64,000 bases of DNA. Source: an uncultured Candidatus Saccharibacteria bacterium (GTDB lineage Bacteria; Patescibacteriota; Minisyncoccia; UBA6257; 2-01-FULL-56-20). A program made the translations under genes and the position numbers. Location: contig CAYIOP010000001.1 in the NCBI GenBank assembly GCA_964365185.1, forward strand, positions 112,673-176,672, in the 5' to 3' direction. Positions 1 to 64,000 of the stretch are shown here, piece after piece. Within the stretch, counting starts at the first letter, position 1, and the number at the start of each line of letters is the position of its first letter. Below the pieces are notes generated by a model. It ran no database searches, had not been told where the DNA came from, and saw only the letters and a program-made list of their open reading frames with translations.

Positions 1-783
1 CACCTCCAGAATCCAGGGCAAATTGTTGATCCGCTTTTCTTGGGTGAGATTTTTGAATCCGCTTAAACCTATATAACCCTCACCAAGGTTTTCGTGGCGG
101 TCGCTGTGCGAATTAAACGCGGTTTTGGAGTCGTTGATATGGAGGGCGGTAAAATTTTCCATTCCCACTTCCCTATCCCATTCATCAAAAAGCTTCTCGA
201 TGTTTTGGGGCGTATAGGATTCTATAATTCCGGCTTCAAAAGCGTGGGCAGTATCAAAACACACTTTAGCCCTTTCGGAATTAATTTGTTTTAAAATCTC
301 GCCCACTTCTTGGGCGTTTGAACCAAGTTTTTGTCCGCCACCGGCAGAGTTTTCAAGAATGATTTTGGCCTGGCCCGGAACTTTTTTTAAAACTTCTTTT
401 ACGCCTTGAACTAAATGTTTAATCGCTTCTTCTTTGGGCGCTTCCTTGCCAGAGCCGATGTGAAAAATTAACCCTTCGGCTTGAAGACTTTCCACAATTT
501 GGAGATGAGCAGTTAAACTCATTATTGATTTAGCCCGAATCATCTCGTCGGGACTGGCTAGATTAATTAAGTAAGCGGCGTGGAGGAAAACCGGGCCGAG
601 ATTATATTTTTTTAGGCCGGTTTGGTACTTTTCGATTGCGTTTTTGTCAGGAATTTTCGCGCTCCACTGACGAGGACTAGCGCCAAAAATTTGGAGAGCT
701 TGAGCACCAATGCGAGCGGCGTTTTCCGCCGCCAGATAAAGACCGCCGGCAGTTGAGGCGTGAGCGCCGATTACGGGTTTCAT
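1..783 (-). CDS. nfo: Endonuclease IV (AP endonuclease family 2). Partial; the 3' end runs past the window start
   Basis: Reverse translation from the ATG at 783-781 gives MKPVIGAHASTAGGLYLAAENAARIGAQALQIF...HINDSKTAFNSHSDRHENLGEGYIG. This matches the Nfo/xylose-isomerase-like TIM barrel metal-binding pattern. No in-frame stop before position 1. Confidence 0.75.
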   Translation of the reverse strand, partial: MKPVIGAHASTAGGLYLAAENAARIGAQALQIFGASPRQWSAKIPDKNAIEKYQTGLKKYNLGPVFLHAAYLINLASPDEMIRAKSIMSLTAHLQIVESLQAEGLIFHIGSGKEAPKEEAIKHLVQGVKEVLKKVPGQAKIILENSAGGGQKLGSNAQEVGEILKQINSERAKVCFDTAHAFEAGIIESYTPQNIEKLFDEWDREVGMENFTALHINDSKTAFNSHSDRHENLGEGYIGLSGFKNLTQEKRINNLPWILEV

Positions 784-796
784 CTTGAAATTTGAA

Positions 797-1357
797 TTAA
801 GATTTTAGCTTTTGCGCCAGCTCTAGTGTTTTTTGAATTAAATTTTTAAGTTGGTCAAGATTTTTTTGATTAGTGAGATTGCCTTCGGTATCAAAAATTT
901 CCGGAGCATTCCCGATCATAACTTGAGGTTGAGGCAAAAGTAGAACATTTAAAGAAGTCATAATTTGTCGTAGATGGGGCTGGCTGCGTAAAGTACCGTA
1001 AGGGCCGCTGGAAGCGCCGAAAATGGCGCCGACTTTACCAGTGAATGAATTGCCCTCACGGGAGGCCCAGTCAAGGGCATTTTTGAGGCCGCCGGGAACA
1101 GAGTAGTTGTATTCTGGGGAGGCAATAAAAATAACATCGCTACCTTCGATTATTTGCTTGAATTTTTTAACCGACTCTGGAAGGCCTTGGTCTTGAATGT
1201 CTTGATCATAGATCGGTAGATTTAACGCTTTTAGATCAACTTCCTCAACCTCCACGCCAAATTCTGTCGTAAATTTTTTAGCAATTTGAAGGGCTTTTCG
1301 ATTATAAGAATCTTTTCGCAAGCTACCACTTATCATCAGAACTTTTAACTTATTCAT
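797..1357 (-). CDS. NAD(P)H-dependent FMN reductase (flavodoxin-like fold)
   Basis: MNKLKVLMISGSLRKDSYNRKALQIA N-terminus with a flavodoxin-like SGS...R motif. Confidence 0.7.
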   Translation of the reverse strand: MNKLKVLMISGSLRKDSYNRKALQIAKKFTTEFGVEVEEVDLKALNLPIYDQDIQDQGLPESVKKFKQIIEGSDVIFIASPEYNYSVPGGLKNALDWASREGNSFTGKVGAIFGASSGPYGTLRSQPHLRQIMTSLNVLLLPQPQVMIGNAPEIFDTEGNLTNQKNLDQLKNLIQKTLELAQKLKS

Positions 1358-1366
1358 TTTAAATAA

Positions 1367-1552
1367 TTATTTTTCTGGTGAAGCTGATGAATTAGATTCT
1401 TTATCTTTTACTTCTTGATGAGCGCCGTCAAGACACTGACACTCAAGGAGAGGTTGCTCTTTTTTAGAGCAATCCGCGGCTTGGCAGTTGCCCGGCTCCA
1501 TTGAGACGCCGTGGCACTCGCCGGGACATATATAATGAGCCATATTTAGCAC
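1367..1552 (-). CDS. Small Cys-rich hypothetical protein (61 aa, 8 Cys)
   Basis: Intact ORF, CPGEC...CQAADC...CQC pattern. No recognisable family. Confidence 0.35.
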   Translation of the reverse strand: MLNMAHYICPGECHGVSMEPGNCQAADCSKKEQPLLECQCLDGAHQEVKDKESNSSASPEK

Positions 1553-1645
1553 AAAGTAGTTAAATTATTTGAAGAGCACGACCTTTAAGAAAGCAGGATT
1601 TAGGATTTAGGATTGAGAATATAGCAAATAGTAAACTCAATTAAA

Positions 1646-2323
1646 TTACGAGTTTATTTTAACTTTCTTTAGAACTTGAGGCAATTTCGACAATCGAACT
1701 GCTTTTTCTTTTTTGAAATTACCAACTCTGGTTCTAGAAAGTCGGTAGAGATAAGCTCCTGTTTTTAGCTCTCGACCAATGTCTCTTGCGAGCGCTCGGA
1801 TATAAACTCCAGGGCCAGTTATAACTTTTATTTTTAGATATGGCCATTTATAACTTTCAAGTTTGATACTTTTTATTTCAACTGTCCGCGATTTAAGCTC
1901 AAACGATTCCCCTTTCCTCGCTTTTTTGTAAGCGACTTGGCCACGGAGTTTAATGGCGCTATATTTTGGCGGAATTTGGCTAATTCTGCCTTTAAACTTT
2001 TTTAGAATTTGTAAGATTTCGCTTTGGCTAGGTTTTTGCGTGATGATAATTTTTTCTTTCCTACCTTCAGCGTCGTCGGTTTCAGAATTTTCCCCTAATT
2101 TAATTAGGGCCTCATATTCCTTAATTTTTTGAACAATCGCCCCGAGTTTTTTGGTGGCTTGCCGGCCAATCCCAACAACTAACACTCCTTCTGCGAGCGG
2201 GTCCAGCGTGCCAGCGTGGCCCACTTTTTTGATGCCGGTAATGCGCCTTATTTTTTGAACAACGTCGTGTGAAGTCGGACCCTTCGGTTTCCAAACTGCG
2301 ATAATTTTACCGCCGAATTTCAT
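1646..2323 (-). CDS. truB: tRNA pseudouridine(55) synthase TruB
   Basis: GHAGTLDPLAEGVLVVGIG catalytic motif and a PUA-like C-terminus. Confidence 0.9.
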   Translation of the reverse strand: MKFGGKIIAVWKPKGPTSHDVVQKIRRITGIKKVGHAGTLDPLAEGVLVVGIGRQATKKLGAIVQKIKEYEALIKLGENSETDDAEGRKEKIIITQKPSQSEILQILKKFKGRISQIPPKYSAIKLRGQVAYKKARKGESFELKSRTVEIKSIKLESYKWPYLKIKVITGPGVYIRALARDIGRELKTGAYLYRLSRTRVGNFKKEKAVRLSKLPQVLKKVKINS

Positions 2324-2324
2324 T

Positions 2325-2810
2325 TTATGGCTGAAGGATATCCTCGCTTCGGCCGTTCACTGAAATTTTTACATCCTTAACTTCTGGAAATTGTTTTAAA
2401 GTTTCGATAATCTGAGCTCGAATGGCGCTAACCCGGCAAGAACCGCCGACTTCACGTTCAAGTTCTTCGCTAAAATCAACATTCAAAATCCCTTCCTGGA
2501 ATGAAATTTTTTGAACTTTTACGCCCAGGTTAATACTGGTAAAATAACCTGTAGATTTTTCCTTTTCTCCGGGTCCCCGCAATAAAAACTCAAGAACGGC
2601 CGTGTAAAAGTTCGTGCGATTATTATCAGCGCCGATTTGTCTTAGAACCGGAAAAACTTTAACGCAAGAAATTTCCGGGTCTAGTTGGTTATTACTGAAG
2701 AAAATTTTCAAGGAAATTTCGCTGGGGCCGGAATTTTTGTTGTTTAGAATATAAATTACCGAAAGAATTAAAAACACAACGACCAAAACAATTAAAAGTT
2801 TATATTTCAT
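2325..2810 (-). CDS. GerMN domain protein with an N-terminal TM anchor
   Basis: N-terminal hydrophobic helix and a C-terminal GerMN-like region (...SCRVSAIRAQIIETLKQFPEVKDVKISVNGRSEDI). Confidence 0.5.
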   Translation of the reverse strand: MKYKLLIVLVVVFLILSVIYILNNKNSGPSEISLKIFFSNNQLDPEISCVKVFPVLRQIGADNNRTNFYTAVLEFLLRGPGEKEKSTGYFTSINLGVKVQKISFQEGILNVDFSEELEREVGGSCRVSAIRAQIIETLKQFPEVKDVKISVNGRSEDILQP

Positions 2811-2844
2811 GAATTAAGTTTAGCACATCTAAAGTTCGCAAAAA

Positions 2845-2870
2845 AAAGACGCCTCGTAGCGTCTTTTTTT
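2845..2870. terminator. Bidirectional rho-independent terminator
   Basis: AAAGACGC-ctcgta-GCGTCTTT followed by a T7 run. Confidence 0.7.
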
Positions 2871-2895
2871 ACTCATTACTTGAGAGGGTTTAGCT

Positions 2896-3132
2896 TTATT
2901 TTGGCATTGTCGAGCCCATACCCATTGATGACCCACCAGCTGAACAGTCCTTACACCTACCCTTATGAGTGAAAAGTTCAAAAAGAGCGGCGAGACCAAC
3001 TAAAATATAAATGATTTTGCCAATCGTCATTCCCAGCCAGTCGCCCACGCCTTCGCCAAGCAACCCTACCAAAAGCCAGTTTAAACCGCCGACGATTAAC
3101 AAAATCCAAGCTAACATATGCAGACCTTTCAT
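2896..3132 (-). CDS. DUF378-like small membrane protein
   Basis: 78 aa with two TM helices and a GGLNWLLVG motif. Confidence 0.5.
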   Translation of the reverse strand: MKGLHMLAWILLIVGGLNWLLVGLLGEGVGDWLGMTIGKIIYILVGLAALFELFTHKGRCKDCSAGGSSMGMGSTMPK

Positions 3133-3287
3133 GTCGTTAAATTACTTTATTTTTTCGTAGTTTCCCGACCTTTAGAAACAATTTTTAGAACGCTTTAATT
3201 ATACCTTGATTGGAATATCTCTTGTGGAAAACTCTAAATCTATTATTAAAATTTCCTTTTTAGGAAAAAGTTTTATAATATAGCCCA

Positions 3288-3707
3288 ATGAGCAAGAATG
3301 ACTTTAGAGATTTTTTAAAGGAAAAAAGGGCTTGGTATAAAACGATTAAATCAGTTAGATGTCCTATTTTAAATGAGAAAGTGGTTTTTAATTCTAAAGG
3401 ATTTTACCATCTTCGATACGATAGTTTTGGAAAGGGAAGAAATAGAAAAGAGCAATCTTATAAAATTGGTTTGCTCCCACTTGTCATTCCAGTTATAAAA
3501 AGTGCAACTAAAATTCATGATTATAAAAAAGAGCAGTATTCAAAGCCACTTGGAAAGTATTATGAAATTTGGGAATTAAAAGAACTTGTTGGCGAAAAAA
3601 ATCCGACGTTAGTCTCTGTTGTTTTAAGAAGAATTGGCAATGGGAACATTACGTTTCTTAGTGTTTGGAAAAATAGAGATAAGAAAACAAAAAAGCCCCT
3701 GAAATAA
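3288..3707 (+). CDS. Hypothetical protein
   Basis: 139-aa ORF. A TATAAT sits 8 nt before the ATG, which suggests a leaderless mRNA. A clean terminator follows at 3692-3718 (AAAAGCCCctgaaataaGGGCTTTTTT). Confidence 0.5.
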   Translation: MSKNDFRDFLKEKRAWYKTIKSVRCPILNEKVVFNSKGFYHLRYDSFGKGRNRKEQSYKIGLLPLVIPVIKSATKIHDYKKEQYSKPLGKYYEIWELKELVGEKNPTLVSVVLRRIGNGNITFLSVWKNRDKKTKKPLK

Positions 3708-3905
3708 GGGCTTTTTTGTTGTACTCGCTTGCGGCGTATGGAAATTCCTTTAGCCGAATAAAGCTTGCGCTTCACGAGTACCGAATTATTATACTCCCGG
3801 ATCTATTAAAAAGTCAAGAAAATGGGGATAATTAGGGGAAAAACACTATTAATAATGTAGAAGAAATGGGGATTTACGCACAAAAAAAACTTGACTATTT
3901 CATTT

Positions 3906-4958
3906 CTAAAGAGAAATTAATTCTTCCCAGGGGAGGCCGATTTTGCCAAAGTGGCCGTAGGCGGCAGTGGCAAGATAAATTGGACGCCTTAAATTGAGCC
4001 GCTCAATAATGGCTTGAGGTCGAAAATCAAATTTCTCCGAGACCATTTTGCTTAAACTTTTACCATTTTCATCAATCGCCTCAACCATTAGAGGTTCGGC
4101 TCGGCCAATCGCATAAGCCACTGAAATTAAACATTCTTTGGCCAGGCCACTGGCCACCACATTTTTAGCGGCAAATCGAGCCATGTACGCGGCGGAGCGA
4201 TCAACTTTAGTCGGGTCTTTGCCGGAAAAAGCGCCGCCGCCGTGCGGAGCTAATCCACAATAAGTGTCTACCATAATTTTCCGGCCGGTTAAGCCAGCGT
4301 CGGCCTCAAAACCGCCGAGCACAAATTTACCGGTCGGATTAACCAGAATTTCAATACCTTCTATATTTTTTACTAAGGGCTTAATTAAGTTTTCAACTAA
4401 GGCGGCTCGAATTTCGGATTGATTGATATCTTCTGAGTGCTGACAACTCACTAGAATAGTTTTAACTTTCTCATCTTCCATAGTCACTTGCGATTTACCG
4501 TCCGGGCCCAGCCAAGTAAATTTTCCGCTTCGGCGCATATCTTCAAGGCCTTTGGTCAGTTTATGAACCAACCAAATGCTTTCCGGCAAGAATTCAGAGG
4601 TGCCGTCTTTAACCGCGTAGCCGTACATAATGCCTTGGTCGCCGGCGCCGCCAGTATCCACGCCTTGGGCTATATCCGGCGATTGTTTAACCACGTGAGC
4701 AATAACTTTTAAGTTGTCCTGGTAGCCAATATTTTTGTAGAGTTCGCGGGCGATATTTTCCGCGTCAAAATGAGTGTTGGTGGTTACCTCGCCGCCGATA
4801 ACCAAAAGTCCGTGGGAACCGAAGGTCTCAACTGCCACGCGGCTTTTGGGGTCGTCTTTGAGGCAGACGTCTAAAATGGCATCGGAGATTTGGTCACAAA
4901 CCTTATCCGGGTGGCCAGAGGTAACGCTCTCAACAGTGTAAATTTTAGGTCGAATCAT
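3906..4958 (-). CDS. metK: S-adenosylmethionine synthetase
   Basis: GHPDKVCDQISDAILD, GGGAFSGKDPTKVDRSAAY and the DTYGG-like motifs. Confidence 0.9.
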   Translation of the reverse strand: MIRPKIYTVESVTSGHPDKVCDQISDAILDVCLKDDPKSRVAVETFGSHGLLVIGGEVTTNTHFDAENIARELYKNIGYQDNLKVIAHVVKQSPDIAQGVDTGGAGDQGIMYGYAVKDGTSEFLPESIWLVHKLTKGLEDMRRSGKFTWLGPDGKSQVTMEDEKVKTILVSCQHSEDINQSEIRAALVENLIKPLVKNIEGIEILVNPTGKFVLGGFEADAGLTGRKIMVDTYCGLAPHGGGAFSGKDPTKVDRSAAYMARFAAKNVVASGLAKECLISVAYAIGRAEPLMVEAIDENGKSLSKMVSEKFDFRPQAIIERLNLRRPIYLATAAYGHFGKIGLPWEELISL

Positions 4959-4998
4959 TGGCTCTAAAATAGTATCGTCTATTTAAGCATTTTTAATT

Positions 4999-5634
4999 TT
5001 AAAATTCAAGTGTCTGCCCATTGTTCGGAATATGGAACTTGACGCCGAGATCGGTTAAAACCGTCTGAGGTATCCGGTGGGCGGCACCGAAAATTCTAAG
5101 CATGCCGTCGTGCACCGGAAAGCAAAATTCGGGTTTGATAATTTTACCATACTCCACGGCTTCCCGAATTTTAATCCATGGACCGGCAACCGGCAGGGCG
5201 AGAATTTTAACCGGTTTTTCGGGATTAGTGAGCGCGTCGCCGGGATAAAAAAATTGGTTAGCGATAAAATAGCCGGTGTTTTGAACCACAGTCACGGTGT
5301 CGTAGATGTCGGCGTGCTTGTCACCAAAACCTTCAATTAAAACGCCGCTAAAATTAGTGTTCTGACCGTGGACCACTTTTTCAAAAGAAATTTTTTGCTC
5401 AGCTAAAATTTTACCCACGGCATCATTGGTGATGATTTTAACTTGCGGGTTATTTTTGAGCACAGCTTTTAGCGATTCCAAGTGAAGGTGGTCGCTGTGT
5501 TCATGAGTAATCAAAATTAAATTAATTCCGATTATCTCATCTTGAAGCGCGCTGTAGTCACCCGGGTCAGTTAATATTCTTAAGTTCCCTTCATCAATTA
5601 AAAGGCAGCAGTGTCCGAGTTTAGTGATTTTCAT
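4999..5634 (-). CDS. MBL-fold metallo-hydrolase
   Basis: ITHEHSDHLH (HxHxDH) motif. Confidence 0.75.
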   Translation of the reverse strand: MKITKLGHCCLLIDEGNLRILTDPGDYSALQDEIIGINLILITHEHSDHLHLESLKAVLKNNPQVKIITNDAVGKILAEQKISFEKVVHGQNTNFSGVLIEGFGDKHADIYDTVTVVQNTGYFIANQFFYPGDALTNPEKPVKILALPVAGPWIKIREAVEYGKIIKPEFCFPVHDGMLRIFGAAHRIPQTVLTDLGVKFHIPNNGQTLEF

Positions 5635-7328
5635 TAGACGTGATTGTGATTGCGCTTAATTAAATTGAAGTCATTGGCTTTAAGTTGCTTCAGGGTAGAA
5701 GTAAAGTTGATACCTTTTTTAGAAAGAGCTTGGCCTAAGTATTGGCCAGAGGTAAAGTGCGGCAGGAGCACATAGTCCACTCCTTTTTTATATAAAGCTC
5801 TGGCGTCATTTTCAGTTTCAGCGCGAAGAATAAGTTTGGGTTTAAATTTTCTAAAATTCTTTAGGTTTTCAATGAGTCCTAAATTATCATCCAAATCCGG
5901 ACTGGTTGAAATCACTAATTTAACGCCGGACTTATCTATTTTTTCCAAGATTTCTTCGTCGCCAATATCGCCAAAAATGTAATCATATTTTTCTCTTTCC
6001 AGCTTTTCGATGACATCCGGATCAAAATCAACAATCAGTAATTCTTTTTTATTTAGAGCATGGGCGATATTTTCACCTGTACGATGACAACCGATTAAAA
6101 CAATGGATTTTTTGGCGACTTTTTCGGAAAAATCCAAAATTTTAACTTTTTTGCGCTCAAATAAAGAAAGGAGGGTTTTGAGAACGCGGAAAATTTGATG
6201 ACTATAAACAATCATATAGGCCGAAATCACGATGGTGATAACGCCAACCGCGGTGATTAAGGCGAGGTGTGAATCATTAATGTGGCCGAGTTTTAGACCC
6301 AAAACGGCTATGATTAAACTGAATTCAGAAATTTGCGCAACGGTCACGCCAGCCATAAAACTGGTCCTTTTACGATAACCCATAACGCCCATAATAATCA
6401 GCACAATTAGTGGGTTGCCGATTAATACGAATAACGAAAAAATAAGAATAGGAGTGCCGATACCATCGAGATTAGAAACGCCGAGCAAGGACCCTAAAAG
6501 AACAAAAAATATCAAGATAAAAAAGTCCCTAAGCGGCCGGATTTTGCTGGCAATCTGATGATTTTCGGAAGAATTGGCTAAAGCTAAGCCCGCTAAAAAT
6601 CCGGCAATCTCAATCGAGAAACCGATTCGACTGACCGCGGCCACCACCAAAAACATCCACATTAAACTCACTAGGAAAAGAAGTTCTTGCGACCTGGCAA
6701 TTTTGTCGAAAAGATGTGGCAAAATTTTTCGGCCAATCCAAATAGTGAAAGCAAAAAGAATTAACGCCTTAAGGATAGTGGCTAATACTCCCTGCCAAAT
6801 CAGACCAGAGCCATTTTCAATTCCTGACAAAATAACCAAAAGCAGAATCGCAACCACATCTTGAACCAGGAGAAAACCAATGGAGATTTTACCGTACAAA
6901 CTGTTTTGGTCTTTTTTGTCGGATAGAAGTTTTAAGACCACGATCGTGCTTGAAAAGGTAAGAGCAACGGCGATATAGAGCGCCGGCAGCGAGCTAAAAC
7001 CCAAGACAGTCGCAATGCCGAAGCCAATTATGGCGGTAAAAATAATTTGTCCAAGACCCACAATGAGCGCCGCTTTTCCCACTAAACGAAGAGAGGTGTA
7101 ATTGATTTCCAGGCCAACCATAAAAAGCAGGAACATAATCCCTAAATTGGAGAAAATTTGAAAAATCTCCGAATTGGCAAGATCGATATTGAAAAGTCCG
7201 AATTGCGCGATTAAAAAACCGGTGGCGATGTAAGCCAAGATAAGCGGTTGCTTAAAAAATTTAGCCACCAAGCTTAAAACCGCGGCGACTAAAATAATAA
7301 CAGCAAGGTCAAAAAAACCCGTGGGCAT
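5634..7328 (-). CDS. Monovalent cation:proton antiporter (CPA2/Kef-type) with a C-terminal RCK/TrkA-N domain
   Basis: About 12 TM helices followed by the Rossmann motif VLIGCHRTGENIAHAL. Confidence 0.85.
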   Translation of the reverse strand: MPTGFFDLAVIILVAAVLSLVAKFFKQPLILAYIATGFLIAQFGLFNIDLANSEIFQIFSNLGIMFLLFMVGLEINYTSLRLVGKAALIVGLGQIIFTAIIGFGIATVLGFSSLPALYIAVALTFSSTIVVLKLLSDKKDQNSLYGKISIGFLLVQDVVAILLLVILSGIENGSGLIWQGVLATILKALILFAFTIWIGRKILPHLFDKIARSQELLFLVSLMWMFLVVAAVSRIGFSIEIAGFLAGLALANSSENHQIASKIRPLRDFFILIFFVLLGSLLGVSNLDGIGTPILIFSLFVLIGNPLIVLIIMGVMGYRKRTSFMAGVTVAQISEFSLIIAVLGLKLGHINDSHLALITAVGVITIVISAYMIVYSHQIFRVLKTLLSLFERKKVKILDFSEKVAKKSIVLIGCHRTGENIAHALNKKELLIVDFDPDVIEKLEREKYDYIFGDIGDEEILEKIDKSGVKLVISTSPDLDDNLGLIENLKNFRKFKPKLILRAETENDARALYKKGVDYVLLPHFTSGQYLGQALSKKGINFTSTLKQLKANDFNLIKRNHNHV

Positions 7329-7984
7329 TATTGAGTGGTAAAAAATTTAACCGGAATTTTTAATTCGTCGGCGTGTTTCACAAGTCCCGAGGGATTATCC
7401 TTTTCTAAAACAAGCGTTCCTTTTTCGGTGGCTGGTTTTTGAAATTCGAGAATTGCTTCGAAGGGAACAAAATTTTCAGTCATCCACTCACCTTTAGCAT
7501 GGGCTGGTTTAATGGCTAATTCTTTACCATTGCCGTCTAAAAGTTTGACTGGAAAACTGGCCTCGAAAAACCATGTACCGCGAGCTTGTCCCTTGATTAT
7601 GAGAGGGCTATTCACAATTTGGTTAGGCGTGGGCTCAAATAACTGAATGATGGTTTGTTTTTCAAGGAGATTACCGAGGTCCTCAACAAAAACTTTTCCA
7701 TTATTTAATTGACATCTACGAGGATAACTTTCAAGTACAAGCACTCGATAACCAGCAGAAATACAATCTTCAAAATTAGAAATATGAAATGTTTTGCCGC
7801 CTAGAAGACAACTAGGAGGATAGCTTTTTTGTAGCGACCCGCCAGCATTAAGACAATCGGTAAAGGTTACAACGCCTGGGACCGGATTTTCATTATTATT
7901 TTTATTTTTAGGGCCAGGAACAAAAATTAAAATTCCAATTAAAAATGCAATAATTAGGCCAAAAACATAGACCAAAATTTTCAT
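7328..7984 (-). CDS. Secreted/anchored Ig-like (Gmad2-type) domain protein
   Basis: N-terminal TM and a C-terminal beta-rich domain (GTWFFEASFPVKLLDGNGKE...). Confidence 0.4.
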   Translation of the reverse strand: MKILVYVFGLIIAFLIGILIFVPGPKNKNNNENPVPGVVTFTDCLNAGGSLQKSYPPSCLLGGKTFHISNFEDCISAGYRVLVLESYPRRCQLNNGKVFVEDLGNLLEKQTIIQLFEPTPNQIVNSPLIIKGQARGTWFFEASFPVKLLDGNGKELAIKPAHAKGEWMTENFVPFEAILEFQKPATEKGTLVLEKDNPSGLVKHADELKIPVKFFTTQ

Positions 7985-8011
7985 AAGTATATTATAGCAT
8001 TAAATATAGGC

Positions 8012-9115
8012 TTATACACTTTCTAATTTTTCTATTCTAACGCCGATCAGGCGGATTTTTTTCTTGCTGGGATTTTCACGCTGGTCAAAAAATGGTAACA
8101 ATAATTTTAGAACCTCAAATTCTAGATTTTCCTTTGAGTGAATCGGCTCTTTTAAGGTGTGGTTTTTGGATTTAGTGATAAAACCCGAGAAGCGAACTGT
8201 GATAACAATGGTCTTAAATGAATCGAATCTAGATTCTTGAAATCGATTAAAAACCGATTCGATGAGTTGTTTCATTCTTTGAGTAATAAATTGCGCGTCA
8301 AGTGTGTCTTTGGAAAAAGTTTCTTGTTCGCCGATGGATTTGATTTCCTCAAATTCCCCAACCGGCGAGTCGTCCTTGCCTCTGATTTTTTGGTATAGCA
8401 CCATCCCCCATTTACCTAAAATTCGTTTCATTTCAGGTTCCGAGAACTTTTGGAGGTCTCGAACTTTAGCAACACCAAGTTTATTTAAAATCGTTTCGGT
8501 CTTGGGGCCAATGCCGGGAATTTTCCGAATAGTTAAATTTTCCAAAAATTTTTCTACTTTCTGCTGGCAGATTTTTTCATCATCATCGCCGATTATGGTT
8601 AAACCATCGGGTTTTTGCGCATCCGAGGCGATTTTAGCGATGAGTTTATTGGGACCAATACCAATGGAGCAGGTTAGATTTTCCTGGCTTTTGATTTTAG
8701 TTTTGATTTTTTGACAGAGAATTTCGGCTTTTTTAAATTCATTTAAAAAACTTAAATCAAAGTAAGCTTCATCGATGCTGGCTTCTTCAACAGCAGAAAC
8801 AAAATTTTTAACAATGGCAATTATTTCTCGCGAGACCTCAGTGTAGTTTTTATGATTCCCCCCGATAAAAACCGCTGCCGGCAATTTTTTGTCTTTAGCT
8901 TCCTGTGATAATTGCCAGGCCCGGCTGATGGACATAGCGGAGTGGATGCCATAGGCGCGGGCGGCATAATTCGCGGTTGAAACCACTCCCCGACCGTGAC
9001 CAGCCACCGGGTCAGCGCCGACCACAATTGGCAGGCCCTTAAGCCGAGGTCGGTCTCGCTCCTCAATCGCCGCAAAAAAAGCATCCATATCAAGATGGGC
9101 AATAATTCTATTCAT
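8012..9115 (-). CDS. dinB: DNA polymerase IV
   Basis: MNRIIAHLDMDAFFAAIEERDRPRLKGLPIVVG, Y-family palm motifs. Confidence 0.9.
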   Translation of the reverse strand: MNRIIAHLDMDAFFAAIEERDRPRLKGLPIVVGADPVAGHGRGVVSTANYAARAYGIHSAMSISRAWQLSQEAKDKKLPAAVFIGGNHKNYTEVSREIIAIVKNFVSAVEEASIDEAYFDLSFLNEFKKAEILCQKIKTKIKSQENLTCSIGIGPNKLIAKIASDAQKPDGLTIIGDDDEKICQQKVEKFLENLTIRKIPGIGPKTETILNKLGVAKVRDLQKFSEPEMKRILGKWGMVLYQKIRGKDDSPVGEFEEIKSIGEQETFSKDTLDAQFITQRMKQLIESVFNRFQESRFDSFKTIVITVRFSGFITKSKNHTLKEPIHSKENLEFEVLKLLLPFFDQRENPSKKKIRLIGVRIEKLESV

Positions 9116-9278
9116 TTTTTTACCTTGATATGGATGAAGGAAAGGGGTCGGGAAAATAGGAAGTTTTCCCGTGTGGGAATCCGCCAGCTGGCGGAACTAA
9201 AAACCGAGAGGTTGTTAGGGAGCTTGATTTACTCAAGCGACCATTCATATCGAGATGAGCGATGATTCTCATAAAGAA

Positions 9279-10941
9279 TCATTCCTTTTTTATACGATCC
9301 AGCGCGTAATTTAAATTGCCGTTCACTTTTTTGCCGGGATTAAAGATATTTTGCGGGTCAAAAATTTTTTTAACTTCTTCGAAGAGTTTCAACATCTGCG
9401 GTGGAAACATTTTGTTTAGATACGGCGTGCGGATTAAACCATCATTATGTTCGGCGGTGATGGAGCCGCCGAATTCTTTGACTAAATCATAAACCTCCTC
9501 GGATAATTTACGGATAACGTCTTTTAAAGCGGGATTTTTGAAATCCGCGAGCGGAATAATATGAAAATTACCGCTCCCCGCGTGGCCGGCAATAGTATAA
9601 GTTAATTCCTTATATTTTGAGACGAGTTGATTTAAACGAGGCAGAAATTCCGGCATCTGCTCGGGATTTACAATCACATCATCAATGAAAGGCGCGGTGT
9701 GGCGGCCTTTGATTTTTTGACGAAGCAAATTAAAACTTTCACGGCGAATGGTCCAGTATTCCTCTTCTTCAACACGGCTGCGGGTTAAATGAACCCTATA
9801 TCTTTTGGCTTTTAATTCTTGCGCCAGCGCCTCCGCGGCTTTTCTGACTTCGAGGTCGCTCTCGCCGGCGAATTCGGCTAGTAGCACCATTTTAGGAAAA
9901 CCAAAAGTTAAAACCATCCAGAGGTCAGGCAGAAAGGCAAGAAAAAGTTTCAGTAAGCTTTGGTTTTTTTGACGAAGCGATTTTACTAAATCCGGCAGAA
10001 ATTTAAACGCCAACCACAAAGTTTTGTCGTCATAGGATTCTAAACTTTCGGGCTGAAATTTTAAAATAATATTGACCAGTTTTCCAACTTGGCTAATATC
10101 CCGCAGAAAAATCACAGCCATACGGGAATGGGACTTCACTTTCACGAGTCGGAGTTTGGCTTCAGTAATGATGCCAAGAGTTCCTTGTGAGCCCACGATT
10201 AATTTGGCTAGATCAAAATATTTACCATCGTAGACCTCCCAAAGAAAATAGCCGGCGGAGTTTTTAGAAACTTTAGGTCGAGAATCCCAAATTAATTTTT
10301 GATTTTTTTTGACGATTGCCCAAATTTTTTTATAGATCTGGCCCTCGAAATTTCTTTGATTTATTTTTTTCTTAAGTTCAAATTCGTCGAGCGGCCGGAT
10401 AGTATATTCATTGCCGTCTGATAAAACTACTTTTAGCTCCATTACATAATCTTTGGTTTCGCCGTAAGCTAAGCTTTTTTCTCCGGCGGAGTTATTCGCG
10501 ACTATGCCGCCCATGGCGCAGAGTTCGCGCGAGGCCGGATACACCGGATAAATTAAATCTTTTTTTAAGGTTTCTTTTTCAAAATCCCGATAATAAACGC
10601 CGGGTTCAACCACGGCGTAGCCGCCTTCATCACCAAGTAGATAGTGAATTTCTTTAGTATGGTTAAAATATTTCTGGAACCCAATAACAATGGACTCGGT
10701 GAGCGATCCGCCGGTCATATCCGTGCCGGCTGAGCGAGCTGAAAGTGAAATCTTTTTATTTCGTTTTTTCTTAGTGGAGACGAATTTAACCAAGTTTTTA
10801 ACATCTTCAACGTTCCTGGGAAAAACTACCAGTTCGGGTTTGATTTTAAAAATACTGGCGTCCTCGCTGAATTTGTCGAGCGTCGGTTCGTCATCTAAAA
10901 CCTCCCCTTGAAAAAACTTTTTGACTTCTTCCTTTAACATT
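9279..10941 (-). CDS. FAD-linked oxidase (GlcD/D-lactate dehydrogenase family)
   Basis: FAD-binding PCMH N-domain and a GHAGSGNFH C-terminal motif. The longest ORF extends to 11009 but overlaps the next gene; the likely start is the MLKEEV Met at 10941. Confidence 0.8.
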
Positions 10942-10959
10942 TTGTAAAATAATAACATA

Positions 10960-11466
10960 ATGAAATTAAGTCTAAAAATCGCGGCTTTGATTCTTATTAT
11001 AGGAACCATCCTATTTTTTGGTTTAAAATCGCGTTATAATGAAAATTCAATGAACACCCAACTTAACAGCGTCCGGTTTGCTTTTAATGGTTATACGCTT
11101 GAAAAAAATTCCGAGACCGGTTTTTTTGCGGAGGCGCCTGCTAGCTCTGAATCGAAAAGCGCCCAACCGGCAGCTGGTGAGGTGGAAAATACGACGTCGG
11201 TGCTGGGCGCCGTTCAAATAACCTCGGAGGATTTTAACCAGATTTGGACTTTAATTGAGAAAATAAATTGGGATAAATACGCGGATGCTTCTAAAATCGA
11301 GTTCATCTACCCGCCGGACTTGCTTTCTCGGACGATGCTGCAATTTGAAAAAGATGGAGTGGTGGTTGTCTATTGGAATCATGATGGATTCATCAAAGAT
11401 GAAGGGTTACGCCGACCGCTTATTGAGATAACTCTAAAAATTCAGGAAATTGTCCTGAAAAAATAA
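10960..11466 (+). CDS. Hypothetical protein with an N-terminal TM; C-terminal domain paralogous to the next ORF
   Basis: ORF with a TM anchor. Its C-terminal approx. 60 aa resemble the C-terminus of the 11488 ORF (FxxxWxxLxxxNxxK pattern). Confidence 0.5.
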   Translation: MKLSLKIAALILIIGTILFFGLKSRYNENSMNTQLNSVRFAFNGYTLEKNSETGFFAEAPASSESKSAQPAAGEVENTTSVLGAVQITSEDFNQIWTLIEKINWDKYADASKIEFIYPPDLLSRTMLQFEKDGVVVVYWNHDGFIKDEGLRRPLIEITLKIQEIVLKK

Positions 11467-11487
11467 GTTGCGAGGCGTAAAAATAAA

Positions 11488-11988
11488 ATGGGTGACAAAA
11501 TTATTGGGAAAAATATTGCTATCCCTAGAGATTTTGTTTTGGAAATTAAATCTAAAACAACAACTGTCGCGGATAAATCAGATACCTCGACGAAGAATTT
11601 AATTTTAACTAACGAAAGTTATAAGTTAAAAAAGTTGGAAAATGGGGTTCGACTTACTTTTGAAAAAGCCATTCTAAAAAATATCCCTCAAGGCGAGATT
11701 GAGGTGTATGTGGAATCGAAGCCGACTGTACAATTTGAAAAGAATTTAACCGAAGAGCAATTTGCCGAGTTTTGGCAAAAATTACATTCAGTTAATTTCT
11801 TGAATAAAAACTACGGCTCCGATCCTGGTAATTTAAATAGAAGCGTCCATATGAGCTATATTCGTTCGTTAAGTATGAAAATTGATGATGCTGAGGTAAT
11901 AAATTTTTCTTATGGGAGCGACATTACTGAAAATGCTAGGGAGATTTTTAAGTTAATTTGGGAAAATTTGGCGAGTTTAATTAAATAA
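11488..11988 (+). CDS. Hypothetical protein (paralogous domain)
   Basis: 166-aa ORF followed by a hairpin/T-rich terminator at about 11990-12030. Confidence 0.5.
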   Translation: MGDKIIGKNIAIPRDFVLEIKSKTTTVADKSDTSTKNLILTNESYKLKKLENGVRLTFEKAILKNIPQGEIEVYVESKPTVQFEKNLTEEQFAEFWQKLHSVNFLNKNYGSDPGNLNRSVHMSYIRSLSMKIDDAEVINFSYGSDITENAREIFKLIWENLASLIK

Positions 11989-12030
11989 GAAGACGGATTT
12001 TTAGGCCCGTCTTTATAGATTTTGTTTCTA

Positions 12031-12678
12031 TCACGCAACCGCCACAAGCCATTTTTCTAGCACATTTTCTTTTTCATTTCCGTTCGAAATTTTGCCAAGC
12101 GGATAAACCCTGCCTATTTTTTTAAGGAGGAGTTCCATCTTGCTAGCATCATTAAACCTACTTGATATCAGAAGTTGGGCATAAATGATCGGAATCAATG
12201 ATATTGATAAAGAATATGGGCGAAGATGCTTAAGGGCGCAGTTCCGAAAACCTTCGGTGCGACTGAAATAAATAGAAAGCTTAGCGTGGGTTTTCAGAAC
12301 TTTTTCAAGAACGACCGCTTCAGTCATTAGTCGGGTGTCGAATTTTCGCCGAAATAAATACTTTCTGATCAGAACTTGATCGATAATATTTTTTTCGCCG
12401 ACGGTTTTAATAATTGAAACGTGGGGGTTAGATAAAGAGATAAATTCAACGCTGACCTCTCTGCCGATTGCCAGTGTGATGGCCTGCTCGACTCTCGACT
12501 TCACTACATCTTTTTGTGAAGCCAATGTGTAATCCTTACTGTGGGCATCCGAAAAGGCGCTGAATATCTTGACAAATCTCCTATCAATTTCAGGTCGAGA
12601 ATGCTTAAGATCGGGATTAATTTCGACAAGGGTGTTCATGAAACTTTCGAATGCCTGAGATTTTTCCAAAATTCTCAC
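12031..12678 (-). CDS. Hypothetical protein
   Basis: 215-aa ORF with no recognisable motifs. Confidence 0.45.
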   Translation of the reverse strand: MRILEKSQAFESFMNTLVEINPDLKHSRPEIDRRFVKIFSAFSDAHSKDYTLASQKDVVKSRVEQAITLAIGREVSVEFISLSNPHVSIIKTVGEKNIIDQVLIRKYLFRRKFDTRLMTEAVVLEKVLKTHAKLSIYFSRTEGFRNCALKHLRPYSLSISLIPIIYAQLLISSRFNDASKMELLLKKIGRVYPLGKISNGNEKENVLEKWLVAVA

Positions 12679-12765
12679 TTTGATCCTCCGTGATTTTTAA
12701 TTTTCAAGGTGCAAATTGATGTTGATAGAGTATTATTGCTCAATTTAATCACTAGGTCAATAGAT

Positions 12766-13368
12766 TTAGCGAATGAATTTTATTTTTGAATTGATTATTT
12801 TGACCACCTTTGAGGGCTTATTTTGTTTGCGACCACTATCGACATAGAAATCAATTTTAGCGCCGAAATATTTTTTGGCTTCTCGAATTGTTTTGGCGGG
12901 TGGCTCACCCTCAATGTTGGCGCTTGGGGCAACCAGTGGGCCGGTTTTTTTAAGGAAGGCGCGAATTGAAGCGGGTTTTGGAATACGGAAGGCAATGGTC
13001 TTAGTGCCGCGATGTAAATAAGTAAATTTTTTGGATGGGCAAGGAAGGATGATGCTTGTTGGGCCGGGCCAAAAACGAGAAGTTAGAATATAGAATTGAG
13101 AATTAAGGGAAATGCTAAAAAACTTTTTTAGGTCGCTTATGTTGCTAATTAAAACAATTATTGGTTTTTTAGGATTACGACGACGAAGCTTGTAAATTTT
13201 CTCTACTACTTTTGGTTTTAGAGCTGAACCAACTAGGCCATAGATGGTGTCAGTTGGGATAACGCCAATGTCGCCCTTTTTGAGTAGGGCGATGATTTTT
13301 GAGCTAAATCTTTTACTCTCTTCAATTTTTCTTGGCATTCCTTTTTCGAGAAATAAAGAAGTAAGCAT
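12766..13368 (-). CDS. tsaC: L-threonylcarbamoyladenylate synthase (YrdC/Sua5 family)
   Basis: GVIPTDTIYGLVGSAL...KIYKLRRRNPKKPIIVLISN, the YrdC signature. Confidence 0.8.
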   Translation of the reverse strand: MLTSLFLEKGMPRKIEESKRFSSKIIALLKKGDIGVIPTDTIYGLVGSALKPKVVEKIYKLRRRNPKKPIIVLISNISDLKKFFSISLNSQFYILTSRFWPGPTSIILPCPSKKFTYLHRGTKTIAFRIPKPASIRAFLKKTGPLVAPSANIEGEPPAKTIREAKKYFGAKIDFYVDSGRKQNKPSKVVKIINSKIKFIR

Positions 13369-13858
13369 AAACTAGAATTAAAGCGCTGTAATTTATAAGC
13401 ATAAAAGTAGAATGTCCCCAACTAGTTCCATTGATAGTGAAATCCGAGACGGGAAATAAAAATGGAGTGGGAAAGAAATCCTTGGAATGGCTGAAGATGT
13501 CGATTATTATGTGAATTCCCCATCCGGCCATGAGCCAATAGGGTTTTCTACGAATAAGCCAAATTAAACCAAAAACCGCGGCGAAAATTATGAAACTGTG
13601 AGTGAAATTGTAAAGCGTAGAAATATAATCCGGAATGAGATTTGGGTCAGGCGGGCCGCCTTGAAACGGACTTTCTTCTGAAAAGAAAATTACTCGAAAG
13701 ATATTTTGAACAAAGAAAATTCCGAAGGAGAGAAGGTCGGGAGCAATGCCAAATAAAATTCCCAACCAAATATCGCGGCGCGAGCGCTTTTGGTTTTTGA
13801 GGCGAGCGGAACTTTCAAAAATTGCATTGGTCCAGAGACCGTGCGCGAGGATGTCCAT
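13322..13858 (-). CDS. Membrane-bound metal-dependent hydrolase (YdjM/DUF457-like)
   Basis: Polytopic membrane protein starting MDILAHGLW, with His-rich loops (HIIIDIFSHSKD). The YdjM family is SOS-regulated in E. coli (established knowledge). Confidence 0.45.
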   Translation of the reverse strand: MDILAHGLWTNAIFESSARLKNQKRSRRDIWLGILFGIAPDLLSFGIFFVQNIFRVIFFSEESPFQGGPPDPNLIPDYISTLYNFTHSFIIFAAVFGLIWLIRRKPYWLMAGWGIHIIIDIFSHSKDFFPTPFLFPVSDFTINGTSWGHSTFMLINYSALILVYAYFFISRKRNAKKN

Positions 13859-14051
13859 AAGAATTAGGCGTTAAGTTTTTCCTCCGAAAGAGGATCCGCC
13901 TCTGGCGGAAAGCGGGAAAGTGTTAGGGGTTAAGTTTATATTAATAATTGTGGCTCGGCAATTTGGGGGTTGCTTAGATTGACAAGGTAATTAGAATTCT
14001 TTATTCTTTTTATTAGTAAACAAGTGAAAATTTAATAGAACTGGAGGGAAT

Positions 14052-14285
14052 ATGCCGACGGCGGAAATGTGGTTTTGGATTGGTATTTATCTTTGGTGCG
14101 GGCTTGGGATTTTAAGTTTCATACTAATGGCGGTAGTAGAATGTAAGAAGGGGAATGCTCACGATCTTAACGCAGGGGGCTACCTAATGGTTTTTCAAGC
14201 CGCCATAGTATTTGCCCCAGTTTTTATTCAATTTGGCGTAGAAGCTCTTCGGGAATTACGAAATCTTTCTAAGGGCAAGAAGTGA
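14052..14285 (+). CDS. Small membrane protein
   Basis: 77 aa with two TM helices. ATGA overlap with the next ORF. Confidence 0.4.
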   Translation: MPTAEMWFWIGIYLWCGLGILSFILMAVVECKKGNAHDLNAGGYLMVFQAAIVFAPVFIQFGVEALRELRNLSKGKK

Positions 14286-14578
14286 GAGGAATTTTTAGTA
14301 ATTGGGAAGGAGAATTGGCCATGGAGGGATCTTTTCCGTGGGGTCTGGTAATGATAAATTTCGGAGTGGCCCTAGGATTTCTTACTTTAGGGTTGGCTGC
14401 GCCGCTTAAGTACGTGAGAAGTCTTAAAATCATCGTGCCTATTGCGGTGATTGCGCTGGTTCTAATGATTTGGGGAGGATTAAACCTCAAGCCACCAAAA
14501 AAAGAACAGAAGCCGCAAGAAACTGGGGCCTCAAGCAATATCGCTTGGGGCTTTTTTTATTTTCCCCGTAGGAAATAG
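14282..14578 (+). CDS. Small membrane protein
   Basis: 98 aa with three TM helices, translationally coupled to the previous ORF. Confidence 0.4.
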   Translation: MRGIFSNWEGELAMEGSFPWGLVMINFGVALGFLTLGLAAPLKYVRSLKIIVPIAVIALVLMIWGGLNLKPPKKEQKPQETGASSNIAWGFFYFPRRK

Positions 14579-14692
14579 CGAAAAAAATGTAAAATATTTT
14601 TGAACTAAAAAGGAATCTTTGAACAAAAAATTAGAGCTAATTTTTAGAACTGGGGAATAATAAAGACGAAAAATATTTTATTTCCTACGGGG
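14564..14692. repeat. Inverted-repeat element pair of the CCCCGTAGGAAAT...AAAATATTTTTGA family: long arm 14564-14605, short inverted arm 14668-14692
   Basis: Eight copies in the window: 14564-14605, 14668-14692, 21168-21215, 21273-21300, 25636-25683, 38125-38167, 49923-49965, 50028-50056. Confidence 0.7.
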
Positions 14693-14774
14693 TTTACACA
14701 ACATTCTCACATTCTTCCGCCTTCGTCCCACTTAGCGGGACTACGGTCGGACAAGTCAGAATATTAGAATGCGC

Positions 14775-15236
14775 TTACATCGTTGGTTTTTTGTAGAAAT
14801 CCGGGTCAATGACGCGGTCAAAGCAGGTTCGGCCGGCAGTATGTTGCCAATTGTCGCTCCCTGTGGGGATTGGTTTCTCGTAGACCATTGGACGAGCAAC
14901 ATTGTCTAAATTTGGTCCGGGGCCAGAGGTGGAAAAAATGGCGCAGAGGGTAAATTCCAGTTCCGCTTTGACCAGATATTCATATTCGGCTCCGGTTTCC
15001 GGATCAACCGGAATAATCACGCCTCGAGTGGAATCAATTAAGTCAGCCAATTTTTCCGGTAGCTGACCCTTGGCTTGCCAATAAGTGATAATCTGCCACT
15101 CAATATTTTGTAAATCCGAGATTCGGAGATCATCTAATTTTCTTAGCCGCTCTTCCTGCGGCGTGCCGAGAATGAAAAATCCGGCGATAATAGCGGCGGC
15201 GACAATGGCAATGATTAGATAAGTGAAATAGCGCAT
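14775..15236 (-). CDS. Hypothetical TM-anchored protein
   Basis: 153-aa ORF with an N-terminal TM helix. Confidence 0.5.
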   Translation of the reverse strand: MRYFTYLIIAIVAAAIIAGFFILGTPQEERLRKLDDLRISDLQNIEWQIITYWQAKGQLPEKLADLIDSTRGVIIPVDPETGAEYEYLVKAELEFTLCAIFSTSGPGPNLDNVARPMVYEKPIPTGSDNWQHTAGRTCFDRVIDPDFYKKPTM

Positions 15237-15266
15237 GTGAATTTCTAATTGTTCTAATTAACCTAA

Positions 15267-15857
15267 TTATTCTATTTCGACTTTGTGTTTTTTAATATCA
15301 GTGAGGTAATAACCAAAAACCGAACTAGCCACAAAGCCGACAGTTAAGACCTTAAGGATAAAACGCAAAGTGAGTTCGCCTTCCAAAAAACTTTTAACCA
15401 GGACAACCAAGTCCACGATGATGATAATGGCGGCCACAAAAAGCGTAAAATAAAGCAACCATTTTCTGATTTTTAAATTAAGTTTCTCTGGATTTTTTAT
15501 ATAGTCCTTATTTAGATACCAATTGAGCCAGACATAAATCGGAAAGATGACGAGCAACGTGGCAAGGGCGCCCCGGCCGAAACCGCGAGCGCGATCAAAA
15601 ACATAGGGGTCATTTAATATGTCTGGCAAAAAGATATTGATATATTGGAAAATTAGAGTGATGAAAGAAATGGCGCTCGCGTAGAGCGTGACAATGCTCA
15701 AAAGCTGGATAAAAAAATCTTTGGGGGAGGTTTTGATTTTGACGAGTTGGTTATCCATTACTTTGAATCTAACATAATAATTTGGCAAAAGCAATAAAAA
15801 ATGGCCTCCAAGTGGGGGCCAAAGTTTTTGTAGGGAGTGGACGGATATGTCAGGCAA
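15267..15857 (-). CDS. Hypothetical polytopic membrane protein
   Basis: 196-aa ORF with four TM helices. The start may be the internal Met at about 15761. Confidence 0.45.
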   Translation of the reverse strand: MPDISVHSLQKLWPPLGGHFLLLLPNYYVRFKVMDNQLVKIKTSPKDFFIQLLSIVTLYASAISFITLIFQYINIFLPDILNDPYVFDRARGFGRGALATLLVIFPIYVWLNWYLNKDYIKNPEKLNLKIRKWLLYFTLFVAAIIIIVDLVVLVKSFLEGELTLRFILKVLTVGFVASSVFGYYLTDIKKHKVEIE

Positions 15858-16205
15858 GGACGTAGGACCTGACCAACAGTGTTTGATGACGCTGACTACT
15901 ACTGTCGTCCACTTGCCCTACTTTGTGAAAAAGGAGCCAGGACTAAGATTAGAGCTAAGAAGGGGGGACAAACTCAACTCCGTGTTTCCCAATCCTGGCT
16001 TTTTGCTTGTCTCTTAGGCAAGTTGTTGCCTAAGTATAACGACGTAATCTGGACCATCACAAACATCGTGGTGGCTAGATACGAAAACATCCGTGTTTTC
16101 ATCTTTGATCTCCTATATCAAAAGCTGAGTATATTATAGGCGGTGATTATTATTTTGTCAACTCCAAGTCATGAAGTATATAACATGTAGCATGAAACAT
16201 TTAAT

Positions 16206-17516
16206 TCATAGAATTTTGCCACGAAGTCGGCGGTGGTAGGCAATGGCAAATCTGTGGGCTTCGTCACGGATTTGGATAAGGGTTTTGGGTTCAATGCCAG
16301 CTGGCATTTTGCCGATAAGTTCGTTTTTCTTGCGCTCTGGGCCTTTAGCTAAACCAATGACCGGCATAAATAAGTTAAGTTTGTTTAGAACTGATTTGGC
16401 CGCGTTTACCTGTCCCCTACCACCGTCGATTAAAATTAAATCTGGGTGCGGCCAGTTGTTTTTAAAACGGCGAGTTAAAATTTCTTTAATCATAGCAGTG
16501 TCATCTTGACCTTGAACCGCTCGAATTTTGAATTTGCGATATTCGTTTTTATCGGGCCGAAAAGTGTTTCCTCCAAAGGCGGATCCTCCTTTGGAGGAAA
16601 AAACCACCATTCCACCCACTGCGGCGGTGCCGGAAATTTGAGAGATGTCGTACCCCTCAATACGTTGTTTAGGGTTTAGCCAATAGCCACTAGGGTTTAG
16701 GGAATTATTCTCCTTGATGAGGGCGATGTCGTTGATGTGCTTGAGGCCAAAGATTTGGCGGCGGATTTTTTCTGCTTTTTCAAATTCCAGCTTTTCGCTT
16801 AGTTGTTTCATCTCTGCCTCAAGGTTGCGAATAACTCTGGATTTTTTGCCGGCTAGAAAAAGTTTGAGGTTATGAATGATTTTTTTATATTCAGTTTCAC
16901 TTATCGCGTCCACGCAGACACCCGGGCAATTACCAATTTGAAAATCAAAGCAGGGACGGCTGACGCCTACATGATGTGAATCTGCTAATCTATGCAAATG
17001 CCGCAAATTGCGAATAGTTCGTTTTTTTAATTCTTCTTCGGAGTGAGTGTTCCATGGGAAAATTTGGCGAATGAGTTTTAATGATTCACGGACATCTCGG
17101 GCAGAGAGAAAGGGACCGTAGATTTGGCTGTATTTCCCTTTTTCCCCGGCAATGTCTTTGCCACGAGTTAGAACGAGGCGGGGAAATTTTTCTCCGCCTT
17201 TGGCGGAGGTAATCGCAAAATATATGAAACTTCGGTCGTCTTTTTCTAAGACATTGTAGAGCGGCTGATGTTTTTTGATGAGCTCTGATTCTAAAATCAG
17301 CGCCTCAAGCGCGGTGTCAGCTTTTTTGAAATCAATTTTTTTGACTTGAGAAATGAGTTTTTCAATTCGGTAGTCGTGGCTTTTCTGAAAATAACTTGAA
17401 ACGCGGCGCTTTAGATTGCCGGCTTTGCCGATATAGAGAATTTTCCCGTTCGTGTTTTTCATCAAGTAAACGCCGGGAGTGTCGGGAAGTTTTTGGTAGA
17501 GAGTGGTTTTAGTCAT
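16206..17516 (-). CDS. uvrC: Excinuclease ABC subunit C. Short form of 436 aa with no C-terminal (HhH)2 domain
   Basis: GIY-YIG N-domain (YLMKNTNGKILYIGKAGNLKRRVSSYF), a Cys-rich UvrBC region, and an RNaseH-like endonuclease domain ending IRDEAHRFAIAYHRRLR. Confidence 0.85.
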   Translation of the reverse strand: MTKTTLYQKLPDTPGVYLMKNTNGKILYIGKAGNLKRRVSSYFQKSHDYRIEKLISQVKKIDFKKADTALEALILESELIKKHQPLYNVLEKDDRSFIYFAITSAKGGEKFPRLVLTRGKDIAGEKGKYSQIYGPFLSARDVRESLKLIRQIFPWNTHSEEELKKRTIRNLRHLHRLADSHHVGVSRPCFDFQIGNCPGVCVDAISETEYKKIIHNLKLFLAGKKSRVIRNLEAEMKQLSEKLEFEKAEKIRRQIFGLKHINDIALIKENNSLNPSGYWLNPKQRIEGYDISQISGTAAVGGMVVFSSKGGSAFGGNTFRPDKNEYRKFKIRAVQGQDDTAMIKEILTRRFKNNWPHPDLILIDGGRGQVNAAKSVLNKLNLFMPVIGLAKGPERKKNELIGKMPAGIEPKTLIQIRDEAHRFAIAYHRRLRGKIL

Positions 17517-17521
17517 CGCTC

Positions 17522-17551
17522 TTTACAATAATAGATAAAATTCGCTATAAT
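17522..17551 (+). promoter_or_regulatory. Sigma70-like promoter for the 17589 ORF
   Basis: TTTACA, 18-nt spacer, TATAAT, with an AAGGAGAG SD ahead of the ATG. Confidence 0.5.
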
Positions 17552-17588
17552 GACAAATAGTAAATTTAGTTAACAATAAGGAGAGTTT

Positions 17589-17846
17589 ATGCATCTTGGA
17601 GAAATAGAAGTGATCATGGTTCCAATTCATGGATTAATGGCTGTTTACGCTCAATCAGGAGTAAGGGCAACTATCGAAGAGGAATCAGAGGCACTACGAA
17701 TTTTTGCTGGATCAGGAAAACCAATAGCGCCCCGAGGTGATGCATTGAACGGAGCGTTGAAAGAATTCTGGCGAAATCGCCCTCCGAAACCAGTAAATCA
17801 GGATGAGCTTCAGATTTTCTTGCGTGGGAATAGCCCTTCTCACTGA
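17589..17846 (+). CDS. Hypothetical protein
   Basis: 85-aa ORF with promoter, SD, and the bidirectional terminator at 17866-17900 (GAAAACCGTTTCAG...CTGAAACGGTTTTTT). Confidence 0.5.
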   Translation: MHLGEIEVIMVPIHGLMAVYAQSGVRATIEEESEALRIFAGSGKPIAPRGDALNGALKEFWRNRPPKPVNQDELQIFLRGNSPSH

Positions 17847-17917
17847 CTCAACTATGGCGAGAATCGAAAACCGTTTCAGCAATTACTGAAACGGTTTTTT
17901 CATACTCGAAGTAGTAT

Positions 17918-18127
17918 TTATGTATGAGCTTCCGGGCTTTTCATGCAGCAATCCTTAACCATCTTGCCAGATCCGCAGGAACACATTTCATTTTCGATTT
18001 CGGCGGCTTTATCTTTACCACAGCAGGCGTAAAACATTTTTCCCGAACCACAGGGACAGGCGTTCATCAGAACGCTCATTTTTTGTTTAACTGTTTCTTG
18101 ATCCATATTTTTAAATTGTCCCGCCAA
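17918..18127 (-). CDS. SEC-C motif (YecA-like) small metal-binding protein
   Basis: Two CPCGSGK..CCGK-type SEC-C motifs in 69 aa. Confidence 0.55.
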   Translation of the reverse strand: MAGQFKNMDQETVKQKMSVLMNACPCGSGKMFYACCGKDKAAEIENEMCSCGSGKMVKDCCMKSPEAHT

Positions 18128-18214
18128 GGCGGGATTTGTTCATATATTGTTCGCGACCTTTTTGAGTAAACCGGAGTTCTAATTTAACACGTTTTCTTAA
18201 TTATAACAAATTCT

Positions 18215-20746
18215 TTAGCGGAGAACCTTGCGGAGATATTGCCCTGTGAAACTACCGGCTTTGCGGGCAATTTCTTCGGGGGTGCCCACTGCCACGATTT
18301 TGCCGCCAGCCACTCCCCCTTCGGGCCCTAAATCAATTACCCAGTCCGCGGTTTTGATGACATCTAAATTATGTTCAATAATTAAAACGGTATTGCCTCT
18401 ATCAACCAACTTTTCTAAAACCTTAAGCAGATTTTCGACATCGGCAAAATGCAGGCCAGTGGTGGGTTCGTCGAGTAGATAAAGTGTTTTTCTAGTGTCG
18501 CGTTTGCCGAGTTCGGCTCCGAGTTTGATTCTTTGGGCTTCGCCACCAGAAAGCGTAGTCGAAGATTGGCCGAGTTCAAGATAACCCAAACCAACTTCTT
18601 CTAAAATTTTTAACTTGTCATGCAGATGGGGAATTTCTTCAAAAAACTTGGTGGCTTCCTCGATGGTCATTTTAAGGATATCGTGGATACTTTTGTTTTT
18701 ATATTCAACTTCTAGTGTCTCCCGATCAAATCTTTTGCCTTTGCAAATGTCGCACTGGACATAAACCGTGGGCAGGAAATGCATTTCGATAGCGATGGTG
18801 CCATGGCCTTCGCAGTTTTCACAGCGGCCGCCGGGCCGGTTAAAACTGAAGCGGCCAATTTTGTATCCGCGAAAGCGCGCTTCTTCGGTTGAAGCAAAAA
18901 GTTCGCGGATAAAAGTCCAGGCACCAACATAAGTGGCGGGATTAGAGCGCGGCGTGCGGCCAATGGCGGATTGGTCAATATTAATTAGACGATTCAGATA
19001 TTCATTGCCCATCACATTTTTACAGCCAAAATCCCGATAATGAGTGCCGCCATAGCGGCCGGAGAGAGCTTTAAAAATTACGTCATACATGAGCGAGCTT
19101 TTGCCCGAACCAGAAACACCGGTAATGCAAGTCATCCGGCTAAGCGGAATATCCACATCTAGATTTTGAAGATTGTTGGCAAAGGCACCGCGGATTTTTA
19201 AGGCGGGTTTGTCTTTGGAAATCTGGCGCCTTTCTTCCGGAACTTCAATAAATTTTTTGCCGCCGAGGTAGTCCAGAGTTAGTGATTCTTTATTTAAAGA
19301 GCGGCTCTTGGGAGATAAAATTTCCGGAATCGGACCTTGAGCAATAATTCGGCCGCCGTGTATGCCCGCGCCTGGGCCAATGTCAACCAGATAGTCGGAC
19401 TCGCGGATGGTTTCTTCGTCGTGTTCAACCACAATAATGGTGTTACCCAAATCCCTTAATTCGTGGAGAGTTTGGATAAGTTTGGCGTTGTCACGTTGAT
19501 GTAGGCCGATTGTGGGTTCATCTAGAATATATAAAGTGCCGACTAGTCGTGAGCCAATTTGCGAGGCGAGGCGAATGCGCTGGGACTCGCCGCCAGAGAG
19601 CGTGCCGGCTTTTCTGTCTAAAGTGAGATATTCGAGGCCAACGTCAATCATGAACTCCAATCGATTACGGATTTCTTTTAACGGAACTTGGGCGACTTCC
19701 AGGAATTTTTTATCTTTAATAGTTTCGAGGGTGCCGATAAAATCATAAGCATCAGCAATGGAAAGATTAGTGACGTTGAAAATATTTTTATTTTTGAGAG
19801 TCACGCTTAGGGCTTCTTCTTTGAGACGTTTGCCAAGACACTTGGGACAGGGTTTATCGCTCCAGACGCTTTCGGTGCCTAAGCCGTGGCATTCCTCACA
19901 AGCGCCATAAGGACTATTAAACGAGAATAGTCGTGGCTCGATTTCCGGAAAGGAAAAACCATCATTGGGGCAGGCGAATTTTGAAGATAAGTGAGTTTCG
20001 GTTTTACCATGGAGAATAGTGACTAGATCGTGGCCGTGTTTTAGAGCTGATTCAACCGCTTCGGCGATGCGCAAGCGATTATCTTTATTTCTTAAATCAA
20101 GAGTAGTCGGAATCCGATCAATTACTAATTCGATAGTGTGTTGTTGGTAGCGGCTAAGTTCAATGCGATTTTTTAAGGATTGAAATTTGCCGTCCAAGCG
20201 GACTTCGCGAAAACCGGTATTTAGAAAATCGTAGAGAAGTTGGTAGTACTCGCCTTTTCGGCCCCGCACTATAGGGGCGAGAATAATTAACTCTTTATCA
20301 TTTTTTGATGACTTAGCGATTTCAGTAACGGCATCAACAATTTGTTCGGTGGTTAATTTTTTAATTTCGTGGCCACACTTGGGACAAAAAGGTTTGCCCA
20401 CGCGCGCAAAAAGAACCCTTAGATAATCGTAGATTTCAGTGATGGTGGCCACAGTTGAGCGAGGATTGCTGGAATGGCTTTTCTGGTCAATTGAAATGGC
20501 TGGAGAGAGACCTTCGATTTCATCCACATCGGGCTTGTCTAAGCGGCCCAAAAATTGGCGAGCATAGGCCGAGAGAGATTCGATGTAGCGGCGCTGGCCT
20601 TCGGCGAAAATCGTGTCAAAAGCCAAACTGGATTTGCCGGAACCAGAGAGTCCGGTAAAGACAATCATTTTGTCGCGCGGAAGCTCGAGGTTAATGTTCT
20701 TAAGATTATGCTCGCGAGCGCCTTTGATAATGATTTTGTCTTTCAT
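18215..20746 (-). CDS. uvrA: Excinuclease ABC subunit A (843 aa; insertion domain absent)
   Basis: Two ABC ATPase modules ([15 protein letters not shown].., [15 protein letters not shown]..), zinc fingers, and the UvrB-binding region. The roughly 110-aa insertion domain between the Zn-finger cysteines is missing: [11 protein letters not shown]...CPKCLGKR are adjacent. Confidence 0.9.
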
Positions 20747-20797
20747 AAAAATGTAATGCTAATCTACAAATTTCATCCGAATGCTGCGAATGATTGC

Positions 20798-20827
20798 GTC
20801 CTCCGAAGGAGGATCCTCCTTTGGAGG
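20798..20827. repeat. 30-nt GGAGG double-hairpin palindrome TCCTCCGAAGGAGGA+TCCTCCTTTGGAGGA, upstream of uvrA
   Basis: Two adjacent 6-bp-stem hairpins that are mutually complementary. Family members at 13880-13909, 16569-16598, 23530-23559 and 42136-42165. Confidence 0.7.
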
Positions 20828-20913
20828 AAATGTTGCGAATTTATTTGGATTTGACATTTTTAGGGTTGTGGTGTATGCTTTGAGTAGTTAATTAAATTAA
20901 GTTTGGAGGAGCT

Positions 20914-21069
20914 ATGAAAGTTTTGGCAGTATTACTGGGACTCGGGATGCTAGTATTCGGAATTTTGGTAATGGCCTTCGGTAAGCCCGAAGAAGGTCTA
21001 TGTGGCTTTTTCTTTATCTGCGGAGCCATTATTTATTTTCGCGAGCTCTCGGTTATGAGATCAATATAA
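20914..21069 (+). CDS. Small membrane peptide (51 aa)
   Basis: GGAGGAG SD 6 nt before the ATG, two TM helices. Terminator at 21096-21130 (CCAGTGA...TCACTGG followed by T7). Confidence 0.35.
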   Translation: MKVLAVLLGLGMLVFGILVMAFGKPEEGLCGFFFICGAIIYFRELSVMRSI

Positions 21070-21450
21070 GAATTCACCGCGAAAATTCTATGGATCCAGT
21101 GATGAATTTCACTGGGTCTTTTTTTATTTTTGTTAATACGCGAAATAGGCCCGGGGTTGGGGTCTATCCCCCGTAGGAAATGAAGAGAAAATCCGGTATT
21201 TTCTCTTCTGAAATAAACTTTGTTTTAAATTAAGTTTATTTTGACAAAAAGAAGTCGAGGTTATTAGTCGCAGAAAATACCCGATTTCCTACGGGGTAGA
21301 GGGTGTATCAAATGAAGTTTAGAGTGAAAAACGAAAAGTGTAAAGTAGATAACGTAATACTAATCTACGAATGGCGTGCGAATGATACGAATAATTTAGC
21401 GATTGATTGAATTATTGTAATGTTCTAGTTGCTATAAATACTAAAGCGGA

Positions 21451-23493
21451 TTACTTAACTTTTCTGTTTAACTCCTTAATTTCGTCTCTTAGGATGGCGG
21501 CGAGTTCGAAGTCGAGGTGTTTGGCGGCTTCGCGCATTTCAATTTCTTTATTCTTGATTAGTTTTTCAATCGCGGTTTTGGATTTTCTGATGGGTCGAAG
21601 CTCAAGTTTTAAGAGTTCTTGAACATCTGGCAAGATATCTTTAATAGCTTTAATAATGGTTTTGGGAGTAATGCCATGTTTTTGGTTGTATTCCAATTGG
21701 ACCTTGCGGCGGCGTTCGGTCTCCCCTACCGCCCGCTTGATGGAACCGGTGATAGTATCGGCATAGATTAAAACTTCGCCTTGGGCGTTACGGGCGGCGC
21801 GGCCAATGGTTTGAATGAGCGAGGTCTCACTTCTTAAAAATCCTTCTTTGTCAGCGTCTAAAATGGCCACCAGCGATACTTCCGGCAAATCAAGACCCTC
21901 CCTTAATAAATTCACGCCAACTAGAACATCGTAGTCCCCTTTTCGAAGCGAAGTTAAGATTCTAATTCTATCTAAAGTTTTGACGTCGCTGTGGAGGTAA
22001 GCAACCTTCATATTAGGTTTTAGGTGATAGGTTTTAGGTATTAGAGATGATGGGGTTGGGTTTTGATTTTGTAAATAATCGGTAAGATCCTCGGCCATTT
22101 TTTTGGTGAGCGTGGTGACTAAGACCCTTTGTTTTAAATTCACGCGTTTTTGGATTTCCGGAATCAAATCCTGAACTTGACCGCGAACCGGACGCAAAGT
22201 GATTTTTGGGTCAACTAGGCCGGTGGGACGAATAATTTGTTCCACGATTTGCTGGCTTTTTTTACGTTCGAATTCAGCTGGCGTGGCCGAAGTATAAATT
22301 ACTTGACCAATCCGTTTTTCAAATTCATGAAACTGCAAAGGGCGGTTGTCGGCGGCCGAGGGTAGACGAAAGCCATATTCGATTAATGTTCGCTTGCGAG
22401 AGGCATCGCCGGCATACATGCCGTTTAACTGGGGTACAGTGACGTGGGATTCATCAATGACGGTTAAGAATTCTGGAAGTCCGCCTTCGCGCCGGCGCTT
22501 CGGCGGGACAAAGTAATCCAGCAAGGTTTCGGGTGGAGCGCCGGCAGGGCGGCCACTTAAATGACGGGAATAATTTTCAATACCGTGGCAGTAGCCAACC
22601 TCTTGCATCATGGCCAAATCAAATTTGGTGCGGCGTTCCAAACGCTCGGCCTCCAGATATTTGCCGGTTTTCTCAAAATGTTTGAGTTGCGCTTTTAGTT
22701 CCTCTCGAATGGCTTTGACAGCGCGATCCCGGTCTTCTTTAGGAGTGATAAAGTGTTTGGCTGGAGCAAAAACAACTTCGGGAATTTCCGGTGTCTGGCC
22801 GGGCATAAATCCTTGGACTGGATCGATTTCGTAAATCGATTCGATAGTTTCGTTTTTGACCTCAAAGTTGTAAACAACTTCTTTATCCATGGGCATAATT
22901 TCCCAATGATCGCCGCGCAGGCGAAAAGTGCCGCGTTTTAAATCGGCGGTGGTGCGATTAAATTGGAGTTCAATCAGTTTTTTGGCGAAATTCTTGCGGT
23001 CGATTTTCTGGCCTTTTTTGAGGCGAAAAATATTTTCTTCATAAACCTCCGGCGCGCCTAAGCCATAGATACAGGAGACTGAAGCCACCACAATCACATC
23101 TGGGCGGGTTAAAAGCGCAGTGGTGGCGGCATGGCGAAGTTTATCGATCTCATCGTTAATCATTGCTTCTTTATCGATGTAGGTGTCAGTGGTGGGCAAA
23201 TACGCCTCGGGCTGGTAATAGTCGTAGTAAGAGACAAAATAGTTGACTGAATTGTTGGGGAAAAGTTCACGAAACTCATTACAGAGTTGGGCGGCCAGGG
23301 TTTTGTTGTGAGCGATGACTAGCGTGGGTTTTTGAACTTTCTCGATGACGTTGGCAATCGTAAAAGTTTTGCCACTACCAGTGACACCTAAAAGAGTTTG
23401 ATGCGAATAATTTTTCTCCAAGCCAGAAACTAATTTTTTGATAGCGTCGGGTTGGTCGCCAGCGGGTTTGAATTTTGAGTGGATTTTGAACAT
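21451..23493 (-). CDS. uvrB: Excinuclease ABC subunit B
   Basis: Start chosen at [18 protein letters not shown], the canonical UvrB N-terminus. Helicase motifs and a C-terminal UVR domain. Confidence 0.92.
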
Positions 23494-23616
23494 TTTTAAA
23501 AGCGTAATACTAATATACAAATATGTGTGTCCTCCGAAGGAGGATCCTCTCTTGGAGAAAATGATACAAATAATGTAATCAACTAGAAGCGGATAAACGC
23601 GGATTGAAAATTGCCC

Positions 23617-23644
23617 TTGACTTTTTAGATTTATCTATTATAAT
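23617..23644 (+). promoter_or_regulatory. Sigma70 consensus-like promoter
   Basis: TTGACT, 16-nt spacer, TATAAT, upstream of the 23687 ORF (SD GGAGGAG). Confidence 0.55.
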
Positions 23645-23686
23645 ATATTACAGAAACTACTACAACAATTTTTTGCGGAGGAGAAA

Positions 23687-23995
23687 ATGTACTGTGTTCC
23701 ATCAAAATTAAAAGGATGTCCCGCCCTTGTTCTGTTTCAAATGACACCCATTAAAATCCGATTTAACGGGAGAGGATCATCTGAGATAACTGATGTTGCG
23801 CGGATGATAATCGAGAAGGGCGAAATCGTAAAGCTCAATGGGGAATTGGTCGCAGCCCCTGTTGGAAAACATATCCAAACTTTCTACGGAATCGAGGAAC
23901 CGGGAAGTTCGGGGAAAGAAACCGACGAATCCTCTAATCTGTACCTTCCCGATTCAGTGATTTCCATTGAGAATCCTAGCCTTCTTTTTGTGTAG
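23687..23995 (+). CDS. Hypothetical protein
   Basis: 102-aa ORF with promoter, SD, and a terminator at 24013-24050. Confidence 0.5.
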   Translation: MYCVPSKLKGCPALVLFQMTPIKIRFNGRGSSEITDVARMIIEKGEIVKLNGELVAAPVGKHIQTFYGIEEPGSSGKETDESSNLYLPDSVISIENPSLLFV

Positions 23996-24048
23996 GCCAA
24001 GCGATCCAACCATAAGCGGCGAACAATAAGGTTCGCCGCTTTTTTATT

Positions 24049-24585
24049 TTAAGGATTAATCTTTATCGGCTGATCGCCAACGTTTTTGGTTGAGAGAAGT
24101 TCGATAACAAATTTAAGGGTGGCATTCGCTGGAATTGGGCCGGCGCCAGTTTCGCCATACGCTAATTCCGGTGGAATAACTAATTCTCTTTTGCCACCGA
24201 CTTTCATGCCTAAAAGCCCGATGTCCCAACCGCGAATCACTCCACCAGTGCCAACCATAAAGTCAAAGGGTTCGCCGCGCTTGTATGAGTTATCAAATTC
24301 AGTGCCGTCTTCAAAGGTGCCAATATAATTTACCGAGACCGTATCCCCGGCTTTAACTTCAGCTCCATCGCCGACTTTAACGTCTTTTTTAACCAGCTTT
24401 TCATCACCGGGTTTAGGAGCTAAATTATCAGCTGGCGAGACCTGGTTTTCTGAATTATTAACCTGGGGTTCGGTTAAATTTTTAATGATTTTGCCGCCGG
24501 GTTTATTGATTAAAGTAATCGCGTAGATTAAAACCGCGACCAGAACTATAAGAACGATGATAACAATAATATTTTCTTTGGACAT
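24049..24585 (-). CDS. FKBP-type peptidyl-prolyl cis-trans isomerase, membrane-anchored
   Basis: N-terminal TM, then an FKBP domain (GDTVSVNYIGTFEDGTEFDNSY...GWDIGLLGMKVGGKRELVIPPELAYG). Confidence 0.85.
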   Translation of the reverse strand: MSKENIIVIIVLIVLVAVLIYAITLINKPGGKIIKNLTEPQVNNSENQVSPADNLAPKPGDEKLVKKDVKVGDGAEVKAGDTVSVNYIGTFEDGTEFDNSYKRGEPFDFMVGTGGVIRGWDIGLLGMKVGGKRELVIPPELAYGETGAGPIPANATLKFVIELLSTKNVGDQPIKINP

Positions 24586-24672
24586 AGAATTAGGATTTAG
24601 AATACAGAATTTAGAATTAAGGGCTAAACGGCACGACGTTAAAATAAATGATAATCAGAAACCAAAGGGAAG

Positions 24673-25557
24673 TCAATCGCCTTTTTCGAATTCGTTGTGA
24701 CTGGTATCTGTCGATGTGGGAATTGATAGTTCGGAAGTTCGGCATTTTTCGTTAAATCTATTTATGAGTTCTGAATCATTTTCAGTAATCCGGTTTACGG
24801 TTTTCTCGCCTTTTTTCAATATTTCCAGCCAGGAATTACAAAATGAGGTTTTGGATTCCAAAGGATAGTTTTTTGACTCAATGAAATTGCTTCCACTTAC
24901 TTCTTCTTTATTCTCTTTTCTATTATCTTCTTCCTCTCCATCTGATTTCTCTTTATTCTCGATTGCACTTGATGCTCCAAAAGATTGAAGTGAAGGCGGA
25001 GAATCATCTTTTTTGTTTTTCTTTTTCTCTTTTTTATCCTCACTTTTTTTGTTAGCGGCGTCTTTTTGAATTTTAAGCTGGCTTTCGGATTCTTTTTTGA
25101 TTTTAGATTCGGTCTCAACTTTTTCAAAGGCGCCCAGAGAATTTTCTATTTCTTGCTCAAAATCCTCGGATAGGTCGGAGATTTTTGGACTCTCCGGATT
25201 CCCTTCCTGAATGGATTTTATTTCCTCAAGGCGACGTTCAGCTAATTCCAAATGTCGAGTTGGTTTTTCTTCGTTTTTGGTGAACGCGGTTTTCACTGCT
25301 TCTTGAGCGCGTTTAAGAGAATAAAAAATATTGTTGGGGCCAACGTTGGTTTCATCCGCGTAAGTGGCCGCACTAGTCAAAAGAATCATAACGGCTACAC
25401 CCGCGCTAACTCCACGAATAAAATATTTAAAAGCTGGCGAAGGCCCGCTTTTTGCAATACCAAATTTCCCTTGAGCCGCCGATAGAAAAAGCAGCTTGGT
25501 TTTTTCTTTAAATTCTTTATTGGGTTTGTAAAAGTTTTTAAAATTCATATCCCGCAA
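24673..25557 (-). CDS. Putative anti-sigma factor / membrane protein with a K/E-rich low-complexity region
   Basis: Immediately downstream of the ECF sigma gene. Short cytoplasmic N-terminus, one TM helix, and a low-complexity extracytoplasmic region. Confidence 0.35.
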   Translation of the reverse strand: MRDMNFKNFYKPNKEFKEKTKLLFLSAAQGKFGIAKSGPSPAFKYFIRGVSAGVAVMILLTSAATYADETNVGPNNIFYSLKRAQEAVKTAFTKNEEKPTRHLELAERRLEEIKSIQEGNPESPKISDLSEDFEQEIENSLGAFEKVETESKIKKESESQLKIQKDAANKKSEDKKEKKKNKKDDSPPSLQSFGASSAIENKEKSDGEEEDNRKENKEEVSGSNFIESKNYPLESKTSFCNSWLEILKKGEKTVNRITENDSELINRFNEKCRTSELSIPTSTDTSHNEFEKGD

Positions 25558-25684
25558 GAAATTAAATATTTTTTGTTTTTTCGGCGTCTAATTTCATAAA
25601 TTAGTGATATCTTTTGATGCTGAGATTAGTTATTTGAGCTCAAAAATATTTTATATTTTATCGCTATTTCTTACGGGACATGTT

Positions 25685-26233
25685 TTACTTAAGATGCTCC
25701 TGGATTTTTTTCTTCAAACGACCGATAGCCACTCTTAAATTAACCTCGGGTTTGTTTAAAATTTTGGAGATTTCTTTATATTTTAAATCCGCAACAAAAT
25801 GAAGCTCAAATAAATCTTGTTCTTCTTGGGAAATTGATTTCAAAAAAATTTGAATTCTTTTGAGTTCGACTTGGCTGTCCATTTTTTCTTGGCCGCTATA
25901 TTTTGATGATTCTTCGAGCTGGATTTCTTCGATGTCGGAAAAATGAGTTTCTTTTTGTTTACGATAATGATCTATTGTCGTATTTCTAGCTAATTGCCAA
26001 AACCAGGTTAAGAAATTGCCCCTTTTCGCATCGAAACTTTCAATCCGATCGATTAATTTAAGAAAAATTTCTTGGCTTAAATCTTCGGCGATATGGCGAT
26101 TTGACGTTTTATTCATACAAAACCCAAAAACCTTATTAAAGAGCTCCTCGTAGAGCTTCTCGGCTGCCCGGGTGTCTCCTTTTTTAAGGCTTTGAGCCAG
26201 CCGATTATATTTAGCAAATTCAAATAGAGCCAT
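25685..26233 (-). CDS. ECF-type sigma-70 family RNA polymerase sigma factor
   Basis: Region 2 (FLTWFWQLARNTTIDHYRK) and a region 4 HTH (LKYKEISKILNKPEVNLRVAIGRLKKK). Confidence 0.8.
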   Translation of the reverse strand: MALFEFAKYNRLAQSLKKGDTRAAEKLYEELFNKVFGFCMNKTSNRHIAEDLSQEIFLKLIDRIESFDAKRGNFLTWFWQLARNTTIDHYRKQKETHFSDIEEIQLEESSKYSGQEKMDSQVELKRIQIFLKSISQEEQDLFELHFVADLKYKEISKILNKPEVNLRVAIGRLKKKIQEHLK

Positions 26234-26269
26234 GAAGTAATACGTTTTGGGGAATTAAACGTTACAAAA

Positions 26270-26959
26270 CTATCGCTTTCGCTTCAAAAGCGAGTGGAGC
26301 TTTACTTCTCCTAGGGGTTCATCATTTTGCCGCAGTTTAAAACTATTTTTTAACTCTGTCCAAAAGGCGCGATCGAGCCGCCAGTTAATGATAAAAATGA
26401 TAGACATGGCAATAACCGCGCCAACACCAGCGCAGAGCATATCTTTTTGGGCGTCCCAAATATCGCCTTGTGAGCCAAGAAAAGCTAAGCCGGCGCTAGA
26501 ACTGACTGAAGTGGCGGCAAGCCATTCAATAATTTCATAGACCGCGGAAAAAGACAGAGTGACATCGAGCGGCAGATAATAGCCCCAGAACCCTTTAACC
26601 TTGGCGATTCTTAAGAAAATCTCACGAATTGGATAAGTAAGCAAAAACCCAAAGGAGAAATGGACCAACCGGTCGTACATATTTCTCTCCGCGCCAAACC
26701 AGTTTTTAAGAGTATCACCAAACGGCACTTCAGCGTAAGTGTAGTGCGAACCAATAACATGGAGAATTAAAAAAATCGTGATTAAAGTGTATGAAACATT
26801 AGAAAGTTTAAAATAACGTCCTAAGAAAATAATAAGCGGCACAAAAATAAACACCAAATAATTTTCAAGCAACCAGTCGTGGGGATAACTTGGATTTATC
26901 GCTGCCCAAACCCAGGCGACAAGGAAAATCGCTAATAAAAACCATCTATATTTTGTCAT
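26270..26959 (-). CDS. Polytopic membrane protein (YjdF/DUF2238-like?)
   Basis: 229-aa ORF with about 6 TM helices. The family assignment is tentative. Confidence 0.4.
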   Translation of the reverse strand: MTKYRWFLLAIFLVAWVWAAINPSYPHDWLLENYLVFIFVPLIIFLGRYFKLSNVSYTLITIFLILHVIGSHYTYAEVPFGDTLKNWFGAERNMYDRLVHFSFGFLLTYPIREIFLRIAKVKGFWGYYLPLDVTLSFSAVYEIIEWLAATSVSSSAGLAFLGSQGDIWDAQKDMLCAGVGAVIAMSIIFIINWRLDRAFWTELKNSFKLRQNDEPLGEVKLHSLLKRKR

Positions 26960-26968
26960 AACTTTATT

Positions 26969-28723
26969 TTACCGTTGATTGTTGTTTATGGAAACCTGCT
27001 CTCTCCAGAGGGCGGCATAAAGACCTTTAACTCCAAGAAGTTTATCGTGACTCCCCTCTTCAATAATTTTACCTTTTTCCAGAACATAAATTTTATCGGA
27101 ATGGGCAACAGTCGAGAGACGATGCGCCACTAAAATCGTAATTAAGTTGGGCCGAGATTTGGAAATTTGACGAATAGTTTGGCTAATGGATTTTTCAGTG
27201 ATGGAATCCAAACTACTGGTGGCCTCGTCGAAAATGATGATTTCTGGTTTTCTTAAAAGCGCGCGAGCAATGGCTAATCGCTGGCGTTCGCCACCAGAGA
27301 TTTTAATTCCGCCCTCACCGATTTTGGTGTTGAGTCCCTGATTGCTTCTTTCGATAATCGGCAGAGCGGCAGCCATTTTTAAGGCCTCAAGACATTCTTT
27401 ATCAGAAGCATCGGGATTTACAAATAAAAGATTTTCCCGGATAGTGCCGGCAAAAAGTTGAGTTTCTTGAGTGACTAAACCAATTCTTTTTCTTAACTCG
27501 TCGTAATCTACACTCAACGAGTCAAAATTATTGAATAAAATTTTTCCTTTTTGAGGTTGATAGAGACCCACTAAAAGTTTAACGAGTGTGCTTTTGCCAG
27601 AACCAGACGGACCAACAAAGGCCACCGACTCACCCGCTTTGATTTCAAGAGCAATTTTCTCTAACGAATTTTTTTCACTCAAGGAATAGCCGAATGAAAC
27701 ATCTTTAAATTGGATTGATTCGAGAGATTTAAGCGTGGTGGATTTTTGGGGTTTAACTTCTGATGGGATTGTGAGAATTTTTTGGAGTTGCTCAATCGAG
27801 GCCCGGGTCTCTTGAAATTGGGTGGAGACATTGCCTAATTCTGATAAAGGGCTAAAAATAAAAAAGGAATAGAGGAAAAGGCCTAGGAATTCTCCTAAAC
27901 TAATACTGCCTTTAAAAATAAGCCACATCATTAGAAACAAAAGTGTGGCGCGCAGGGCATTGATGAGCGTGCCTTGGATAAAACTGAAGAGCCGAATTAA
28001 ACGAATTTTCCTTAGTTCAAGAGCAAGGATTTTTTCGTTCACAGAATTTAGGCGATTGATTTCCTGATTTTCTAAACCTAAACTTTTGATTAACTCCACG
28101 TTTCTTAAAGTTTCGGTGGTGGAACCGGCTAAATCAGCGGTCTCTAAAACAATGTTTTTTTGAATTGATTTTATCTTGCGGCTAATCAAAAAAGTGGTGA
28201 GCGCGAGAATCGGAATCATTAGAAAGTAAACCAGCCCCAGCAACCAGTGCACGTGAAAAGCATAGATTAAGACAAAAATAACGCCGATGAGCGAGAAAAA
28301 GACGATATTAACAAAATTGGAAATAAGAATTTGAATATCATTGCGGGCTTTTTGAAGTTTTCCCAAAATTTCGCCTGAACGCTGGTCTTCTAAAACGGCA
28401 TAGGGCAAAGAAAAAGAATGGCCAATGCTACGCTCATAAATTGAGGCGCCGACTTTTTGACTCACCATACTGACAAAATAATCTTGAAAATTTTTGGCGA
28501 CCCGAGAAATAAAAGCCACTCCAACAAAAGCCAGAAGAAGGTAGAGAATTCCGTGGAGAAATTCCTGGGTTGAAAATTCTCCGGCGTGAGTGACATATTT
28601 ATCGATCATCAATCGCAGGACTTGCGGATCGAGTAAGGAGAAAAATTGATTGATGGCCGCCAAAAACAATCCCAGAATCAGGATTTTTCGGTGGCGACGA
28701 ACATAATTCCAAATAAGGGACAT
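26969..28723 (-). CDS. ABC exporter, fused permease/ATPase (MsbA-like)
   Basis: Six-TM N-domain plus Walker A GPSGSGKST, signature LSGGERQR, and Walker B IIIFDEATS. Confidence 0.9.
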   Translation of the reverse strand: MSLIWNYVRRHRKILILGLFLAAINQFFSLLDPQVLRLMIDKYVTHAGEFSTQEFLHGILYLLLAFVGVAFISRVAKNFQDYFVSMVSQKVGASIYERSIGHSFSLPYAVLEDQRSGEILGKLQKARNDIQILISNFVNIVFFSLIGVIFVLIYAFHVHWLLGLVYFLMIPILALTTFLISRKIKSIQKNIVLETADLAGSTTETLRNVELIKSLGLENQEINRLNSVNEKILALELRKIRLIRLFSFIQGTLINALRATLLFLMMWLIFKGSISLGEFLGLFLYSFFIFSPLSELGNVSTQFQETRASIEQLQKILTIPSEVKPQKSTTLKSLESIQFKDVSFGYSLSEKNSLEKIALEIKAGESVAFVGPSGSGKSTLVKLLVGLYQPQKGKILFNNFDSLSVDYDELRKRIGLVTQETQLFAGTIRENLLFVNPDASDKECLEALKMAAALPIIERSNQGLNTKIGEGGIKISGGERQRLAIARALLRKPEIIIFDEATSSLDSITEKSISQTIRQISKSRPNLITILVAHRLSTVAHSDKIYVLEKGKIIEEGSHDKLLGVKGLYAALWREQVSINNNQR

Positions 28724-28902
28724 TATTAGAAGTAAGAATTTAGGATTGAGGATTGAGGATAAAGAATTAAGAGAAATTCGAGTCTAGAAAATAGAAACAA
28801 AAAAAATAATATCTAATTAAGTATACACTGTAAACGAGAGCGGGTATAAACAAAAACCCCTCGACCAAATGGCGGAGGGGTTTTTGACTTATAAATTTTG
28901 GT

Positions 28903-29193
28903 TTAGAAATCTCGGCCGCCTCGACCGCCGCGATTTTGTCGTGGCTCCAAGGGGCGAGCTTCGTTGACCGTAAGGTTGCGACCGCCAAGGGTCTTGCCGT
29001 TCCACATTTCAATCGCTTTGCTAGCATCTTCGTCGTTGGTCATCTCCACAAAGCCGAAGCCCTTGGAGCGGCCAGTCATGCGATCGGTAATAATGGTGGC
29101 TGATTCAACTTCTCCCGCTTGAGAAAAGGCATCCTTTAACTCATCGGAAGTGGCTGAATAAGGCAGTCCGCCAACGTATAACTTTTTACCCAT
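28903..29193 (-). CDS. RRM-type RNA-binding protein
   Basis: RNP-2 (LYVGGL) and RNP-1 (KGFGFVEM), with an RGG-rich tail. Confidence 0.85.
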   Translation of the reverse strand: MGKKLYVGGLPYSATSDELKDAFSQAGEVESATIITDRMTGRSKGFGFVEMTNDEDASKAIEMWNGKTLGGRNLTVNEARPLEPRQNRGGRGGRDF

Positions 29194-29371
29194 ACACTTA
29201 TTGATTTGTTGTCCTGGTTCTAAATTAATACCAGTGACGTAAGACGACCTTCTTCTAGCACTGCTTCCCTCCTTTAAACAATCAATAAGCGTGGGGAATC
29301 TGCTTAGATGCTTACTTTTTTATTATACACTAATCACTAATAAAAGCAATAGGACGTAATTATGACTGCAC

Positions 29372-29526
29372 TTGACAAATTTAATAGGCCTGTTATAATA
29401 GCAAAGATCATTCGTAGAGGATGAAGTACGAGGATATCTCTGGCCCGAGTTAGTGGCTGAGAACTGCTTCATAACCTCGATAATCGACCCTGATCGACTC
29501 GCCACTTTTTAGGCGAGTTTTTTTAT
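29372..29526 (+). ncRNA. Candidate small RNA of about 120 nt, bounded by a near-perfect promoter and an intrinsic terminator
   Basis: TTGACA (29372-77), 16-nt spacer, TGtTATAAT (extended -10, 29391-99), then a structured region, then CTCGCCacuuuuuagGCGAGT followed by a T7 run (29497-29526). No plus-strand ORF lies downstream. Confidence 0.5.
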
Positions 29527-29600
29527 TTAAACAATTTCTGAATTGTAACAACTTTCGTCCGCCGTCGCTTAAGCTGTGGCAGGACTTCGGCCTGTTTTCG

Positions 29601-31352
29601 TTAAACAACCTCAGAGTTGTAACAGGCCTCGCAGTACACAGTTTCGGAGCGGTCAGGAGCGAAGGATGTCTCAAATTTATTCGGACAGGGATTCTGGCCG
29701 TGGAAATGCTCGGCGGTGTTTTGATAAACACCTTGCACTTTGCGATTTGCACTTTGCTCTTCTTGGCATGCACAATTCCGTTCCCAGAGTTTACGCGGAG
29801 CGCGAAGGGAAATTCTTTTTTTGTACCGACAATCCGGACAAATTCTGGGAATCGGAATTTTTTCTCGACGATAGAAAGTAAGTTCGTCTTTAACAATGCG
29901 ATAATTTTTATTGCAATCAACGCACTTTAAAATTTGTTCAAGTATTGAATCTTGAGTTTGGGCGATGGAATCCGGAATATCTTCGGGTTTTAATGTTTCT
30001 TTGCCAAAAGTGCCGCTGCTTATTTCGTCTTCCCACTTCCAGCCAGCGCGAATAGCTACCTCTTTGTTCTCAAGTGGCATATACACTTGGCCTTGAGTTT
30101 CGTTGTAGCCAAAGGGCGAAAACTGGGGCGGGAAAAATTCGCCGTATTCTTTGGTTTGCTTCATATGCTCAATAATTTTTTCCTTAAGTTTTTTGTATTC
30201 CTCGGGATTGTATTGCTTATTTAAAATACAATACTTGCCGCCCTTAACGCCCACACAGCCAAAAAGATTTTCGCTGTTGTGGCAGCTATCGCAATAACTA
30301 AGATGTGAGTTGTCGTAGCTTAAATGAGTGAAGGAAACATTATAGCTATGGACTAGCGCGTGGGACTCATAAATCAATTCGGTTTTAAGGCCGAAATGAT
30401 ATGAATCCATTGAATTTTTAACATCCGGACAAACAATGGAGTATTTGGAATCTTCGATGGCTGTGCCGTCAAAAGAATAGTGAGTGTTTTTGGAGTTAAA
30501 AAGCATATTACCGGAAACATTTACGGATTTCTCAATAAAGGCGTATTTATGTAGCGCTTTTAATTTTATATTTTCTAAAAATCTATCATAAACTTTTTTA
30601 CGTCCAGAATAGCTTTCTAAATCATATTCCTTTAACTTTTTGAAATATTCTTCTTTGGAGTAGGGCTGATTTTCAATATAATGGGATTTGTTGCGCAGGT
30701 TGGAAGATAAAAAGCAATTAGTGCAGCCCCGACAATCATAGCAGTAGAGGCATTCATTGCAGTCCCTTAAAACCAGACCAAATTCGCAGCGATAACTTTT
30801 ATGGGTGTCGATGCATTCATAAAGCAAGTTATTCCCCTCTTCAATGTGGTAGCAATCACAGCAATCTTTGGCGCCCATATAAACATTGTTGGAGTATAAA
30901 ATATTTTCCGCGTCAAAAACACTGAAAGAAAAATAACAATTCTTGCTGTTGCCGGAGTGATGAATATATTCCGAATTAACATTGTTTTTATTTAAAAGCG
31001 AGATACGAGGAACTTCTAACTGGAGTTTACGCCACTCTTCAAGAAAATTTCCAGAGAAGTTGAATTCGCGACTATAAGAGAGCGGGTCCCATTTATCCGA
31101 CCACCAGCATTCCGGACAATAAACTTTAAAGGGTTTATTTTGGGAATAAATCGCGATTATATTTCGCTCGCATAAATCGCATTTTCGGCGATAGAGCGTA
31201 CGTTCATTGCGCCAGGCATAGCGTCTTTGTTGCCGACAATCCGGACACCAAGTCGGTGGAGGGACTTGGATTTTTTCGTAGAAATTGAAATCTGAAGCGT
31301 CTATTTCAAAGCTAGCTTTACAATTTTGACATTGTTTTATTTCTTGAGTCAT
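29601..31352 (-). CDS. Large Cys-rich multi-zinc-ribbon protein of unknown function (583 aa, about 50 Cys)
   Basis: N- and C-terminal zinc ribbons share a CxxC...FY(E/R)+KI.P.P..CPDCR motif. The central region has repeated CxxC/CxC clusters (CCDCYH, CNECLYCYDCRGCTNC, CDSCHN). Confidence 0.6.
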   Translation of the reverse strand: MTQEIKQCQNCKASFEIDASDFNFYEKIQVPPPTWCPDCRQQRRYAWRNERTLYRRKCDLCERNIIAIYSQNKPFKVYCPECWWSDKWDPLSYSREFNFSGNFLEEWRKLQLEVPRISLLNKNNVNSEYIHHSGNSKNCYFSFSVFDAENILYSNNVYMGAKDCCDCYHIEEGNNLLYECIDTHKSYRCEFGLVLRDCNECLYCYDCRGCTNCFLSSNLRNKSHYIENQPYSKEEYFKKLKEYDLESYSGRKKVYDRFLENIKLKALHKYAFIEKSVNVSGNMLFNSKNTHYSFDGTAIEDSKYSIVCPDVKNSMDSYHFGLKTELIYESHALVHSYNVSFTHLSYDNSHLSYCDSCHNSENLFGCVGVKGGKYCILNKQYNPEEYKKLKEKIIEHMKQTKEYGEFFPPQFSPFGYNETQGQVYMPLENKEVAIRAGWKWEDEISSGTFGKETLKPEDIPDSIAQTQDSILEQILKCVDCNKNYRIVKDELTFYRREKIPIPRICPDCRYKKRISLRAPRKLWERNCACQEEQSANRKVQGVYQNTAEHFHGQNPCPNKFETSFAPDRSETVYCEACYNSEVV

Positions 31353-31366
31353 AATTAGAATTACGA

Positions 31367-32269
31367 TTATCTCTGAAATTCTAGCAGATAGTGCCTATCT
31401 TTAATAACTGGCTGATCAACGCCTAAATCTTCTTCATAGTTTAATTTCCAACCATATTTAGAAATTCTCCGAATCCAATCTTTTGGAGTTTCATACGCGC
31501 CGGGAACGGGTATATTGGCATTATGAAAAAGCCGGTTATATAGATAGTCGTTCATAAAAGTTCTGTCTTTGTCCATTTCTATTTCTTCCTCAGTTTTTCC
31601 TTCGGGAATGGTTTCGATAATAACAAGCTTATGTTTAATAATTCTGTCGAGTTCGGCTAAAATTTTCTCATTCTCTTGTTCATGATGGAGAACATTAGTG
31701 AGTAAGCCGGCTTCGTAGTGTTTATCCATAACTTCGACGCGCGTACCGTCGAAAATATAAATAGGAACAGTAAGTCCCTCGCGGTGATAGGATCGAATAT
31801 CCACTCCTTCAATATTAAGTAAAAGTTGGTCGCTTAAAAGTTGGGTAATCTGACCGTCGCCAGCGCCATAATCAATAACCTTGCCCCTGATATTTTTAAG
31901 ATATGGGGCGACTTGTTTAAAAATCGTTTCAGCGCGATTTTTTAATTTTTCGTTTAAAACTTCAATAAGATTTAATTCCTGGTTTCCAAAATTAAGCCTG
32001 GTGTTTTGGAACAATTTTCTGACCTTATCTTCGGTTTCCCGTAAGGATTGATTGCTTTTTAAAAAACTAGAAACATCTTTATATATTTCTATTGATTTTT
32101 CTTGCGACAATCCCAATTGTTCAAAGGTATGGGTGAAATCATTTTCTATTTGGATTTGAGTTTCAGGGTTTGCAAAACAATCCAAAATACGTTCCTGCAG
32201 TAATTTTGTTTCGTCTTCGGATTTCTCTTTTTTATTTTCAGGTGAGTCGAAATTCATGTTTATTTTCAT
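31367..32269 (-). CDS. Class I SAM-dependent methyltransferase
   Basis: SAM motif I VIDYGAGDGQITQLL, with acidic post-I and motif II-like segments. Confidence 0.55.
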   Translation of the reverse strand: MKINMNFDSPENKKEKSEDETKLLQERILDCFANPETQIQIENDFTHTFEQLGLSQEKSIEIYKDVSSFLKSNQSLRETEDKVRKLFQNTRLNFGNQELNLIEVLNEKLKNRAETIFKQVAPYLKNIRGKVIDYGAGDGQITQLLSDQLLLNIEGVDIRSYHREGLTVPIYIFDGTRVEVMDKHYEAGLLTNVLHHEQENEKILAELDRIIKHKLVIIETIPEGKTEEEIEMDKDRTFMNDYLYNRLFHNANIPVPGAYETPKDWIRRISKYGWKLNYEEDLGVDQPVIKDRHYLLEFQR

Positions 32270-32300
32270 GACACTTTTGATGTGCTATACGAATGGAAAT

Positions 32301-32801
32301 TCATCTCTCGATATTATTCCATCTAATAAAAACTTTTATGGTTTCTTTAAATCCGCCAGTATATTTTTCAGGATTTTTATCCATATCTTGCAACACCTCG
32401 TTTAGATTTCTCCAGAAAACATTTTTTACCTCGTCCTCTTTCAACTTTAAAGGAACAGCGTTACAAATAAAAATTCTAAACATGTGCCTACTATTAAATA
32501 TTGCTCCTTTGTCCTGGGCATCCGTAGAGCCAATATCTTTTAATTCAACGCCAACAACACCAAGCTCTTCTTCTAATTCTCTTTTTGCCGCCTCAAGATA
32601 GCTCTCGCCTATATCTACATGCCCCGCAGATGAATGATCGAGGTGTCCATCTTTTGCTCGTTCATTTATTAAAATCTCTCTTTTCTCATTTACAAGATAA
32701 ATGACCGCTACTCGGTGTAGTAGCCCTTCTTTGTGTGCTTTTTCTCGAGATACTTCACCAAGCACATTGTCTTTTTCATCAACCCAAATTACATTACTCA
32801 T
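32301..32801 (-). CDS. Nudix hydrolase
   Basis: Nudix box GHVDIGESYLEAAKRELEEELGV. Confidence 0.85.
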   Translation of the reverse strand: MSNVIWVDEKDNVLGEVSREKAHKEGLLHRVAVIYLVNEKREILINERAKDGHLDHSSAGHVDIGESYLEAAKRELEEELGVVGVELKDIGSTDAQDKGAIFNSRHMFRIFICNAVPLKLKEDEVKNVFWRNLNEVLQDMDKNPEKYTGGFKETIKVFIRWNNIER

Positions 32802-32825
32802 ATTTCCTATTTTCTATGACGTTTT

Positions 32826-33251
32826 TTATTTTACTTCTTGGAAGCCAAGTTTTAATAGCACCGATCTCGCATCTTCAATTCTGTCATCCTTAACTAAAAT
32901 ATAATCTTTTGAATAGGTTGAAACTACTAAGATATTCAGACCTTCTTTCGCGATGGCCTGACTTACTGTAGCAATAAATCCTATGGCGTAAAATGGAACA
33001 GATACGTTAAGCGAAACTAATCTATAAACTTCTTTATTCTTTTCGATAAGGGCTAATTCTGGGAGATTTTTTTCTTCGGTGACTACTGTAATTTCGTCTT
33101 TGTCTTTACTGATAAAAAAATGATTTTCAATATTCGGAGCTTCCGCAACCTTGGCATACACAAAGCTTCCTTCCTCGATTTTGAAACTGCTTTGCTTAAT
33201 GATTTTATCGATTTCGCTGTTCATGTTTTTATCCCCCATTATCCATGACAA
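32826..33251 (-). CDS. ACT-domain protein
   Basis: C-terminal ACT-like beta-alpha-beta-beta-alpha-beta segment (NVSVPFYAIGFIATVSQAIAKEGLNILVVSTYSKDYILV). Confidence 0.45.
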   Translation of the reverse strand: MSWIMGDKNMNSEIDKIIKQSSFKIEEGSFVYAKVAEAPNIENHFFISKDKDEITVVTEEKNLPELALIEKNKEVYRLVSLNVSVPFYAIGFIATVSQAIAKEGLNILVVSTYSKDYILVKDDRIEDARSVLLKLGFQEVK

Positions 33252-35830
33252 CGCTTAAACTTTTTTCCTGATCCGCACGGGCAGGGGTCGTTGCGGCCCA
33301 CCTGAGTGGACGAGCCACTAGGGTCTAGGGTATGGCCCGCCTGACGGCGAGGCAGGCCACTAGGGGTGGGTTGGTTGGTATTTTGTGAATCTTGGTGCGC
33401 CAATCTGAATAAATTCCCGAAAATCCAGGCGTTGAAATTATCCCAGAAATCCAGAAATAGTTTTCGGCTTTCTTGCTTGTATTCCACGAGCGGGTCGTGC
33501 TGGCCATAGGCGCGAAGCCCGACGGACTCATTTAAAGCGTCAAGATTTTCCAGATGAGTCATCCAGAGCATATCTAAGATGCCCAAAATTTTGCTTTTAA
33601 TGAGCGAATCCTCGCTTATTTCTTCGCTGCGTTTTTTAATCAACGCTTCCAGAGTTTCTGAATCGGGATTCTCGGGGAAAGAATGCTGATCGTTTACAAC
33701 ACCGGCCTCGACAAAAATTTTCTTTAATCGCTCGTCTGGCGACTCCGGGTTTTCGCCTTCGGCCGTTAGAACCGGCTCCTGCTCTATTTTTTTCAAAAAC
33801 TCGGATGAAATACCGCTGATTAAATTACTTAAATCCTCTTTGTTTAAAGCCGATAACACTTCTTTTCTTCTTTTATAAATGTTAAAGCGCTGCTTGTTTA
33901 AAACATCATCGTATTCAAGCAAGTGCTTTCTTAAATCAAAATTCGCTCCTTCCACTCGCGATTGCGCTTGCGAAACCGCTTTGGAAACCAAATTAAGCTC
34001 AATAGGAATGTCATCCGGAAAATTAAACCGACTCATTAACCCCTCGATGCGGTCGCCGCCGAAGATGCGAACCAAATCATCCTCCAAAGACAAGAAAAAC
34101 CGCGTTGAGCCGGGGTCGCCTTGCCGGCCAGTGCGGCCGCGAAGCTGGTTATCTATCCGGCGAGCTTCATGGCGTTCGGTGCCGATCACGTGAAGTCCGC
34201 CTAAGTTTTTAATCTTTTCCCCTTCTTCTTTTTTAGGCGGGTTGCCGCCTAAAATAATATCGACACCTCTCCCCGCCATATTAGTAGCGACAGTTACAGC
34301 GCCCTTGCGGCCGGCTTGAGCAATAATCGCTCCTTCACGTTCATTGTTTTTGGCGTTTAAAACTTCATGGGGAATATTGGCCGTCGCTAAAAGTCCTGAT
34401 AAAAACTCATTTTTCTCAATCGAGGTGGTGCCTAAAAGCACTGGCTGGCCGATTTTATTTTTTTCTTTAACTTCTTCAACCACGGCCTTCCACTTAACTT
34501 CTTGATTGCGATAAATAATATCTTGCAAGTCCTTCCTGATAAGCGGCCGATGAGTTGGAACTGTGATGACTTCTAAATTGTAAACCTTGTGAAATTCCTC
34601 CGCCGAGGTTTGAGCAGTACCGGTCATGCCGGAGATTTTTTCATACAACCGGAAATAATTTTGAATGGAAATTTTGGCATAAGTGCGGGACTCTTCTTTA
34701 ACTTGAACCCCTTCTTTGGCCTCAATAGCTTGGTGAAGTCCACCGGAATATCTTCGGCCCTGAAGCATGCGGCCGGTGAATTCATCCACAATAATAATTT
34801 CGTTGTTTTTAACCACATAGTCCTTATCCTTTTTAAAAAGAGCGTGAGCTTTTAAACTTTCTTCTAAATAATGAACTAGGCGTAAATTCTGGGGCGCGTA
34901 GATATTCTGAACCCCAAGCATTTTTTCAACTTTTTCAATACCAGAGTCGCCAATCGCCACTGAGCGATGCTTTTCGTCTAAAGTGAAATCCTCGTCTTTC
35001 TTTAAATAAGTGACGACTCGAGCAAAAGTTTTATAAAAATCGCTCGATTTTTGATCAGGTGCGGCAATAATCAAAGGGGTTCTGGCTTCGTCAATCAAAA
35101 TACTGTCCACTTCGTCGATAATCGCGAAGTTATAATCCCTTTGAACTTGAGATTCTAAACTATAAGCCAAATTATCCCTTAAATAATCAAAGCCGAATTC
35201 GTGGTTGGTGCCATAGGTGATATCGGCTAAATAGGCCTCCCGGCGCTCAACTGAACGTAAAAATTCCTGTTGGACAAGAAAACTGCCGGTGGTATCTCTT
35301 TCTTTATCAATCATTTTCTCGATTTCTTCCGGCACGGAAAAAGTTGGGTCGTAAATAAACGCTCCGTTCGGGACTAAACAGGAGACACTTAACCCTAAAG
35401 CGTGGTAAATTTGGCCCATCCAAATCGCGTCGCGGCGAGCGAGATATTCATTTACGGTGACCACATGCACGCCTTTCTTAGTTAACGCATTCAGATAGGC
35501 CGGAGCCACAGCGGATAAGGTTTTGCCTTCACCAGTGGTCATCTCTGCCACAGCACCTTTGTGAATAACCAATCCTCCAACCAATTGGACATCGTAAGGA
35601 CGCTGGCCAAGAGTTCTTTTCGCAGCTTCCCTCACCAAAGCAAAAGCTTGGGACATAATCGAATCTAAAGTTTCGCCGTTCTTTAGTTTATCTATCAAAA
35701 TTCCAGTTTCTTTCTTTAAGTCGTCTTCGGATAATTTACTGATTTCCGGTTCAAGCGAATTTATTTCTTCAACTTGGGCTAAAAATGGGCCGGTCGGGTC
35801 GCCGGCAAAAAAATTTTTCAAAAAACTCAT
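33239..35830 (-). CDS. secA: Preprotein translocase ATPase SecA
   Basis: DEAD motor motifs, the preprotein cross-linking domain, and the C-terminal SEC-C zinc motif CPCGSGKKFKRCHG. Confidence 0.95.
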   Translation of the reverse strand: MSFLKNFFAGDPTGPFLAQVEEINSLEPEISKLSEDDLKKETGILIDKLKNGETLDSIMSQAFALVREAAKRTLGQRPYDVQLVGGLVIHKGAVAEMTTGEGKTLSAVAPAYLNALTKKGVHVVTVNEYLARRDAIWMGQIYHALGLSVSCLVPNGAFIYDPTFSVPEEIEKMIDKERDTTGSFLVQQEFLRSVERREAYLADITYGTNHEFGFDYLRDNLAYSLESQVQRDYNFAIIDEVDSILIDEARTPLIIAAPDQKSSDFYKTFARVVTYLKKDEDFTLDEKHRSVAIGDSGIEKVEKMLGVQNIYAPQNLRLVHYLEESLKAHALFKKDKDYVVKNNEIIIVDEFTGRMLQGRRYSGGLHQAIEAKEGVQVKEESRTYAKISIQNYFRLYEKISGMTGTAQTSAEEFHKVYNLEVITVPTHRPLIRKDLQDIIYRNQEVKWKAVVEEVKEKNKIGQPVLLGTTSIEKNEFLSGLLATANIPHEVLNAKNNEREGAIIAQAGRKGAVTVATNMAGRGVDIILGGNPPKKEEGEKIKNLGGLHVIGTERHEARRIDNQLRGRTGRQGDPGSTRFFLSLEDDLVRIFGGDRIEGLMSRFNFPDDIPIELNLVSKAVSQAQSRVEGANFDLRKHLLEYDDVLNKQRFNIYKRRKEVLSALNKEDLSNLISGISSEFLKKIEQEPVLTAEGENPESPDERLKKIFVEAGVVNDQHSFPENPDSETLEALIKKRSEEISEDSLIKSKILGILDMLWMTHLENLDALNESVGLRAYGQHDPLVEYKQESRKLFLDFWDNFNAWIFGNLFRLAHQDSQNTNQPTPSGLPRRQAGHTLDPSGSSTQVGRNDPCPCGSGKKFKRCHG

Positions 35831-36162
35831 ATTTTTCTTTGGTTACGGGGACTTATTTTGGTTTTATACTTTTCTATTTCCAGGCGCAATTTGTTTTTAG
35901 CTTGATCAATAGCTTGACGAACATCGGAAGCCAAGACCTCAACGCGTAAAACTTTGCCAGGGAGATCTAAATTCATCTCGGCCATAAAAACATCACCCTT
36001 ATGATGATGCTTGGTACTCCGACCAACTTCCAGGTGAAAGGCGACAACATCAGTAGCATCGAATCTTTTAACTAGTTTTTCAATAATTAAGGTCTTCCCA
36101 TTAATAAAAGTCCTTAAACTGGGGGTAAGGTCTAGATTAGTGGCTTTTATGGTGCTTTTCAT
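35827..36162 (-). CDS. hpf: Ribosome hibernation promoting factor (HPF/RaiA family, short form)
   Basis: MKSTIKATNLDLTPSLRTFINGK...VFMAEMNLDLPGKVLRVE, the typical YfiA/HPF fold sequence. Confidence 0.85.
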   Translation of the reverse strand: MKSTIKATNLDLTPSLRTFINGKTLIIEKLVKRFDATDVVAFHLEVGRSTKHHHKGDVFMAEMNLDLPGKVLRVEVLASDVRQAIDQAKNKLRLEIEKYKTKISPRNQRKI

Positions 36163-36202
36163 TGGCTAATTATAACCATAAATTGCCCTTTCTTGCAAAA
36201 AA

Positions 36203-36229
36203 AACCACCCTATTAAGGGTGGTTTTTTA
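36203..36229. terminator. Bidirectional intrinsic terminator
   Basis: An A-run, CCACCCtattaaGGGTGG, then a T6 run. Confidence 0.7.
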
Positions 36230-36242
36230 GAATTATCTTTTT

Positions 36243-36326
36243 CTCTTAGCCGTCTTTCTCTTTTTAGTAGTTTTTTTCTTGGCGGTCTTTTTTACTGCTT
36301 TTTTTCTTTTTTTCATTTTAGGTTCG
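36243..36326 (-). CDS. Possible tiny highly basic peptide (27 aa; MKKRKKAVKKTAKKKTTKKRKTAKRKR)
   Basis: Short ORF between two terminators upstream of hpf. Composition resembles small ribosome-associated basic proteins. No SD, and no homology could be checked. Confidence 0.2.
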
Positions 36327-36527
36327 ATCTGGTAAATCAATCGACCTTTGCTAGTAAGTTTAAATACAAAACTTACCAATTGAGTTTTCACTCTCTTACG
36401 AGTGATGACGCAAAAAATTTTACGTCCTCAATTACAAAAATTAATTTTAATTTATCTTATATTTATTTTAACACTTGAGTGGAGAAATAAAACGAAAACT
36501 GTGGACAACTTTTCGCTCGCTTTTATT

Positions 36528-36650
36528 TTGTGAGAACCGAGGTTATTTGATCTCCAGCGGATCAAATCCCTCTGCACCTCGGCGCGGAAATCCCGCTAAC
36601 GCGGGAACCAATCTTTCCGCGCCTCCGGTAGCTTCTCACAAAACAAAAAC
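36528..36650. ncRNA. Candidate structured RNA element (three-way junction with mutually exclusive pairings). Strand undetermined
   Basis: Outer stem UUUUGUGAGAA/UUCUCACAAAA. Hairpin A: CCGAGG...CCUCGG, with an inner UUUGAUC/GAUCAAA stem. Hairpin B: CGCGGAAA...UUUCCGCG, with an inner CCCGC-uaa-GCGGG stem. A 3' CCUCCGG could pair with the 5' CCGAGG instead of hairpin A's partner. Confidence 0.35.
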
Positions 36651-36671
36651 TCGCTTGTGGGTGGAATAAAA

Positions 36672-36715
36672 AAATAGCCAGTAACTCATTAAATAAGAAA
36701 CTGGCTATAGGTAAT
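36672..36715 (-). terminator. Minus-strand intrinsic terminator
   Basis: On the minus strand, ATAGCCAG-loop-CTGGCTAT followed by TTTTTTTATT. Confidence 0.6.
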
Positions 36716-36982
36716 GACTACTGCCGAGAATTCGGCGTTTCCACTCACGGGACCCACCCGCTACACAACTCATAGGAACGGGTGCCCGTTCCGTGTCGGG
36801 GCATTTTCCGAGATTCTCTTTAAATGGCGGTTATTTGATCTTATTGAAACTTTCAAAAAGACGAGACTCCCCACCAGATTAACTCATGCGAGTCAGTCTC
36901 GGCATACCCTAAAACAGTAGTCCCTGAATAAGAGCGAGATGTTTCATCTCTGCCTCCTTGGCTAAATTAATAATAACACAAC

Positions 36983-37906
36983 TTAAACAATCTGAATTTC
37001 TTCTTCAAGGGTGATGTTGAATTTATTTTTTATTTCGGATTTAACGACTTCGATTAAAGTTCTTACGTCTTTAGCGGTGGCGTGGCCTAAATTAACCAAA
37101 AAATTGGGGTGCTTAGGAGAAACCATACAATCACCTTCGCGGCGGCCTTTTAAGCCGGCTTCAGAAATTAAATAAGCCGTGGGCACGACTGGAAAGGGAT
37201 CTTTTTTAATTGGCGGCTGGAGTTTTTCTAGAACCCACTGCGGCACTTGTTTTAAATCCACATTTTTGAAAGTGCTACCGGTGTTGGGATACTCCAAGGG
37301 GTGATGATCTTTGCGGAATTTAATTTTTTCTTCGATTGAACTTCTAATTTTTTCTGGATCGCCTTTGATTAAATTTATTTCCGCACTTACGACAACTTCT
37401 TGCCCCTGCCTTTCTTTAAAAATACTGTTGCGATAATTGAACCGACACTCGGAATTATTTCTTTTTATTACTTCCACGCTTTCGATATCCAAACTTTCAA
37501 CCGATAAGATGTTATCTTTAATCTCGCCACCGAAGGCGCCGGCATTGCCGCGAATGGCGCCACCAAAGGTGCCTGGCAATCCGCCAGCCCATTCTAAGCC
37601 AGAGAGGTTCTTTCGAATGGTGAATCTGAGCAGATCTTCCATTAGGACACCAGCGCCGACGAAGACAACTTGTTCGTTAGTTGTTAATTGTTGGATGTCA
37701 ACTTTAATGACTAAACCATCGAAACCAGAATCATTAATTAACAAATTAGTGCCACCACCAAGGATGAAAATCTTGGCGTTTTTTTCTTTAGCCCAAAGCA
37801 CGGCTTTTTTTACATCCTCAAGTGTTGGAGCAAGACAAAAATAGCGGGCCGGCCCGCCGATTTTGTAATTGCTGTATTTAGAAAGCTCAACATTTTCTTG
37901 GATCAT
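36983..37906 (-). CDS. murB: UDP-N-acetylenolpyruvoylglucosamine reductase
   Basis: FAD-binding motifs (YSNYKIGGPARYF..ILGGGTNLL) and the MurB C-domain. Confidence 0.9.
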   Translation of the reverse strand: MIQENVELSKYSNYKIGGPARYFCLAPTLEDVKKAVLWAKEKNAKIFILGGGTNLLINDSGFDGLVIKVDIQQLTTNEQVVFVGAGVLMEDLLRFTIRKNLSGLEWAGGLPGTFGGAIRGNAGAFGGEIKDNILSVESLDIESVEVIKRNNSECRFNYRNSIFKERQGQEVVVSAEINLIKGDPEKIRSSIEEKIKFRKDHHPLEYPNTGSTFKNVDLKQVPQWVLEKLQPPIKKDPFPVVPTAYLISEAGLKGRREGDCMVSPKHPNFLVNLGHATAKDVRTLIEVVKSEIKNKFNITLEEEIQIV

Positions 37907-38184
37907 ACCCCGGAGGAAATTACCTGCCCGCCGAACAAACCGAAATTTCGGCGTTAAGACTAATGATTAAGACCTTTATCTTTATTTTAGTGTAAAACAT
38001 TGTCATTGACAGATATATTTAAAATTTCGGTCGGCTTTGGCAGGCGGGAATATTTTTTTGTTAATTCATATACGACTTTTTTATATTACTTTACTCTATT
38101 GCAATGCCCTCCTAAATTAGATTAGCTCAAAAATATTTTATTTTCTCACTATTTCCTACGGGGCATGATAATAAAAATCAATCT

Positions 38185-38332
38185 GTTTAAATGGCCACGG
38201 GCCAAATTTTGGACTTGCGCATCCTGCCTGAATGGCTGCCAGTGGTGACCTCCTAACATGTTTGTGTTGAATGAGTGCTCTTCCGGCAGCCGTCCAGGCA
38301 ACATGACTACTTAGAACCCGTGGCCATTTAAA
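38185..38332. repeat. 148-bp element with perfect 16-bp terminal inverted repeats (TTTAAATGGCCACGGG / CCCGTGGCCATTTAAA) and a nested imperfect inverted repeat. MITE or structured RNA
   Basis: Terminal inverted repeats at 38185-38200 and 38317-38332. Inner TGCCTGAATGGCTGCC / GGCAGCCGTCCAGGCA. Single copy in this window. Confidence 0.45.
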
Positions 38333-38395
38333 AAGGTTGTTATAAAGGACGCTTTGAAAATTATAGTTTCTTTTAAGGGTACAGGTCAAAAAAAC

Positions 38396-38420
38396 TAAAA
38401 ACCCCTTGCGGGGTTTTTAG
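38396..38420. terminator. Bidirectional intrinsic terminator
   Basis: AAAAACCCCTTGCGGGGTTTTTAG. Confidence 0.7.
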
Positions 38421-38605
38421 CCAAACATATAGTTGGGACAGTCCTTTGAAAAACCCAAAGGACTACTCACACTCATTCTTGAGTATTATACCTGATTTTA
38501 AATATTAATGCAAGGGGTTATCCCCATTTGGCTCACAAAGACCAAAAATCCCCACTCTGGGGCTTTCTGGTTTCTAGCTATCGCTTTACTTCAAGTCGAA
38601 TAAAT

Positions 38606-39886
38606 TTAAGGCAAAGTTAGGAAATTCATTTGGCTTGAAGTAGTGGCGTTATTTAAGATGTCTTTTGATTCAACCGCGAAGTAGTAGGTACTCGAGGCAG
38701 TTAAACCAGTTAGGTTTACTGAATGAACAGTGGACATGCCGGAAACTTCAGTAAACTGAGCAGTTGCGAAATTTAGCGGAGTGTTGGTGCTGTAATAAAC
38801 CTTGCTGGTGGCTGATTCATTGGTATTCCAAGTAATAGTAGCCGTGGTTGAACTGACATTAGTCACGCTAACCGAAGAGATAATCGGCGCGGTGACATCA
38901 ACTGGCGCTAAGGTCGCGAAAGAATTCTGGCTGGAAGTTGTTTTATTACCCGAGGGGTCACTCGATTCAACGACATAGAAATATGTGGTTGAAGTAGTAA
39001 GACCAGTTAGATCTAAAAAGTGCGCGGTTGTAAATGAACCATTTGAAATCGTGAGTGCTGATGTAAGGTTAATTGGTGAGATAGTTGAATAATAAACTTT
39101 GCTATTAGCAACCTCGTTTGTAGTCCAATTAATCTTGGCGCTTGAGCCGGCTAAATTAGAAGCAAAAACCGATGAAATGATTGGCGCAATTATATCCGCA
39201 GTGGAGGTGGTGTTGTCATCATCATCATCGTCATCATCATCAATTTTTTTACCGATTCCCGGTGGCAATTTTTGACACTCTGGAATAACCGGTTTGTCGT
39301 TCTTTTTTAGCCAACCCTTAGCAATAAGATGACCGGGTGGGATAACGGCACACAACCGGGAACCTCTTTGACTATTTTTGTGATTATCCTCGTCGTCATC
39401 ATTATCTTCGTCGTCATCATGATTTTCTCGGGCAATTGGATTTTCTTTGAGTCGCTCATTTAATTTCTTAAGGGTTTTCGGTCCGACAATGCCAAGTTGG
39501 TCAAGACCATGCTTGGCCTGGAACTTTTTCACAGCTTTCTCTGTGAGTAAACCATAAAACCCGGTGATTAACGCCTCCGGATAAATTTCCGAGTCAGCGG
39601 CTAAAAGGGCCTGAAGAATTGTGACATCATCTCCACTTGAGCCACGGCGTAAATTCTTAATAAGCCCAACAACAGTTTCGCTTCTCTGGACTTGAACTGC
39701 AATTTTTTGTTTATTTAGATTATTGATTTGGGTCTGAAGAGCTTGAATTTGCTGGCTTAAGTTTTTGATGAGATCGAGTTGAGTTTGAATTGAGGTAGTG
39801 GTGGTTTGGGCGCTGGCTGACTGAATGCTGGGCATAATTATTCCCAACATTAGCAAAGCCAAGATTAAATTAGTGAGTTTTTTCAT
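38606..39886 (-). CDS. Secreted protein with a peptidoglycan-binding (PG_binding_1-like) domain, poly-Asp tracts and two FN3-like repeats
   Basis: Signal peptide, a coiled-coil Q-rich segment, GSSGDDVTILQALL...FQAKHGLDQLGIVGPKT, D-rich linkers, then two repeats each ending YY..VES.D..N. Confidence 0.55.
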   Translation of the reverse strand: MKKLTNLILALLMLGIIMPSIQSASAQTTTTSIQTQLDLIKNLSQQIQALQTQINNLNKQKIAVQVQRSETVVGLIKNLRRGSSGDDVTILQALLAADSEIYPEALITGFYGLLTEKAVKKFQAKHGLDQLGIVGPKTLKKLNERLKENPIARENHDDDEDNDDDEDNHKNSQRGSRLCAVIPPGHLIAKGWLKKNDKPVIPECQKLPPGIGKKIDDDDDDDDDNTTSTADIIAPIISSVFASNLAGSSAKINWTTNEVANSKVYYSTISPINLTSALTISNGSFTTAHFLDLTGLTTSTTYFYVVESSDPSGNKTTSSQNSFATLAPVDVTAPIISSVSVTNVSSTTATITWNTNESATSKVYYSTNTPLNFATAQFTEVSGMSTVHSVNLTGLTASSTYYFAVESKDILNNATTSSQMNFLTLP

Positions 39887-40134
39887 TTTTAATTTAAGAT
39901 TTTTATATTTTGGCCGACCTTTTATTGATGTTTAGTATTTAAATTAATACGGGACTCTTCCTAAAATGTTACTTTAAGTTTAGGTACTTTTATCTTACGA
40001 TAAAAATCCCAAAACCCGGCAAGCGGAATTTTGGTCAAGTATACAACATTCATTATGGTTGCGACCCGTTATAATTAAAGTATAATTCACTTAGCTTATT
40101 TTTACTTTTACTCCCTACTTGTTTTGCCTAAAGG

Positions 40135-40911
40135 TTAACGGATTTCGTAGGTGACGTTCACTTGAATAGTAATTTCTTCAGTGCCGGGTTCAATTGAAAC
40201 CATTTGAGGAGCTGGGACCATTCCTTCTCCGCCCATGCCCATGGCTTTATCGTAATAAGGGTAGATGGGACCGTTGTTGAATTCATTAAAAGACACCACA
40301 CGCCCTAATCCCACACCCATACCCTTAGCCATTGATTCGGCTTTACTTCTGGCTTTTTCAAAGGCCTCTTTTCTAGCGATGACCAAGAATTCTTCCGGAT
40401 TTTCAACTGTAAAACTAACGCCGCTCACTTGATTAATGCCCAACTCTGGTAAACCGCCTAAGATTTTGGAGATTTTATCTAAATTCTTTTCCAAGTCCTT
40501 GATTTTTACTTGAACAGTTTGAGTTAAAGTATAACCAACAATAAACGACTGACCTTGATTTTTATGGTACTCGTATTTCGGATTTAAGCTGTATTGCGTA
40601 GTTTTTAAATCCTCGGCTGGAATGCCTTCTTCTTTAACGAACTTAATGCCTTCGGCTAATCTTTGATTATTGTCGCTGGCTACTTTGACCAAATCAACAC
40701 CTTCAGTGATAACTGAAAATGAAAATTGGGCTAGATCGGGCTTAACTGTGGTTTTGCCTTCGGCATTGACATAAAAAGTTCTCGAAGGAAAACGGGAATT
40801 ATTGATACTTGAGAGCATCGGCATCACAAAAAAGAAAATGCCGATGATTAAACCAGCCAGAAAGATATCTAGAAAAATCCAGAAATATGATTTGGCTTTA
40901 GAAGTTTCCAT
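40135..40911 (-). CDS. SIMPL (DUF541) domain protein, membrane-anchored
   Basis: N-terminal TM and a SIMPL-like domain ending ...EITIQVNVTYEIR. Confidence 0.6.
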   Translation of the reverse strand: METSKAKSYFWIFLDIFLAGLIIGIFFFVMPMLSSINNSRFPSRTFYVNAEGKTTVKPDLAQFSFSVITEGVDLVKVASDNNQRLAEGIKFVKEEGIPAEDLKTTQYSLNPKYEYHKNQGQSFIVGYTLTQTVQVKIKDLEKNLDKISKILGGLPELGINQVSGVSFTVENPEEFLVIARKEAFEKARSKAESMAKGMGVGLGRVVSFNEFNNGPIYPYYDKAMGMGGEGMVPAPQMVSIEPGTEEITIQVNVTYEIR

Positions 40912-40926
40912 GTTTTTAATTTAGTT

Positions 40927-41685
40927 TTAAGGGAATTGATTAGATATTTTAATTATTTTCTGAAACTCTTGTAAATTTAAACTAGCGCCACCGACCAAAA
41001 CGCCGTCTATCTCGTTGTGTTGAATAATACGGCCGACATTTAAAGATGTTACCGAACCGCCGTAGAGTATTTTAGGTTTTAGGTTATAGGTTATAGGTTT
41101 TAGAAATTCTCGAATGAAGTTGACCATTTCGAGGATAAAGGAGGGGGTTTCTTTAAGCGAGCGGTCGCGGCTGGTGCTGATGGCCCAGATGGGTTCGTAG
41201 GCGATGAGAATGTTAGATGATCGAAATGTTCGAATGTTCGAAATGTTTTTTAGATTATTCTTTATCTGGGAGGCGACGAATTTTTTGGCCACGGGGACGC
41301 CTTTCTTGCGAACGATGGCTGGCTCACCCACACACAAAATTACCTTAAGCCCGGCGCGAAGCGCGTCTTTAATCTTTTGGCTCACAATTTCATCGGTGTC
41401 GCCCAAAGCGCGCCGTTCGGAATGACCAATAATAACATAACTGACGCCTAATCTTTTGAGCATCACGGCTGAAACCTCGCCGGTAAATGGACCGGCAATT
41501 ACTTCTTCTCTAGAAACATCTTGGCTGCCAAGCTTGGCTTTTTTCAAAATGCGACTGACTCGATTTAAAAATACAAACGGTGGGCAGACCACCACGTTTT
41601 TTTTATCGGAAATTTTGGCCAGCTTGAGAGCGCCGGATTCACTGGTAGGGTGCATCTTCCAATTAGCAATTATTATTTTAGCCAT
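40927..41685 (-). CDS. tpiA: Triosephosphate isomerase
   Basis: ANWKMHPT, IIGHSERR, AYEPIWAI, and a GG(A/S)V-type C-terminal motif. The coding sequence contains TTAGGTT-type short tandem repeats. Confidence 0.9.
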   Translation of the reverse strand: MAKIIIANWKMHPTSESGALKLAKISDKKNVVVCPPFVFLNRVSRILKKAKLGSQDVSREEVIAGPFTGEVSAVMLKRLGVSYVIIGHSERRALGDTDEIVSQKIKDALRAGLKVILCVGEPAIVRKKGVPVAKKFVASQIKNNLKNISNIRTFRSSNILIAYEPIWAISTSRDRSLKETPSFILEMVNFIREFLKPITYNLKPKILYGGSVTSLNVGRIIQHNEIDGVLVGGASLNLQEFQKIIKISNQFP

Positions 41686-41788
41686 CTTGGAATTATTATA
41701 ACTTATCTATTGAAATCCTGGAAAATATGCTATATTGATAAAGGTAACTCTTTTGGTTTTTAACTTTTTTCTTTTCCAAGGAGGAGAA

Positions 41789-41947
41789 GAATGAAACGGG
41801 ATAGGAATGAAAAATTGAGGGAAGAGAGGAAAAATCCCTCAGCGAACGTCGAACGATTTTTGGCGTGCAGTCCGGATCAGGATATCCGTCAGCCGCACTC
41901 CGTAAAATTCAAGCGTGAATCCCGGAAAAACAAGAGGCGCTAATTAT
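41789..41947 (+). CDS. Possible small basic protein (52 aa)
   Basis: Strong SD AAGGAGGAG 6 nt before the ATG. Followed by hairpin terminator GTCCACC...GGTGGAC and a T-rich run (41972-42000). Confidence 0.3.
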
Positions 41948-42113
41948 TTAATAGGAGGAAAAAGTTTTAGTCCACCTGCGTTCGGGTGGACTTTATTTAT
42001 CACACGAAAGCGCGCCTACGGTCTTTGACCTTCGGCAACACGAAAGCCCCACACGAATTTAAACACACGAAATTTGCTCACTTAATAAATTTAAGTTAAT
42101 TTATCTAGGAGAT

Positions 42114-42135
42114 GGCCCTATCGTCTAATGGCTAG
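42114..42135 (+). repeat. 22-nt duplicate of the 5' end of tRNA-Glu (GGCCCTATCGTCTAATGGCTAG)
   Basis: Exact copy of tRNA positions 1-22 (42427-42448). The GIY-YIG gene lies between this copy and the intact tRNA. Confidence 0.85.
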
Positions 42136-42181
42136 CCCTCCGGAGGAGGGTCCTCCTTCGGAGGAGACGCACAAAGATGAA

Positions 42182-42448
42182 ATGAATTGTTTTCTCTATG
42201 TATTAAAGAATAAAAATAAAAACTGGCATTATATTGGAGTTACCTCTAACCTAAAGAAGAGGTTGGAATATCACAATCGCGGTAAAGTTAAATCAACTCG
42301 ACCTTATGTTCCACTTACGCTTGTATATTCAGAAAAATTTAATAATAATAGTGAAGCCCGCAAGCGAGAAAATTTTCTAAAAAGGACAGCTCGAGCAAGA
42401 GAAGATTTATTCGAAAAAATAGATTTGGCCCTATCGTCTAATGGCTAG
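42182..42448 (+). CDS. GIY-YIG nuclease family protein (YhbQ/UPF0213-like, 88 aa)
   Basis: FLYVLKNKNKNWHYIGVTSNLKKRLEYHNRGKV...RPYVPLTLVYSEKFNNNSEARKRENFLKR is a GIY...YIG...R...E...N motif. The longest ORF starts at 42128 inside the tRNA-fragment copy, so the internal Met at 42182 is preferred. The stop codon lies inside the intact tRNA. Confidence 0.7.
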   Translation: MNCFLYVLKNKNKNWHYIGVTSNLKKRLEYHNRGKVKSTRPYVPLTLVYSEKFNNNSEARKRENFLKRTARAREDLFEKIDLALSSNG

Positions 42449-42498
42449 GACGGTTGGTTCTCAGCCAGCAAATCGGGGTTCGATCCCCCGTAGGGCTG
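42427..42498 (+). tRNA. tRNA-Glu (anticodon CUC)
   Basis: Cloverleaf: acceptor GGCCCUA/UAGGGCU, D-stem GUCU/GGAC, anticodon stem GUUGG/CCAGC with loop UUCUCAG, T-arm CGGGG-UUCGAUC-CCCCG, discriminator G. No CCA encoded. Terminator at 42510-42540. Confidence 0.85.
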
Positions 42499-42695
42499 CT
42501 TTTAGAAAAATAAAAGCCCTTAGGGAAGGCTTTTATTTTTTCTACAGTGGAGATTTCATTACGGAGGATCGAACTAAGAGGGGTCGGGAGAACATTTGGT
42601 CTCCCGTGTCGGAATGAGTCCGGCAACTGCCGGACGGATTCAAAACCGAGGGTTTTGAAAGAGTCCCGCCGAAGGGGGACGACGTGAGATTCCCC

Positions 42696-42710
42696 CGTAG
42701 GGCTGCTATT
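42696..42710 (+). repeat. Duplicate of the tRNA-Glu 3' end (CCCCCGTAGGGCTGC), preceded by a degenerate T-arm
   Basis: GGGGGacgacgugagauuCCCCCGUAGGGCUGC mirrors the tRNA T-arm and 3' acceptor. The roughly 200 bp between tRNA and copy is highly structured and non-coding. Confidence 0.6.
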
Positions 42711-42736
42711 GACATTTTAATTATATATGCTAGAAT
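42709..42736 (+). promoter_or_regulatory. Sigma70-like promoter for the 42838 ORF
   Basis: TTGACA, 16-nt spacer, TAGAAT. SD GGAGGTG ahead of the ATG. Confidence 0.5.
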
Positions 42737-42837
42737 ATAATTAGTAATTCCTATTTGTATGAGTAGGTCGTTCCCTGTGGAATAAGGGTAAAGTCCTGAC
42801 CTTATAGGATTTAACAATTTTTTATTGGAGGTGTTGT

Positions 42838-43107
42838 ATGACACAACTTTTGCAGATTAATGGGGGGCCGTCCAAATTCGATTTAATGATTTCTTTGTTT
42901 GGCGAAGGAAGGATGTCAGTCTTATTTAGCGGAGTTTCGAATGAATCGGGAAAGTTTTCGGAGGATGTTTATATAACTTCCCTTGAGAAAGAAAGTGGAG
43001 ATGGAGAAAGCTGGAACTTCCGAGGTTACGCCAGCGGAAATAGGAAAGTTGAAGGGTTTTTTTCAACTCTTCATCGAACCGGCCACATAAAATTTGTAGA
43101 GGAGTAG
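42838..43107 (+). CDS. Hypothetical protein
   Basis: 89-aa ORF with promoter, SD, and a strong terminator at 43128-43167. Confidence 0.5.
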   Translation: MTQLLQINGGPSKFDLMISLFGEGRMSVLFSGVSNESGKFSEDVYITSLEKESGDGESWNFRGYASGNRKVEGFFSTLHRTGHIKFVEE

Positions 43108-43178
43108 AGCTAAGACCTCATTGTAGAGTCGCCCGACAGGCAAACCTGTCGGGCGATATTTTTTTAAAATATTTATAT

Positions 43179-43754
43179 TCACAAAACCGATTTTACGATT
43201 TCAACGTAAATTCTAGCGTTTTCTTCGGCTCTCTCTTCGCCGGAAAAATGGCCCTTGTCTTCATATGTTATAAGTTCCGCGTCTAGTTCGCTGGCGATTT
43301 GAACTCCTTGTTCATAAGGAATAGAATCATCGTCTTTAGAATGTAGCACAAGAAATTTATTGGCTAATTTTTTTATTTTTTCGATATCCAGCGCATAGTC
43401 GAAAAAATCCGAATAATTTTCATTTTTTCTTTTACGATTTTCGCGATAATCATTGTTAAAGGCGGCGATTAAAATGACGGCATCAACTTTTTGATTGTAT
43501 TTATCTAAATACAAAAGAGCGGTTCGGGTGCCTAAACTATGACCAACCAAAACCACCGGTTTATCTGAATTTTTTACTTCTCGGTCGACAATTTCCAACC
43601 ACTCTTGACTATGAGGATTTTCGCCGCCTGGGAGAGCTGGAATGGAATAATCGACACCTAAATCGGTTAAGGTTTTAGCTATAATCTGCCATTTCCTTTT
43701 TTTGGGCGACGTTGGCAACGAATTGTAGCCGTGAATAAAAATAACTTTTTTCAT
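43179..43754 (-). CDS. Alpha/beta-fold serine hydrolase (YdeN/RBBP9-like)
   Basis: GHSLG nucleophile elbow (VVLVGHSLGTRTAL), about 190 aa. Confidence 0.6.
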   Translation of the reverse strand: MKKVIFIHGYNSLPTSPKKRKWQIIAKTLTDLGVDYSIPALPGGENPHSQEWLEIVDREVKNSDKPVVLVGHSLGTRTALLYLDKYNQKVDAVILIAAFNNDYRENRKRKNENYSDFFDYALDIEKIKKLANKFLVLHSKDDDSIPYEQGVQIASELDAELITYEDKGHFSGEERAEENARIYVEIVKSVL

Positions 43755-43801
43755 TTTAAAATTAGTGGGGACGATTTGAGTCGTCCCCTTTTTTGAATTT
43801 C

Positions 43802-43981
43802 CTAGTCGTGTCTGAATGGACTTTTGCTATGCGGGCCGCGATGGACCAGTGGTTTGACTTGGATTGTTTGGCCGCACTCTGGACACTTCAGTTGCGCCGG
43901 AAAAGTTGAATCTTCTGTTTTATGAAGTAGTTGCTGGTAGCCGCAAGTACAGGAAATTTGATGAGTATATTCGGGGAACAA
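43802..43981 (-). CDS. Possible small zinc-ribbon protein (TTG start, about 60 aa)
   Basis: GGAGGT SD 7 nt before a TTG. Translation contains CTCGY...CPECG. Not in the ATG-only ORF list. Confidence 0.25.
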   Translation of the reverse strand: MFPEYTHQISCTCGYQQLLHKTEDSTFPAQLKCPECGQTIQVKPLVHRGPHSKSPFRHD

Positions 43982-44054
43982 TTTTACCTCCGTATTTTAA
44001 ATTGCGATGTTTTTTCTGATTAAAGTATAACATAAAGAGTTTTGATTTAAAAGA

Positions 44055-45335
44055 TCAATTTTCGCCTAAATTTTGAAGGTCGAATTCTTTTAGAACTTGG
44101 ATTTCTTGCACGATTTCATTCATCCGCATTACGTGCGAGCCCTTTACCAAAATCAAATCCCCTTTTTTTAGCAAACTTTCAACTGGTTTTTTGGCTTCAT
44201 CCACATCATTAAACTCATAAAGATTACTTTTTTTGAAGCCATTTTTTAAGGCGGACTCGGCAATAGATTTTGCAGCCCGGCCCACGGTAACTAGAATATC
44301 CGCCACGCCTACGGCCAGACGGCCAATTTCCTCGTGCGCTTCTAATGTATACGAACCAATTTCAGTCATGTCGCCCAAGACCGCGATTTTTCTTTTACCA
44401 GGCAATTCCAACAAAGTATCGAGGGCCGCGTGCATTGATAAGGGACTGGCGTTATAGCTGTCGTCTAAAATGTAAGTTTCTTTCTGGCCTTCGATCAGCC
44501 GCATTCGGCCTTCGACCGGCTGATAATTTTTTAGGGCTTCGGAGATGCGAATTAAATTTAGACCAAAGACCAAACCAACACAGGCGGCGGTCGCGGCCGC
44601 ATAACCTTGAGCTTTTCCGAAGACGCCGTTGATTTTAACCGGCACCATACTGCCGCCGTATTCAAGTTTAAAATTAATGCCCAAGGGTTTTAATCCTTCG
44701 GAGCGAACAGTAAAATTAGTGATTCTTACATCCGCCCCTCGGCCAAAACCAAAGGTCATCACGTTTCCCCGAGTACGGTCTTTAAGCGCCATCACGGTTT
44801 CGTCGTCGTAATTTAAAATAGCAAAACCGGAAACCGGCAAGAATTCTATGAGCCGTCCTTTTTCTCGAGCCAACTCTTCGGGCCCGGCGAAAAACTCAAC
44901 GTGAACCGGGATCTCGCCGATCGCGGTGATAATCGAGATATTCGGCCTGGCAATTGATAAAAGATATTTCATATCGCCGGGTTTATCCACGGCGTACTCC
45001 AAAATTAAAAGTTCTGGATAGAGGCGACGGAACGCCAGAAAACTTTTAATAATTTGAATCGTGGCGGAGAGAATAACTTTCGGCCAAAAAAACAGCCCTT
45101 TTATTTCCGGCCACTCCCCTAAAATAGTCAGCGGCAGGCCAATTTCATTATTAAAGTTTTTCTTGGCAAAGCGTAAATGACGATCGCTGCCCAAGACCGC
45201 GGCCACGGCCGCTTTGGTTGAGGTTTTGCCAACGCTGCCTGTAATGCCAATAATGCCCGGTCGCGCCCGCCAAATCATCAATTTAGCCAGTTGTTTTAAA
45301 ATGCGCTTGAGGATATTTCTGAATTGATCTTTCAT
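44055..45335 (-). CDS. murF: UDP-MurNAc-tripeptide--D-Ala-D-Ala ligase (MurF-like Mur ligase with a very short N-terminal domain)
   Basis: P-loop GITGSVGKTSTK about 30 aa from the start, and the MurF-type NNEIGLPLT motif. Lies in the dcw cluster after ftsI. Confidence 0.7.
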   Translation of the reverse strand: MKDQFRNILKRILKQLAKLMIWRARPGIIGITGSVGKTSTKAAVAAVLGSDRHLRFAKKNFNNEIGLPLTILGEWPEIKGLFFWPKVILSATIQIIKSFLAFRRLYPELLILEYAVDKPGDMKYLLSIARPNISIITAIGEIPVHVEFFAGPEELAREKGRLIEFLPVSGFAILNYDDETVMALKDRTRGNVMTFGFGRGADVRITNFTVRSEGLKPLGINFKLEYGGSMVPVKINGVFGKAQGYAAATAACVGLVFGLNLIRISEALKNYQPVEGRMRLIEGQKETYILDDSYNASPLSMHAALDTLLELPGKRKIAVLGDMTEIGSYTLEAHEEIGRLAVGVADILVTVGRAAKSIAESALKNGFKKSNLYEFNDVDEAKKPVESLLKKGDLILVKGSHVMRMNEIVQEIQVLKEFDLQNLGEN

Positions 45336-46984
45336 AAATCATTATTAACACTGGATTCTAGGCGATCCGGAGGAAGATTATAGTAAGTTAAAATAAATTG
45401 CGCGAGTTCCCGAAAAGCCGGAACAACTGTGGTGCCGGCTAGGGGCGCGCCTTTGGGATCGTCAAGTTTGATTAAAATCACGAATTTAGAATTGTTGGTT
45501 GGGCCGAAACCGATATAGGTGTTGATAACTTTGTCGGTGTAGCCGCCATTTTCAAAATCGGGAATCTGAGCAGTGCCGGTTTTGCCGGCTAAGGCGTAGC
45601 TTTTGATTTGACCGATTTCGGCTTTATCTAACGCCGAGACCATCATGGTTGTCACTTCTTTAGCAGATTTTTCGCTAATAACCCGGCGAATTTCCTTTGA
45701 CCCAAGTTCAGAGTTTAGATAAGGACGCAGCAAGCGGCCACCATTAGCGATAGCCGAGAAAGCGTTGATTAATTCGAGAGGTGTGATTGCCACACCTTGG
45801 CCAAAAGAAGCGGTGGCAAAAGCCACTTCCGGAGCTCTCTCTTTTAGACGATTCAAATTACCACCTAATTCGCCGGGCAAATCAGCGCCGGTTTTTTCGC
45901 TGAACCCAAATTTTTCCAAGTAGTTTCTAAAAATTGAATGACCAGTGGCTTTTTCAGCAAAAGCGGCGCCGGTGTTGATTGATTTTTCAAGCACATTAGT
46001 CATTGTAACCCGACCGTGAGCTTTCAAGTCCCAATTTTTTATTTCACGGCCGCTGACTTTTAAAATACCAGTGTCGTTAAAAGCGGTCTCGGGAGTAATT
46101 TTTCCGGAATCAATGCCCGCGGCCATAGTGATAACTTTAAAAACCGAGCCGGGTTCATAAATAGCTTGGACTGATGGATTTAAAAATGATTCTAAAGTAA
46201 ATTTTCCGTATTCATTCGGATTAAAACTTGGCTGGCTCTCCATGGCTAAAATTTTTCCGGTTTGCGGCTCCTGGACAATAATCGTGCCGCCTTTGGCTTC
46301 TTGTTTAGTGATTAAAGAATCCAAAATCTTCTGAGCTTCTTTTTGAATATTAGAGTCGATGGTTAAAATTAAATCTTTGCCAGCTTTGCCTTCGGTGATT
46401 TTGCCATCTTCACCATTCCCTTCTTGGCCAGATAAAGTTTTTTCGTAAAAGCGCTCAAGCCCATATTGGCCAACTTCACCTTCGGAATCTTCGCTCGATG
46501 CGGTAAATCCTAAAACATGGGACATTAAAGAATTAAAAGGATAAAGCCGATCGGTTTCAAAAGTAGTGTAGATGCCTTTAATCTTTAAATTATTAACTCG
46601 GATAATTAATTCAGCTGGAGCTTTTTTGATTAAGAGTTGATATAGGTTATCTGATTTGGAAAGTTTTTTTTCAAGCTCTTCCACTGATATATCTAAAATC
46701 GGCGTTAACTGATGTGCTGTTTCTTTATAGTCCTCAATTTCTTTCGGAACTGCGTAGATGACCGGAAAATCTCGATTTAAAACAACGGCCAGGGTTTTGT
46801 TTTTTTTGTCAGTAAAAAAAATTTTGCCCCTAAGGGCTTTAAATAATCCGGAGGCGGCATATTGGGACTCGGCTCGAGCCCGATAATTTTGGTTGTCGGA
46901 AATTTGAATCTGATAAAGCTTAAAAATCAAAAATGAATAAACGATAATAAAAATCGAAATAATTGTAATAAATCGGAATTTCAT
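45332..46984 (-). CDS. ftsI: Peptidoglycan D,D-transpeptidase (PBP2/FtsI class B PBP)
   Basis: N-terminal TM, then SXXK (GSVFK), SXN (KSINTG) and KTGT (GKTGTAQ) motifs. Confidence 0.9.
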   Translation of the reverse strand: MKFRFITIISIFIIVYSFLIFKLYQIQISDNQNYRARAESQYAASGLFKALRGKIFFTDKKNKTLAVVLNRDFPVIYAVPKEIEDYKETAHQLTPILDISVEELEKKLSKSDNLYQLLIKKAPAELIIRVNNLKIKGIYTTFETDRLYPFNSLMSHVLGFTASSEDSEGEVGQYGLERFYEKTLSGQEGNGEDGKITEGKAGKDLILTIDSNIQKEAQKILDSLITKQEAKGGTIIVQEPQTGKILAMESQPSFNPNEYGKFTLESFLNPSVQAIYEPGSVFKVITMAAGIDSGKITPETAFNDTGILKVSGREIKNWDLKAHGRVTMTNVLEKSINTGAAFAEKATGHSIFRNYLEKFGFSEKTGADLPGELGGNLNRLKERAPEVAFATASFGQGVAITPLELINAFSAIANGGRLLRPYLNSELGSKEIRRVISEKSAKEVTTMMVSALDKAEIGQIKSYALAGKTGTAQIPDFENGGYTDKVINTYIGFGPTNNSKFVILIKLDDPKGAPLAGTTVVPAFRELAQFILTYYNLPPDRLESSVNNDL

Positions 46985-46989
46985 TTCAC

Positions 46990-47316
46990 TTACCTAAAAT
47001 TGGCGCTTAGAATTATTGATTCTTGCGATGTTGATTCGAAATAAGACGGACTTTTTTCGGATATTAGGCCTTTTTCGGCAATAAAGATTTTAACCTCGTC
47101 ACTATTTAAAATCGAAAAGACCGCTTCTTTAATCTCAGCCACCTTGGCTTGTTCCCTCTCAATTTCGTTGTTAATGCCGGAAATATCGTGTTTTAAGCTA
47201 ACAACTTGATTGTACATAACAACCAAAAAGAAAATGCCAATAATTATCCCCAACCCCATAGCAAGATAAATAAAATCAAGGGTTTTTCGTTCTTTTTTGG
47301 GTTCGAGGAAAGTCAT
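46990..47316 (-). CDS. ftsL: FtsL-like cell division protein
   Basis: Small bitopic protein with a TM and coiled coil, sitting between rsmH and ftsI. Confidence 0.45.
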   Translation of the reverse strand: MTFLEPKKERKTLDFIYLAMGLGIIIGIFFLVVMYNQVVSLKHDISGINNEIEREQAKVAEIKEAVFSILNSDEVKIFIAEKGLISEKSPSYFESTSQESIILSANFR

Positions 47317-47356
47317 TTTAATTAGTATTTAAGATTTAGGATTTAGGGTTCGGCAT

Positions 47357-48256
47357 TTAGATAATTTGGATGGCTCGAAGTTTGGCGGAGTGGCTTCGAA
47401 AATTTAGTTTGATTTCTTTTTCTTCGGGTGTAATTGGTTTTTTTGTTAAAATTTTTCCTTTGTTCTCCTTCTCTATTTTTTGAAAATATTTTTTTATTAA
47501 AGCGTCTTCTAAAGAATGAAAGCTGATGATGATTGCCCGACCACCTATATTTAAAACATCACCGAGGCGAGATAAAATTTTTTCCAGATTTTCAAGTTCA
47601 CTGTTTGCGTAAATTCTTAAGGCCTGAAAAGTTCTGGTGGCGGGATCGATTCGACTTTTGTTCCGGCCGCTGCCTCGTTCATAACTTTTGGGAAGCGCCT
47701 GACGAATAATGTTGGCTAGTTCTGAGCTAGAAATAATTCGACTATTACGACTGCTTTTTTTGATGGCTCTTGCAATAGCTCGTGAATATCTTTCTCCGCT
47801 AAATTTAAAAATGATGTCGGCGAGGTCTTGTTCTTTTAGTTCGCGAATGATTTCGGCCACTGGTTTCTGTTTCGAGGAATAAGTCATGAAAAGCGGTTCG
47901 TCGTGCGTGAAACTGAACCCTCGATTGGAATTCTCGATTTGCTCGGAAGAAAATCCCAGGTCCAGGAGCAAGCCGTCGGCTTTGCTTAATTTTTTCTCTT
48001 TTAGAATTTCCGGAATCTCGGCGTAGTTGCCGGAGATTAAAATTACTTTGGAATTACGACTGACAATTTTTTCTTTGGCTCTTGCGATTAAACTTTCATC
48101 CCAATCAATTCCCAAAAGAGTGCCGTGTGGTGAAATTTTTTCCAAAATTTCCTTCGCGTGTCCGCCGCCATTCACTGTTCCATCGATAACGAAACTGCCT
48201 GGTTTGGGATCGAGATATTCGACGACTTCTTTTAAAAGAACCGGTTGGTGGGACAT
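47357..48256 (-). CDS. rsmH: 16S rRNA (cytosine1402-N4)-methyltransferase
   Basis: MSHQPVLLKEVVEYL...DGTVNGGGHA, the RsmH/MraW signature. Confidence 0.9.
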   Translation of the reverse strand: MSHQPVLLKEVVEYLDPKPGSFVIDGTVNGGGHAKEILEKISPHGTLLGIDWDESLIARAKEKIVSRNSKVILISGNYAEIPEILKEKKLSKADGLLLDLGFSSEQIENSNRGFSFTHDEPLFMTYSSKQKPVAEIIRELKEQDLADIIFKFSGERYSRAIARAIKKSSRNSRIISSSELANIIRQALPKSYERGSGRNKSRIDPATRTFQALRIYANSELENLEKILSRLGDVLNIGGRAIIISFHSLEDALIKKYFQKIEKENKGKILTKKPITPEEKEIKLNFRSHSAKLRAIQII

Positions 48257-48331
48257 GAATTATGTAGCATGTAACATGTAGTAATAAGCAGGGTGAATTT
48301 GTGTTATATGTTATATGTTTCGTGCTATGTG

Positions 48332-48763
48332 TTATATGCCCAGCTCCCCTAACTTCTCCGCTATCTCATCGGACGAACCTTCGGTCTTGGATTTATACTT
48401 TTCCCATCGCTCTGTATCCCAGACCTCAATTCGATTCATAAGTCCGGTTACAACCACTTGCTTAGAGAGACCGGCGTATTTTCTTAAATAATCAGGAACT
48501 AAAATTCTGCCTTGCGAATCAACCTCAACATCCATCGCTCCGGAGAGCATCAACCGAACAAAAGCGCGAGAGTTCGCTTGAGCTAAGGGAAGAGCCACTA
48601 ATTTTTGCGCGAGTACTTCCCATTCTTTGTTAGTAAAAATAAATAAACAGTTATCAAGCCCGCGAGTGATGATGGCGCCGGATTTTAATTCTTCGCGGAA
48701 TTTCGCCGGAATCGCCATTCGACCTTTGATATCTAAATTGTGTTTAAATTCTCCAAGTAGCAT
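48332..48763 (-). CDS. mraZ: Transcriptional regulator MraZ
   Basis: FKHNLDIKGRMAIPAKFR and a second DxxGR(I/V)xxP repeat. Confidence 0.9.
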   Translation of the reverse strand: MLLGEFKHNLDIKGRMAIPAKFREELKSGAIITRGLDNCLFIFTNKEWEVLAQKLVALPLAQANSRAFVRLMLSGAMDVEVDSQGRILVPDYLRKYAGLSKQVVVTGLMNRIEVWDTERWEKYKSKTEGSSDEIAEKLGELGI

Positions 48764-49015
48764 CGGTTCGTTATTGGTTATTAGTTGATGGTTATTAGTT
48801 ATTAGTCAGCCCCAGGTTCTAGCCATTAGCCACTAGAGAGAAGGTTGCCCTCACAACAAACTTCTTTTTCTCTAATGACTACTGGTTAGATCCCGGAAAA
48901 AGTTCTGCACAGAAAGTGCCAGTTATCCCCAATTTCATCCACAATTCCCCACTTCCGTTTAATAATAAGCCACTTTTGCAGTTTGTCAAAACAGCGACTT
49001 ATGACTCTAGAAATA

Positions 49016-49044
49016 AAAAGGCCCTTTATTTTAAAGGCCTTTTA
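49016..49044. terminator. Bidirectional intrinsic terminator
   Basis: AAAAGGCC-loop-GGCCTTTT. Confidence 0.65.
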
Positions 49045-49098
49045 GCCAGAAGCTAAAAAAATATCCACAAGTTATCCTGTAGGGCGAGAAAATAGGAT

Positions 49099-49440
49099 TT
49101 AGGATTCAGAATTTAGGATTTCGTCGATTTTAGCGGCTAAAATAAAGTCGTTTTCAGATAAACCACCAATCGCATGCGTCCAAAGTTCAACTTTGACTTT
49201 GCCGTATGTAAGGAAAATATCTGGATGATGATTTTCGCTCTCAGCAATTTCTCCGATTTTGTTTACAAAACTTAGCGCTTCTTTGAAATTCTTGAATTTG
49301 AAATCCGCGTAAATTCTTTTTGGTTCAAGCTGCCAATTTGAAGAAACTTGTTGCAATAATTTTTTTGACTCTTCAATGGTTAAGGGCGGCACTCCCCCTT
49401 CGCAAGGAACACATTTTTTCTGGAATAGTTTTATTATCAT
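49099..49440 (-). CDS. Pterin-4a-carbinolamine dehydratase
   Basis: EGGVPPLTIEESKKLL...ENHHPDIFLTYGKVKVELWTHAIGGLSENDF, with the PCD [EDKH]xHP signature. Confidence 0.8.
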   Translation of the reverse strand: MIIKLFQKKCVPCEGGVPPLTIEESKKLLQQVSSNWQLEPKRIYADFKFKNFKEALSFVNKIGEIAESENHHPDIFLTYGKVKVELWTHAIGGLSENDFILAAKIDEILNSES

Positions 49441-49506
49441 TTTATTTTAGTTTACCCCAAATCAAAAACCGCGCAAGCGGCGGTTTTTGATTTATTTTAT
49501 TCTCCA

Positions 49507-49887
49507 CTATTTAAACCACTCTTTAAAGCTCTTTGGCCAACCTAAGAGAAAAAGGAGGGCGAGAGGCGCGCTCCAATTGGCGAAGCGTTCAATAAAATCC
49601 CAAATTGGCAAACCAACGAGGGGTCGAACGAGAGCCGTCCAAAATCCCCAGAAGGCTGCCCAAAGAAGAAAAATGCGAATTGGTTTGGTAAGAACAATAA
49701 TGGCTACAAGAATATCGAAGAGGCCAACTAGCGTCAGAAGAGTGGCTGAAGTATCGGCGTTCGCGCCAGTTAGCTGACCGACCCATTTAATCCAATCCGC
49801 CTTGCCCTGAAGAGCAAAGACACCGTGACCCAAAAACTCACCAGCCACACCAATCTTCAGAATCCACTCGATAGTTTTAGAATTCAT
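49507..49887 (-). CDS. DoxX-family membrane protein
   Basis: 126 aa with four TM helices. DoxX-like layout. Confidence 0.5.
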   Translation of the reverse strand: MNSKTIEWILKIGVAGEFLGHGVFALQGKADWIKWVGQLTGANADTSATLLTLVGLFDILVAIIVLTKPIRIFLLWAAFWGFWTALVRPLVGLPIWDFIERFANWSAPLALLFLLGWPKSFKEWFK

Positions 49888-50044
49888 TTTAGATTTTCAC
49901 TTGCGACCTTTTACTAATTATACCCCGTAGGAAATGATGAGAAAATAGTTAAATATTTTTGAATCAATAAAACTTTAAACTAAATGTGTTGTTCACTAAA
50001 AAAATAGGCAAGACGAGTAAGAGTGATTGAAAATATTTTATTTC

Positions 50045-50716
50045 CTACGGGGTAGACCAGTTTTGATACCACTCGCGCATCTGATTAATTTCAGCGGTTT
50101 GCGCCTGGATAATATCTTGAGCGAGTTTTTTAATCTCATCGCGATTGGAAGAAACTGCCATCATCTGGGCCATCATTACGGCCATTTGATGATGAGGAAT
50201 CATCTGTCGGATAAACTCGGCGTCAAAATCTTTAGCGCTCCCCAATGCTTCAAGATCCGTCTGGTCGCCCATCATGCCGCCCATCATTATGCCGGGCGAG
50301 TGATTCATCATCGAGTGGCCAAGATAGGTGACCGAATCAGGAACATCCGAGCCGTACCAATTTTTATACCAGCTTCGCATTTCATTAATTTCCTGGGTTT
50401 GAGCGACAATAATCATTTGAGATAGAGTTTTAATTTCAACTCTTTTGGATTTTTGAAGCGCGAGATTAGCCATGACAATCGCGTCTTCGTGGTGCGGAAT
50501 CATCTGCTCAATGAAGTGGCGATCTAGATCATTCATTGGATTACGATTGCCTCCCATCATATTATTCTGATTGCCACCGCCCATCATGTAGTTGTTCATC
50601 ATGTTCGGATACCGGGAATTTAAACCAACAGAAGCCAGCGATGGAAAAACATTAACTAGGACAACACCAACTAATATGCCGACGATTACGTAAATATAAT
50701 TGTTATTATTTTGCAT
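50045..50716 (-). CDS. DUF305 domain protein with a Met/Asn/Gly-rich region
   Basis: Two DUF305 repeats (MIPHHEDAIVMA..; MIPHHQMAVMMA..) and an MMNNYMMGGGNQNNMMGGNRNPM segment. Confidence 0.7.
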   Translation of the reverse strand: MQNNNNYIYVIVGILVGVVLVNVFPSLASVGLNSRYPNMMNNYMMGGGNQNNMMGGNRNPMNDLDRHFIEQMIPHHEDAIVMANLALQKSKRVEIKTLSQMIIVAQTQEINEMRSWYKNWYGSDVPDSVTYLGHSMMNHSPGIMMGGMMGDQTDLEALGSAKDFDAEFIRQMIPHHQMAVMMAQMMAVSSNRDEIKKLAQDIIQAQTAEINQMREWYQNWSTP

Positions 50717-50833
50717 TTGATTTTTTACCCTCCAATTTTTTAAACAAAGTTTTGGAAGGTGAATCTATAACGACTCCCTACTATCGACCCCTTAGTACGG
50801 GATTTCGCCGTCCTTTAGGTCTAGGGATTTTTA

Positions 50834-53023
50834 CTAAGGACGGCTCAACTTGCTTCTACGCAATAAGACCGCGTTTATAGACACGATCACGGTTGAAAGA
50901 GACATTAAGACCGCGGCGAAAGCTGGGGCCAGCGTAATACCTTGATTCCAGAGAACGCCGGCGGCAAGCGGGATGGCCACCACATTGTAGCCCGTGGCCC
51001 AAAAAAGATTTTGAATCATTTTTCGGTAAGTGAGTCGAGAAAGTTTGATGATTTTAACAATGTCACGAGGATCGTTTTTAACCAAGATGATGCCGGCGGA
51101 CTCGATGGCCACATTAGTGCCGGCGCCGATGGCAATGCCCAAATCTGCTTGAACCAAAGCCGGGGCGTCGTTGATGCCATCCCCCACCATTACTACTTTA
51201 CTGCCTTTCATTTGGAGCAACTTAACTTTTTCAGATTTATCCTGCGGCAAAACGCGGGCAAAGTATTCATCAATTCCCAAATCCTCGGCTACCCATTTGG
51301 CAACTTCTTCCGAATCACCGGTAATCATCGCTACTTTTATATTCATCTCCTTAAGCAACTTGATGGCTTCACGGGATTCTTCACGGATAATATCAGCCAG
51401 CCCCAAAGCGCCGAGTAATTGATTGTTTTCCAAAACATAGATAATGGTTTTTCCTTTTTTGGATTCACTGGTAATTTTAGATTTGATTTCAGAGGGTAAA
51501 ATGAAACTTTGTTCCAAAATTGCGTGACCACCAACCAAAATTTTTCGGTTGTCTATTTTGCCCTCAACACCCTTACCAGGAAGACGCTTAAAGTCACCGA
51601 CTGAATCGATTTTCAGGTTTCTTTTTTTGGCTTCAGCCACAATAGCTTTGGAAATTGGATGCTCGGAGTGGGAATCAACGGCCGCGGCGATTTGAATAAG
51701 CTCGTTTTCGGATTTGGACTGATTAAACCCTCCTCCGCTAAAGCTTTGGCTGGCAAGCCAAATATCAGTGATACCATACTCGCCTTTAGTTAAGGTGCCG
51801 GTCTTATCGAATAAAACGATATTAATCGAACGGGCCATTTCAAGCGCCAGACGATTTTTAATTAGGAATCCGTTTCGAGCAGCCATGGTGGTGGAAATGG
51901 AAGCCACAAGCGGGACAGCTAATCCCAAGGCATGGGGGCAAGCAATCACAAGCACTGCTACCATCCTCTCAAGCGCGAAATCAAAACCGGATTTCGCCAT
52001 CAGCCAAAGAATAAACGACAAACCGCCGGAGGCGATGGCAATGATGGTTAAATAGTAGGCCGCTCGATCGGAGAGAATTTGAAGTTTAGATTTTGAGGCC
52101 TGGGCTTCACGAACCAAGCGCATCACGCCAGAGAGAAAGGTGTGTTCACCGATTTTGGTAACTTTGATTTTAAGCGAGCCGTCGCCATTCACTGTGCCGG
52201 CAATAACTTCGGAATTTTCTTTTTTAGGAACTAAGGCGGACTCGCCGGTAATCATTGACTCATTGGTTTCGGATTTGCCTTCAATAACAATGCCATCGGT
52301 TGGAATCCGGGCACCGGGCCGAACAAAAACTATATCCCCTTCTTTAATTTCGCTAAGTGGAATAGTTTTTTGCTCGCCGCCCCGAATAACTTCGGCTGAA
52401 TCCGGCAAGAGCTTGGAGAGTTCTTTGAGCGCCCCTTGAGCGCCTTTCACCGCTCTCATCTCAATCCAGTGGCCCAAGAGCATAACCGTGATAAGCGTGG
52501 TGAGTTCCCAAAACAATGTTTCGCCCTCTCCTTTAATCGTCACAAAAACGCTGTAGCCATAAGCCGTGGTGATAGCGAGAGCAATTAATGTCATCATGCC
52601 GGGAAGTTTGGCTTGGATTTCTCTTAAGGCGCTCATAAGAAAAATCATACCGGCATAGAAGAAAACAAATGAACCCAAAACAAAAGGCAAGAATTTTGAA
52701 CCGGGAAAATCTGGGGCTTCGATTTTTAGGACATGGAGGGCAAAATCAGAATAAAGAATAACAGGAACAGACAAGACCAAACTAATCCAGAATTTTTTCA
52801 GGAATTGTTCGGTGGAGTGGCCAGCGTGCTTGCCCTCCCCGTGCTGCGTGTTTTGTTTTTCATGCTTCATAATTAGCGCCATCCCGCACTCCGGACACAT
52901 GCCGGGTTGATCTTGTTTGATTTCCGGATGCATCGGGCAAGTGTAATAAGCCGAGCTGTTTGTGTTTGCTGGTTTTGAGTCCTGATTTTTTTGGTCAGGA
53001 TGACAACAAGAGTGGTCTTTCAT
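50834..53023 (-). CDS. Heavy-metal translocating P1B-type ATPase (CPH motif, CopB-like; N-terminal CxxC/His-rich metal-binding region)
   Basis: N-terminal CCHP...CPMHPE...CPECGM, TGES, the TM6 CPH motif (IACPHALGLA), DKTGTLT, GDGINDAP. Confidence 0.9.
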   Translation of the reverse strand: MKDHSCCHPDQKNQDSKPANTNSSAYYTCPMHPEIKQDQPGMCPECGMALIMKHEKQNTQHGEGKHAGHSTEQFLKKFWISLVLSVPVILYSDFALHVLKIEAPDFPGSKFLPFVLGSFVFFYAGMIFLMSALREIQAKLPGMMTLIALAITTAYGYSVFVTIKGEGETLFWELTTLITVMLLGHWIEMRAVKGAQGALKELSKLLPDSAEVIRGGEQKTIPLSEIKEGDIVFVRPGARIPTDGIVIEGKSETNESMITGESALVPKKENSEVIAGTVNGDGSLKIKVTKIGEHTFLSGVMRLVREAQASKSKLQILSDRAAYYLTIIAIASGGLSFILWLMAKSGFDFALERMVAVLVIACPHALGLAVPLVASISTTMAARNGFLIKNRLALEMARSINIVLFDKTGTLTKGEYGITDIWLASQSFSGGGFNQSKSENELIQIAAAVDSHSEHPISKAIVAEAKKRNLKIDSVGDFKRLPGKGVEGKIDNRKILVGGHAILEQSFILPSEIKSKITSESKKGKTIIYVLENNQLLGALGLADIIREESREAIKLLKEMNIKVAMITGDSEEVAKWVAEDLGIDEYFARVLPQDKSEKVKLLQMKGSKVVMVGDGINDAPALVQADLGIAIGAGTNVAIESAGIILVKNDPRDIVKIIKLSRLTYRKMIQNLFWATGYNVVAIPLAAGVLWNQGITLAPAFAAVLMSLSTVIVSINAVLLRRSKLSRP

Positions 53024-53026
53024 GAA

Positions 53027-53299
53027 TTACTTTTTTTCAGTGAATTTATTATGGAGAACAGAAAAAACCAAAGCCGTGAGATAAGTATAGAACATAACCT
53101 GTACGAGCGCTGCTAATGAACCGCCAAGGGTTACATTTTGGCCGCGGGCGAGCCCATCGGTATTAGTTAAGTGCAACAACCAACCCAGGAATTGAGTGGA
53201 GGTTTCAGGGAAAAGGGCGACAAAGATCGTGCAAATAATATAGACGATGCCCATAGTTATCATGGCGGCTAAGGCAAATTTTTGAGTTTGAAGTTTCAT
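53027..53299 (-). CDS. Small membrane protein
   Basis: 90 aa with three TM helices, directly downstream of the ATPase. Confidence 0.4.
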   Translation of the reverse strand: MKLQTQKFALAAMITMGIVYIICTIFVALFPETSTQFLGWLLHLTNTDGLARGQNVTLGGSLAALVQVMFYTYLTALVFSVLHNKFTEKK

Positions 53300-53324
53300 G
53301 ATTTTTATTTTTGTTATGACCTTT

Positions 53325-53789
53325 TTAATTATTTTTTAGATTCCAAATAAATTTTCTTTCTTCTATTCCGCCGACCCGACTGATAATAAGAGTAATAGAT
53401 TGAATTAAACTACTCAACGATTTAAATTTTAACACGCCGGCGCGATGGTGGCCCCCGGGAGGATCCCCTTCCCAATTTGAAGGATTTATAACTTCGCCGG
53501 AGTCCAATATGAGCTTTGATGCCAAAACCATATCTTCTGATAATTCAACCGAGTGAGTGTTTAAGTCAACTTCAAATGACCGCTCTGATAAATTAGGCGC
53601 TAGATTAATTGGGGTGACGCTGACTTCAACACCCCCTTCGTTTGAGGTGATAGTTTGCAAGGCGAATGGATTCTCATTTAAAGTCGGCGGAGTAGTATTG
53701 TTGTTTTTATCGGAACGACTGCTTAAAACCAGCCCGAAGGCAACAATAATCACGATGACGTTAGCAAGTAGCAAGATTCGACTCTTCAT
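53325..53789 (-). CDS. Secreted/anchored hypothetical protein with a GGHH motif
   Basis: N-terminal TM, beta-rich region, WEGDPPGGHHRAG. Confidence 0.4.
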   Translation of the reverse strand: MKSRILLLANVIVIIVAFGLVLSSRSDKNNNTTPPTLNENPFALQTITSNEGGVEVSVTPINLAPNLSERSFEVDLNTHSVELSEDMVLASKLILDSGEVINPSNWEGDPPGGHHRAGVLKFKSLSSLIQSITLIISRVGGIEERKFIWNLKNN

Positions 53790-54210
53790 GCTTTTTGAAT
53801 TGGATGATTTTTCTTAATATGTAGACGATCCCGAAAAAATTAAAGAGAAGGCCTACGTAAAATATTTCGACCTGGTATTGGGATACAAAAACTACGACTC
53901 CGGTAGTTCCCAGAATTGGTAAAATATTCGCGAGATAATGAGTGCAGCAAGAAATCATCGCGGCCGTAGAGGTGGTGCCTGAAACAGCCAAAACTTTTTT
54001 GGAAGCCATCTGTTTGATGGAATTCTTAAGATATGAGTAGAGGCCGATTTGAATTCCGAAGCCGAAAGATAAACTTAAAATGAAATACCAAAACTCAGAG
54101 AATTGACTTTGAGCAAAATCAAAACTTGAAATCAAGCTGACTAATCCAAAATAAACTCCGATAAGAATAAAGGACGCGACAAAACCTTTAAGAATGGATT
54201 TAGTAATCAT
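53761..54210 (-). CDS. Polytopic membrane protein with a vicinal Cys pair (MISCCTHY)
   Basis: 149-aa ORF with about 4 TM helices, overlapping neighbours in the operon. Confidence 0.45.
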   Translation of the reverse strand: MITKSILKGFVASFILIGVYFGLVSLISSFDFAQSQFSEFWYFILSLSFGFGIQIGLYSYLKNSIKQMASKKVLAVSGTTSTAAMISCCTHYLANILPILGTTGVVVFVSQYQVEIFYVGLLFNFFGIVYILRKIIQFKKHEESNLATC

Positions 54211-54221
54211 TCTTAATTAAT

Positions 54222-55148
54222 TTAGACCCCACAACCGCCTTCACTTTTTCTCTCGACTGGTTGAGTTTGTTTTAAGATGTTGGCGTAGCCGTAGGCGCTG
54301 GAGTAATTGATTCCCAAGATTTCTTTCGGGTCAGCTGTCGCTAAACTCATATCTTTCATTTTAAGATACTTATCGATTGTGAGGTAGGTGTCGGGAAACC
54401 AATAAGAATTTACTTGGAGCGCGACTTGATACATCTCCTTTTCGGTGGCTCCGTTCGCGACCATAAGCTCAAGCAGGCCAAGCATGGCCATGCCGTGGTT
54501 GCAATCTGGAAAGTAAGTGGAGTTGCCACAACAGGGACGGTAGATACCCTTTGAGACCTCTTCGGCTAAAAGTTGCTGATCAGGAGTAAGCTTAATGAAT
54601 TCATGTTTTGAGTAATGATTCATTGGATTGCCTCTAGCAAGTGTCCAGCCGCCGGTCGAAGCGAAATTTTCCGCTCCGCCATATTGCGTGTCCTGCATTG
54701 GGCCTTTCTCTAGGATTGGATTTTTATTAGCTAAACCAAAAGCCCAGAGAAGGTTTAACCAAAAAGCGGAGTTTCTTTCGGTCATTATGATTTTGCCGCT
54801 CACGAGTCCGCTCAAAAGTTCTTTTTCCTCTGGAGTCAGGCCACCACGACCGGCATAGAGCGACTCAAACTTTGACGCGTCAATCACGCCCGTCTCAACC
54901 AGCTTACCGCCAAGATCTTGCCATTTTATCGGCAGCTCAACGCCTTCGGTTCGCAAAACCTCATTTTCTGAATTTACTGCTTCATTATTCTGATTTGAAT
55001 CAGCGCTAGATTTTTTTTGGGCGTTTTTGCCAATAGCGTAGATTTGAGTAAGTGCTAAAACCGCCACCGCTAAAATCGCAATCCATTTCCAGGAACTCCC
55101 CTCTTTGGGATGATGCGTGATTTCAAGATTTTCTTTTTGTTCTTCCAT
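54222..55148 (-). CDS. TM-anchored hypothetical protein with a PCCGNSTYFPDC motif and C-terminal GGCG
   Basis: 308-aa ORF with an N-terminal TM helix. Confidence 0.45.
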   Translation of the reverse strand: MEEQKENLEITHHPKEGSSWKWIAILAVAVLALTQIYAIGKNAQKKSSADSNQNNEAVNSENEVLRTEGVELPIKWQDLGGKLVETGVIDASKFESLYAGRGGLTPEEKELLSGLVSGKIIMTERNSAFWLNLLWAFGLANKNPILEKGPMQDTQYGGAENFASTGGWTLARGNPMNHYSKHEFIKLTPDQQLLAEEVSKGIYRPCCGNSTYFPDCNHGMAMLGLLELMVANGATEKEMYQVALQVNSYWFPDTYLTIDKYLKMKDMSLATADPKEILGINYSSAYGYANILKQTQPVERKSEGGCGV

Positions 55149-55162
55149 ATTTTTATTTTAGT

Positions 55163-56074
55163 TTAATGACACGACGATTTAGTTTCAGTTTCATCTTTTT
55201 CGGCAACCACTTTTTCTTCTTTATCTTTCTTAAAGGCGCGATAAACCAAGTAGGCAAAAATTCCGGGGATAATAATCATCCAGATGATTTCTGGAATTCC
55301 TTTGGCGATTTCAAAGAAGCTAGTGGTAACCCGATTCAAGAAATTGCCAACCGCGACTTGAAATTCCGGCGCCCAATAGGCGTTGCCGGAGAAGCCCAAG
55401 ATAATCATGGTTACGCCAATTAAAAGAAAAATACCGGCAGCTAAGAGATTGGTTGAATGAACATAGTGGGTTTTATCTCCTAGTTTATATTCAATGATTT
55501 TGCCCTGAATCAGTTTGGATTTTTCCAGTTTAAACCGATCGTAGAAATAAGCGGCCAGGAAAAGCGGAAAAACCATGCCAAAGACATAGGCAAAGGTGAC
55601 GATGAGGGCTTTCCAAAAAACCCCGGAGACAACCGCGAGGGTGACCGCGCCGGCTAAAACCGGAGCACAACAAGAAGTGGCAGCGCCGGAGAGAATCCCC
55701 AGAAGAAAAACTGACTTAGGATGCGAGGCGTTTAGTTTGGGTTTAATTTTACTTAGCATCGGAATCATGGTGATGCTTTTGCCTAGGAGAGAGAAGATGG
55801 AGAGGAGAATCATAAACGTTCCGCCGATTAGATACATTTCTTTGTGGAAATCCTGAAAGATTTCCGCGAGCCAGGCCGCCCCAAGACCAATCGGGATGAG
55901 GACAACCGCAATGCCCAGAAAAAACAAAAGTGTCATCCGGATGATATTTTTCTTTTCCCGAAAAGCCGAGGCGAGATACGTAGGCAGAAGCACGGTGATG
56001 CAACACGGCGCAAAGAGCGCCACCATTCCGGCCAAAAAAGCCGCAAGGATTGAGGCGCTAAAGATTAGTTCCAT
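55163..56074 (-). CDS. DsbD/CcdA-superfamily transmembrane thiol-disulfide protein with vicinal-Cys variants (APCC..., TSCCAP)
   Basis: FLAGMVALFAPCCITVLLPTYLASAF resembles the CcdA TM1 Cys motif; a second SCCAPVLAGA motif lies in a later TM. About 8 TM helices. Confidence 0.5.
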   Translation of the reverse strand: MELIFSASILAAFLAGMVALFAPCCITVLLPTYLASAFREKKNIIRMTLLFFLGIAVVLIPIGLGAAWLAEIFQDFHKEMYLIGGTFMILLSIFSLLGKSITMIPMLSKIKPKLNASHPKSVFLLGILSGAATSCCAPVLAGAVTLAVVSGVFWKALIVTFAYVFGMVFPLFLAAYFYDRFKLEKSKLIQGKIIEYKLGDKTHYVHSTNLLAAGIFLLIGVTMIILGFSGNAYWAPEFQVAVGNFLNRVTTSFFEIAKGIPEIIWMIIIPGIFAYLVYRAFKKDKEEKVVAEKDETETKSSCH

Positions 56075-56075
56075 T

Positions 56076-56579
56076 TTAATTGGTGACAGTCGCGGTGAAA
56101 TCCAACTCGACTTTTGGAGTTTGAGTGGAGTTGGTTTCCAAATAAACCGTCCGATTGGCTAAACCAACGCCCGATGGGCCGTGCGCGGCCGGATTAAATA
56201 TGGCTTCTACTTGAACGGTTTCTCCAGCTTTAATTTCGATGCTGGCTTTTGAAGCAGCGCCGCCGTGACCGGGCATGCCGAATGGCCCTTCGGTTTCACC
56301 ACTCGCGCTGGTGATTTTGGCAACGGTGCACATGCAAGAGGTATAAACTTTGTTGATGACTACTGGTTCGGACCCCTCGTTTTTTACGGCGAAGACTTTT
56401 GAAACATCGCCATTTTTCATGCTAATGGTGCCGAAGTCAAAAGAATTTTCTAAGACAGAGAGAATACTGGCGGATTGAGTATTGGGAGTCGGGTTAGATT
56501 TTCCATTACTCACGAAAATAACTCCGACAATAGCAACCAGTAGAATGACGGCGAAAGTAATAATGTTGGATGGTTTCAT
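56076..56579 (-). CDS. DUF1573-like secreted protein
   Basis: N-terminal TM/signal, then a beta-sandwich-like domain with a TSCMCT motif. Confidence 0.45.
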   Translation of the reverse strand: MKPSNIITFAVILLVAIVGVIFVSNGKSNPTPNTQSASILSVLENSFDFGTISMKNGDVSKVFAVKNEGSEPVVINKVYTSCMCTVAKITSASGETEGPFGMPGHGGAASKASIEIKAGETVQVEAIFNPAAHGPSGVGLANRTVYLETNSTQTPKVELDFTATVTN

Positions 56580-56738
56580 AGTTCTTGCCCTCCTAAGTTT
56601 TGGTTCCCAAAATTTTGGAGGGTAAATTTTTGGTTTATTCGACTAAAATTTTTGAATACTGCGGCGAAACAATGAAAAAACACCTTAAACGAGGTGTTTC
56701 GGCGGCGCACTACAAAAGACGCTTTTCTAAAAAAGTGT

Positions 56739-57206
56739 CTAGCGCGCCGAAATCAAGGCGAGCGGGTAACGTTTATTTAAAATCGAAAGCCAGGCCAAGA
56801 AACGGGATTTAAATTCAAAAAGATTTTCTGAGAATTGAGTTTGGGATTTTTGTGAATATCGAATGAGTTTGAGCTTTATCTTGGCCGAAATCAAGGCGCC
56901 AATAATTAATGAGAAAGCAATGAGTAAAAGCGCGAAGATGCCGGATTGGTTCAAATTGGCCTGAATGGAATTTTGGAGATTGCCGAAGTGCTCCAAGGTA
57001 GAGCTAATGGGGTCAACAACTTGGGCGCAGGTACTCGACAAATCAAAAAGACAGGAATGATGAGTAGCGTGACTTTCGTGGGCTATGCTCGAAAAACCGA
57101 GGATGCTGACGGTTAAAAAAGCCAGAAGAATTATTAACCCTTGGGGTTTCATTAGTTTTATTTTATCCCTGTAGCGTGGAAAGTCAAATAATAAGATATT
57201 AGTCAA
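56739..57206 (-). CDS. Hypothetical membrane protein with a His-rich segment
   Basis: Two TM helices and an HESHATHHSCLFDLSSTCAQ segment. The start may be the internal Met. Confidence 0.4.
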   Translation of the reverse strand: MTNILLFDFPRYRDKIKLMKPQGLIILLAFLTVSILGFSSIAHESHATHHSCLFDLSSTCAQVVDPISSTLEHFGNLQNSIQANLNQSGIFALLLIAFSLIIGALISAKIKLKLIRYSQKSQTQFSENLFEFKSRFLAWLSILNKRYPLALISAR

Positions 57207-57798
57207 TCGGGACTAATTCACCGGCTTTAAGCCGGGCGTAGAAGCTTTTGGCGATACTGGGACTCTCCGAAAAAGGTTCATCTGGCGCGCGGTCAGCGTA
57301 ATTGGCTATCACTTGCCCATTTTTGATTTCAACCATTTGGGGAGCAATGCGGTCGCCAATCCAAATGGCATTGGTGCCAGTATATTTTCCATTATTGTTT
57401 ATGGCTACGGCCAAATAGTAAAAAGTGCCGGTGCCGCCGGGATTTTGCTGAATGAAGAAAGCGGCGTCGTTGTCGCCGTCAGCGTCGAGATCACCCGTGG
57501 TCGGCACACTGAAAATCCTGGTTTCAATCTTAGTGGCTGAACCCGGCTCAATTTCTTTCTCCGATTCACCGTTTATAAAAATGTATTTCTCGCTTTCAAT
57601 AATATAGGTGGCGTTCAGCGGGTCAGCGGCGGCAGGGGTATCGTCTAGATTTTCGATATCGGGAGTTTCTGAACTATCTTTGCTAAAATACCAAATTCCA
57701 GCAGCAATCACTACAATAACTAACGGAATTAAAATTTTCTTCGAAAATGATGTTTGAGTATCCATGGGGTTAATTTTACGCTTATTTCCAAAGTCCAA
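57199..57798 (-). CDS. TM-anchored hypothetical secreted protein
   Basis: 199-aa ORF with a TM at residues 20-40 and a D-rich region (DLDADGDNDAAF). Confidence 0.45.
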   Translation of the reverse strand: MDFGNKRKINPMDTQTSFSKKILIPLVIVVIAAGIWYFSKDSSETPDIENLDDTPAAADPLNATYIIESEKYIFINGESEKEIEPGSATKIETRIFSVPTTGDLDADGDNDAAFFIQQNPGGTGTFYYLAVAINNNGKYTGTNAIWIGDRIAPQMVEIKNGQVIANYADRAPDEPFSESPSIAKSFYARLKAGELVPID

Positions 57799-58198
57799 GG
57801 ATTAAACCAAAGGCGATGAAATTAATGAGTTGGTAGCCAGCTTGAATTAGAAACCTGGACCAGGAAACTTTTTTGGAGTCGTTGTTCCACATGGCACCGC
57901 TGGCGATAATCGGCATAACAAAAGCCGCCCAAATCCAGATTGAGTTTTCCAGACCCGAGGCGTCTTGTGAGCCCGAAATGTAATAAGCCAAAACCCACAC
58001 TTGAAAAAGGGTGAGTAGAAACTGGACGGCATAGAGCGGAGCGGCGCTCTTTTGCATTTTTTTTCTGGCTTCAACGTCGTCGGGATTCGCTCCCACAATT
58101 TCCATCCACTTTCGCCCAAAAATGGGCCCGTACCAAATGGCGCCGAGCGCCATCGAAAACACCGCGCAAACAATTACCGCTAAATAGTTTATTGTCAT
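57782..58198 (-). CDS. DUF1761-like membrane protein
   Basis: 138 aa with four TM helices. Confidence 0.45.
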   Translation of the reverse strand: MTINYLAVIVCAVFSMALGAIWYGPIFGRKWMEIVGANPDDVEARKKMQKSAAPLYAVQFLLTLFQVWVLAYYISGSQDASGLENSIWIWAAFVMPIIASGAMWNNDSKKVSWSRFLIQAGYQLINFIAFGLILGLWK

Positions 58199-58302
58199 AT
58201 TGATATTTTAATGGTTTTTATAAAAAGTCACGCTTGATATTATCGACCAATAGTTATATTGAAATTATAACAGTTTTTTAACAATGTGTATTGAATAGAA
58301 AA

Positions 58303-58608
58303 TTAGGCCATGATTCGAATTCGAAAAATAATATCATCCTCGTTTCCAAACCCTTCTTTTTTGCGTACTTGAGCTTTAAGAGGCAAAAGATATGTATCGG
58401 ATTTTTGGTCTGGAAAAATTGAGGTTTTCCAAGTAGTTTTACCGATTACAACAATAACTGGTAAAGATCCAAATCCTCGACTTACTTTTCCAAAATTTTC
58501 TTTTATTTCTTTGGCTTCTTTTTTAGGAATACTGACGAAATGCCATCCGGCCATACCGGGATAGAGCCAAACTCTGGTTTTGATTTTATATTCCTTTTTT
58601 TGAATCAT
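58303..58608 (-). CDS. DUF1905-like protein
   Basis: 101 aa starting YKIKTRVWLYPGMAGWHFVSIP. Confidence 0.5.
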   Translation of the reverse strand: MIQKKEYKIKTRVWLYPGMAGWHFVSIPKKEAKEIKENFGKVSRGFGSLPVIVVIGKTTWKTSIFPDQKSDTYLLPLKAQVRKKEGFGNEDDIIFRIRIMA

Positions 58609-58632
58609 AACTCAATAAAAAACGATTTTGGT

Positions 58633-58917
58633 TTATTCTAATGTTCTCAAGAACTTGAGAATAGTTAAACCAAGAGGTGAAAGTTTGTGGCGAATGCTAT
58701 TGCCATCTGATCTTTTTAAAATCAGGCCGGCGATGGCCAATCGCCGAATGTGTTCGGAGGCGGTTTTGAAGTTAAGGTGGAGTTCGTTCGAAATATCAAT
58801 AACTGAAAGTTCTGGTTTATTATTTAAAAGTCCCAGAATTTCAATTCGCCGGTGGTTGGAAAAACCCCGAACCAATCTTTCTAATCTAAAATATTTTGTC
58901 CTTTTCCCCTCTTCCAT
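58633..58917 (-). CDS. ArsR/SmtB-family metalloregulatory repressor
   Basis: Winged HTH HRRIEILGLL...LSVIDISNEL...ASEHIRRLAIAGLI. Confidence 0.7.
   Translation of the reverse strand: MEEGKRTKYFRLERLVRGFSNHRRIEILGLLNNKPELSVIDISNELHLNFKTASEHIRRLAIAGLILKRSDGNSIRHKLSPLGLTILKFLRTLE
58636..58664. promoter_or_regulatory. Second related palindrome TATTCTAATGTTCTCAAG-AA-CTTGAGAATAG, overlapping the arsR 3' end and just upstream of the DUF1905 gene
   Basis: Shares the ATTCTAATGTTCT half-site with the 58952 site. Confidence 0.45.
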
Positions 58918-58951
58918 ATCTATTCCTGATTATACTATACCAAGTTCATCT

Positions 58952-58979
58952 ATTCTAATGTTCTTGAGAACATTAGAAT
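58952..58979. promoter_or_regulatory. Perfect 12-4-12 palindrome ATTCTAATGTTC-TTGA-GAACATTAGAAT: candidate ArsR/SmtB operator over the arsR promoter
   Basis: Sits 35-62 nt upstream of the arsR ATG. A TATAAT lies 9-14 nt upstream of the ATG. The TGTTC-N-GAACA core resembles SmtB/CzrA-type operators. Confidence 0.55.
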
Positions 58980-59070
58980 AGATGAAGGGGTGGGGCGGGG
59001 GTGATAAGAGGAGAAAAACAAAAACCGCCGCACGAGGTGTGGGCGGTTTTTGTTTTGTGCTTAGTGTTTT

Positions 59071-59268
59071 TTAAGCGCGGGAGACGTTAGTCGCGGCCGG
59101 GCCTTTGTCGCCATCGACAACTTCAAAAGTGACGGTATCGCCAACTTTGAGTTCATCGAAGGTAACACCTTGCAACTCCTTTGAATGGAAGAAAAGATCC
59201 TTGGCTTCGCCTTCGCGAGCAATGAATCCAAATCCCCTATCAGTCAGAGTCTTAATTGTACCTGTCAT
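59071..59268 (-). CDS. Cold-shock protein (CspA family)
   Basis: TGTIKTLTDRGFGFIAREGEAKDLFFH contains the RNP1/RNP2 motifs. Confidence 0.9.
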   Translation of the reverse strand: MTGTIKTLTDRGFGFIAREGEAKDLFFHSKELQGVTFDELKVGDTVTFEVVDGDKGPAATNVSRA

Positions 59269-59405
59269 TGATTTGTCTTTTTGTTGCTTTTTTGCTGCTT
59301 AGAAATCCGACTACATCTCTTAAACCTGCTTCTCTAGTATACTCTTATATTTCGACTTTGTCCATAGGGGGTGGAATTTAGGCCTATATTTCATATTAAG
59401 CCGCC

Positions 59406-59439
59406 CTCATTCCAGTGTTCTTAAAAACATTGGAATGAG
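59406..59439. promoter_or_regulatory. Third related palindrome CTCATTCCAGTGTTCTT-AAAA-ACATTGGAATGAG, upstream of the cold-shock gene
   Basis: 14-bp arms with one mismatch and a TGTTC...GAACA-like core. Confidence 0.4.
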
Positions 59440-59462
59440 GCAGGGATGGTTAGTAGTTTAAA

Positions 59463-59531
59463 CAACATTCTCACATTCTTCCTCCTTCGCTCTTAAGCTA
59501 CGGATGGACAGGTCAGAATGTGAGAATGTTG
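59463..59531 (-). terminator. Long hairpin with a 17-bp perfect stem, CAACATTCTCACATTCT...AGAATGTGAGAATGTTG. Likely terminator of the lexA-M-R-X block; a degenerate copy lies at 14696-14775
   Basis: Sits directly after the stop of the 59543 gene. On the minus strand the stem is followed by UUUAAAC. The related copy also follows a minus-strand gene's stop, at 14775. Confidence 0.45.
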
Positions 59532-59542
59532 CGGCGAGAGAG

Positions 59543-59935
59543 TTATCTCTCCCATTCTTTGATGTCAGGGGAAAAGTCGAGTTGGTAGTCAGGAATACCT
59601 AATGAAATACCAAATTTTGTGACTTCGTTGTATTGCTCGTTTTTACTTCTATCAACTTTAAAAACTTTGTTGCGGAAAATAATATAGTGGGTGGTGTTAT
59701 TTTTGAAGTCAACGTACCAGGAAGAATGTTCGCTATCCAGCGACTGGCTTATTTTTGTGGCAATGTTTTCGGCTTGGTCTTCAGGAATTTCAATAGTATG
59801 AAGCGTCCACTGGTTTAGCCAAGGAGTTTTATGTTCGTCGGTGACTTTTTCAACTTTGGTGCTTAAAATTTTGATATCTTTAAGAACCTCTTTATTTTCT
59901 AAACTTTCTTCAATAATTGTTCCGAGGTGGGGCAT
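59543..59935 (-). CDS. Hypothetical protein (130 aa), last gene of the lexA-M-R block
   Basis: ORF starts 25 nt after the endonuclease gene. No recognisable motifs. Confidence 0.5.
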   Translation of the reverse strand: MPHLGTIIEESLENKEVLKDIKILSTKVEKVTDEHKTPWLNQWTLHTIEIPEDQAENIATKISQSLDSEHSSWYVDFKNNTTHYIIFRNKVFKVDRSKNEQYNEVTKFGISLGIPDYQLDFSPDIKEWER

Positions 59936-59960
59936 GGGGATAACTTAAACTTGTTTTGCT

Positions 59961-60758
59961 CTAAAAACTTTTTAGAAAATCATTAAGTAAAAGCGAGCTT
60001 AGGGCGATTTGATTATTGGATAGATTCCTAACTGTTTGATATAAATTTTTAGCTTTTCTAGCAGCTTTATTCGCTGAAAGCCAGACTACTCCATCAATCA
60101 CGGCTATTCTGATGGTTTTTTTATCTTTCTTCTTAATAAAATTTATTGTCTCTCTAAAACTTTTATCTTGAGTTCCTCCACTGGTGGAAATAAATTTTGC
60201 TTCTCCGATTACAAATTTATCTCCCACTTTAAATACTAAATCTAAGCCCTTTGGTCCTTTGTATCCTAATTTTTTATGAGCAAATTCTTTAAGAGCTTTG
60301 TCTCCTCCGGCTAAAATTGCTACTTGACTTTTGGTGGTTAAAAAATTATCTGGTTTTAATATTGGATAATTTAATTTATATAACCACTTTTGAAACATTT
60401 GCCCCATCTGGCGAGACGACGATGAAGGACGCAGAGATCCATCGATAATTCCCTCAAGCCCTGTTCTGAAAAGACGCTCGCTAATTCTTTTCGTTGTTGC
60501 AGGATTTTTGTCTAAAGCTTTAGGATCTTTCCTTATAAACCCAACATAAGGATCATCAAATGGAAAACGTTCTAATTCAAGTAGGGTTAAAATAAGTTCT
60601 TTTTTATTTTTGTTTTTGAATGCGACTTCTATGTCCTTCCTCTTTTTTTGATTAATCTCTCGTCCTACTCCAATATTGACTGGATAGACATTACTTAATT
60701 TATCTAAGTATCCGTTCGAGTTAGCTAACTCAATACTTTTCTTTATCCAGGTATTCAT
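59961..60758 (-). CDS. Putative type II restriction endonuclease (PD-(D/E)xK fold)
   Basis: PD-D/ExK-like core GLDLVFKVGDKFVIGEAKF. The start was chosen at Met (MNTWIKK) at 60758, which gives an ATGA overlap with the methyltransferase stop. The longest ORF extends to 60857. Confidence 0.5.
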   Translation of the reverse strand: MNTWIKKSIELANSNGYLDKLSNVYPVNIGVGREINQKKRKDIEVAFKNKNKKELILTLLELERFPFDDPYVGFIRKDPKALDKNPATTKRISERLFRTGLEGIIDGSLRPSSSSRQMGQMFQKWLYKLNYPILKPDNFLTTKSQVAILAGGDKALKEFAHKKLGYKGPKGLDLVFKVGDKFVIGEAKFISTSGGTQDKSFRETINFIKKKDKKTIRIAVIDGVVWLSANKAARKAKNLYQTVRNLSNNQIALSSLLLNDFLKSF

Positions 60759-60759
60759 A

Positions 60760-61953
60760 TCACGAAAACAATACTCCTGTTTTTCTAGATTCGATAGGTA
60801 ATTGACCGAGAATCTTAGTGAAGTAAAGATAATTAATAAATTTATAAGTAAAATCAAACGATATTCTTTTTCTATCTTTGTCGCGGTAATTAGTTAAGAA
60901 GAGCGAAAATTGATCGTTTCTAAGTTGATTTATTTCTTTATTGAATAAATCAATTATTTTCTCTTGTATGTTTATGCTTAATTTATTCGAGTCGGAAATT
61001 AAATAAATCATATGCCTTGAGGTTGGTTTACTGATAAGGCATTTAACTCCGTGTTTTCTTATATCTTCTAAAGCAATTTTTCCATTTTCGCTACCACTAT
61101 CAATAGCTTTAAGAAACATAATATTAGAATTTATAATTTTTTTGAGAGAACTAGATACCTTAACTTCCTTTTTATTTTTAATGTGATTATAGGCGGCCTG
61201 AATTTTATATTGACCCGATTGAATATCACTTTCCACTAATCTTCTTATTTTTAGATGATTATCAACTATATTAATCGGATTTATTATTCTTCCGCCAATT
61301 GTCCAATGAAATTTTTTTTCAAGAAAGATTTTTGTTGAATTTTTTTCCGGGAAAAAATTAGTTTCTACTTCTTGATTTTCTGGATTATCACTCTTTCTAA
61401 TTGATCGATAATAAAAAGTTATAACATTAGAAGTGGTATCCGGGAAAACTTGCTGTTTAAAATAATTGATCTTAACTATCCTAAATTTTTCAAAGAATAA
61501 ATTTCGAATTTTACGAGAATTTTCGGCTGATAGAAAATTTATTGGAATTACTACGATTCCCTCCTTACTGTTAAGAATTGAATTTAAAGAAATCTGGTAC
61601 AAATCCTCAAACCCGCTACTTTTAAAATATTTTTCTTTAGTTTCTTTATCGGCTTTATTGATATTTAAATAGGGTGGATTTGTTACTATAAAATCATATT
61701 TTCTTTTCTCTTTTAAGCTGTCGCCATAAAAAATTATGCGATTATCGACTAAATTTTTATCAATCTCAAACCCTGCTACTGTTTTAGCGCCATTATTCCT
61801 TGCCCAAGATAAAAGATCTCCTGAGCCAGCGAATGGATCGGATATATTTTTATTAACCACAAATTTCTCTAGTCCTTGTAATACATAGTTTGAATTAACT
61901 GTAAAAAACTGACCTAATTGTTTTTTAAATTGTACGGTTGTTTCTGCTTGCAT
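60760..61953 (-). CDS. N6-adenine-specific DNA methyltransferase (FxGxG before NPPY; gamma-class-like)
   Basis: LGQFFT, motif I DPFAGSGDLL, motif IV TNPPY, and a long C-terminal target-recognition region. Confidence 0.8.
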   Translation of the reverse strand: MQAETTVQFKKQLGQFFTVNSNYVLQGLEKFVVNKNISDPFAGSGDLLSWARNNGAKTVAGFEIDKNLVDNRIIFYGDSLKEKRKYDFIVTNPPYLNINKADKETKEKYFKSSGFEDLYQISLNSILNSKEGIVVIPINFLSAENSRKIRNLFFEKFRIVKINYFKQQVFPDTTSNVITFYYRSIRKSDNPENQEVETNFFPEKNSTKIFLEKKFHWTIGGRIINPINIVDNHLKIRRLVESDIQSGQYKIQAAYNHIKNKKEVKVSSSLKKIINSNIMFLKAIDSGSENGKIALEDIRKHGVKCLISKPTSRHMIYLISDSNKLSINIQEKIIDLFNKEINQLRNDQFSLFLTNYRDKDRKRISFDFTYKFINYLYFTKILGQLPIESRKTGVLFS

Positions 61954-61969
61954 ATTTTTAGCGTATCTT

Positions 61970-62608
61970 TTACTTTATTGACTTCCAGGAACCGTTTTTG
62001 AGAACCGAGATGACTTTTCCTTTTAGTTCCATTTTGTCAGTAAATAGAATAATTTTATGCTTTGGGTTTTCGGGCTTTAAGTAGACGTAAGGCGGCTTAT
62101 CGTCCGAGATAAATCTTTTTATAGTGGAACCATCCTCGATACTTGCTAATACAATATCACCGGAAACAAATTCTTTTTGAGATTTTACTAAAACCGCATC
62201 GCCGTCGTCGATGCCGGCGTTAATCATTGAGTCGCCAGAAACTTTTAAAACAAAAACTTCGTCTTTTAGAAAAGACACATCGGATGTTGATGTGGTTTCC
62301 CATTCTCCGGAAATTTCTACCATTTCAAGTGGGGTGCCAGCTTTAGTGATTCCTAAGTTAGATATGAGCGGAGAAAATCCTAAAGTTTTAAATCCAGCAA
62401 AAGTGATTTTTAAACTTCGAGCAAATGAATCTCTATTTATTAATCCCGTTTGCTCAAGTTTTTTTAGGAGATCTAGAACAGATTGATTAGAGGAAACACC
62501 CAAATACCCTCTCATTTCTTCTAGGGTTGGCGAATATCCATTATCTCGTGTGTGTTCGTAAATTAGTTGGAGTAGTTCTTTTTGACGGTCCGTTATAAGG
62601 CCTTCCAT
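61970..62608 (-). CDS. lexA: LexA repressor (wHTH + S24 peptidase)
   Basis: N-terminus LITDRQKELLQLIYEHTRDNGYSPTLEEMRGYLGVSSNQSVLDLLKKLEQTGLI (LexA wing-helix). Cleavage-site-like KAG, catalytic Ser in VSGDSM, and Lys in TIKRF. Confidence 0.85.
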   Translation of the reverse strand: MEGLITDRQKELLQLIYEHTRDNGYSPTLEEMRGYLGVSSNQSVLDLLKKLEQTGLINRDSFARSLKITFAGFKTLGFSPLISNLGITKAGTPLEMVEISGEWETTSTSDVSFLKDEVFVLKVSGDSMINAGIDDGDAVLVKSQKEFVSGDIVLASIEDGSTIKRFISDDKPPYVYLKPENPKHKIILFTDKMELKGKVISVLKNGSWKSIK

Positions 62609-62614
62609 AATTAA

Positions 62615-62642
62615 ATTATAAACTGACCTTTTGGTCAGTCAA
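62615..62642 (-). promoter_or_regulatory. lexA promoter with an embedded palindromic operator ACTGACC-TTTT-GGTCAGT
   Basis: On the minus strand: TTGACT (62642-62637), a 16-nt spacer containing the palindrome (62622-62639), TATAAT (62620-62615), then ATG 6 nt later (leaderless). This is the classic autoregulatory layout. Confidence 0.6.
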
Positions 62643-62814
62643 TGTGGATAACTTTTTGAATATGCCCTTTAGGCGGGTTCGTTCAACTGGCTGGGGGGTG
62701 GAAGTAAAAAAAGCCCTGAATTTTTGGGAAAGACAGGACTCGTTGAGTCAAATTTAGAAAAAAATAAGGGGTTGCTTGTGGCAACCCCTTTTTGTTTCCT
62801 TTCTAATCTCGCGA

Positions 62815-63495
62815 TTATTGAATCGCTGTGTGAATCCTTCTTAAAGCACCTACCGGATCGGCAGCGTACATAATTGGACTGCCGCAGATTATAACCTCGG
62901 CTTTTTTCTCCTTGGCTACTGCAGGTTCGATTTTCTGCTTATGTCGATCATCAGCATAAGCAGAATCTCTTACGCCCGTGGCCCATTTTGGGATATCGAG
63001 CGCGGCAACAGCATCTAAAGCGGTGCCTGGAAGGATGGAGCCATCACAACCAACATCGATAGTTGTTTGAGTCAGGTGGTGGACTAAATCCACGAAAGAG
63101 CGTTTGAAATGTTTCCAGCAGTAGTCGTCGTCGAAGTGGGATAAAACCGTAACTCCGAGCACTTTGGTTTTTGAACTGCGGGTAGCTTCGATAACCTTGG
63201 GAAGAAGTGAATCAGCAAGAGCGTAGACGTTGAAGAAATCGACTTCATACCAAACCAGAGCTTTGGCTATATCAACCATAGTTCTGGTTCCGTTGCACAT
63301 TTTCAAGTCAACGAAAATGGGACGTTTGTAGTATTTGATTAATCTGAAAGCTCTTTCATAGCCGTGACGAAGGATATAATCAAGATTAATCTTTATCCCA
63401 AAATGAAGTCCGGTGCCGCAAAGAATCTGAAGGATGTCTAGAGTTTTTTCTTCGTCGCCAGAAAGATTGTCCGCAGCCACATAAAGAGTGGTCAT
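62815..63495 (-). CDS. Orotidine 5'-phosphate decarboxylase family protein (PyrF-like, with Asp-to-Asn in the DxKxxD motif)
   Basis: HFGIKINLD, FVDLKMCNGTRT (canonical DxKxxD reads DLKMCN), ATGVRDS, VIICGSPIMYAADP. Confidence 0.55.
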   Translation of the reverse strand: MTTLYVAADNLSGDEEKTLDILQILCGTGLHFGIKINLDYILRHGYERAFRLIKYYKRPIFVDLKMCNGTRTMVDIAKALVWYEVDFFNVYALADSLLPKVIEATRSSKTKVLGVTVLSHFDDDYCWKHFKRSFVDLVHHLTQTTIDVGCDGSILPGTALDAVAALDIPKWATGVRDSAYADDRHKQKIEPAVAKEKKAEVIICGSPIMYAADPVGALRRIHTAIQ

Positions 63496-64000
63496 TGCGT
63501 TCCTCCAGTCAACACAGGTTTAAGTCCCCTTTTTTCTTGCCAACTCAAGGGATTAGCGAGAAATTCTCTGTAGGCAGAAATTGCTTCCGTAGAATGGGTT
63601 ACATGTTTCGCGGCGACATAGAGAAGTTCTTCTAATGTGAAAAGATGAATCATCTCGACACTGTGATTGTGAAGGGTTTTGATTGATTCAGGATTTCCGT
63701 AGAAAAGAATGCAGGCGGCGTGAGTAACCACGCAACCGGCATCTCGGACCGCCTCGGCACTGTTGGTTGTGGTCTCGGCAAAATTCACCAACTCTTCAAC
63801 AATCAAACCGTTACTCCCTTTGGAAATATTCGGATTGTCTTTATGGCCTACGAGAAGTTCTTGTTGCCCACCTTTTTTCCGAGTTCCGCGGGCGTAGACA
63901 AAAGGAACAGGTCGGCCGAGTAAAATTTCGAGATACTCACTTAGGACCCAGCCAGGAACTTGGCCGCCACTGACATTGCCGACGACAAAATCAATATCCG
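63492..64000 (-). CDS. Type I phosphoribosyltransferase (orotate PRTase-like). Partial; the 5' end runs past the window end
   Basis: The frame continues upstream of the listed ORF (the TTG was read as Met). A PRPP-motif-like segment GLIVEELVNFAETTTNSAEAV. Adjacent to the pyrF-like gene. Confidence 0.45.
   Translation of the reverse strand, partial: DIDFVVGNVSGGQVPGWVLSEYLEILLGRPVPFVYARGTRKKGGQQELLVGHKDNPNISKGSNGLIVEELVNFAETTTNSAEAVRDAGCVVTHAACILFYGNPESIKTLHNHSVEMIHLFTLEELLYVAAKHVTHSTEAISAYREFLANPLSWQEKRGLKPVLTGGTQ

What the first reader, a model, noticed from the sequence alone, without database searches (positions are those of the whole stretch)
50045..58981. Metal-handling cluster with many proteins carrying vicinal cysteine pairs, next to an ArsR-family regulator with three palindromic operators
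Thirteen co-directional, mostly overlapping genes. They include a DUF305 protein with a Met-rich tract, a CPH-motif (CopB-type) P1B ATPase with a CxxC/His-rich N-terminus, and a DsbD/CcdA-like membrane protein whose canonical single cysteines are both replaced by Cys-Cys (APCC, SCCAP). Three further membrane or secreted proteins carry CC or CxC motifs (MISCCTHY; RPCCGNSTYFPDC; TSCMCT). Two more have GGHH and H-rich segments. The block ends with DUF1761, DUF1905 and an ArsR/SmtB repressor. The regulator is flanked by 12-N-12 palindromes sharing ATTCTAATGTTCT half-sites (58952-58979 perfect, 58636-58664, 59406-59439). Vicinal CC pairs are a hallmark of Hg(II)/soft-metal ligands (as in MerT and MerA). 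DUF305 and CopB point to copper. The combination does not match a described cop or mer operon, so it may be a novel thiol-based soft-metal (Cu/Hg/Ag) detoxification pathway.
Basis: partly seen in the sequence, partly recalled or inferred. Interest (0 to 1): 0.65.

Follow-up and report, generated by a model that had tools for sequence, protein, structure and literature searches.

The report
Copper-pump island with cysteine-pair proteins
A groundwater Patescibacteria genome carries a copper-export pump packed together with several uncharacterised cysteine-pair membrane and surface proteins; this core recurs in hundreds of species and looks like an undescribed way of protecting the cell envelope from copper.

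Summary
Thirteen co-directional genes, all the quoted motifs and the three palindromes are present.

The conserved unit is only the core, 56579 to 50834: DUF1573(CxC), a CcdA-like protein with CC doublets, a 308-aa CC…C-x-H protein, a 4-TM M-x-x-CC-x-H protein, a GGHH beta-sandwich, DUF5676 and a CPH (CopB-type) ATPase. A DUF305/CopM gene follows at 50045-50716.

- In 80 related loci, a copper-type P1B ATPase lies within 10 kb in 61, and in 33 of the 34 loci with full flanks.
- The neighbour of the CC-CcdA is either DUF1573 (31/33 loci of one clade) or a thioredoxin-like redoxin (45/47 of the other). They rarely occur together. This argues for an envelope thiol-reducing relay.
- The 4-TM CC-H protein is fused in relatives to the GGHH domain and to YHS, HMA or HMBD copper-binding domains.

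Nothing supports mercury: there are no mer genes and no Mer profile hits.

ArsR, DUF1905, DUF1761 and the 199-aa protein are lineage-specific neighbours. The ArsR protein has no cysteine and no known metal site. No copy of its operator half-site lies at the promoter gaps of the copper genes.

Verdict: an uncharacterised variant of copper-stress envelope redox defence joined to copper efflux.

The parts
56076..56579 (-). DUF1573 protein. It has an N-terminal membrane anchor, the motif S-C-M-C-T, and the conserved motifs FGMPGH and NPAAHGPSG. Proposed outside redox or copper partner of the CC-CcdA.
   Evidence: - Pfam PF07610, 55.7 bits.
- The CxC motif is conserved in 37 orthologues.
- Selenoprotein forms of DUF1573 carry UGC at this motif (PMC9312934).
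- It lies directly upstream of the CC-CcdA in 31/33 clade-A loci. A thioredoxin-like redoxin takes the neighbouring position in 45/47 clade-B loci.
55163..56074 (-). CcdA/DsbD_TM-like membrane protein with 7 predicted hydrophobic segments. It carries the Cys doublets FAPCC (TM1) and TSCCAP (TM4) and a cytoplasmic-looking tail ending SCH.
   Evidence: - Pfam PF02683, 38.6 bits against a cutoff of 27.1.
- Profile match to Thermus CcdA 5VKV at E 5e-8, with the first Cys of each doublet on the canonical Cys.
- Both doublets are invariant in 25 diverse homologues.
- More than 3571 homologues found and 574 confirmed genome hits.
- Hydrophobic segments computed.
54222..55148 (-). 308-aa protein with one N-terminal TM helix. 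Invariant motif YRPCCGNSTYFPDCNHGMAMLG and a C-terminal GGCGV. The C-terminal three-helix domain resembles CcmH.
   Evidence: - No Pfam or NCBIfam hit.
- More than 6648 homologues, all 'hypothetical'.
- Invariant residues listed.
- AlphaFold model with pLDDT 83.
- Sequence-level similarity is not significant.
- Present in 47/80 loci.
53761..54210 (-). 149-aa four-helix membrane protein. Invariant motifs are GFG-x-Q, S-x3-M-x2-C-C-x-H, P and YQ. Proposed in-membrane copper(I) site.
   Evidence: - No Pfam or NCBIfam hit.
- Invariant columns.
- 976 representative clusters.
- Relatives are fused N-terminally to YHS, HMA or HMBD domains and C-terminally to the GGHH domain.
53325..53789 (-). 154-aa anchored protein, probably a beta-sandwich. 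Conserved motifs NTHS and W-x-G-x2-PGGHHR-x-G-x-L-x-F. Proposed outside copper-binding partner of the 149-aa protein.
   Evidence: - The gene overlaps the 149-aa gene by 29 nt.
- 18 of 28 orthologues hit Pfam DUF5643.
- Invariant residues.
- Fused to the 4-TM protein in L037 and in about 40 of the 150 best representative clusters.
53027..53299 (-). DUF5676, a small two-TM protein lying between the GGHH gene and the ATPase.
   Evidence: Pfam PF18926, 49.9 bits. Found in 13/80 loci, mostly between the GGHH gene and the ATPase as here.
50834..53023 (-). P1B-3 (CopB-type) copper ATPase. Its N-terminus has MKDHSCCH, an HMBD domain (CPMHP...CPEC) and a His-containing linker.
   Evidence: - TIGR01511 copper-translocating ATPase, 587 bits; HMBD PF19335.
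- The motifs ACPHALG, NLFWATGYNVVAIP, MSLSTVIVSIN and DKTGT are read.
- Orthologous position filled in 61/80 loci.
50045..50716 (-). DUF305/CopM-family protein with an N-terminal anchor and Met-rich tracts. It follows a 117-nt gap.
   Evidence: - Pfam PF03713, 178 bits. NCBIfam CopM, 114 bits against a cutoff of 90.
- Met tracts read.
- Found in 6/80 loci.
56739..57206 (-). Two-TM protein (real start probably the Met at 57152). The outside segment is HESHATHHSC...C. It is a frequent upstream neighbour of the core.
   Evidence: - No Pfam hit.
- The orthologue family is present in 34/80 loci at about -1 kb from the CC-CcdA.
- Two Cys are conserved.
56677..56700 (-). Terminator-like hairpin between the two-TM His/Cys gene and DUF1573. 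It probably marks the 5' boundary of the copper operon.
   Evidence: Found. Comparable GC-rich hairpins with T-runs precede DUF1573 in most related loci.
58633..58917 (-). 94-aa ArsR/SmtB-family winged-helix regulator with no cysteine. A lineage-specific neighbour, not part of the conserved copper core.
   Evidence: - HTH_5, 30.2 bits.
- Best solved relative is HlyU, E 4e-5; the alignment shows ELSVIDI at the position where metal sensors have ELCVCDL.
- Found in 5/80 loci.
58945..58986 (.). Perfect 20-2-20 palindrome, 28-69 nt upstream of the arsR start. Probable autoregulatory operator.
   Evidence: Equivalent perfect palindromes flank the arsR homologues in L003 and L007.
58635..58662 (.). 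Second palindrome. It lies inside the last nine codons of arsR and 27-54 nt upstream of the DUF1905 start.
   Evidence: The same position, just after arsR, is occupied in L003 (2674-2717) and L007 (7011-7054).
59405..59440 (.). Third palindrome, 137-172 nt upstream of the cold-shock gene csp (59071-59268).
57199..58608 (-). DUF1905 (58303-58608), DUF1761 (57782-58198) and a 199-aa anchored protein (57199-57798). Co-directional neighbours with no detectable link to metals.
   Evidence: Pfam results. Present in 2, 2 and 1 of 80 loci.

Best explanation
The region is a copper-homeostasis island of a groundwater Patescibacteria genome. Its conserved core joins copper(I) efflux to an envelope system rich in cysteine pairs.

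**Step 1 (family-level inference, strong).** The CPH-type P1B ATPase pumps Cu(I) out of the cytoplasm. The DUF305/CopM protein binds copper outside.

**Step 2 (inferred from homology and gene-neighbour replacement).** The CcdA-like protein keeps both canonical redox cysteines, each doubled. It carries reducing equivalents from cytoplasmic thioredoxin across the membrane to an anchored partner. That partner is the DUF1573 CxC protein here and a thioredoxin-like redoxin in the sister clade. Reducing power probably then reaches the 308-aa CcmH-like CC…C-x-H protein. The purpose is to keep outward-facing thiols reduced, or free of copper, during copper stress. This is the logic of the Scs and DsbDEG systems. 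The extra cysteines may give Cu(I)-binding capacity.

**Step 3 (inferred from gene fusions).** The 4-TM M-x-x-CC-x-H protein and the GGHH beta-sandwich form one unit. It handles copper at the membrane beside the ATPase. It may accept copper released by the pump, or it may be a small translocation path of its own.

**Step 4.** The ArsR gene with its palindromes, DUF1905, DUF1761 and the 199-aa protein form a separate neighbouring regulatory unit.
For: **Copper context**
- ATPase motifs CPH, N-x5-GYN-x4-P and MSxST-x5-N, plus HMBD.
- CopM hit above its cutoff.
- In 80 loci found with the CC-CcdA pattern, a P1B ATPase lies within 10 kb in 61. All 59 ATPases with a readable TM4 motif carry CPC, CPH or CPD.
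- In loci with at least 6 kb upstream and 8 kb downstream, the ATPase is present in 18/18 and 15/16.
- Recurrent neighbours are CsoR-family repressors (36 loci), DUF2933, HMA-DsbD_2 and two-component systems. An actinobacterial locus adds a multicopper oxidase and two DUF305 genes.

**Redox relay**
- Profile match to CcdA with the canonical Cys aligned. The doublets are invariant.
- DUF1573 occurs in 31/33 clade-A loci and a Trx-like CxxC redoxin in 0/33. In clade B the redoxin occurs in 45/47 and DUF1573 in 5/47.
- DUF1573 has selenocysteine forms with UGC at the CxC site.
- Precedents exist for copper-induced envelope reductases: the Scs review PMC10907172, P. aeruginosa dsbDEG and C. glutamicum tlpA, 235-fold copper-induced.

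**The 4-TM/GGHH unit**
- The two genes overlap.
- A fusion exists in L037 and in about 40 of the 150 best representative clusters.
- 13 of 20 tested family members longer than the standalone protein carry YHS, HMA or HMBD.
- The pair lies within 1.2 kb upstream of the ATPase in 16 loci.

**Not cytochrome maturation**
- No CcmC, E, F or H homologues in the window or in the 80 loci.
Against: - No experiment exists for any of these families. Direction of electron or metal flow, metal identity and protein partners are all inferred.
- Vicinal Cys pairs inside TM helices are also what a metal-translocation site would look like, as in MerT. The CC doublets are therefore not explained by a pure electron relay.
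- The CcmH similarity is at fold level only. hhalign and Smith-Waterman tests are not significant and Foldseek probability is 0.47.
- The membrane orientation of the 308-aa protein is not settled by flanking charges: 2.5 against 2.0 K+R.
- No copper-sensing regulator is present in the window.
- About 25 of 38 CsoR-family neighbours elsewhere have a C-H-H rather than the canonical C-H-C fingerprint. Their metal specificity is open.
Confidence: 0.6

Rival explanations
1. **Metal relay instead of electron relay.** The CC-CcdA, and likewise the 4-TM CC-H protein, is a thiolate-lined transmembrane Cu(I)/Ag(I) carrier. The four cysteines of TM1 and TM4 would form the transport site. DUF1573 or the redoxin would act as outside metal donors or acceptors, as MerP does for MerT.
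For: - The vicinal CC doublets are invariant and sit at the centre of TM1 and TM4.
- Cys/His tails are predicted on the cytoplasmic side: SCH on the CcdA-like protein, ATC on the 4-TM protein and HSCCH on the ATPase.
- Relatives of the 4-TM protein carry cytosolic HMA, YHS or HMBD domains.
- HMA-DsbD_2 fusion proteins occur in 9 of the loci.
Against: - The canonical redox cysteines and the CcdA repeat architecture are retained.
- The neighbour in 45/47 clade-B loci is a thioredoxin-fold CxxC protein. That is the classic electron acceptor of CcdA.
- Importing copper next to an export pump has no obvious benefit.
Confidence: 0.2
2. **Copper supply rather than defence.** The module delivers copper to, or keeps reduced the ligands of, an extracytoplasmic copper protein. 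This is what CcdA/TlpA-Sco and CcoI/CtpA-type ATPases do for oxidases.
For: - TlpA-type reductases and slow-export P1B ATPases act in cuproprotein assembly (established knowledge; reviews surfaced).
- The GGHH beta-sandwich could itself be the copper protein.
Against: - No recurrent cuproenzyme, Sco or PCuAC gene appears among the families shared by the 80 loci.
- The recurrent neighbours are repressors of the CsoR family and sequestration-type proteins (DUF305/CopM, DUF2933), with a multicopper oxidase in one actinobacterial locus. These are typical of resistance islands.
- Patescibacteria generally lack respiratory oxidases (own knowledge, not tested here).
Confidence: 0.12
3. **Ordinary thiol-reduction or cytochrome c maturation genes** that merely happen to lie beside a copper pump.
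For: - The membrane protein is annotated 'cytochrome c biogenesis protein CcdA' in public records.
- The 308-aa protein has a CcmH-like fold.
Against: - No homologues of the E. coli haem-handling proteins CcmC, CcmE or CcmF and no CcmH sequence homologue occur in the window or the 80 loci.
- Only two C-x-x-C-H motifs occur in window ORFs of at least 100 aa, each in a large, uncharacterised reading frame.
- Linkage to a copper ATPase in 33 of 34 fully covered loci, across clades only about 40% identical, cannot be chance.
Confidence: 0.05
4. **Mercury(II) resistance:** a mer-like uptake and detoxification pathway built on vicinal cysteines.
For: CC pairs in a TM helix recall MerT (own knowledge). 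HMA fusions occur in relatives of the 4-TM protein.
Against: - No MerA, MerR, MerP, MerT, MerC or MerF profile hit in any cluster protein.
- None of the recurrent neighbour families in the 80 loci was identified as mer-like.
- All linked ATPases with a readable TM4 motif have copper-type motifs.
- DUF305/CopM and CsoR-family context.
Confidence: 0.03

Closest known systems
Scs system (ScsB-ScsC-ScsD) of Salmonella, Proteus and Caulobacter, and the copper-induced dsbDEG operon of Pseudomonas aeruginosa
   Same: - A DsbD-superfamily membrane protein is paired with an envelope Cys-motif partner.
- The systems are deployed against copper stress, and ScsC also binds Cu(I) (PMC10907172, PMC8900818, 10.1101/2020.08.17.255257).
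   Different: - Here the membrane protein is a minimal CcdA type. It lacks the ScsB/DsbD periplasmic domains and carries Cys doublets.
- The partners are DUF1573 and a CcmH-like protein, not DsbA/DsbG-like proteins.
- The genes are physically joined to a P1B ATPase.
- The hosts are Patescibacteria and Actinomycetota.
CcdA - ResA/CcmG - CcmH thiol-reduction branch of cytochrome c maturation
   Same: - CcdA homology with the canonical cysteines aligned.
- A thioredoxin-like neighbour in clade B.
- A CcmH-like three-helix domain whose Cys motif lies between the first two helices.
   Different: - No haem-handling genes.
- RPCC...DC-x-H instead of LRCxxC.
- No significant sequence similarity to CcmH.
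- Copper context.
CopB-type (P1B-3) copper ATPase with DUF305/CopM
   Same: CPH, GYN and MSxST motifs, and a CopM hit above its cutoff.
   Different: The N-terminus carries an HMBD domain and an HSCCH tail rather than a long His-rich stretch.
MerT/MerP (mercury uptake)
   Same: A vicinal CC pair within a TM helix. Relatives of the 4-TM protein are fused to HMA domains.
   Different: - No profile match to Mer families.
- No MerA or MerR.
- A different helix count.
- Copper-type pumps next door.
CopC-CopD / YcnJ (beta-sandwich copper binder plus membrane protein, sometimes fused)
   Same: An outside beta-sandwich with conserved histidines is paired with, and often fused to, a small membrane protein in copper loci.
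   Different: - No sequence or profile relation to CopC or CopD.
- The membrane part has 4 helices and a CC-x-H motif.
- The outside domain is DUF5643-like.

Membership tests
CcdA / DsbD_TM (PF02683) | Profile match above the curated cutoff | tested here: met
   38.6 bits against a cutoff of 27.1. Profile match to Thermus CcdA 5VKV at E 5e-8.
CcdA / DsbD_TM (PF02683) | One redox cysteine in TM1 and one in TM4, in P-C-x-x-P-like contexts | tested here: met
   The first Cys of APCC and of SCCAP aligns with the CcdA cysteines. Each is followed by an extra, invariant Cys. That doublet is the feature that sets the subfamily apart.
CcdA / DsbD_TM (PF02683) | Transfers electrons from cytoplasmic thioredoxin to an outside thioredoxin-like acceptor | not testable with these tools
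   Supported only indirectly, by the Trx-like neighbour in 45/47 clade-B loci.
P1B-3 (CopB-type) copper ATPase | CPH in TM4, N-x5-GYN-x4-P in TM5, M-S-x-S-T-x5-N in TM6, DKTGT | tested here: met
   ACPHALG, NLFWATGYNVVAIP, MSLSTVIVSIN and FDKTGT are read. TIGR01511 scores 587 bits. The motif definitions come from the published P1B classification (own knowledge).
P1B-3 (CopB-type) copper ATPase | His-rich N-terminal metal-binding region | tested here: inconclusive
   The N-terminus has HSCCH, an HMBD domain (PF19335) and a short His-containing linker rather than a long His tract.
ArsR/SmtB metal-sensing repressors | Winged-helix HTH_5 domain | tested here: met
   30.2 bits against a cutoff of 22.
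ArsR/SmtB metal-sensing repressors | A recognised metal site: alpha3 CxC, alpha3N, or alpha5 D-x-H...H-x-x-E | tested here: not met
   - There is no cysteine in the 94 residues.
- The sequence reads ELSVIDI at the alpha3 position.
- The protein ends soon after the wing.
- The best solved relative is HlyU.
ArsR/SmtB metal-sensing repressors | 12-2-12-type inverted-repeat operator at its own promoter | tested here: met
   A perfect palindrome with a 2-nt centre lies 28-69 nt upstream of the start. The arrangement recurs in L003 and L007. Binding was not tested.
mer operon | MerR, MerA and MerT/MerP/MerC/MerF components | tested here: not met
   No such Pfam or NCBIfam hits in the 13 proteins or in orthologue sets. 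None of the recurrent neighbour families was identified as mer-like.
CcmH (PF03918) | Profile match and the LRCxxC motif | tested here: not met
   - No Pfam hit in 37 members.
- hhalign probability below 1%.
- The motif is RPCC...DC-x-H.
CcmH (PF03918) | Three-helix bundle with the Cys motif in the loop after helix 1 | tested here: inconclusive
- Foldseek TM 0.66 but E 3.7.
- In the model the motif lies between helices 189-200 and 217-231.
Scs system | ScsB-type N-terminal periplasmic domains and a DsbA/DsbG-like ScsC partner | tested here: not met
   The 303-aa protein is only the membrane core plus one extra helix. The partners are DUF1573 and an unassigned family.
DUF305 / CopM | Profile match above the curated cutoffs | tested here: met
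   PF03713, 178 bits. NCBIfam CopM, 114 bits against a cutoff of 90.
DUF1573 (PF07610) | Profile match covering the C-x-C motif | tested here: met
   55.7 bits over residues 42-91, which include SCMCT. The corresponding motif in selenoprotein members is UGC.

The most novel reading that the evidence does not exclude
The module may contain two previously unrecognised kinds of thiolate-lined membrane copper(I) relay.
- The first is a CcdA-derived protein whose doubled cysteines move copper, or resolve copper-thiolate adducts, rather than only electrons.
- The second is a new 4-TM M-x-x-CC-x-H protein. With its outside GGHH domain, and with cytosolic HMA/YHS/HMBD domains in relatives, it would form an ATP-independent copper path across the membrane beside CopB-type pumps.
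Probability: 0.2. Interest if true: 0.8.

Novelty: new variant of a known kind. Interest (0 to 1): 0.6.

Why it matters
- **Biology of Patescibacteria.** These bacteria have tiny genomes and few stress systems, yet hundreds of species keep this module. It is probably their main defence of surface proteins against copper.
- **Unannotated families get a testable role.** The CC-type CcdA has more than 3,500 sequence clusters, the 308-aa CC…C-x-H protein more than 6,600, and the 4-TM CC-H protein about 1,000 representative clusters. The GGHH domain also gains a proposed role.
- **DUF1573.** The analysis suggests that DUF1573 is a redox partner of CcdA-type transporters.
- **Actinomycetota carry the same CC-CcdA.** There the CC-CcdA and its redoxin partner sit among copper genes (multicopper oxidase, DUF305, copper ATPase), which offers a possible genetic route to test it.

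Tried and rejected
1. **Mercury reading.** Rejected: no Mer profiles and copper-type pumps.
2. **Sequence homology of the 308-aa protein to CcmH.** These tests gave nothing significant: hhalign against E. coli CcmH, hhalign against an E. coli plus P. aeruginosa pair, and Smith-Waterman with shuffles. Only the fold match stands.
3. **Fold search of the 4-TM model.** It returned only generic helical bundles. The afdb50 library was unavailable.
4. **Per-member Pfam scans.**
   - 4-TM family: only scattered hits with E-values of 0.008 or weaker, in at most 3 of 30 members.
   - 308-aa family: only scattered hits of E 0.016 or weaker, in one or two of 37 members.
   - Longer 308-aa members: no hits.
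5. **Search for a copper sensor in the window.** No CsoR, two-component system or other neighbour family from related loci was found.
6. **Rfam scan of 49000-60000.** Only sub-threshold chance hits.
7. **ArsR palindrome in the 80 loci.** One unrelated hit in L030, with no ArsR gene nearby.
8. **Orientation of the 308-aa protein from flanking charges.** Ambiguous.
9. **Literature searches for a description of the module.** Nothing specific.

Full report
**1. What is there**

Thirteen ORFs lie on the minus strand between 58917 and 50045. In order of transcription, Pfam and NCBIfam give:

| Gene | Coordinates | Assignment and features |
|---|---|---|
| ArsR | 58633-58917 | ArsR-family winged helix |
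| DUF1905 | 58303-58608 | DUF1905 |
| DUF1761 | 57782-58198 | DUF1761 |
| 199-aa protein | 57199-57798 | unassigned, membrane-anchored |
| two-TM protein | 56739-57206 | unassigned; HESHATHHSC...C |
| DUF1573 | 56076-56579 | S-C-M-C-T |
| CcdA-like | 55163-56074 | DsbD_TM; FAPCC and TSCCAP |
| 308-aa protein | 54222-55148 | unassigned; RPCCGNSTYFPDCNH and C-terminal GGCGV |
| 149-aa protein | 53761-54210 | unassigned, 4 TM; MISCCTHY |
| 154-aa protein | 53325-53789 | unassigned, anchored; PPGGHHR |
| DUF5676 | 53027-53299 | two TM |
| P1B ATPase | 50834-53023 | CPH type |
| DUF305/CopM | 50045-50716 | Met-rich |

The ATPase shows ACPHALG, NLFWATGYNVVAIP, MSLSTVIVSIN and DKTGT. Its N-terminus has HSCCH and an HMBD domain.

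The exact proteins occur on contigs from Hainich groundwater, well H43, 0.1-um filter fraction. The closest relatives are Patescibacteria MAGs.

**2. The palindromes**

- 58945-58986 is a perfect 20-2-20 palindrome, 28-69 nt upstream of arsR.
- 58635-58662 lies inside the last nine codons of arsR and 27-54 nt before DUF1905.
- 59405-59440 lies 137-172 nt before the cold-shock gene.

The half-site is strongly over-represented and concentrated at these three sites. In L003 and L007, the only close relatives that also have the ArsR gene, perfect palindromes again flank arsR on both sides. Their sequence differs...CCAACATTCT-NN-AGAATGTTGG.... The architecture operator-arsR-operator is therefore conserved and co-evolves with the protein. 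That is what operators do.

The protein itself gives no sign of sensing metal. It has no cysteine, reads ELSVIDI where metal sensors have ELCVCDL, stops soon after the wing, and is closest to HlyU.

No match to the half-site lies anywhere in 50000-58600. A terminator-like hairpin at 56700-56677 stands between the upstream genes and DUF1573. Comparable hairpins precede DUF1573 in most related loci. I therefore treat ArsR and its operators as a neighbouring unit.

**3. Is the cluster conserved?**

The CcdA-like protein has more than 3571 homologues with E of 1e-5 or better. Both Cys doublets are invariant in 25 diverse members. A profile alignment to Thermus CcdA (5VKV) puts the first Cys of each doublet on the canonical redox Cys.

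A pattern scan of one genome per species gave at least 599 matches, of which 574 were confirmed. Most are Patescibacteria, with some Actinomycetota and Chloroflexota. I called ORFs in the 80 returned loci and searched them with the window proteins.

| Window protein | Loci with an orthologue (of 80) |
|---|---|
| P1B ATPase | 61 |
| 308-aa protein | 47 |
| DUF1573 | 36 |
| 4-TM protein | 30 |
| GGHH protein | 28 |
| two-TM His/Cys protein | 18 (34 by clustering) |
| DUF5676 | 13 |
| DUF305 | 6 |
| ArsR | 5 |
| DUF1905 | 2 |
| DUF1761 | 2 |
| 199-aa protein | 1 |

Many loci are cut short by contig ends. Among loci with at least 6 kb upstream and 8 kb downstream, the ATPase is present in 18/18 (clade A) and 15/16 (clade B). 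The conserved unit is the core from DUF1573 to the ATPase.

**4. Which metal?**

Of the 61 linked ATPases, 59 show a readable TM4 motif: CPC in 25, CPH in 18 and CPD in 16. Those read through TM5 and TM6 have YN...P and M-x-x-S-S/T motifs of the copper type, and many have HMBD N-termini.

Other recurrent neighbours are:
- CsoR-family repressors (36 loci)
- two-component systems
- DUF2933
- DUF302
- HMA-DsbD_2 fusions
- DsbA-like and small thioredoxin-like proteins

An actinobacterial locus (L055, Arachnia) has a multicopper oxidase, two DUF305 genes, the CC-CcdA, a redoxin, a response regulator and the ATPase.

No mer component appears anywhere. Copper, possibly also silver, is the supported metal. 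Mercury is not.

**5. Two sub-modules**

*(a) The redox sub-module*
- In clade A (33 loci, 52-81% identical to the window protein), DUF1573 is the immediate upstream neighbour in 31, and a thioredoxin-like protein is never present.
- In clade B (47 loci, about 40% identical), an AhpC/TSA-Redoxin fold protein with CYPAC follows the CC-CcdA in 45, and DUF1573 is present in 5.
- This near-exclusive replacement is the best evidence that DUF1573 is the outside partner of the CcdA-like protein, equivalent to ResA, TlpA or CcmG.
- DUF1573 also has selenoprotein forms with UGC at the CxC site. That marks the motif as redox-active.
- The 308-aa protein occurs in both clades. Its AlphaFold model (pLDDT 83) has a C-terminal three-helix domain.
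- Alignments place RPCCGN in register with the CcmH RCPKCQN, but without statistical support.
- No haem-handling genes occur in the window or the loci. The parts resemble the thiol-reduction branch of cytochrome c maturation, but they sit in a copper setting.

*(b) The 4-TM/GGHH sub-module*
- The two genes overlap by 29 nt.
- They are fused in L037.
- A profile search of 1.84 billion representatives found 976 clusters. About 40 of the best 150 are 280-373 aa fusions with a C-terminal PPGGHHR domain, and about 25 have N-terminal extensions.
- Of 20 longer members tested, 13 carry YHS, HMA or HMBD domains. These are the same cytosolic domains found on copper ATPases.
- One such cluster includes a Nitrosomonadales protein annotated only 'YHS domain-containing protein'.
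- Inferred topology: N-terminus inside, the CC-x-H motif in the third helix, the K/R-rich loop and tail inside, and the GGHH domain outside after its own anchor helix. This fits the fusions and the charge distribution.
- The pair lies within 1.2 kb upstream of the ATPase in 16 loci: 13 of 34 CPH/CPD pumps against 3 of 29 CPC pumps.

**6. Mechanism**

*Shown*
- Family memberships, motif conservation, gene linkage, neighbour replacement and domain fusions.

*Inferred*
- The pump exports Cu(I).
- The CC-CcdA carries reducing power outward to DUF1573 and on to the CcmH-like protein. This keeps surface thiols reduced or copper-free, as the Scs, DsbDEG and TlpA systems do.
- The 4-TM/GGHH unit binds copper in and outside the membrane beside the pump.
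- DUF305/CopM sequesters copper.

*Unexplained*
- Why every redox cysteine is doubled. This leaves room for the rival reading in which these proteins move copper itself.

**7. Comparison and novelty**

The kind of system is known: copper efflux plus a copper-stress envelope thiol system. The components are not described:
- a CC-doublet CcdA subfamily;
- DUF1573 as its partner;
- a CcmH-like CC…C-x-H family without any profile;
- a 4-TM CC-H family with copper-domain fusions.

Six full-text searches found no description of the module. I rate it a new variant of a known kind, interest 0.6. There is a 0.2 chance that it hides a new class of membrane copper relay.

Noticed in passing
window 56608-56619 and 50745-50756 (minus strand; 5' leaders of DUF1573 and DUF305): The 12-mer TCCAAAAYTTTG occurs only twice in the 64-kb window. 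Each copy ends 29 nt upstream of the start codon of a copper gene. Both leaders fold so that an upstream CCCTCC/CCTTCC pairs with the GGAGGG ribosome-binding site (z -3.8 and -2.8). L004 has the same element. This may be a shared translational control element. There is no Rfam match.
   Followed up: partly
L003, L035, L036, L038, L039, L045, L046, L048, L051, L052, L058, L066, L070-L072, L074 (ATPase genes): Sixteen of the 61 linked P1B ATPases have CPD in TM4 instead of CPC or CPH. They have P1B-1-like TM5/TM6 motifs and often an HMBD N-terminus. I do not recall a CPD class in the standard P1B classification. It may be an undescribed subtype.
   Followed up: no
window 59463-59531: A perfect 17-nt inverted repeat with a 35-nt loop: CAACATTCTCACATTCT ... 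AGAATGTGAGAATGTTG. It lies just downstream of the 130-aa gene and has no T-run. Its AACATTCT motif matches the operator half-site seen beside the ArsR homologues of L003 and L007, not the window's own half-site.
   Followed up: no
window 58635-58662: The second ArsR palindrome is also coding sequence. It encodes the last nine residues (ILKFLRTLE) and the stop codon of ArsR itself, so the regulator's C-terminus and a likely operator constrain each other.
   Followed up: partly
window 59961-61953: A type II restriction-modification pair lies here: a Tsp45I-family endonuclease (E 1e-66) and an Eco57I/N6-type methylase. The 60001-62000 interval has G+C 0.30 against about 0.41 for the window, which suggests recent acquisition next to the copper region.
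   Followed up: no
CsoR-family genes in 36 of the loci L009-L082: About 25 of the 38 CsoR-family repressors next to the module have a Cys...His...His fingerprint (ENHLxTH) rather than the canonical copper-sensing Cys-His-Cys. Seven are canonical. The metal specificity of the variant is unknown.
   Followed up: partly
L030 5045-5072: A perfect 28-nt palindrome, ATTCTAACATTCTCGAGAATGTTAGAAT, resembles the window's ArsR site. It occurs about 5 kb upstream of the CC-CcdA of an unrelated MAG, with no ArsR gene nearby.
   Followed up: partly
window 49507-49887 and 49099-49440: An unassigned 126-aa membrane protein and a pterin-4a-carbinolamine dehydratase follow DUF305 on the same strand. They recur downstream of the module in 7 and 3 of the 80 loci. 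Any link to copper is unknown.
   Followed up: no

What the first reader, a model, noticed from the sequence alone, without database searches (positions are those of the whole stretch)
59543..62660. lexA, an N6-adenine methyltransferase, a PD-(D/E)xK endonuclease and an unknown gene form one tight co-directional block behind a LexA-operator-containing promoter
A bona fide LexA (wing-helix N-domain, AG cleavage site, Ser/Lys dyad) is followed after 16 nt by a gamma-class N6-adenine methyltransferase. Its stop overlaps (ATGA) the start of a PD-(D/E)xK nuclease. A 130-aa unknown ORF follows 25 nt later, and then a 17-bp-stem hairpin. The only obvious promoter is upstream of lexA: a consensus TTGACT/TATAAT with the palindrome ACTGACC-N4-GGTCAGT between -35 and -10. 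If the block is one transcript, a restriction-modification module is under SOS (LexA auto-)control, or LexA has been recruited as the controller of an R-M system. I am not aware of a described case of either. The operator differs from the GGAGG palindrome at the uvr genes, so two separate damage-related circuits may exist.
Basis: partly seen in the sequence, partly recalled or inferred. Interest (0 to 1): 0.75.

Follow-up and report, generated by a model that had tools for sequence, protein, structure and literature searches.

The report
LexA repressor heads a restriction-modification operon
In this groundwater Patescibacteria genome the DNA-damage repressor gene lexA sits in front of a restriction-modification gene pair behind one LexA-operator promoter, and 49 of 50 related genomes show the same arrangement, so this lineage probably puts its restriction enzymes under DNA-damage control.

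Summary

**The block (minus strand)**
- lexA is 61970-62608, a gamma-class N6-adenine methyltransferase 60760-61953, and a Tsp45I-family PD-(D/E)xK endonuclease 59961-60758.
- They follow one promoter: TTGACT, 16 nt, TATAAT. Its spacer is filled by ACTGACC-N4-GGTCAGT.

**It recurs**
- This LexA clade is directly followed by, or fused to, a DNA methyltransferase or R-M system in 49 of 50 usable loci. None of 108 other lexA loci shows this.
- The usual cargo is a BsaXI-like RM+S system. The window's closest relative keeps the promoter and lexA but carries different cargo.
- The operator core GAC-N6-GTC sits between -35 and -10 in 42 of 54 loci. It is absent at uvrA, uvrB, uvrC and dinB in the window, and at recA in three relatives.
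- A DnaA box flanks the promoter, and lexA is leaderless.

**Corrections**
- The 130-aa ORF is a widespread Patescibacteria protein with no consistent link to lexA or R-M.
- The "GGAGG palindrome" at the uvr genes is a dispersed repeat.

**Reading**
LexA autoregulates a lexA-M-R operon, which makes restriction-modification DNA-damage-inducible. Binding, cleavage and co-transcription are inferred. The one paper that might have described this (Sánchez-Osuna 2017) was not readable.

The parts
62766..62790 (-). Intrinsic terminator of the upstream pyrF gene. It isolates the lexA promoter from upstream transcription.
   Evidence: A 10-11 bp GC-rich stem followed by a T-run. The pyrF product matches OMPdecase.
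62643..62651 (-). DnaA-box consensus TTATCCACA, abutting the -35 hexamer.
   Evidence: Unique in the window. A box with at most 1 mismatch, in either orientation, lies within 150 nt upstream of lexA in 42/55 family loci, 6/10 canonical Patescibacteria loci and 4/94 loci from other phyla. The background is 0.05 per 160 nt.
62637..62642 (-). -35 hexamer TTGACT.
   Evidence: Promoter scan, 11 of 12 matches. TTGAC is conserved in related loci.
62622..62639 (.). LexA-type operator ACTGACC-N4-GGTCAGT, with core GACCAAAAGGTC. It fills the -35/-10 spacer and overlaps the -35 hexamer.
   Evidence: Unique in the window. The PWM score is 19 bits. The same core, GAC[CT]AWWW[AG]GTC, sits between -35 and -10 in 42/54 related lexA loci.
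62615..62620 (-). -10 hexamer TATAAT, 6 nt before the lexA ATG, which implies a leaderless mRNA.
   Evidence: The distance from -10 to the start codon is 6-7 nt in 35 of about 52 family loci.
61970..62608 (-). lexA: winged-helix DNA-binding domain plus S24 self-cleaving domain.
   Evidence: TIGR00498 scores 135.7 bits against a cut-off of 110.95. Pfam PF01726 and PF00717 both hit. A90-G91, S127 and K164 align to the E. coli cleavage site and catalytic dyad.
60760..61953 (-). Gamma-class N6-adenine DNA methyltransferase (M), starting 16 nt after the lexA stop.
   Evidence: Pfam Eco57I at 1e-10 and PADLOC MTase_II at 1e-16. The DPFAGSGDL motif precedes NPPY. It is 56-68% identical to the M genes paired with Tsp45I-family R genes in L176, L180 and L184. 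GC is about 27%, against about 37% for lexA.
59961..60758 (-). Type IIP restriction endonuclease (R) of the Tsp45I family with a PD-(D/E)xK fold. Its ATG lies 1 nt after the M stop (TGAtATG), which suggests translational coupling.
59543..59935 (-). 130-aa conserved Patescibacteria protein of unknown function (X). It is adjacent and co-directional and may be read through, but it is not part of the R-M module.
59462..59532 (-). Long hairpin with an 18-bp stem, 11 nt after the X stop. It may mark the end of the transcription unit, although it is followed by only UU.
   Evidence: RNA fold -46.7 kcal/mol, z = -5.4.

Best explanation
The window holds a LexA-autoregulated operon, lexA-M-R.

**Layout (shown by sequence)**
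- One sigma-70-type promoter sits just after the pyrF terminator.
- A DnaA box abuts its -35 hexamer. A LexA-type palindrome fills the 16-nt spacer and overlaps the -35 hexamer.
- The lexA start codon lies 6 nt after the -10 hexamer, so the mRNA is probably leaderless.
- M starts 16 nt after lexA, and R starts 1 nt after the M stop.

**Mechanism (inferred)**
- A LexA dimer bound to the palindrome blocks RNA polymerase. This holds LexA, the methyltransferase and the endonuclease at a low, self-limited level.
- RecA bound to single-stranded DNA would trigger LexA self-cleavage at Ala90-Gly91. Such DNA could arise from phage infection, incoming DNA, replication trouble, or self-restriction.
- Cleavage would raise expression of M first, and then of the translationally coupled R.
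- DnaA may add an input linked to replication.

**Evolution (shown by comparison)**
- This is one instance of an arrangement found across Patescibacteria. A distinct LexA clade heads an R-M operon, and the ancestral cargo is a BsaXI-like RM+S system.
- In the window's lineage a Tsp45I-type M+R cassette replaced that cargo. The promoter and lexA stayed in place.
- The operator is not seen at recA, uvrA, uvrB, uvrC or dinB. This LexA therefore seems to work mainly as a DNA-damage-responsive controller of R-M, doing the job of a C protein, rather than as the master of a broad SOS regulon.
For: **The parts are what they seem**
- LexA, M and R identities, catalytic residues and fold.
- Promoter, operator and terminator layout.

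**The linkage recurs**
- Of 50 distinct loci whose LexA is at least 41% identical and that have enough downstream sequence, 49 carry a DNA methyltransferase or R-M gene as the first or second downstream gene, or fused to LexA. Gaps are mostly between -26 and +26 nt.
- None of 108 other lexA loci does.
- The cargo kinds are:
  - HSDR_N_2+N6_Mtase "RM" plus an S subunit. The best PDB match is RM.BsaXI at 3e-33, and D113, E129 and K131 are invariant.
  - M plus a Tsp45I-family R: the window, L176-179 and L184.
  - An N6_N4 methyltransferase plus a TdeIII-family R.
  - LexA::methyltransferase fusions with MutH-like, HNH or BsaWI-like nucleases.

**The operator is conserved and local**
- It lies between -35 and -10 in 42/54 loci. 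Only 3 other sites occur in 506 kb, against a chance expectation of about 4.
- There is no operator at uvrA, uvrB, uvrC or dinB in the window, or upstream of recA in L116, L025 and L121.

**The cargo has been swapped**
- Homology between the window and L004 (LexA 84% identical) runs exactly from the DnaA box to the lexA stop. It resumes only about 4 kb downstream.
- A relic of the RM gene's 5' end survives in L020.
- In the LexA tree, cargo types are interspersed.
- M-R has about 27-30% GC, against about 37% for lexA.

**Other points**
- One contig (L008) carries two LexA regulators. Each has its own R-M system and its own distinct operator.
- No full-length family member occurs in the viral contig collection.
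Against: - There are no transcript, binding or cleavage data. Co-transcription rests on gap sizes, the lack of terminators, and recurrence.
- Weak promoter-like hexamers occur inside lexA and M. This is no more than chance predicts in AT-rich DNA, but an internal promoter cannot be excluded.
- The same M-R pair occurs without lexA in L180-183, so LexA is not obligatory for this cassette.
- Only 64 kb of this genome and 10-20 kb around each relative were seen. Operators at distant SOS genes, or a second lexA, cannot be excluded.
- The three recA loci without an operator belong to the more divergent half of the clade.
- The clade shares its promoter architecture, including the DnaA box, with the canonical Patescibacteria lexA. 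It therefore descends from the resident SOS gene and may keep SOS targets elsewhere.
Confidence: 0.65

Rival explanations
1. LexA is the ordinary global SOS repressor, and R-M is only one member of its regulon. On this view the gene is the genome's single housekeeping lexA with a normal multi-gene SOS regulon elsewhere in the chromosome. The R-M genes simply ride in the lexA operon.
For: - LexA is canonical in every testable feature.
- The clade shares the DnaA-box, -35, operator and -10 layout with the canonical Patescibacteria lexA.
- recA lies directly upstream of lexA in L116, and uvrB is divergent from lexA in L114 with the operator in the shared spacer.
- lexA sits at a syntenic chromosomal position in the window and in L004.
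Against: - There is no operator at uvrA, uvrB, uvrC or dinB in the window, or at recA in three relatives.
- Operator density outside the lexA promoters matches chance over 506 kb.
- Fusions of LexA to methyltransferases, and two LexA paralogues with different operators on one contig, point to dedicated control.
Confidence: 0.22
2. The adjacency has no regulatory coupling. On this view the region downstream of lexA is merely an insertion hot spot for mobile R-M cassettes, and M-R is transcribed from its own promoter inside or after lexA.
For: - M-R has a foreign base composition.
- The cargo differs between close relatives.
- The cassette exists without lexA in L180.
- Promoter-like hexamers exist inside lexA (62211..62182) and inside M.
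Against: - Gaps of 0-26 nt leave no room for an intergenic promoter.
- The linkage holds for 49 of 50 loci and about six unrelated R-M kinds.
- In-frame LexA::methyltransferase fusions arose with several methyltransferase classes.
- No terminator lies between lexA and M.
Confidence: 0.08
3. LexA acts here as a constitutive autorepressor that does not respond to damage. On this view the protein only provides C-protein-like homeostatic control and establishment control of the R-M genes, and RecA-stimulated cleavage plays no role.
For: - Regulators of R-M systems usually serve establishment and homeostasis (review PMC3874152).
- The operon order, with the regulator first and M before R, would fit such a role.
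Against: The Ala-Gly site and the Ser/Lys dyad are invariant or nearly so across the clade. That would not be expected if cleavage were dispensable. recA is present in related genomes.
Confidence: 0.05

Closest known systems
C-protein (controller)-regulated type II R-M systems, such as PvuII, Esp1396I, Kpn2I and Csp231I
   Same: A dedicated DNA-binding regulator is encoded at the head of the R-M genes. It binds a palindrome in its own promoter and sets R and M levels. Related systems carry distinct operators, as with the two LexA/R-M pairs on L008. R-M regulation is reviewed in PMC3874152.
   Different: C proteins are small Xre-type HTH proteins that both activate and repress at C-boxes, and they have no signal-sensing domain. 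Here the regulator is a full LexA, with a winged helix and a self-cleaving S24 domain. It has a single operator in the -35/-10 spacer. It precedes M as well as R.
DNA-damage-responsive regulators of anti-phage operons: CapH/CapP, CapW/BrxR and CapK/CapS
   Same: A repressor encoded next to diverse, interchangeable immune operons is inactivated by a DNA-damage or ssDNA signal, which raises immune gene expression (bioRxiv 10.1101/2022.04.27.489752, PMC11662680, PMC13373217). CapK/CapS is also found next to some R-M systems.
   Different: The protein families and sensing routes differ: a metallopeptidase, a WYL domain or a kinase, against RecA-stimulated self-cleavage here. Those regulators are usually divergently transcribed, whereas lexA is the first gene of the operon. 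The two papers searched for the term (CapH/CapP preprint and CapK/CapS) do not mention LexA.
Canonical LexA/SOS regulons and LexA-controlled accessory modules (colicins, tisB, symE, integron integrases)
   Same: A bona fide LexA with an operator that overlaps its own promoter. An accessory and potentially toxic function is placed under LexA control.
   Different: The core SOS genes available here (recA, uvrA, uvrB, uvrC, dinB) lack the operator. The operator core is GAC-N6-GTC rather than the Cheo box GAAC-N4-GTTC. The regulated cargo is an R-M system. In the two R-M reviews checked, the 2013/14 one mentions LexA only in connection with toxin-antitoxin systems and the 2025 one not at all.
Methyltransferases with an N-terminal autoregulatory HTH domain (the M.SsoII/M.Ecl18kI type; from general knowledge, not tested here)
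   Same: The LexA::methyltransferase fusions in related loci (L043, L114, L124, P0446, P0453, P0512) put the repressor and the methyltransferase in one polypeptide.
   Different: The fused regulator is a complete LexA with its cleavage site, so cleavage would detach the DNA-binding domain. The window itself has separate genes.

Membership tests
LexA (TIGR00498 equivalog) | An N-terminal LexA winged-helix DNA-binding domain and a C-terminal S24 peptidase domain, scoring above the curated cut-off | tested here: met
   PF01726 at 2.9e-12, PF00717 at 4.6e-22, and TIGR00498 at 135.7 bits against a cut-off of 110.95.
LexA (TIGR00498 equivalog) | Ala-Gly cleavage site and Ser/Lys catalytic dyad | tested here: met
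   A90-G91, S127 and K164 align with E. coli A84-G85, S119 and K156. G91, S127 and K164 are invariant and A90 is nearly invariant (at least 90%) in 26 homologues.
LexA (TIGR00498 equivalog) | Autoregulation through an operator in its own promoter | tested here: met
   A palindrome fills the -35/-10 spacer. It is conserved in 42/54 related loci. Binding itself was not tested.
LexA (TIGR00498 equivalog) | Controls a multi-gene SOS regulon (recA, uvr genes, translesion polymerases) | tested here: not met
   In the sequence available, there is no operator at uvrA, uvrB, uvrC or dinB in the window, at recA in L116, L025 or L121, or above chance in 506 kb of flanks. Whole genomes were not available.
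LexA (TIGR00498 equivalog) | RecA-ssDNA-stimulated self-cleavage | not testable with these tools
   This needs biochemistry.
Type IIP restriction-modification system | A separate DNA methyltransferase with a SAM-binding motif and a catalytic (N/D/S)PP(Y/F) motif | tested here: met
   DPFAGSGDL and NPPY are present. Pfam Eco57I methylase at 1e-10 and PADLOC MTase_II at 1e-16.
Type IIP restriction-modification system | An adjacent, separate restriction endonuclease | tested here: met
Type IIP restriction-modification system | A defined recognition sequence that is cut and methylated | tested here: inconclusive
   GTSAC, the Tsp45I site, is not avoided (51 observed, 50 expected). AGNCT is 7-fold avoided (19 observed, 135 expected). 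The link to this enzyme is unproven.
C-protein-controlled R-M system | A small Xre-type HTH controller protein with C-box operators | tested here: not met
   The regulator is a 212-aa LexA with a winged helix and an S24 domain, and it has a single palindrome. It works like a controller but does not belong to the C-protein family.
CapH/CapP, CapW and CapK/CapS immune-operon regulators | HTH plus metallopeptidase, a WYL domain, or a kinase plus repressor | tested here: not met
   The Pfam, NCBIfam and PADLOC scans of LexA show only LexA and S24 domains. The resemblance is in logic only.

The most novel reading that the evidence does not exclude
In a large clade of Patescibacteria the SOS repressor has been repurposed. 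Its regulon has shrunk to its own operon. That operon serves as a fixed docking site for interchangeable R-M cassettes, and sometimes LexA is fused to the methyltransferase. Restriction-modification would then be the main DNA-damage-inducible function of these cells. A conserved DnaA box at the same leaderless promoter would add gating by DnaA.
Probability: 0.4. Interest if true: 0.85.

Novelty: new variant of a known kind. Interest (0 to 1): 0.74.

Why it matters
- **For R-M biology.** R-M systems are usually thought to be constitutive, or controlled by their own C proteins or methyltransferases. A widespread lineage in which the RecA-sensing LexA heads R-M operons would add R-M to the defences that are switched up by DNA damage, as CBASS and BREX are through CapH/CapP or CapW. 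It would be a new mode of R-M regulation.
- **For SOS biology.** It would show an SOS regulon reduced to a single non-repair function in bacteria with minimal genomes.
- **For experiments.** The operator and promoter are compact and leaderless. Reporter assays, EMSA and cleavage assays can therefore be done in E. coli, even though the organisms themselves are uncultured.
- **Extra leads.** The DnaA box and the cargo-swap pattern are testable. The first suggests a link between replication and defence. The second suggests that lexA anchors a small defence island.

Tried and rejected
- **Function of the 130-aa ORF.** It has no Pfam, NCBIfam or PADLOC family. The confident AF2 model gave only generic ferredoxin-like matches, with Z no higher than 5.5. 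One homologue sits right after a canonical lexA (L032), but three other contexts and all R-homologue loci lack the link. I therefore dropped it from the module.
- **Tsp45I specificity.** GTSAC is not avoided in the window. AGNCT is strongly avoided, but it is not clearly avoided around R homologues in other organisms, where samples are small. I kept this as a lead only.
- **Relics of the ancestral RM/S cargo in the window.** None were found.
- **Extra operator sites.** The only strong ones were L014:9190, inside the cargo, L002:168, inside rplJ, and L029:6410, upstream of a riboflavin synthase gene (which I guessed to be an FMN-riboswitch region). I judged these to be chance or unresolved.
- **Phage origin.** The viral contig collection holds only weak hits to the N-terminal domain.
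- **Rfam.** There is nothing relevant in 57000-64000.
- **Literature.** Ten full-text searches found no description of LexA-controlled R-M. The key paper is Sánchez-Osuna, Barbé and Erill 2017, Environ Microbiol 19:3465. It could not be read, so prior description of the lexA-R-M operon or of the operator cannot be excluded.


Full report
**1. What is in the window**

On the minus strand an intrinsic terminator (62766-62790) closes pyrF. Then comes a compact promoter. It reads TTATCCACA (62651-62643, the DnaA-box consensus), TTGACT (62642-62637), a 16-nt spacer, and TATAAT (62620-62615). The promoter matches the consensus at 11 of 12 positions, the best match in the region.

The palindrome ACTGACC-N4-GGTCAGT (62622-62639) fills the spacer and overlaps the -35 hexamer. 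It is unique in the 64-kb window. The lexA ATG (62608) lies 6 nt after the -10 hexamer.

The genes that follow are:
- **lexA (61970-62608).** It passes the NCBIfam LexA equivalog cut-off (135.7 against 110.95 bits) and has both Pfam domains. Ala90-Gly91, Ser127 and Lys164 align with the E. coli cleavage site and catalytic dyad. G91, S127 and K164 are invariant and A90 nearly invariant in 26 homologues.
- **The methyltransferase (60760-61953).** It starts 16 nt later. It has DPFAGSGDL before NPPY, which is the gamma-class order, and matches the Eco57I-type methylase domain and PADLOC MTase_II.
- **A 130-aa ORF (59543-59935).** It follows 25 nt later.
- **An 18-bp hairpin (59462-59532).** It has z = -5.4 but only a UU tail.

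The scan flags only two weak 6-bp stems inside lexA and nothing between lexA and the end of the 130-aa ORF. The M-R pair has about 27-30% GC. lexA has about 37%, and the flanks have 40-50%.

The contig comes from Hainich groundwater (well H43, 0.1-µm fraction). The LexA homologues are from Patescibacteria.

**2. The arrangement recurs**

I collected lexA loci from one genome per species, from metagenomes, and by exact look-ups.

LexA proteins at least 41% identical to the window's form one clade. A long branch separates it from the "canonical" Patescibacteria LexA.

Of 50 distinct loci in this clade with enough downstream sequence, 49 carry a DNA methyltransferase or R-M gene. It is either the first or second gene after lexA, mostly with gaps between -26 and +26 nt, or it is fused in frame to LexA. 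None of 108 other lexA loci shows this. Those controls include canonical Patescibacteria, Bacillota and Actinomycetota. The single exception, L022, carries Bro-N and plasmid-like genes.

The cargo falls into several kinds:
- **The dominant kind.** A protein of about 650 aa with HSDR_N_2 and N6_Mtase domains, plus an S subunit. Its best solved relative is RM.BsaXI (3e-33). The nuclease residues D113, E129 and K131 are invariant. Accessory genes are often wedged between RM and S, among them DUF4145, DUF3800, an OLD-like ATPase, a trypsin-like protease and an RnlA-like protein.
- **M plus a Tsp45I-family R.** Besides the window, this occurs twice more behind lexA. L176-179 lie in a different chromosomal setting, between an M50 peptidase gene and rpsL. 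L184 is the other case.
- **An N6_N4 methyltransferase plus a TdeIII-family R**.
- **LexA::methyltransferase fusions.** These are paired with MutH-like, HNH or BsaWI-like nucleases, and they involve several methyltransferase classes.

**3. The promoter and operator are conserved**

In 42 of 54 clade loci a site of at least 14 bits lies within 260 nt upstream of lexA, mostly 13-30 nt upstream. Its core is GAC[CT]AWWW[AG]GTC, and it sits between a TTGAC -35 and the -10. Most of the other loci have degenerate versions. The window's palindrome scores 19 bits.

The start codon lies 6-7 nt after the -10 in 35 of about 52 loci, so lexA is typically leaderless.

A DnaA box (at most 1 mismatch, either orientation) lies within 150 nt upstream of lexA in:
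- 42 of 55 clade loci;
- 6 of 10 canonical Patescibacteria loci;
- 4 of 94 loci from other phyla, which matches the background of 0.05.

The canonical Patescibacteria lexA has the same layout but a Cheo-like operator, GTGAACGNNCGTAT. The R-M-linked clade therefore descends from the resident lexA, and its operator has shifted.

**4. Is this a global SOS regulator or an R-M controller?**

The operator PWM finds no site at uvrA, uvrB, uvrC or dinB in the window. It finds none upstream of recA in L116, L025 or L121. Outside the lexA promoters it finds only 3 sites in 506 kb, where the control rate predicts about 4.

One contig (L008) carries two LexA regulators. A standalone LexA with RM+S uses the clade operator. 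A LexA::methyltransferase fusion next to a BsaWI-like nuclease uses a different direct-repeat operator. Both have a DnaA box. That resembles orthogonal controllers more than a single master regulator.

The caveat is that only fragments of each genome were seen.

**5. The cargo is exchangeable and lexA is the anchor**

The closest relative, L004, has a LexA 84% identical to the window's. DNA homology with the window runs exactly from the DnaA box (window 62655) to the lexA stop. It resumes at a 199-aa gene (57199-57798), and then at pterin-4a dehydratase, mraZ and rsmH. Between those points L004 carries RM, DUF4145 and S, where the window carries M, R and other genes.

Other evidence points the same way:
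- L020 keeps a 72-aa relic of the RM N-terminus between lexA and its newer methyltransferase/TdeIII cargo.
- In the LexA tree the non-RM+S cargos are scattered among RM+S lineages.
- The same M-R pair also exists without lexA, in L180-183.
- No full-length clade member is found in the viral contig collection.

**6. The most likely mechanism**

The sequence and comparative evidence show one promoter, a conserved operator placed so as to occlude it, intact LexA cleavage residues, tight gene junctions, recurrent linkage, and fusions.

From this I infer the following. LexA represses its own operon, which keeps M and R low. RecA-ssDNA triggers LexA cleavage and raises M, then the coupled R. The signal could come from phage infection, incoming DNA, replication stress, or self-restriction. 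DnaA may add an input linked to replication.

Functionally this is a C-protein-like controller with a damage sensor. It parallels the logic of CapH/CapP, CapW and CapK/CapS.

**7.

- The 130-aa ORF has 1684 homologues across Patescibacteria at 67-78% identity, and it sits in varied contexts. It is frameshifted in one population variant. It is not part of the R-M module, although read-through is possible.
- The "GGAGG palindrome" at uvrA and uvrB is a double-hairpin repeat with at least five copies in the window. It is not a uvr-specific operator.

**8. Novelty**

In the two broad R-M reviews checked, the 2013/14 one mentions LexA only in connection with toxin-antitoxin systems and the 2025 one not at all. 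The immune-regulator papers searched for the term do not mention LexA. Ten full-text searches found no description of LexA-controlled R-M.

The one paper on the Patescibacteria SOS network (Sánchez-Osuna et al. 2017) could not be read. From memory alone I cannot say whether it reports this operon.

I rate the finding a new variant of a known kind: damage-responsive control of a defence operon, and regulator-controlled R-M. Interest is about 0.74.

Noticed in passing
whole window; residual sites include 59248 and 60083: AGNCT is 7-fold under-represented (19 observed, 135 expected), by far the lowest of all 16 N-centred 5-bp palindromes. GTSAC, the Tsp45I site, is not avoided. The closest relative (L004/L005), which carries a different R-M, does not avoid AGNCT. 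This may be the specificity of the lexA-linked M/R pair.
   Followed up: partly
window 13879-13899, 16568-16599, 20798-20829, 23529-23549, 42135-42166: A dispersed double-hairpin repeat of about 32 nt (CCTCCAAAGGAGG-ATCC-TCCTTCGGAGGA). Two copies lie in the uvrA and uvrB leaders, and one lies inside the uvrC reading frame. It is absent from all 184 loci fetched at the time of that search. It looks like a REP/MITE-like element.
   Followed up: partly
window 62643-62651, and upstream of lexA in related loci: A perfect DnaA box abuts the lexA -35 hexamer. A DnaA box near the lexA promoter is conserved in both Patescibacteria LexA clades, in either orientation, but not in other phyla.
   Followed up: yes
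window 62606-62620, and related loci: lexA appears to be leaderless. The start codon lies 6-7 nt after the -10 hexamer in about two thirds of the related loci.
   Followed up: yes
L002 8597-8999 (the same population as the window): In this contig variant the 130-aa ORF is broken by a 10-nt indel, and no gene was called there. The gene may therefore be dispensable, or this may be an assembly error.
   Followed up: no
L008 3045-4995 and 7970-10170: One contig carries two LexA-type regulators, each with its own R-M system and its own operator. The LexA::methyltransferase fusion has the direct repeat ATCTTCGGTA twice.
   Followed up: partly
L020 1557-1775: A 72-aa relic of the RM gene's N-terminus sits between lexA and a replacement methyltransferase/TdeIII cassette. 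It is a footprint of cargo exchange.
   Followed up: yes
L014 9190-9205: A second strong operator-like site (21 bits) lies inside a DUF3800 gene wedged in the RM+S cargo. It could be an internal LexA-controlled promoter, or it could be chance.
   Followed up: no
window about 59395-59430 and 58945-58986: Two related long palindromes containing GTTY-N4-GAAC lie upstream of cspA and of the ArsR/MarR-like gene. They may be sites for that regulator.
   Followed up: no
L116 8886-10615; L114 7928-10000: In L116, recA sits directly upstream of lexA-RM. In L114, uvrB is divergent from a LexA::methyltransferase fusion, and the operator lies in the shared 140-nt spacer.
   Followed up: partly
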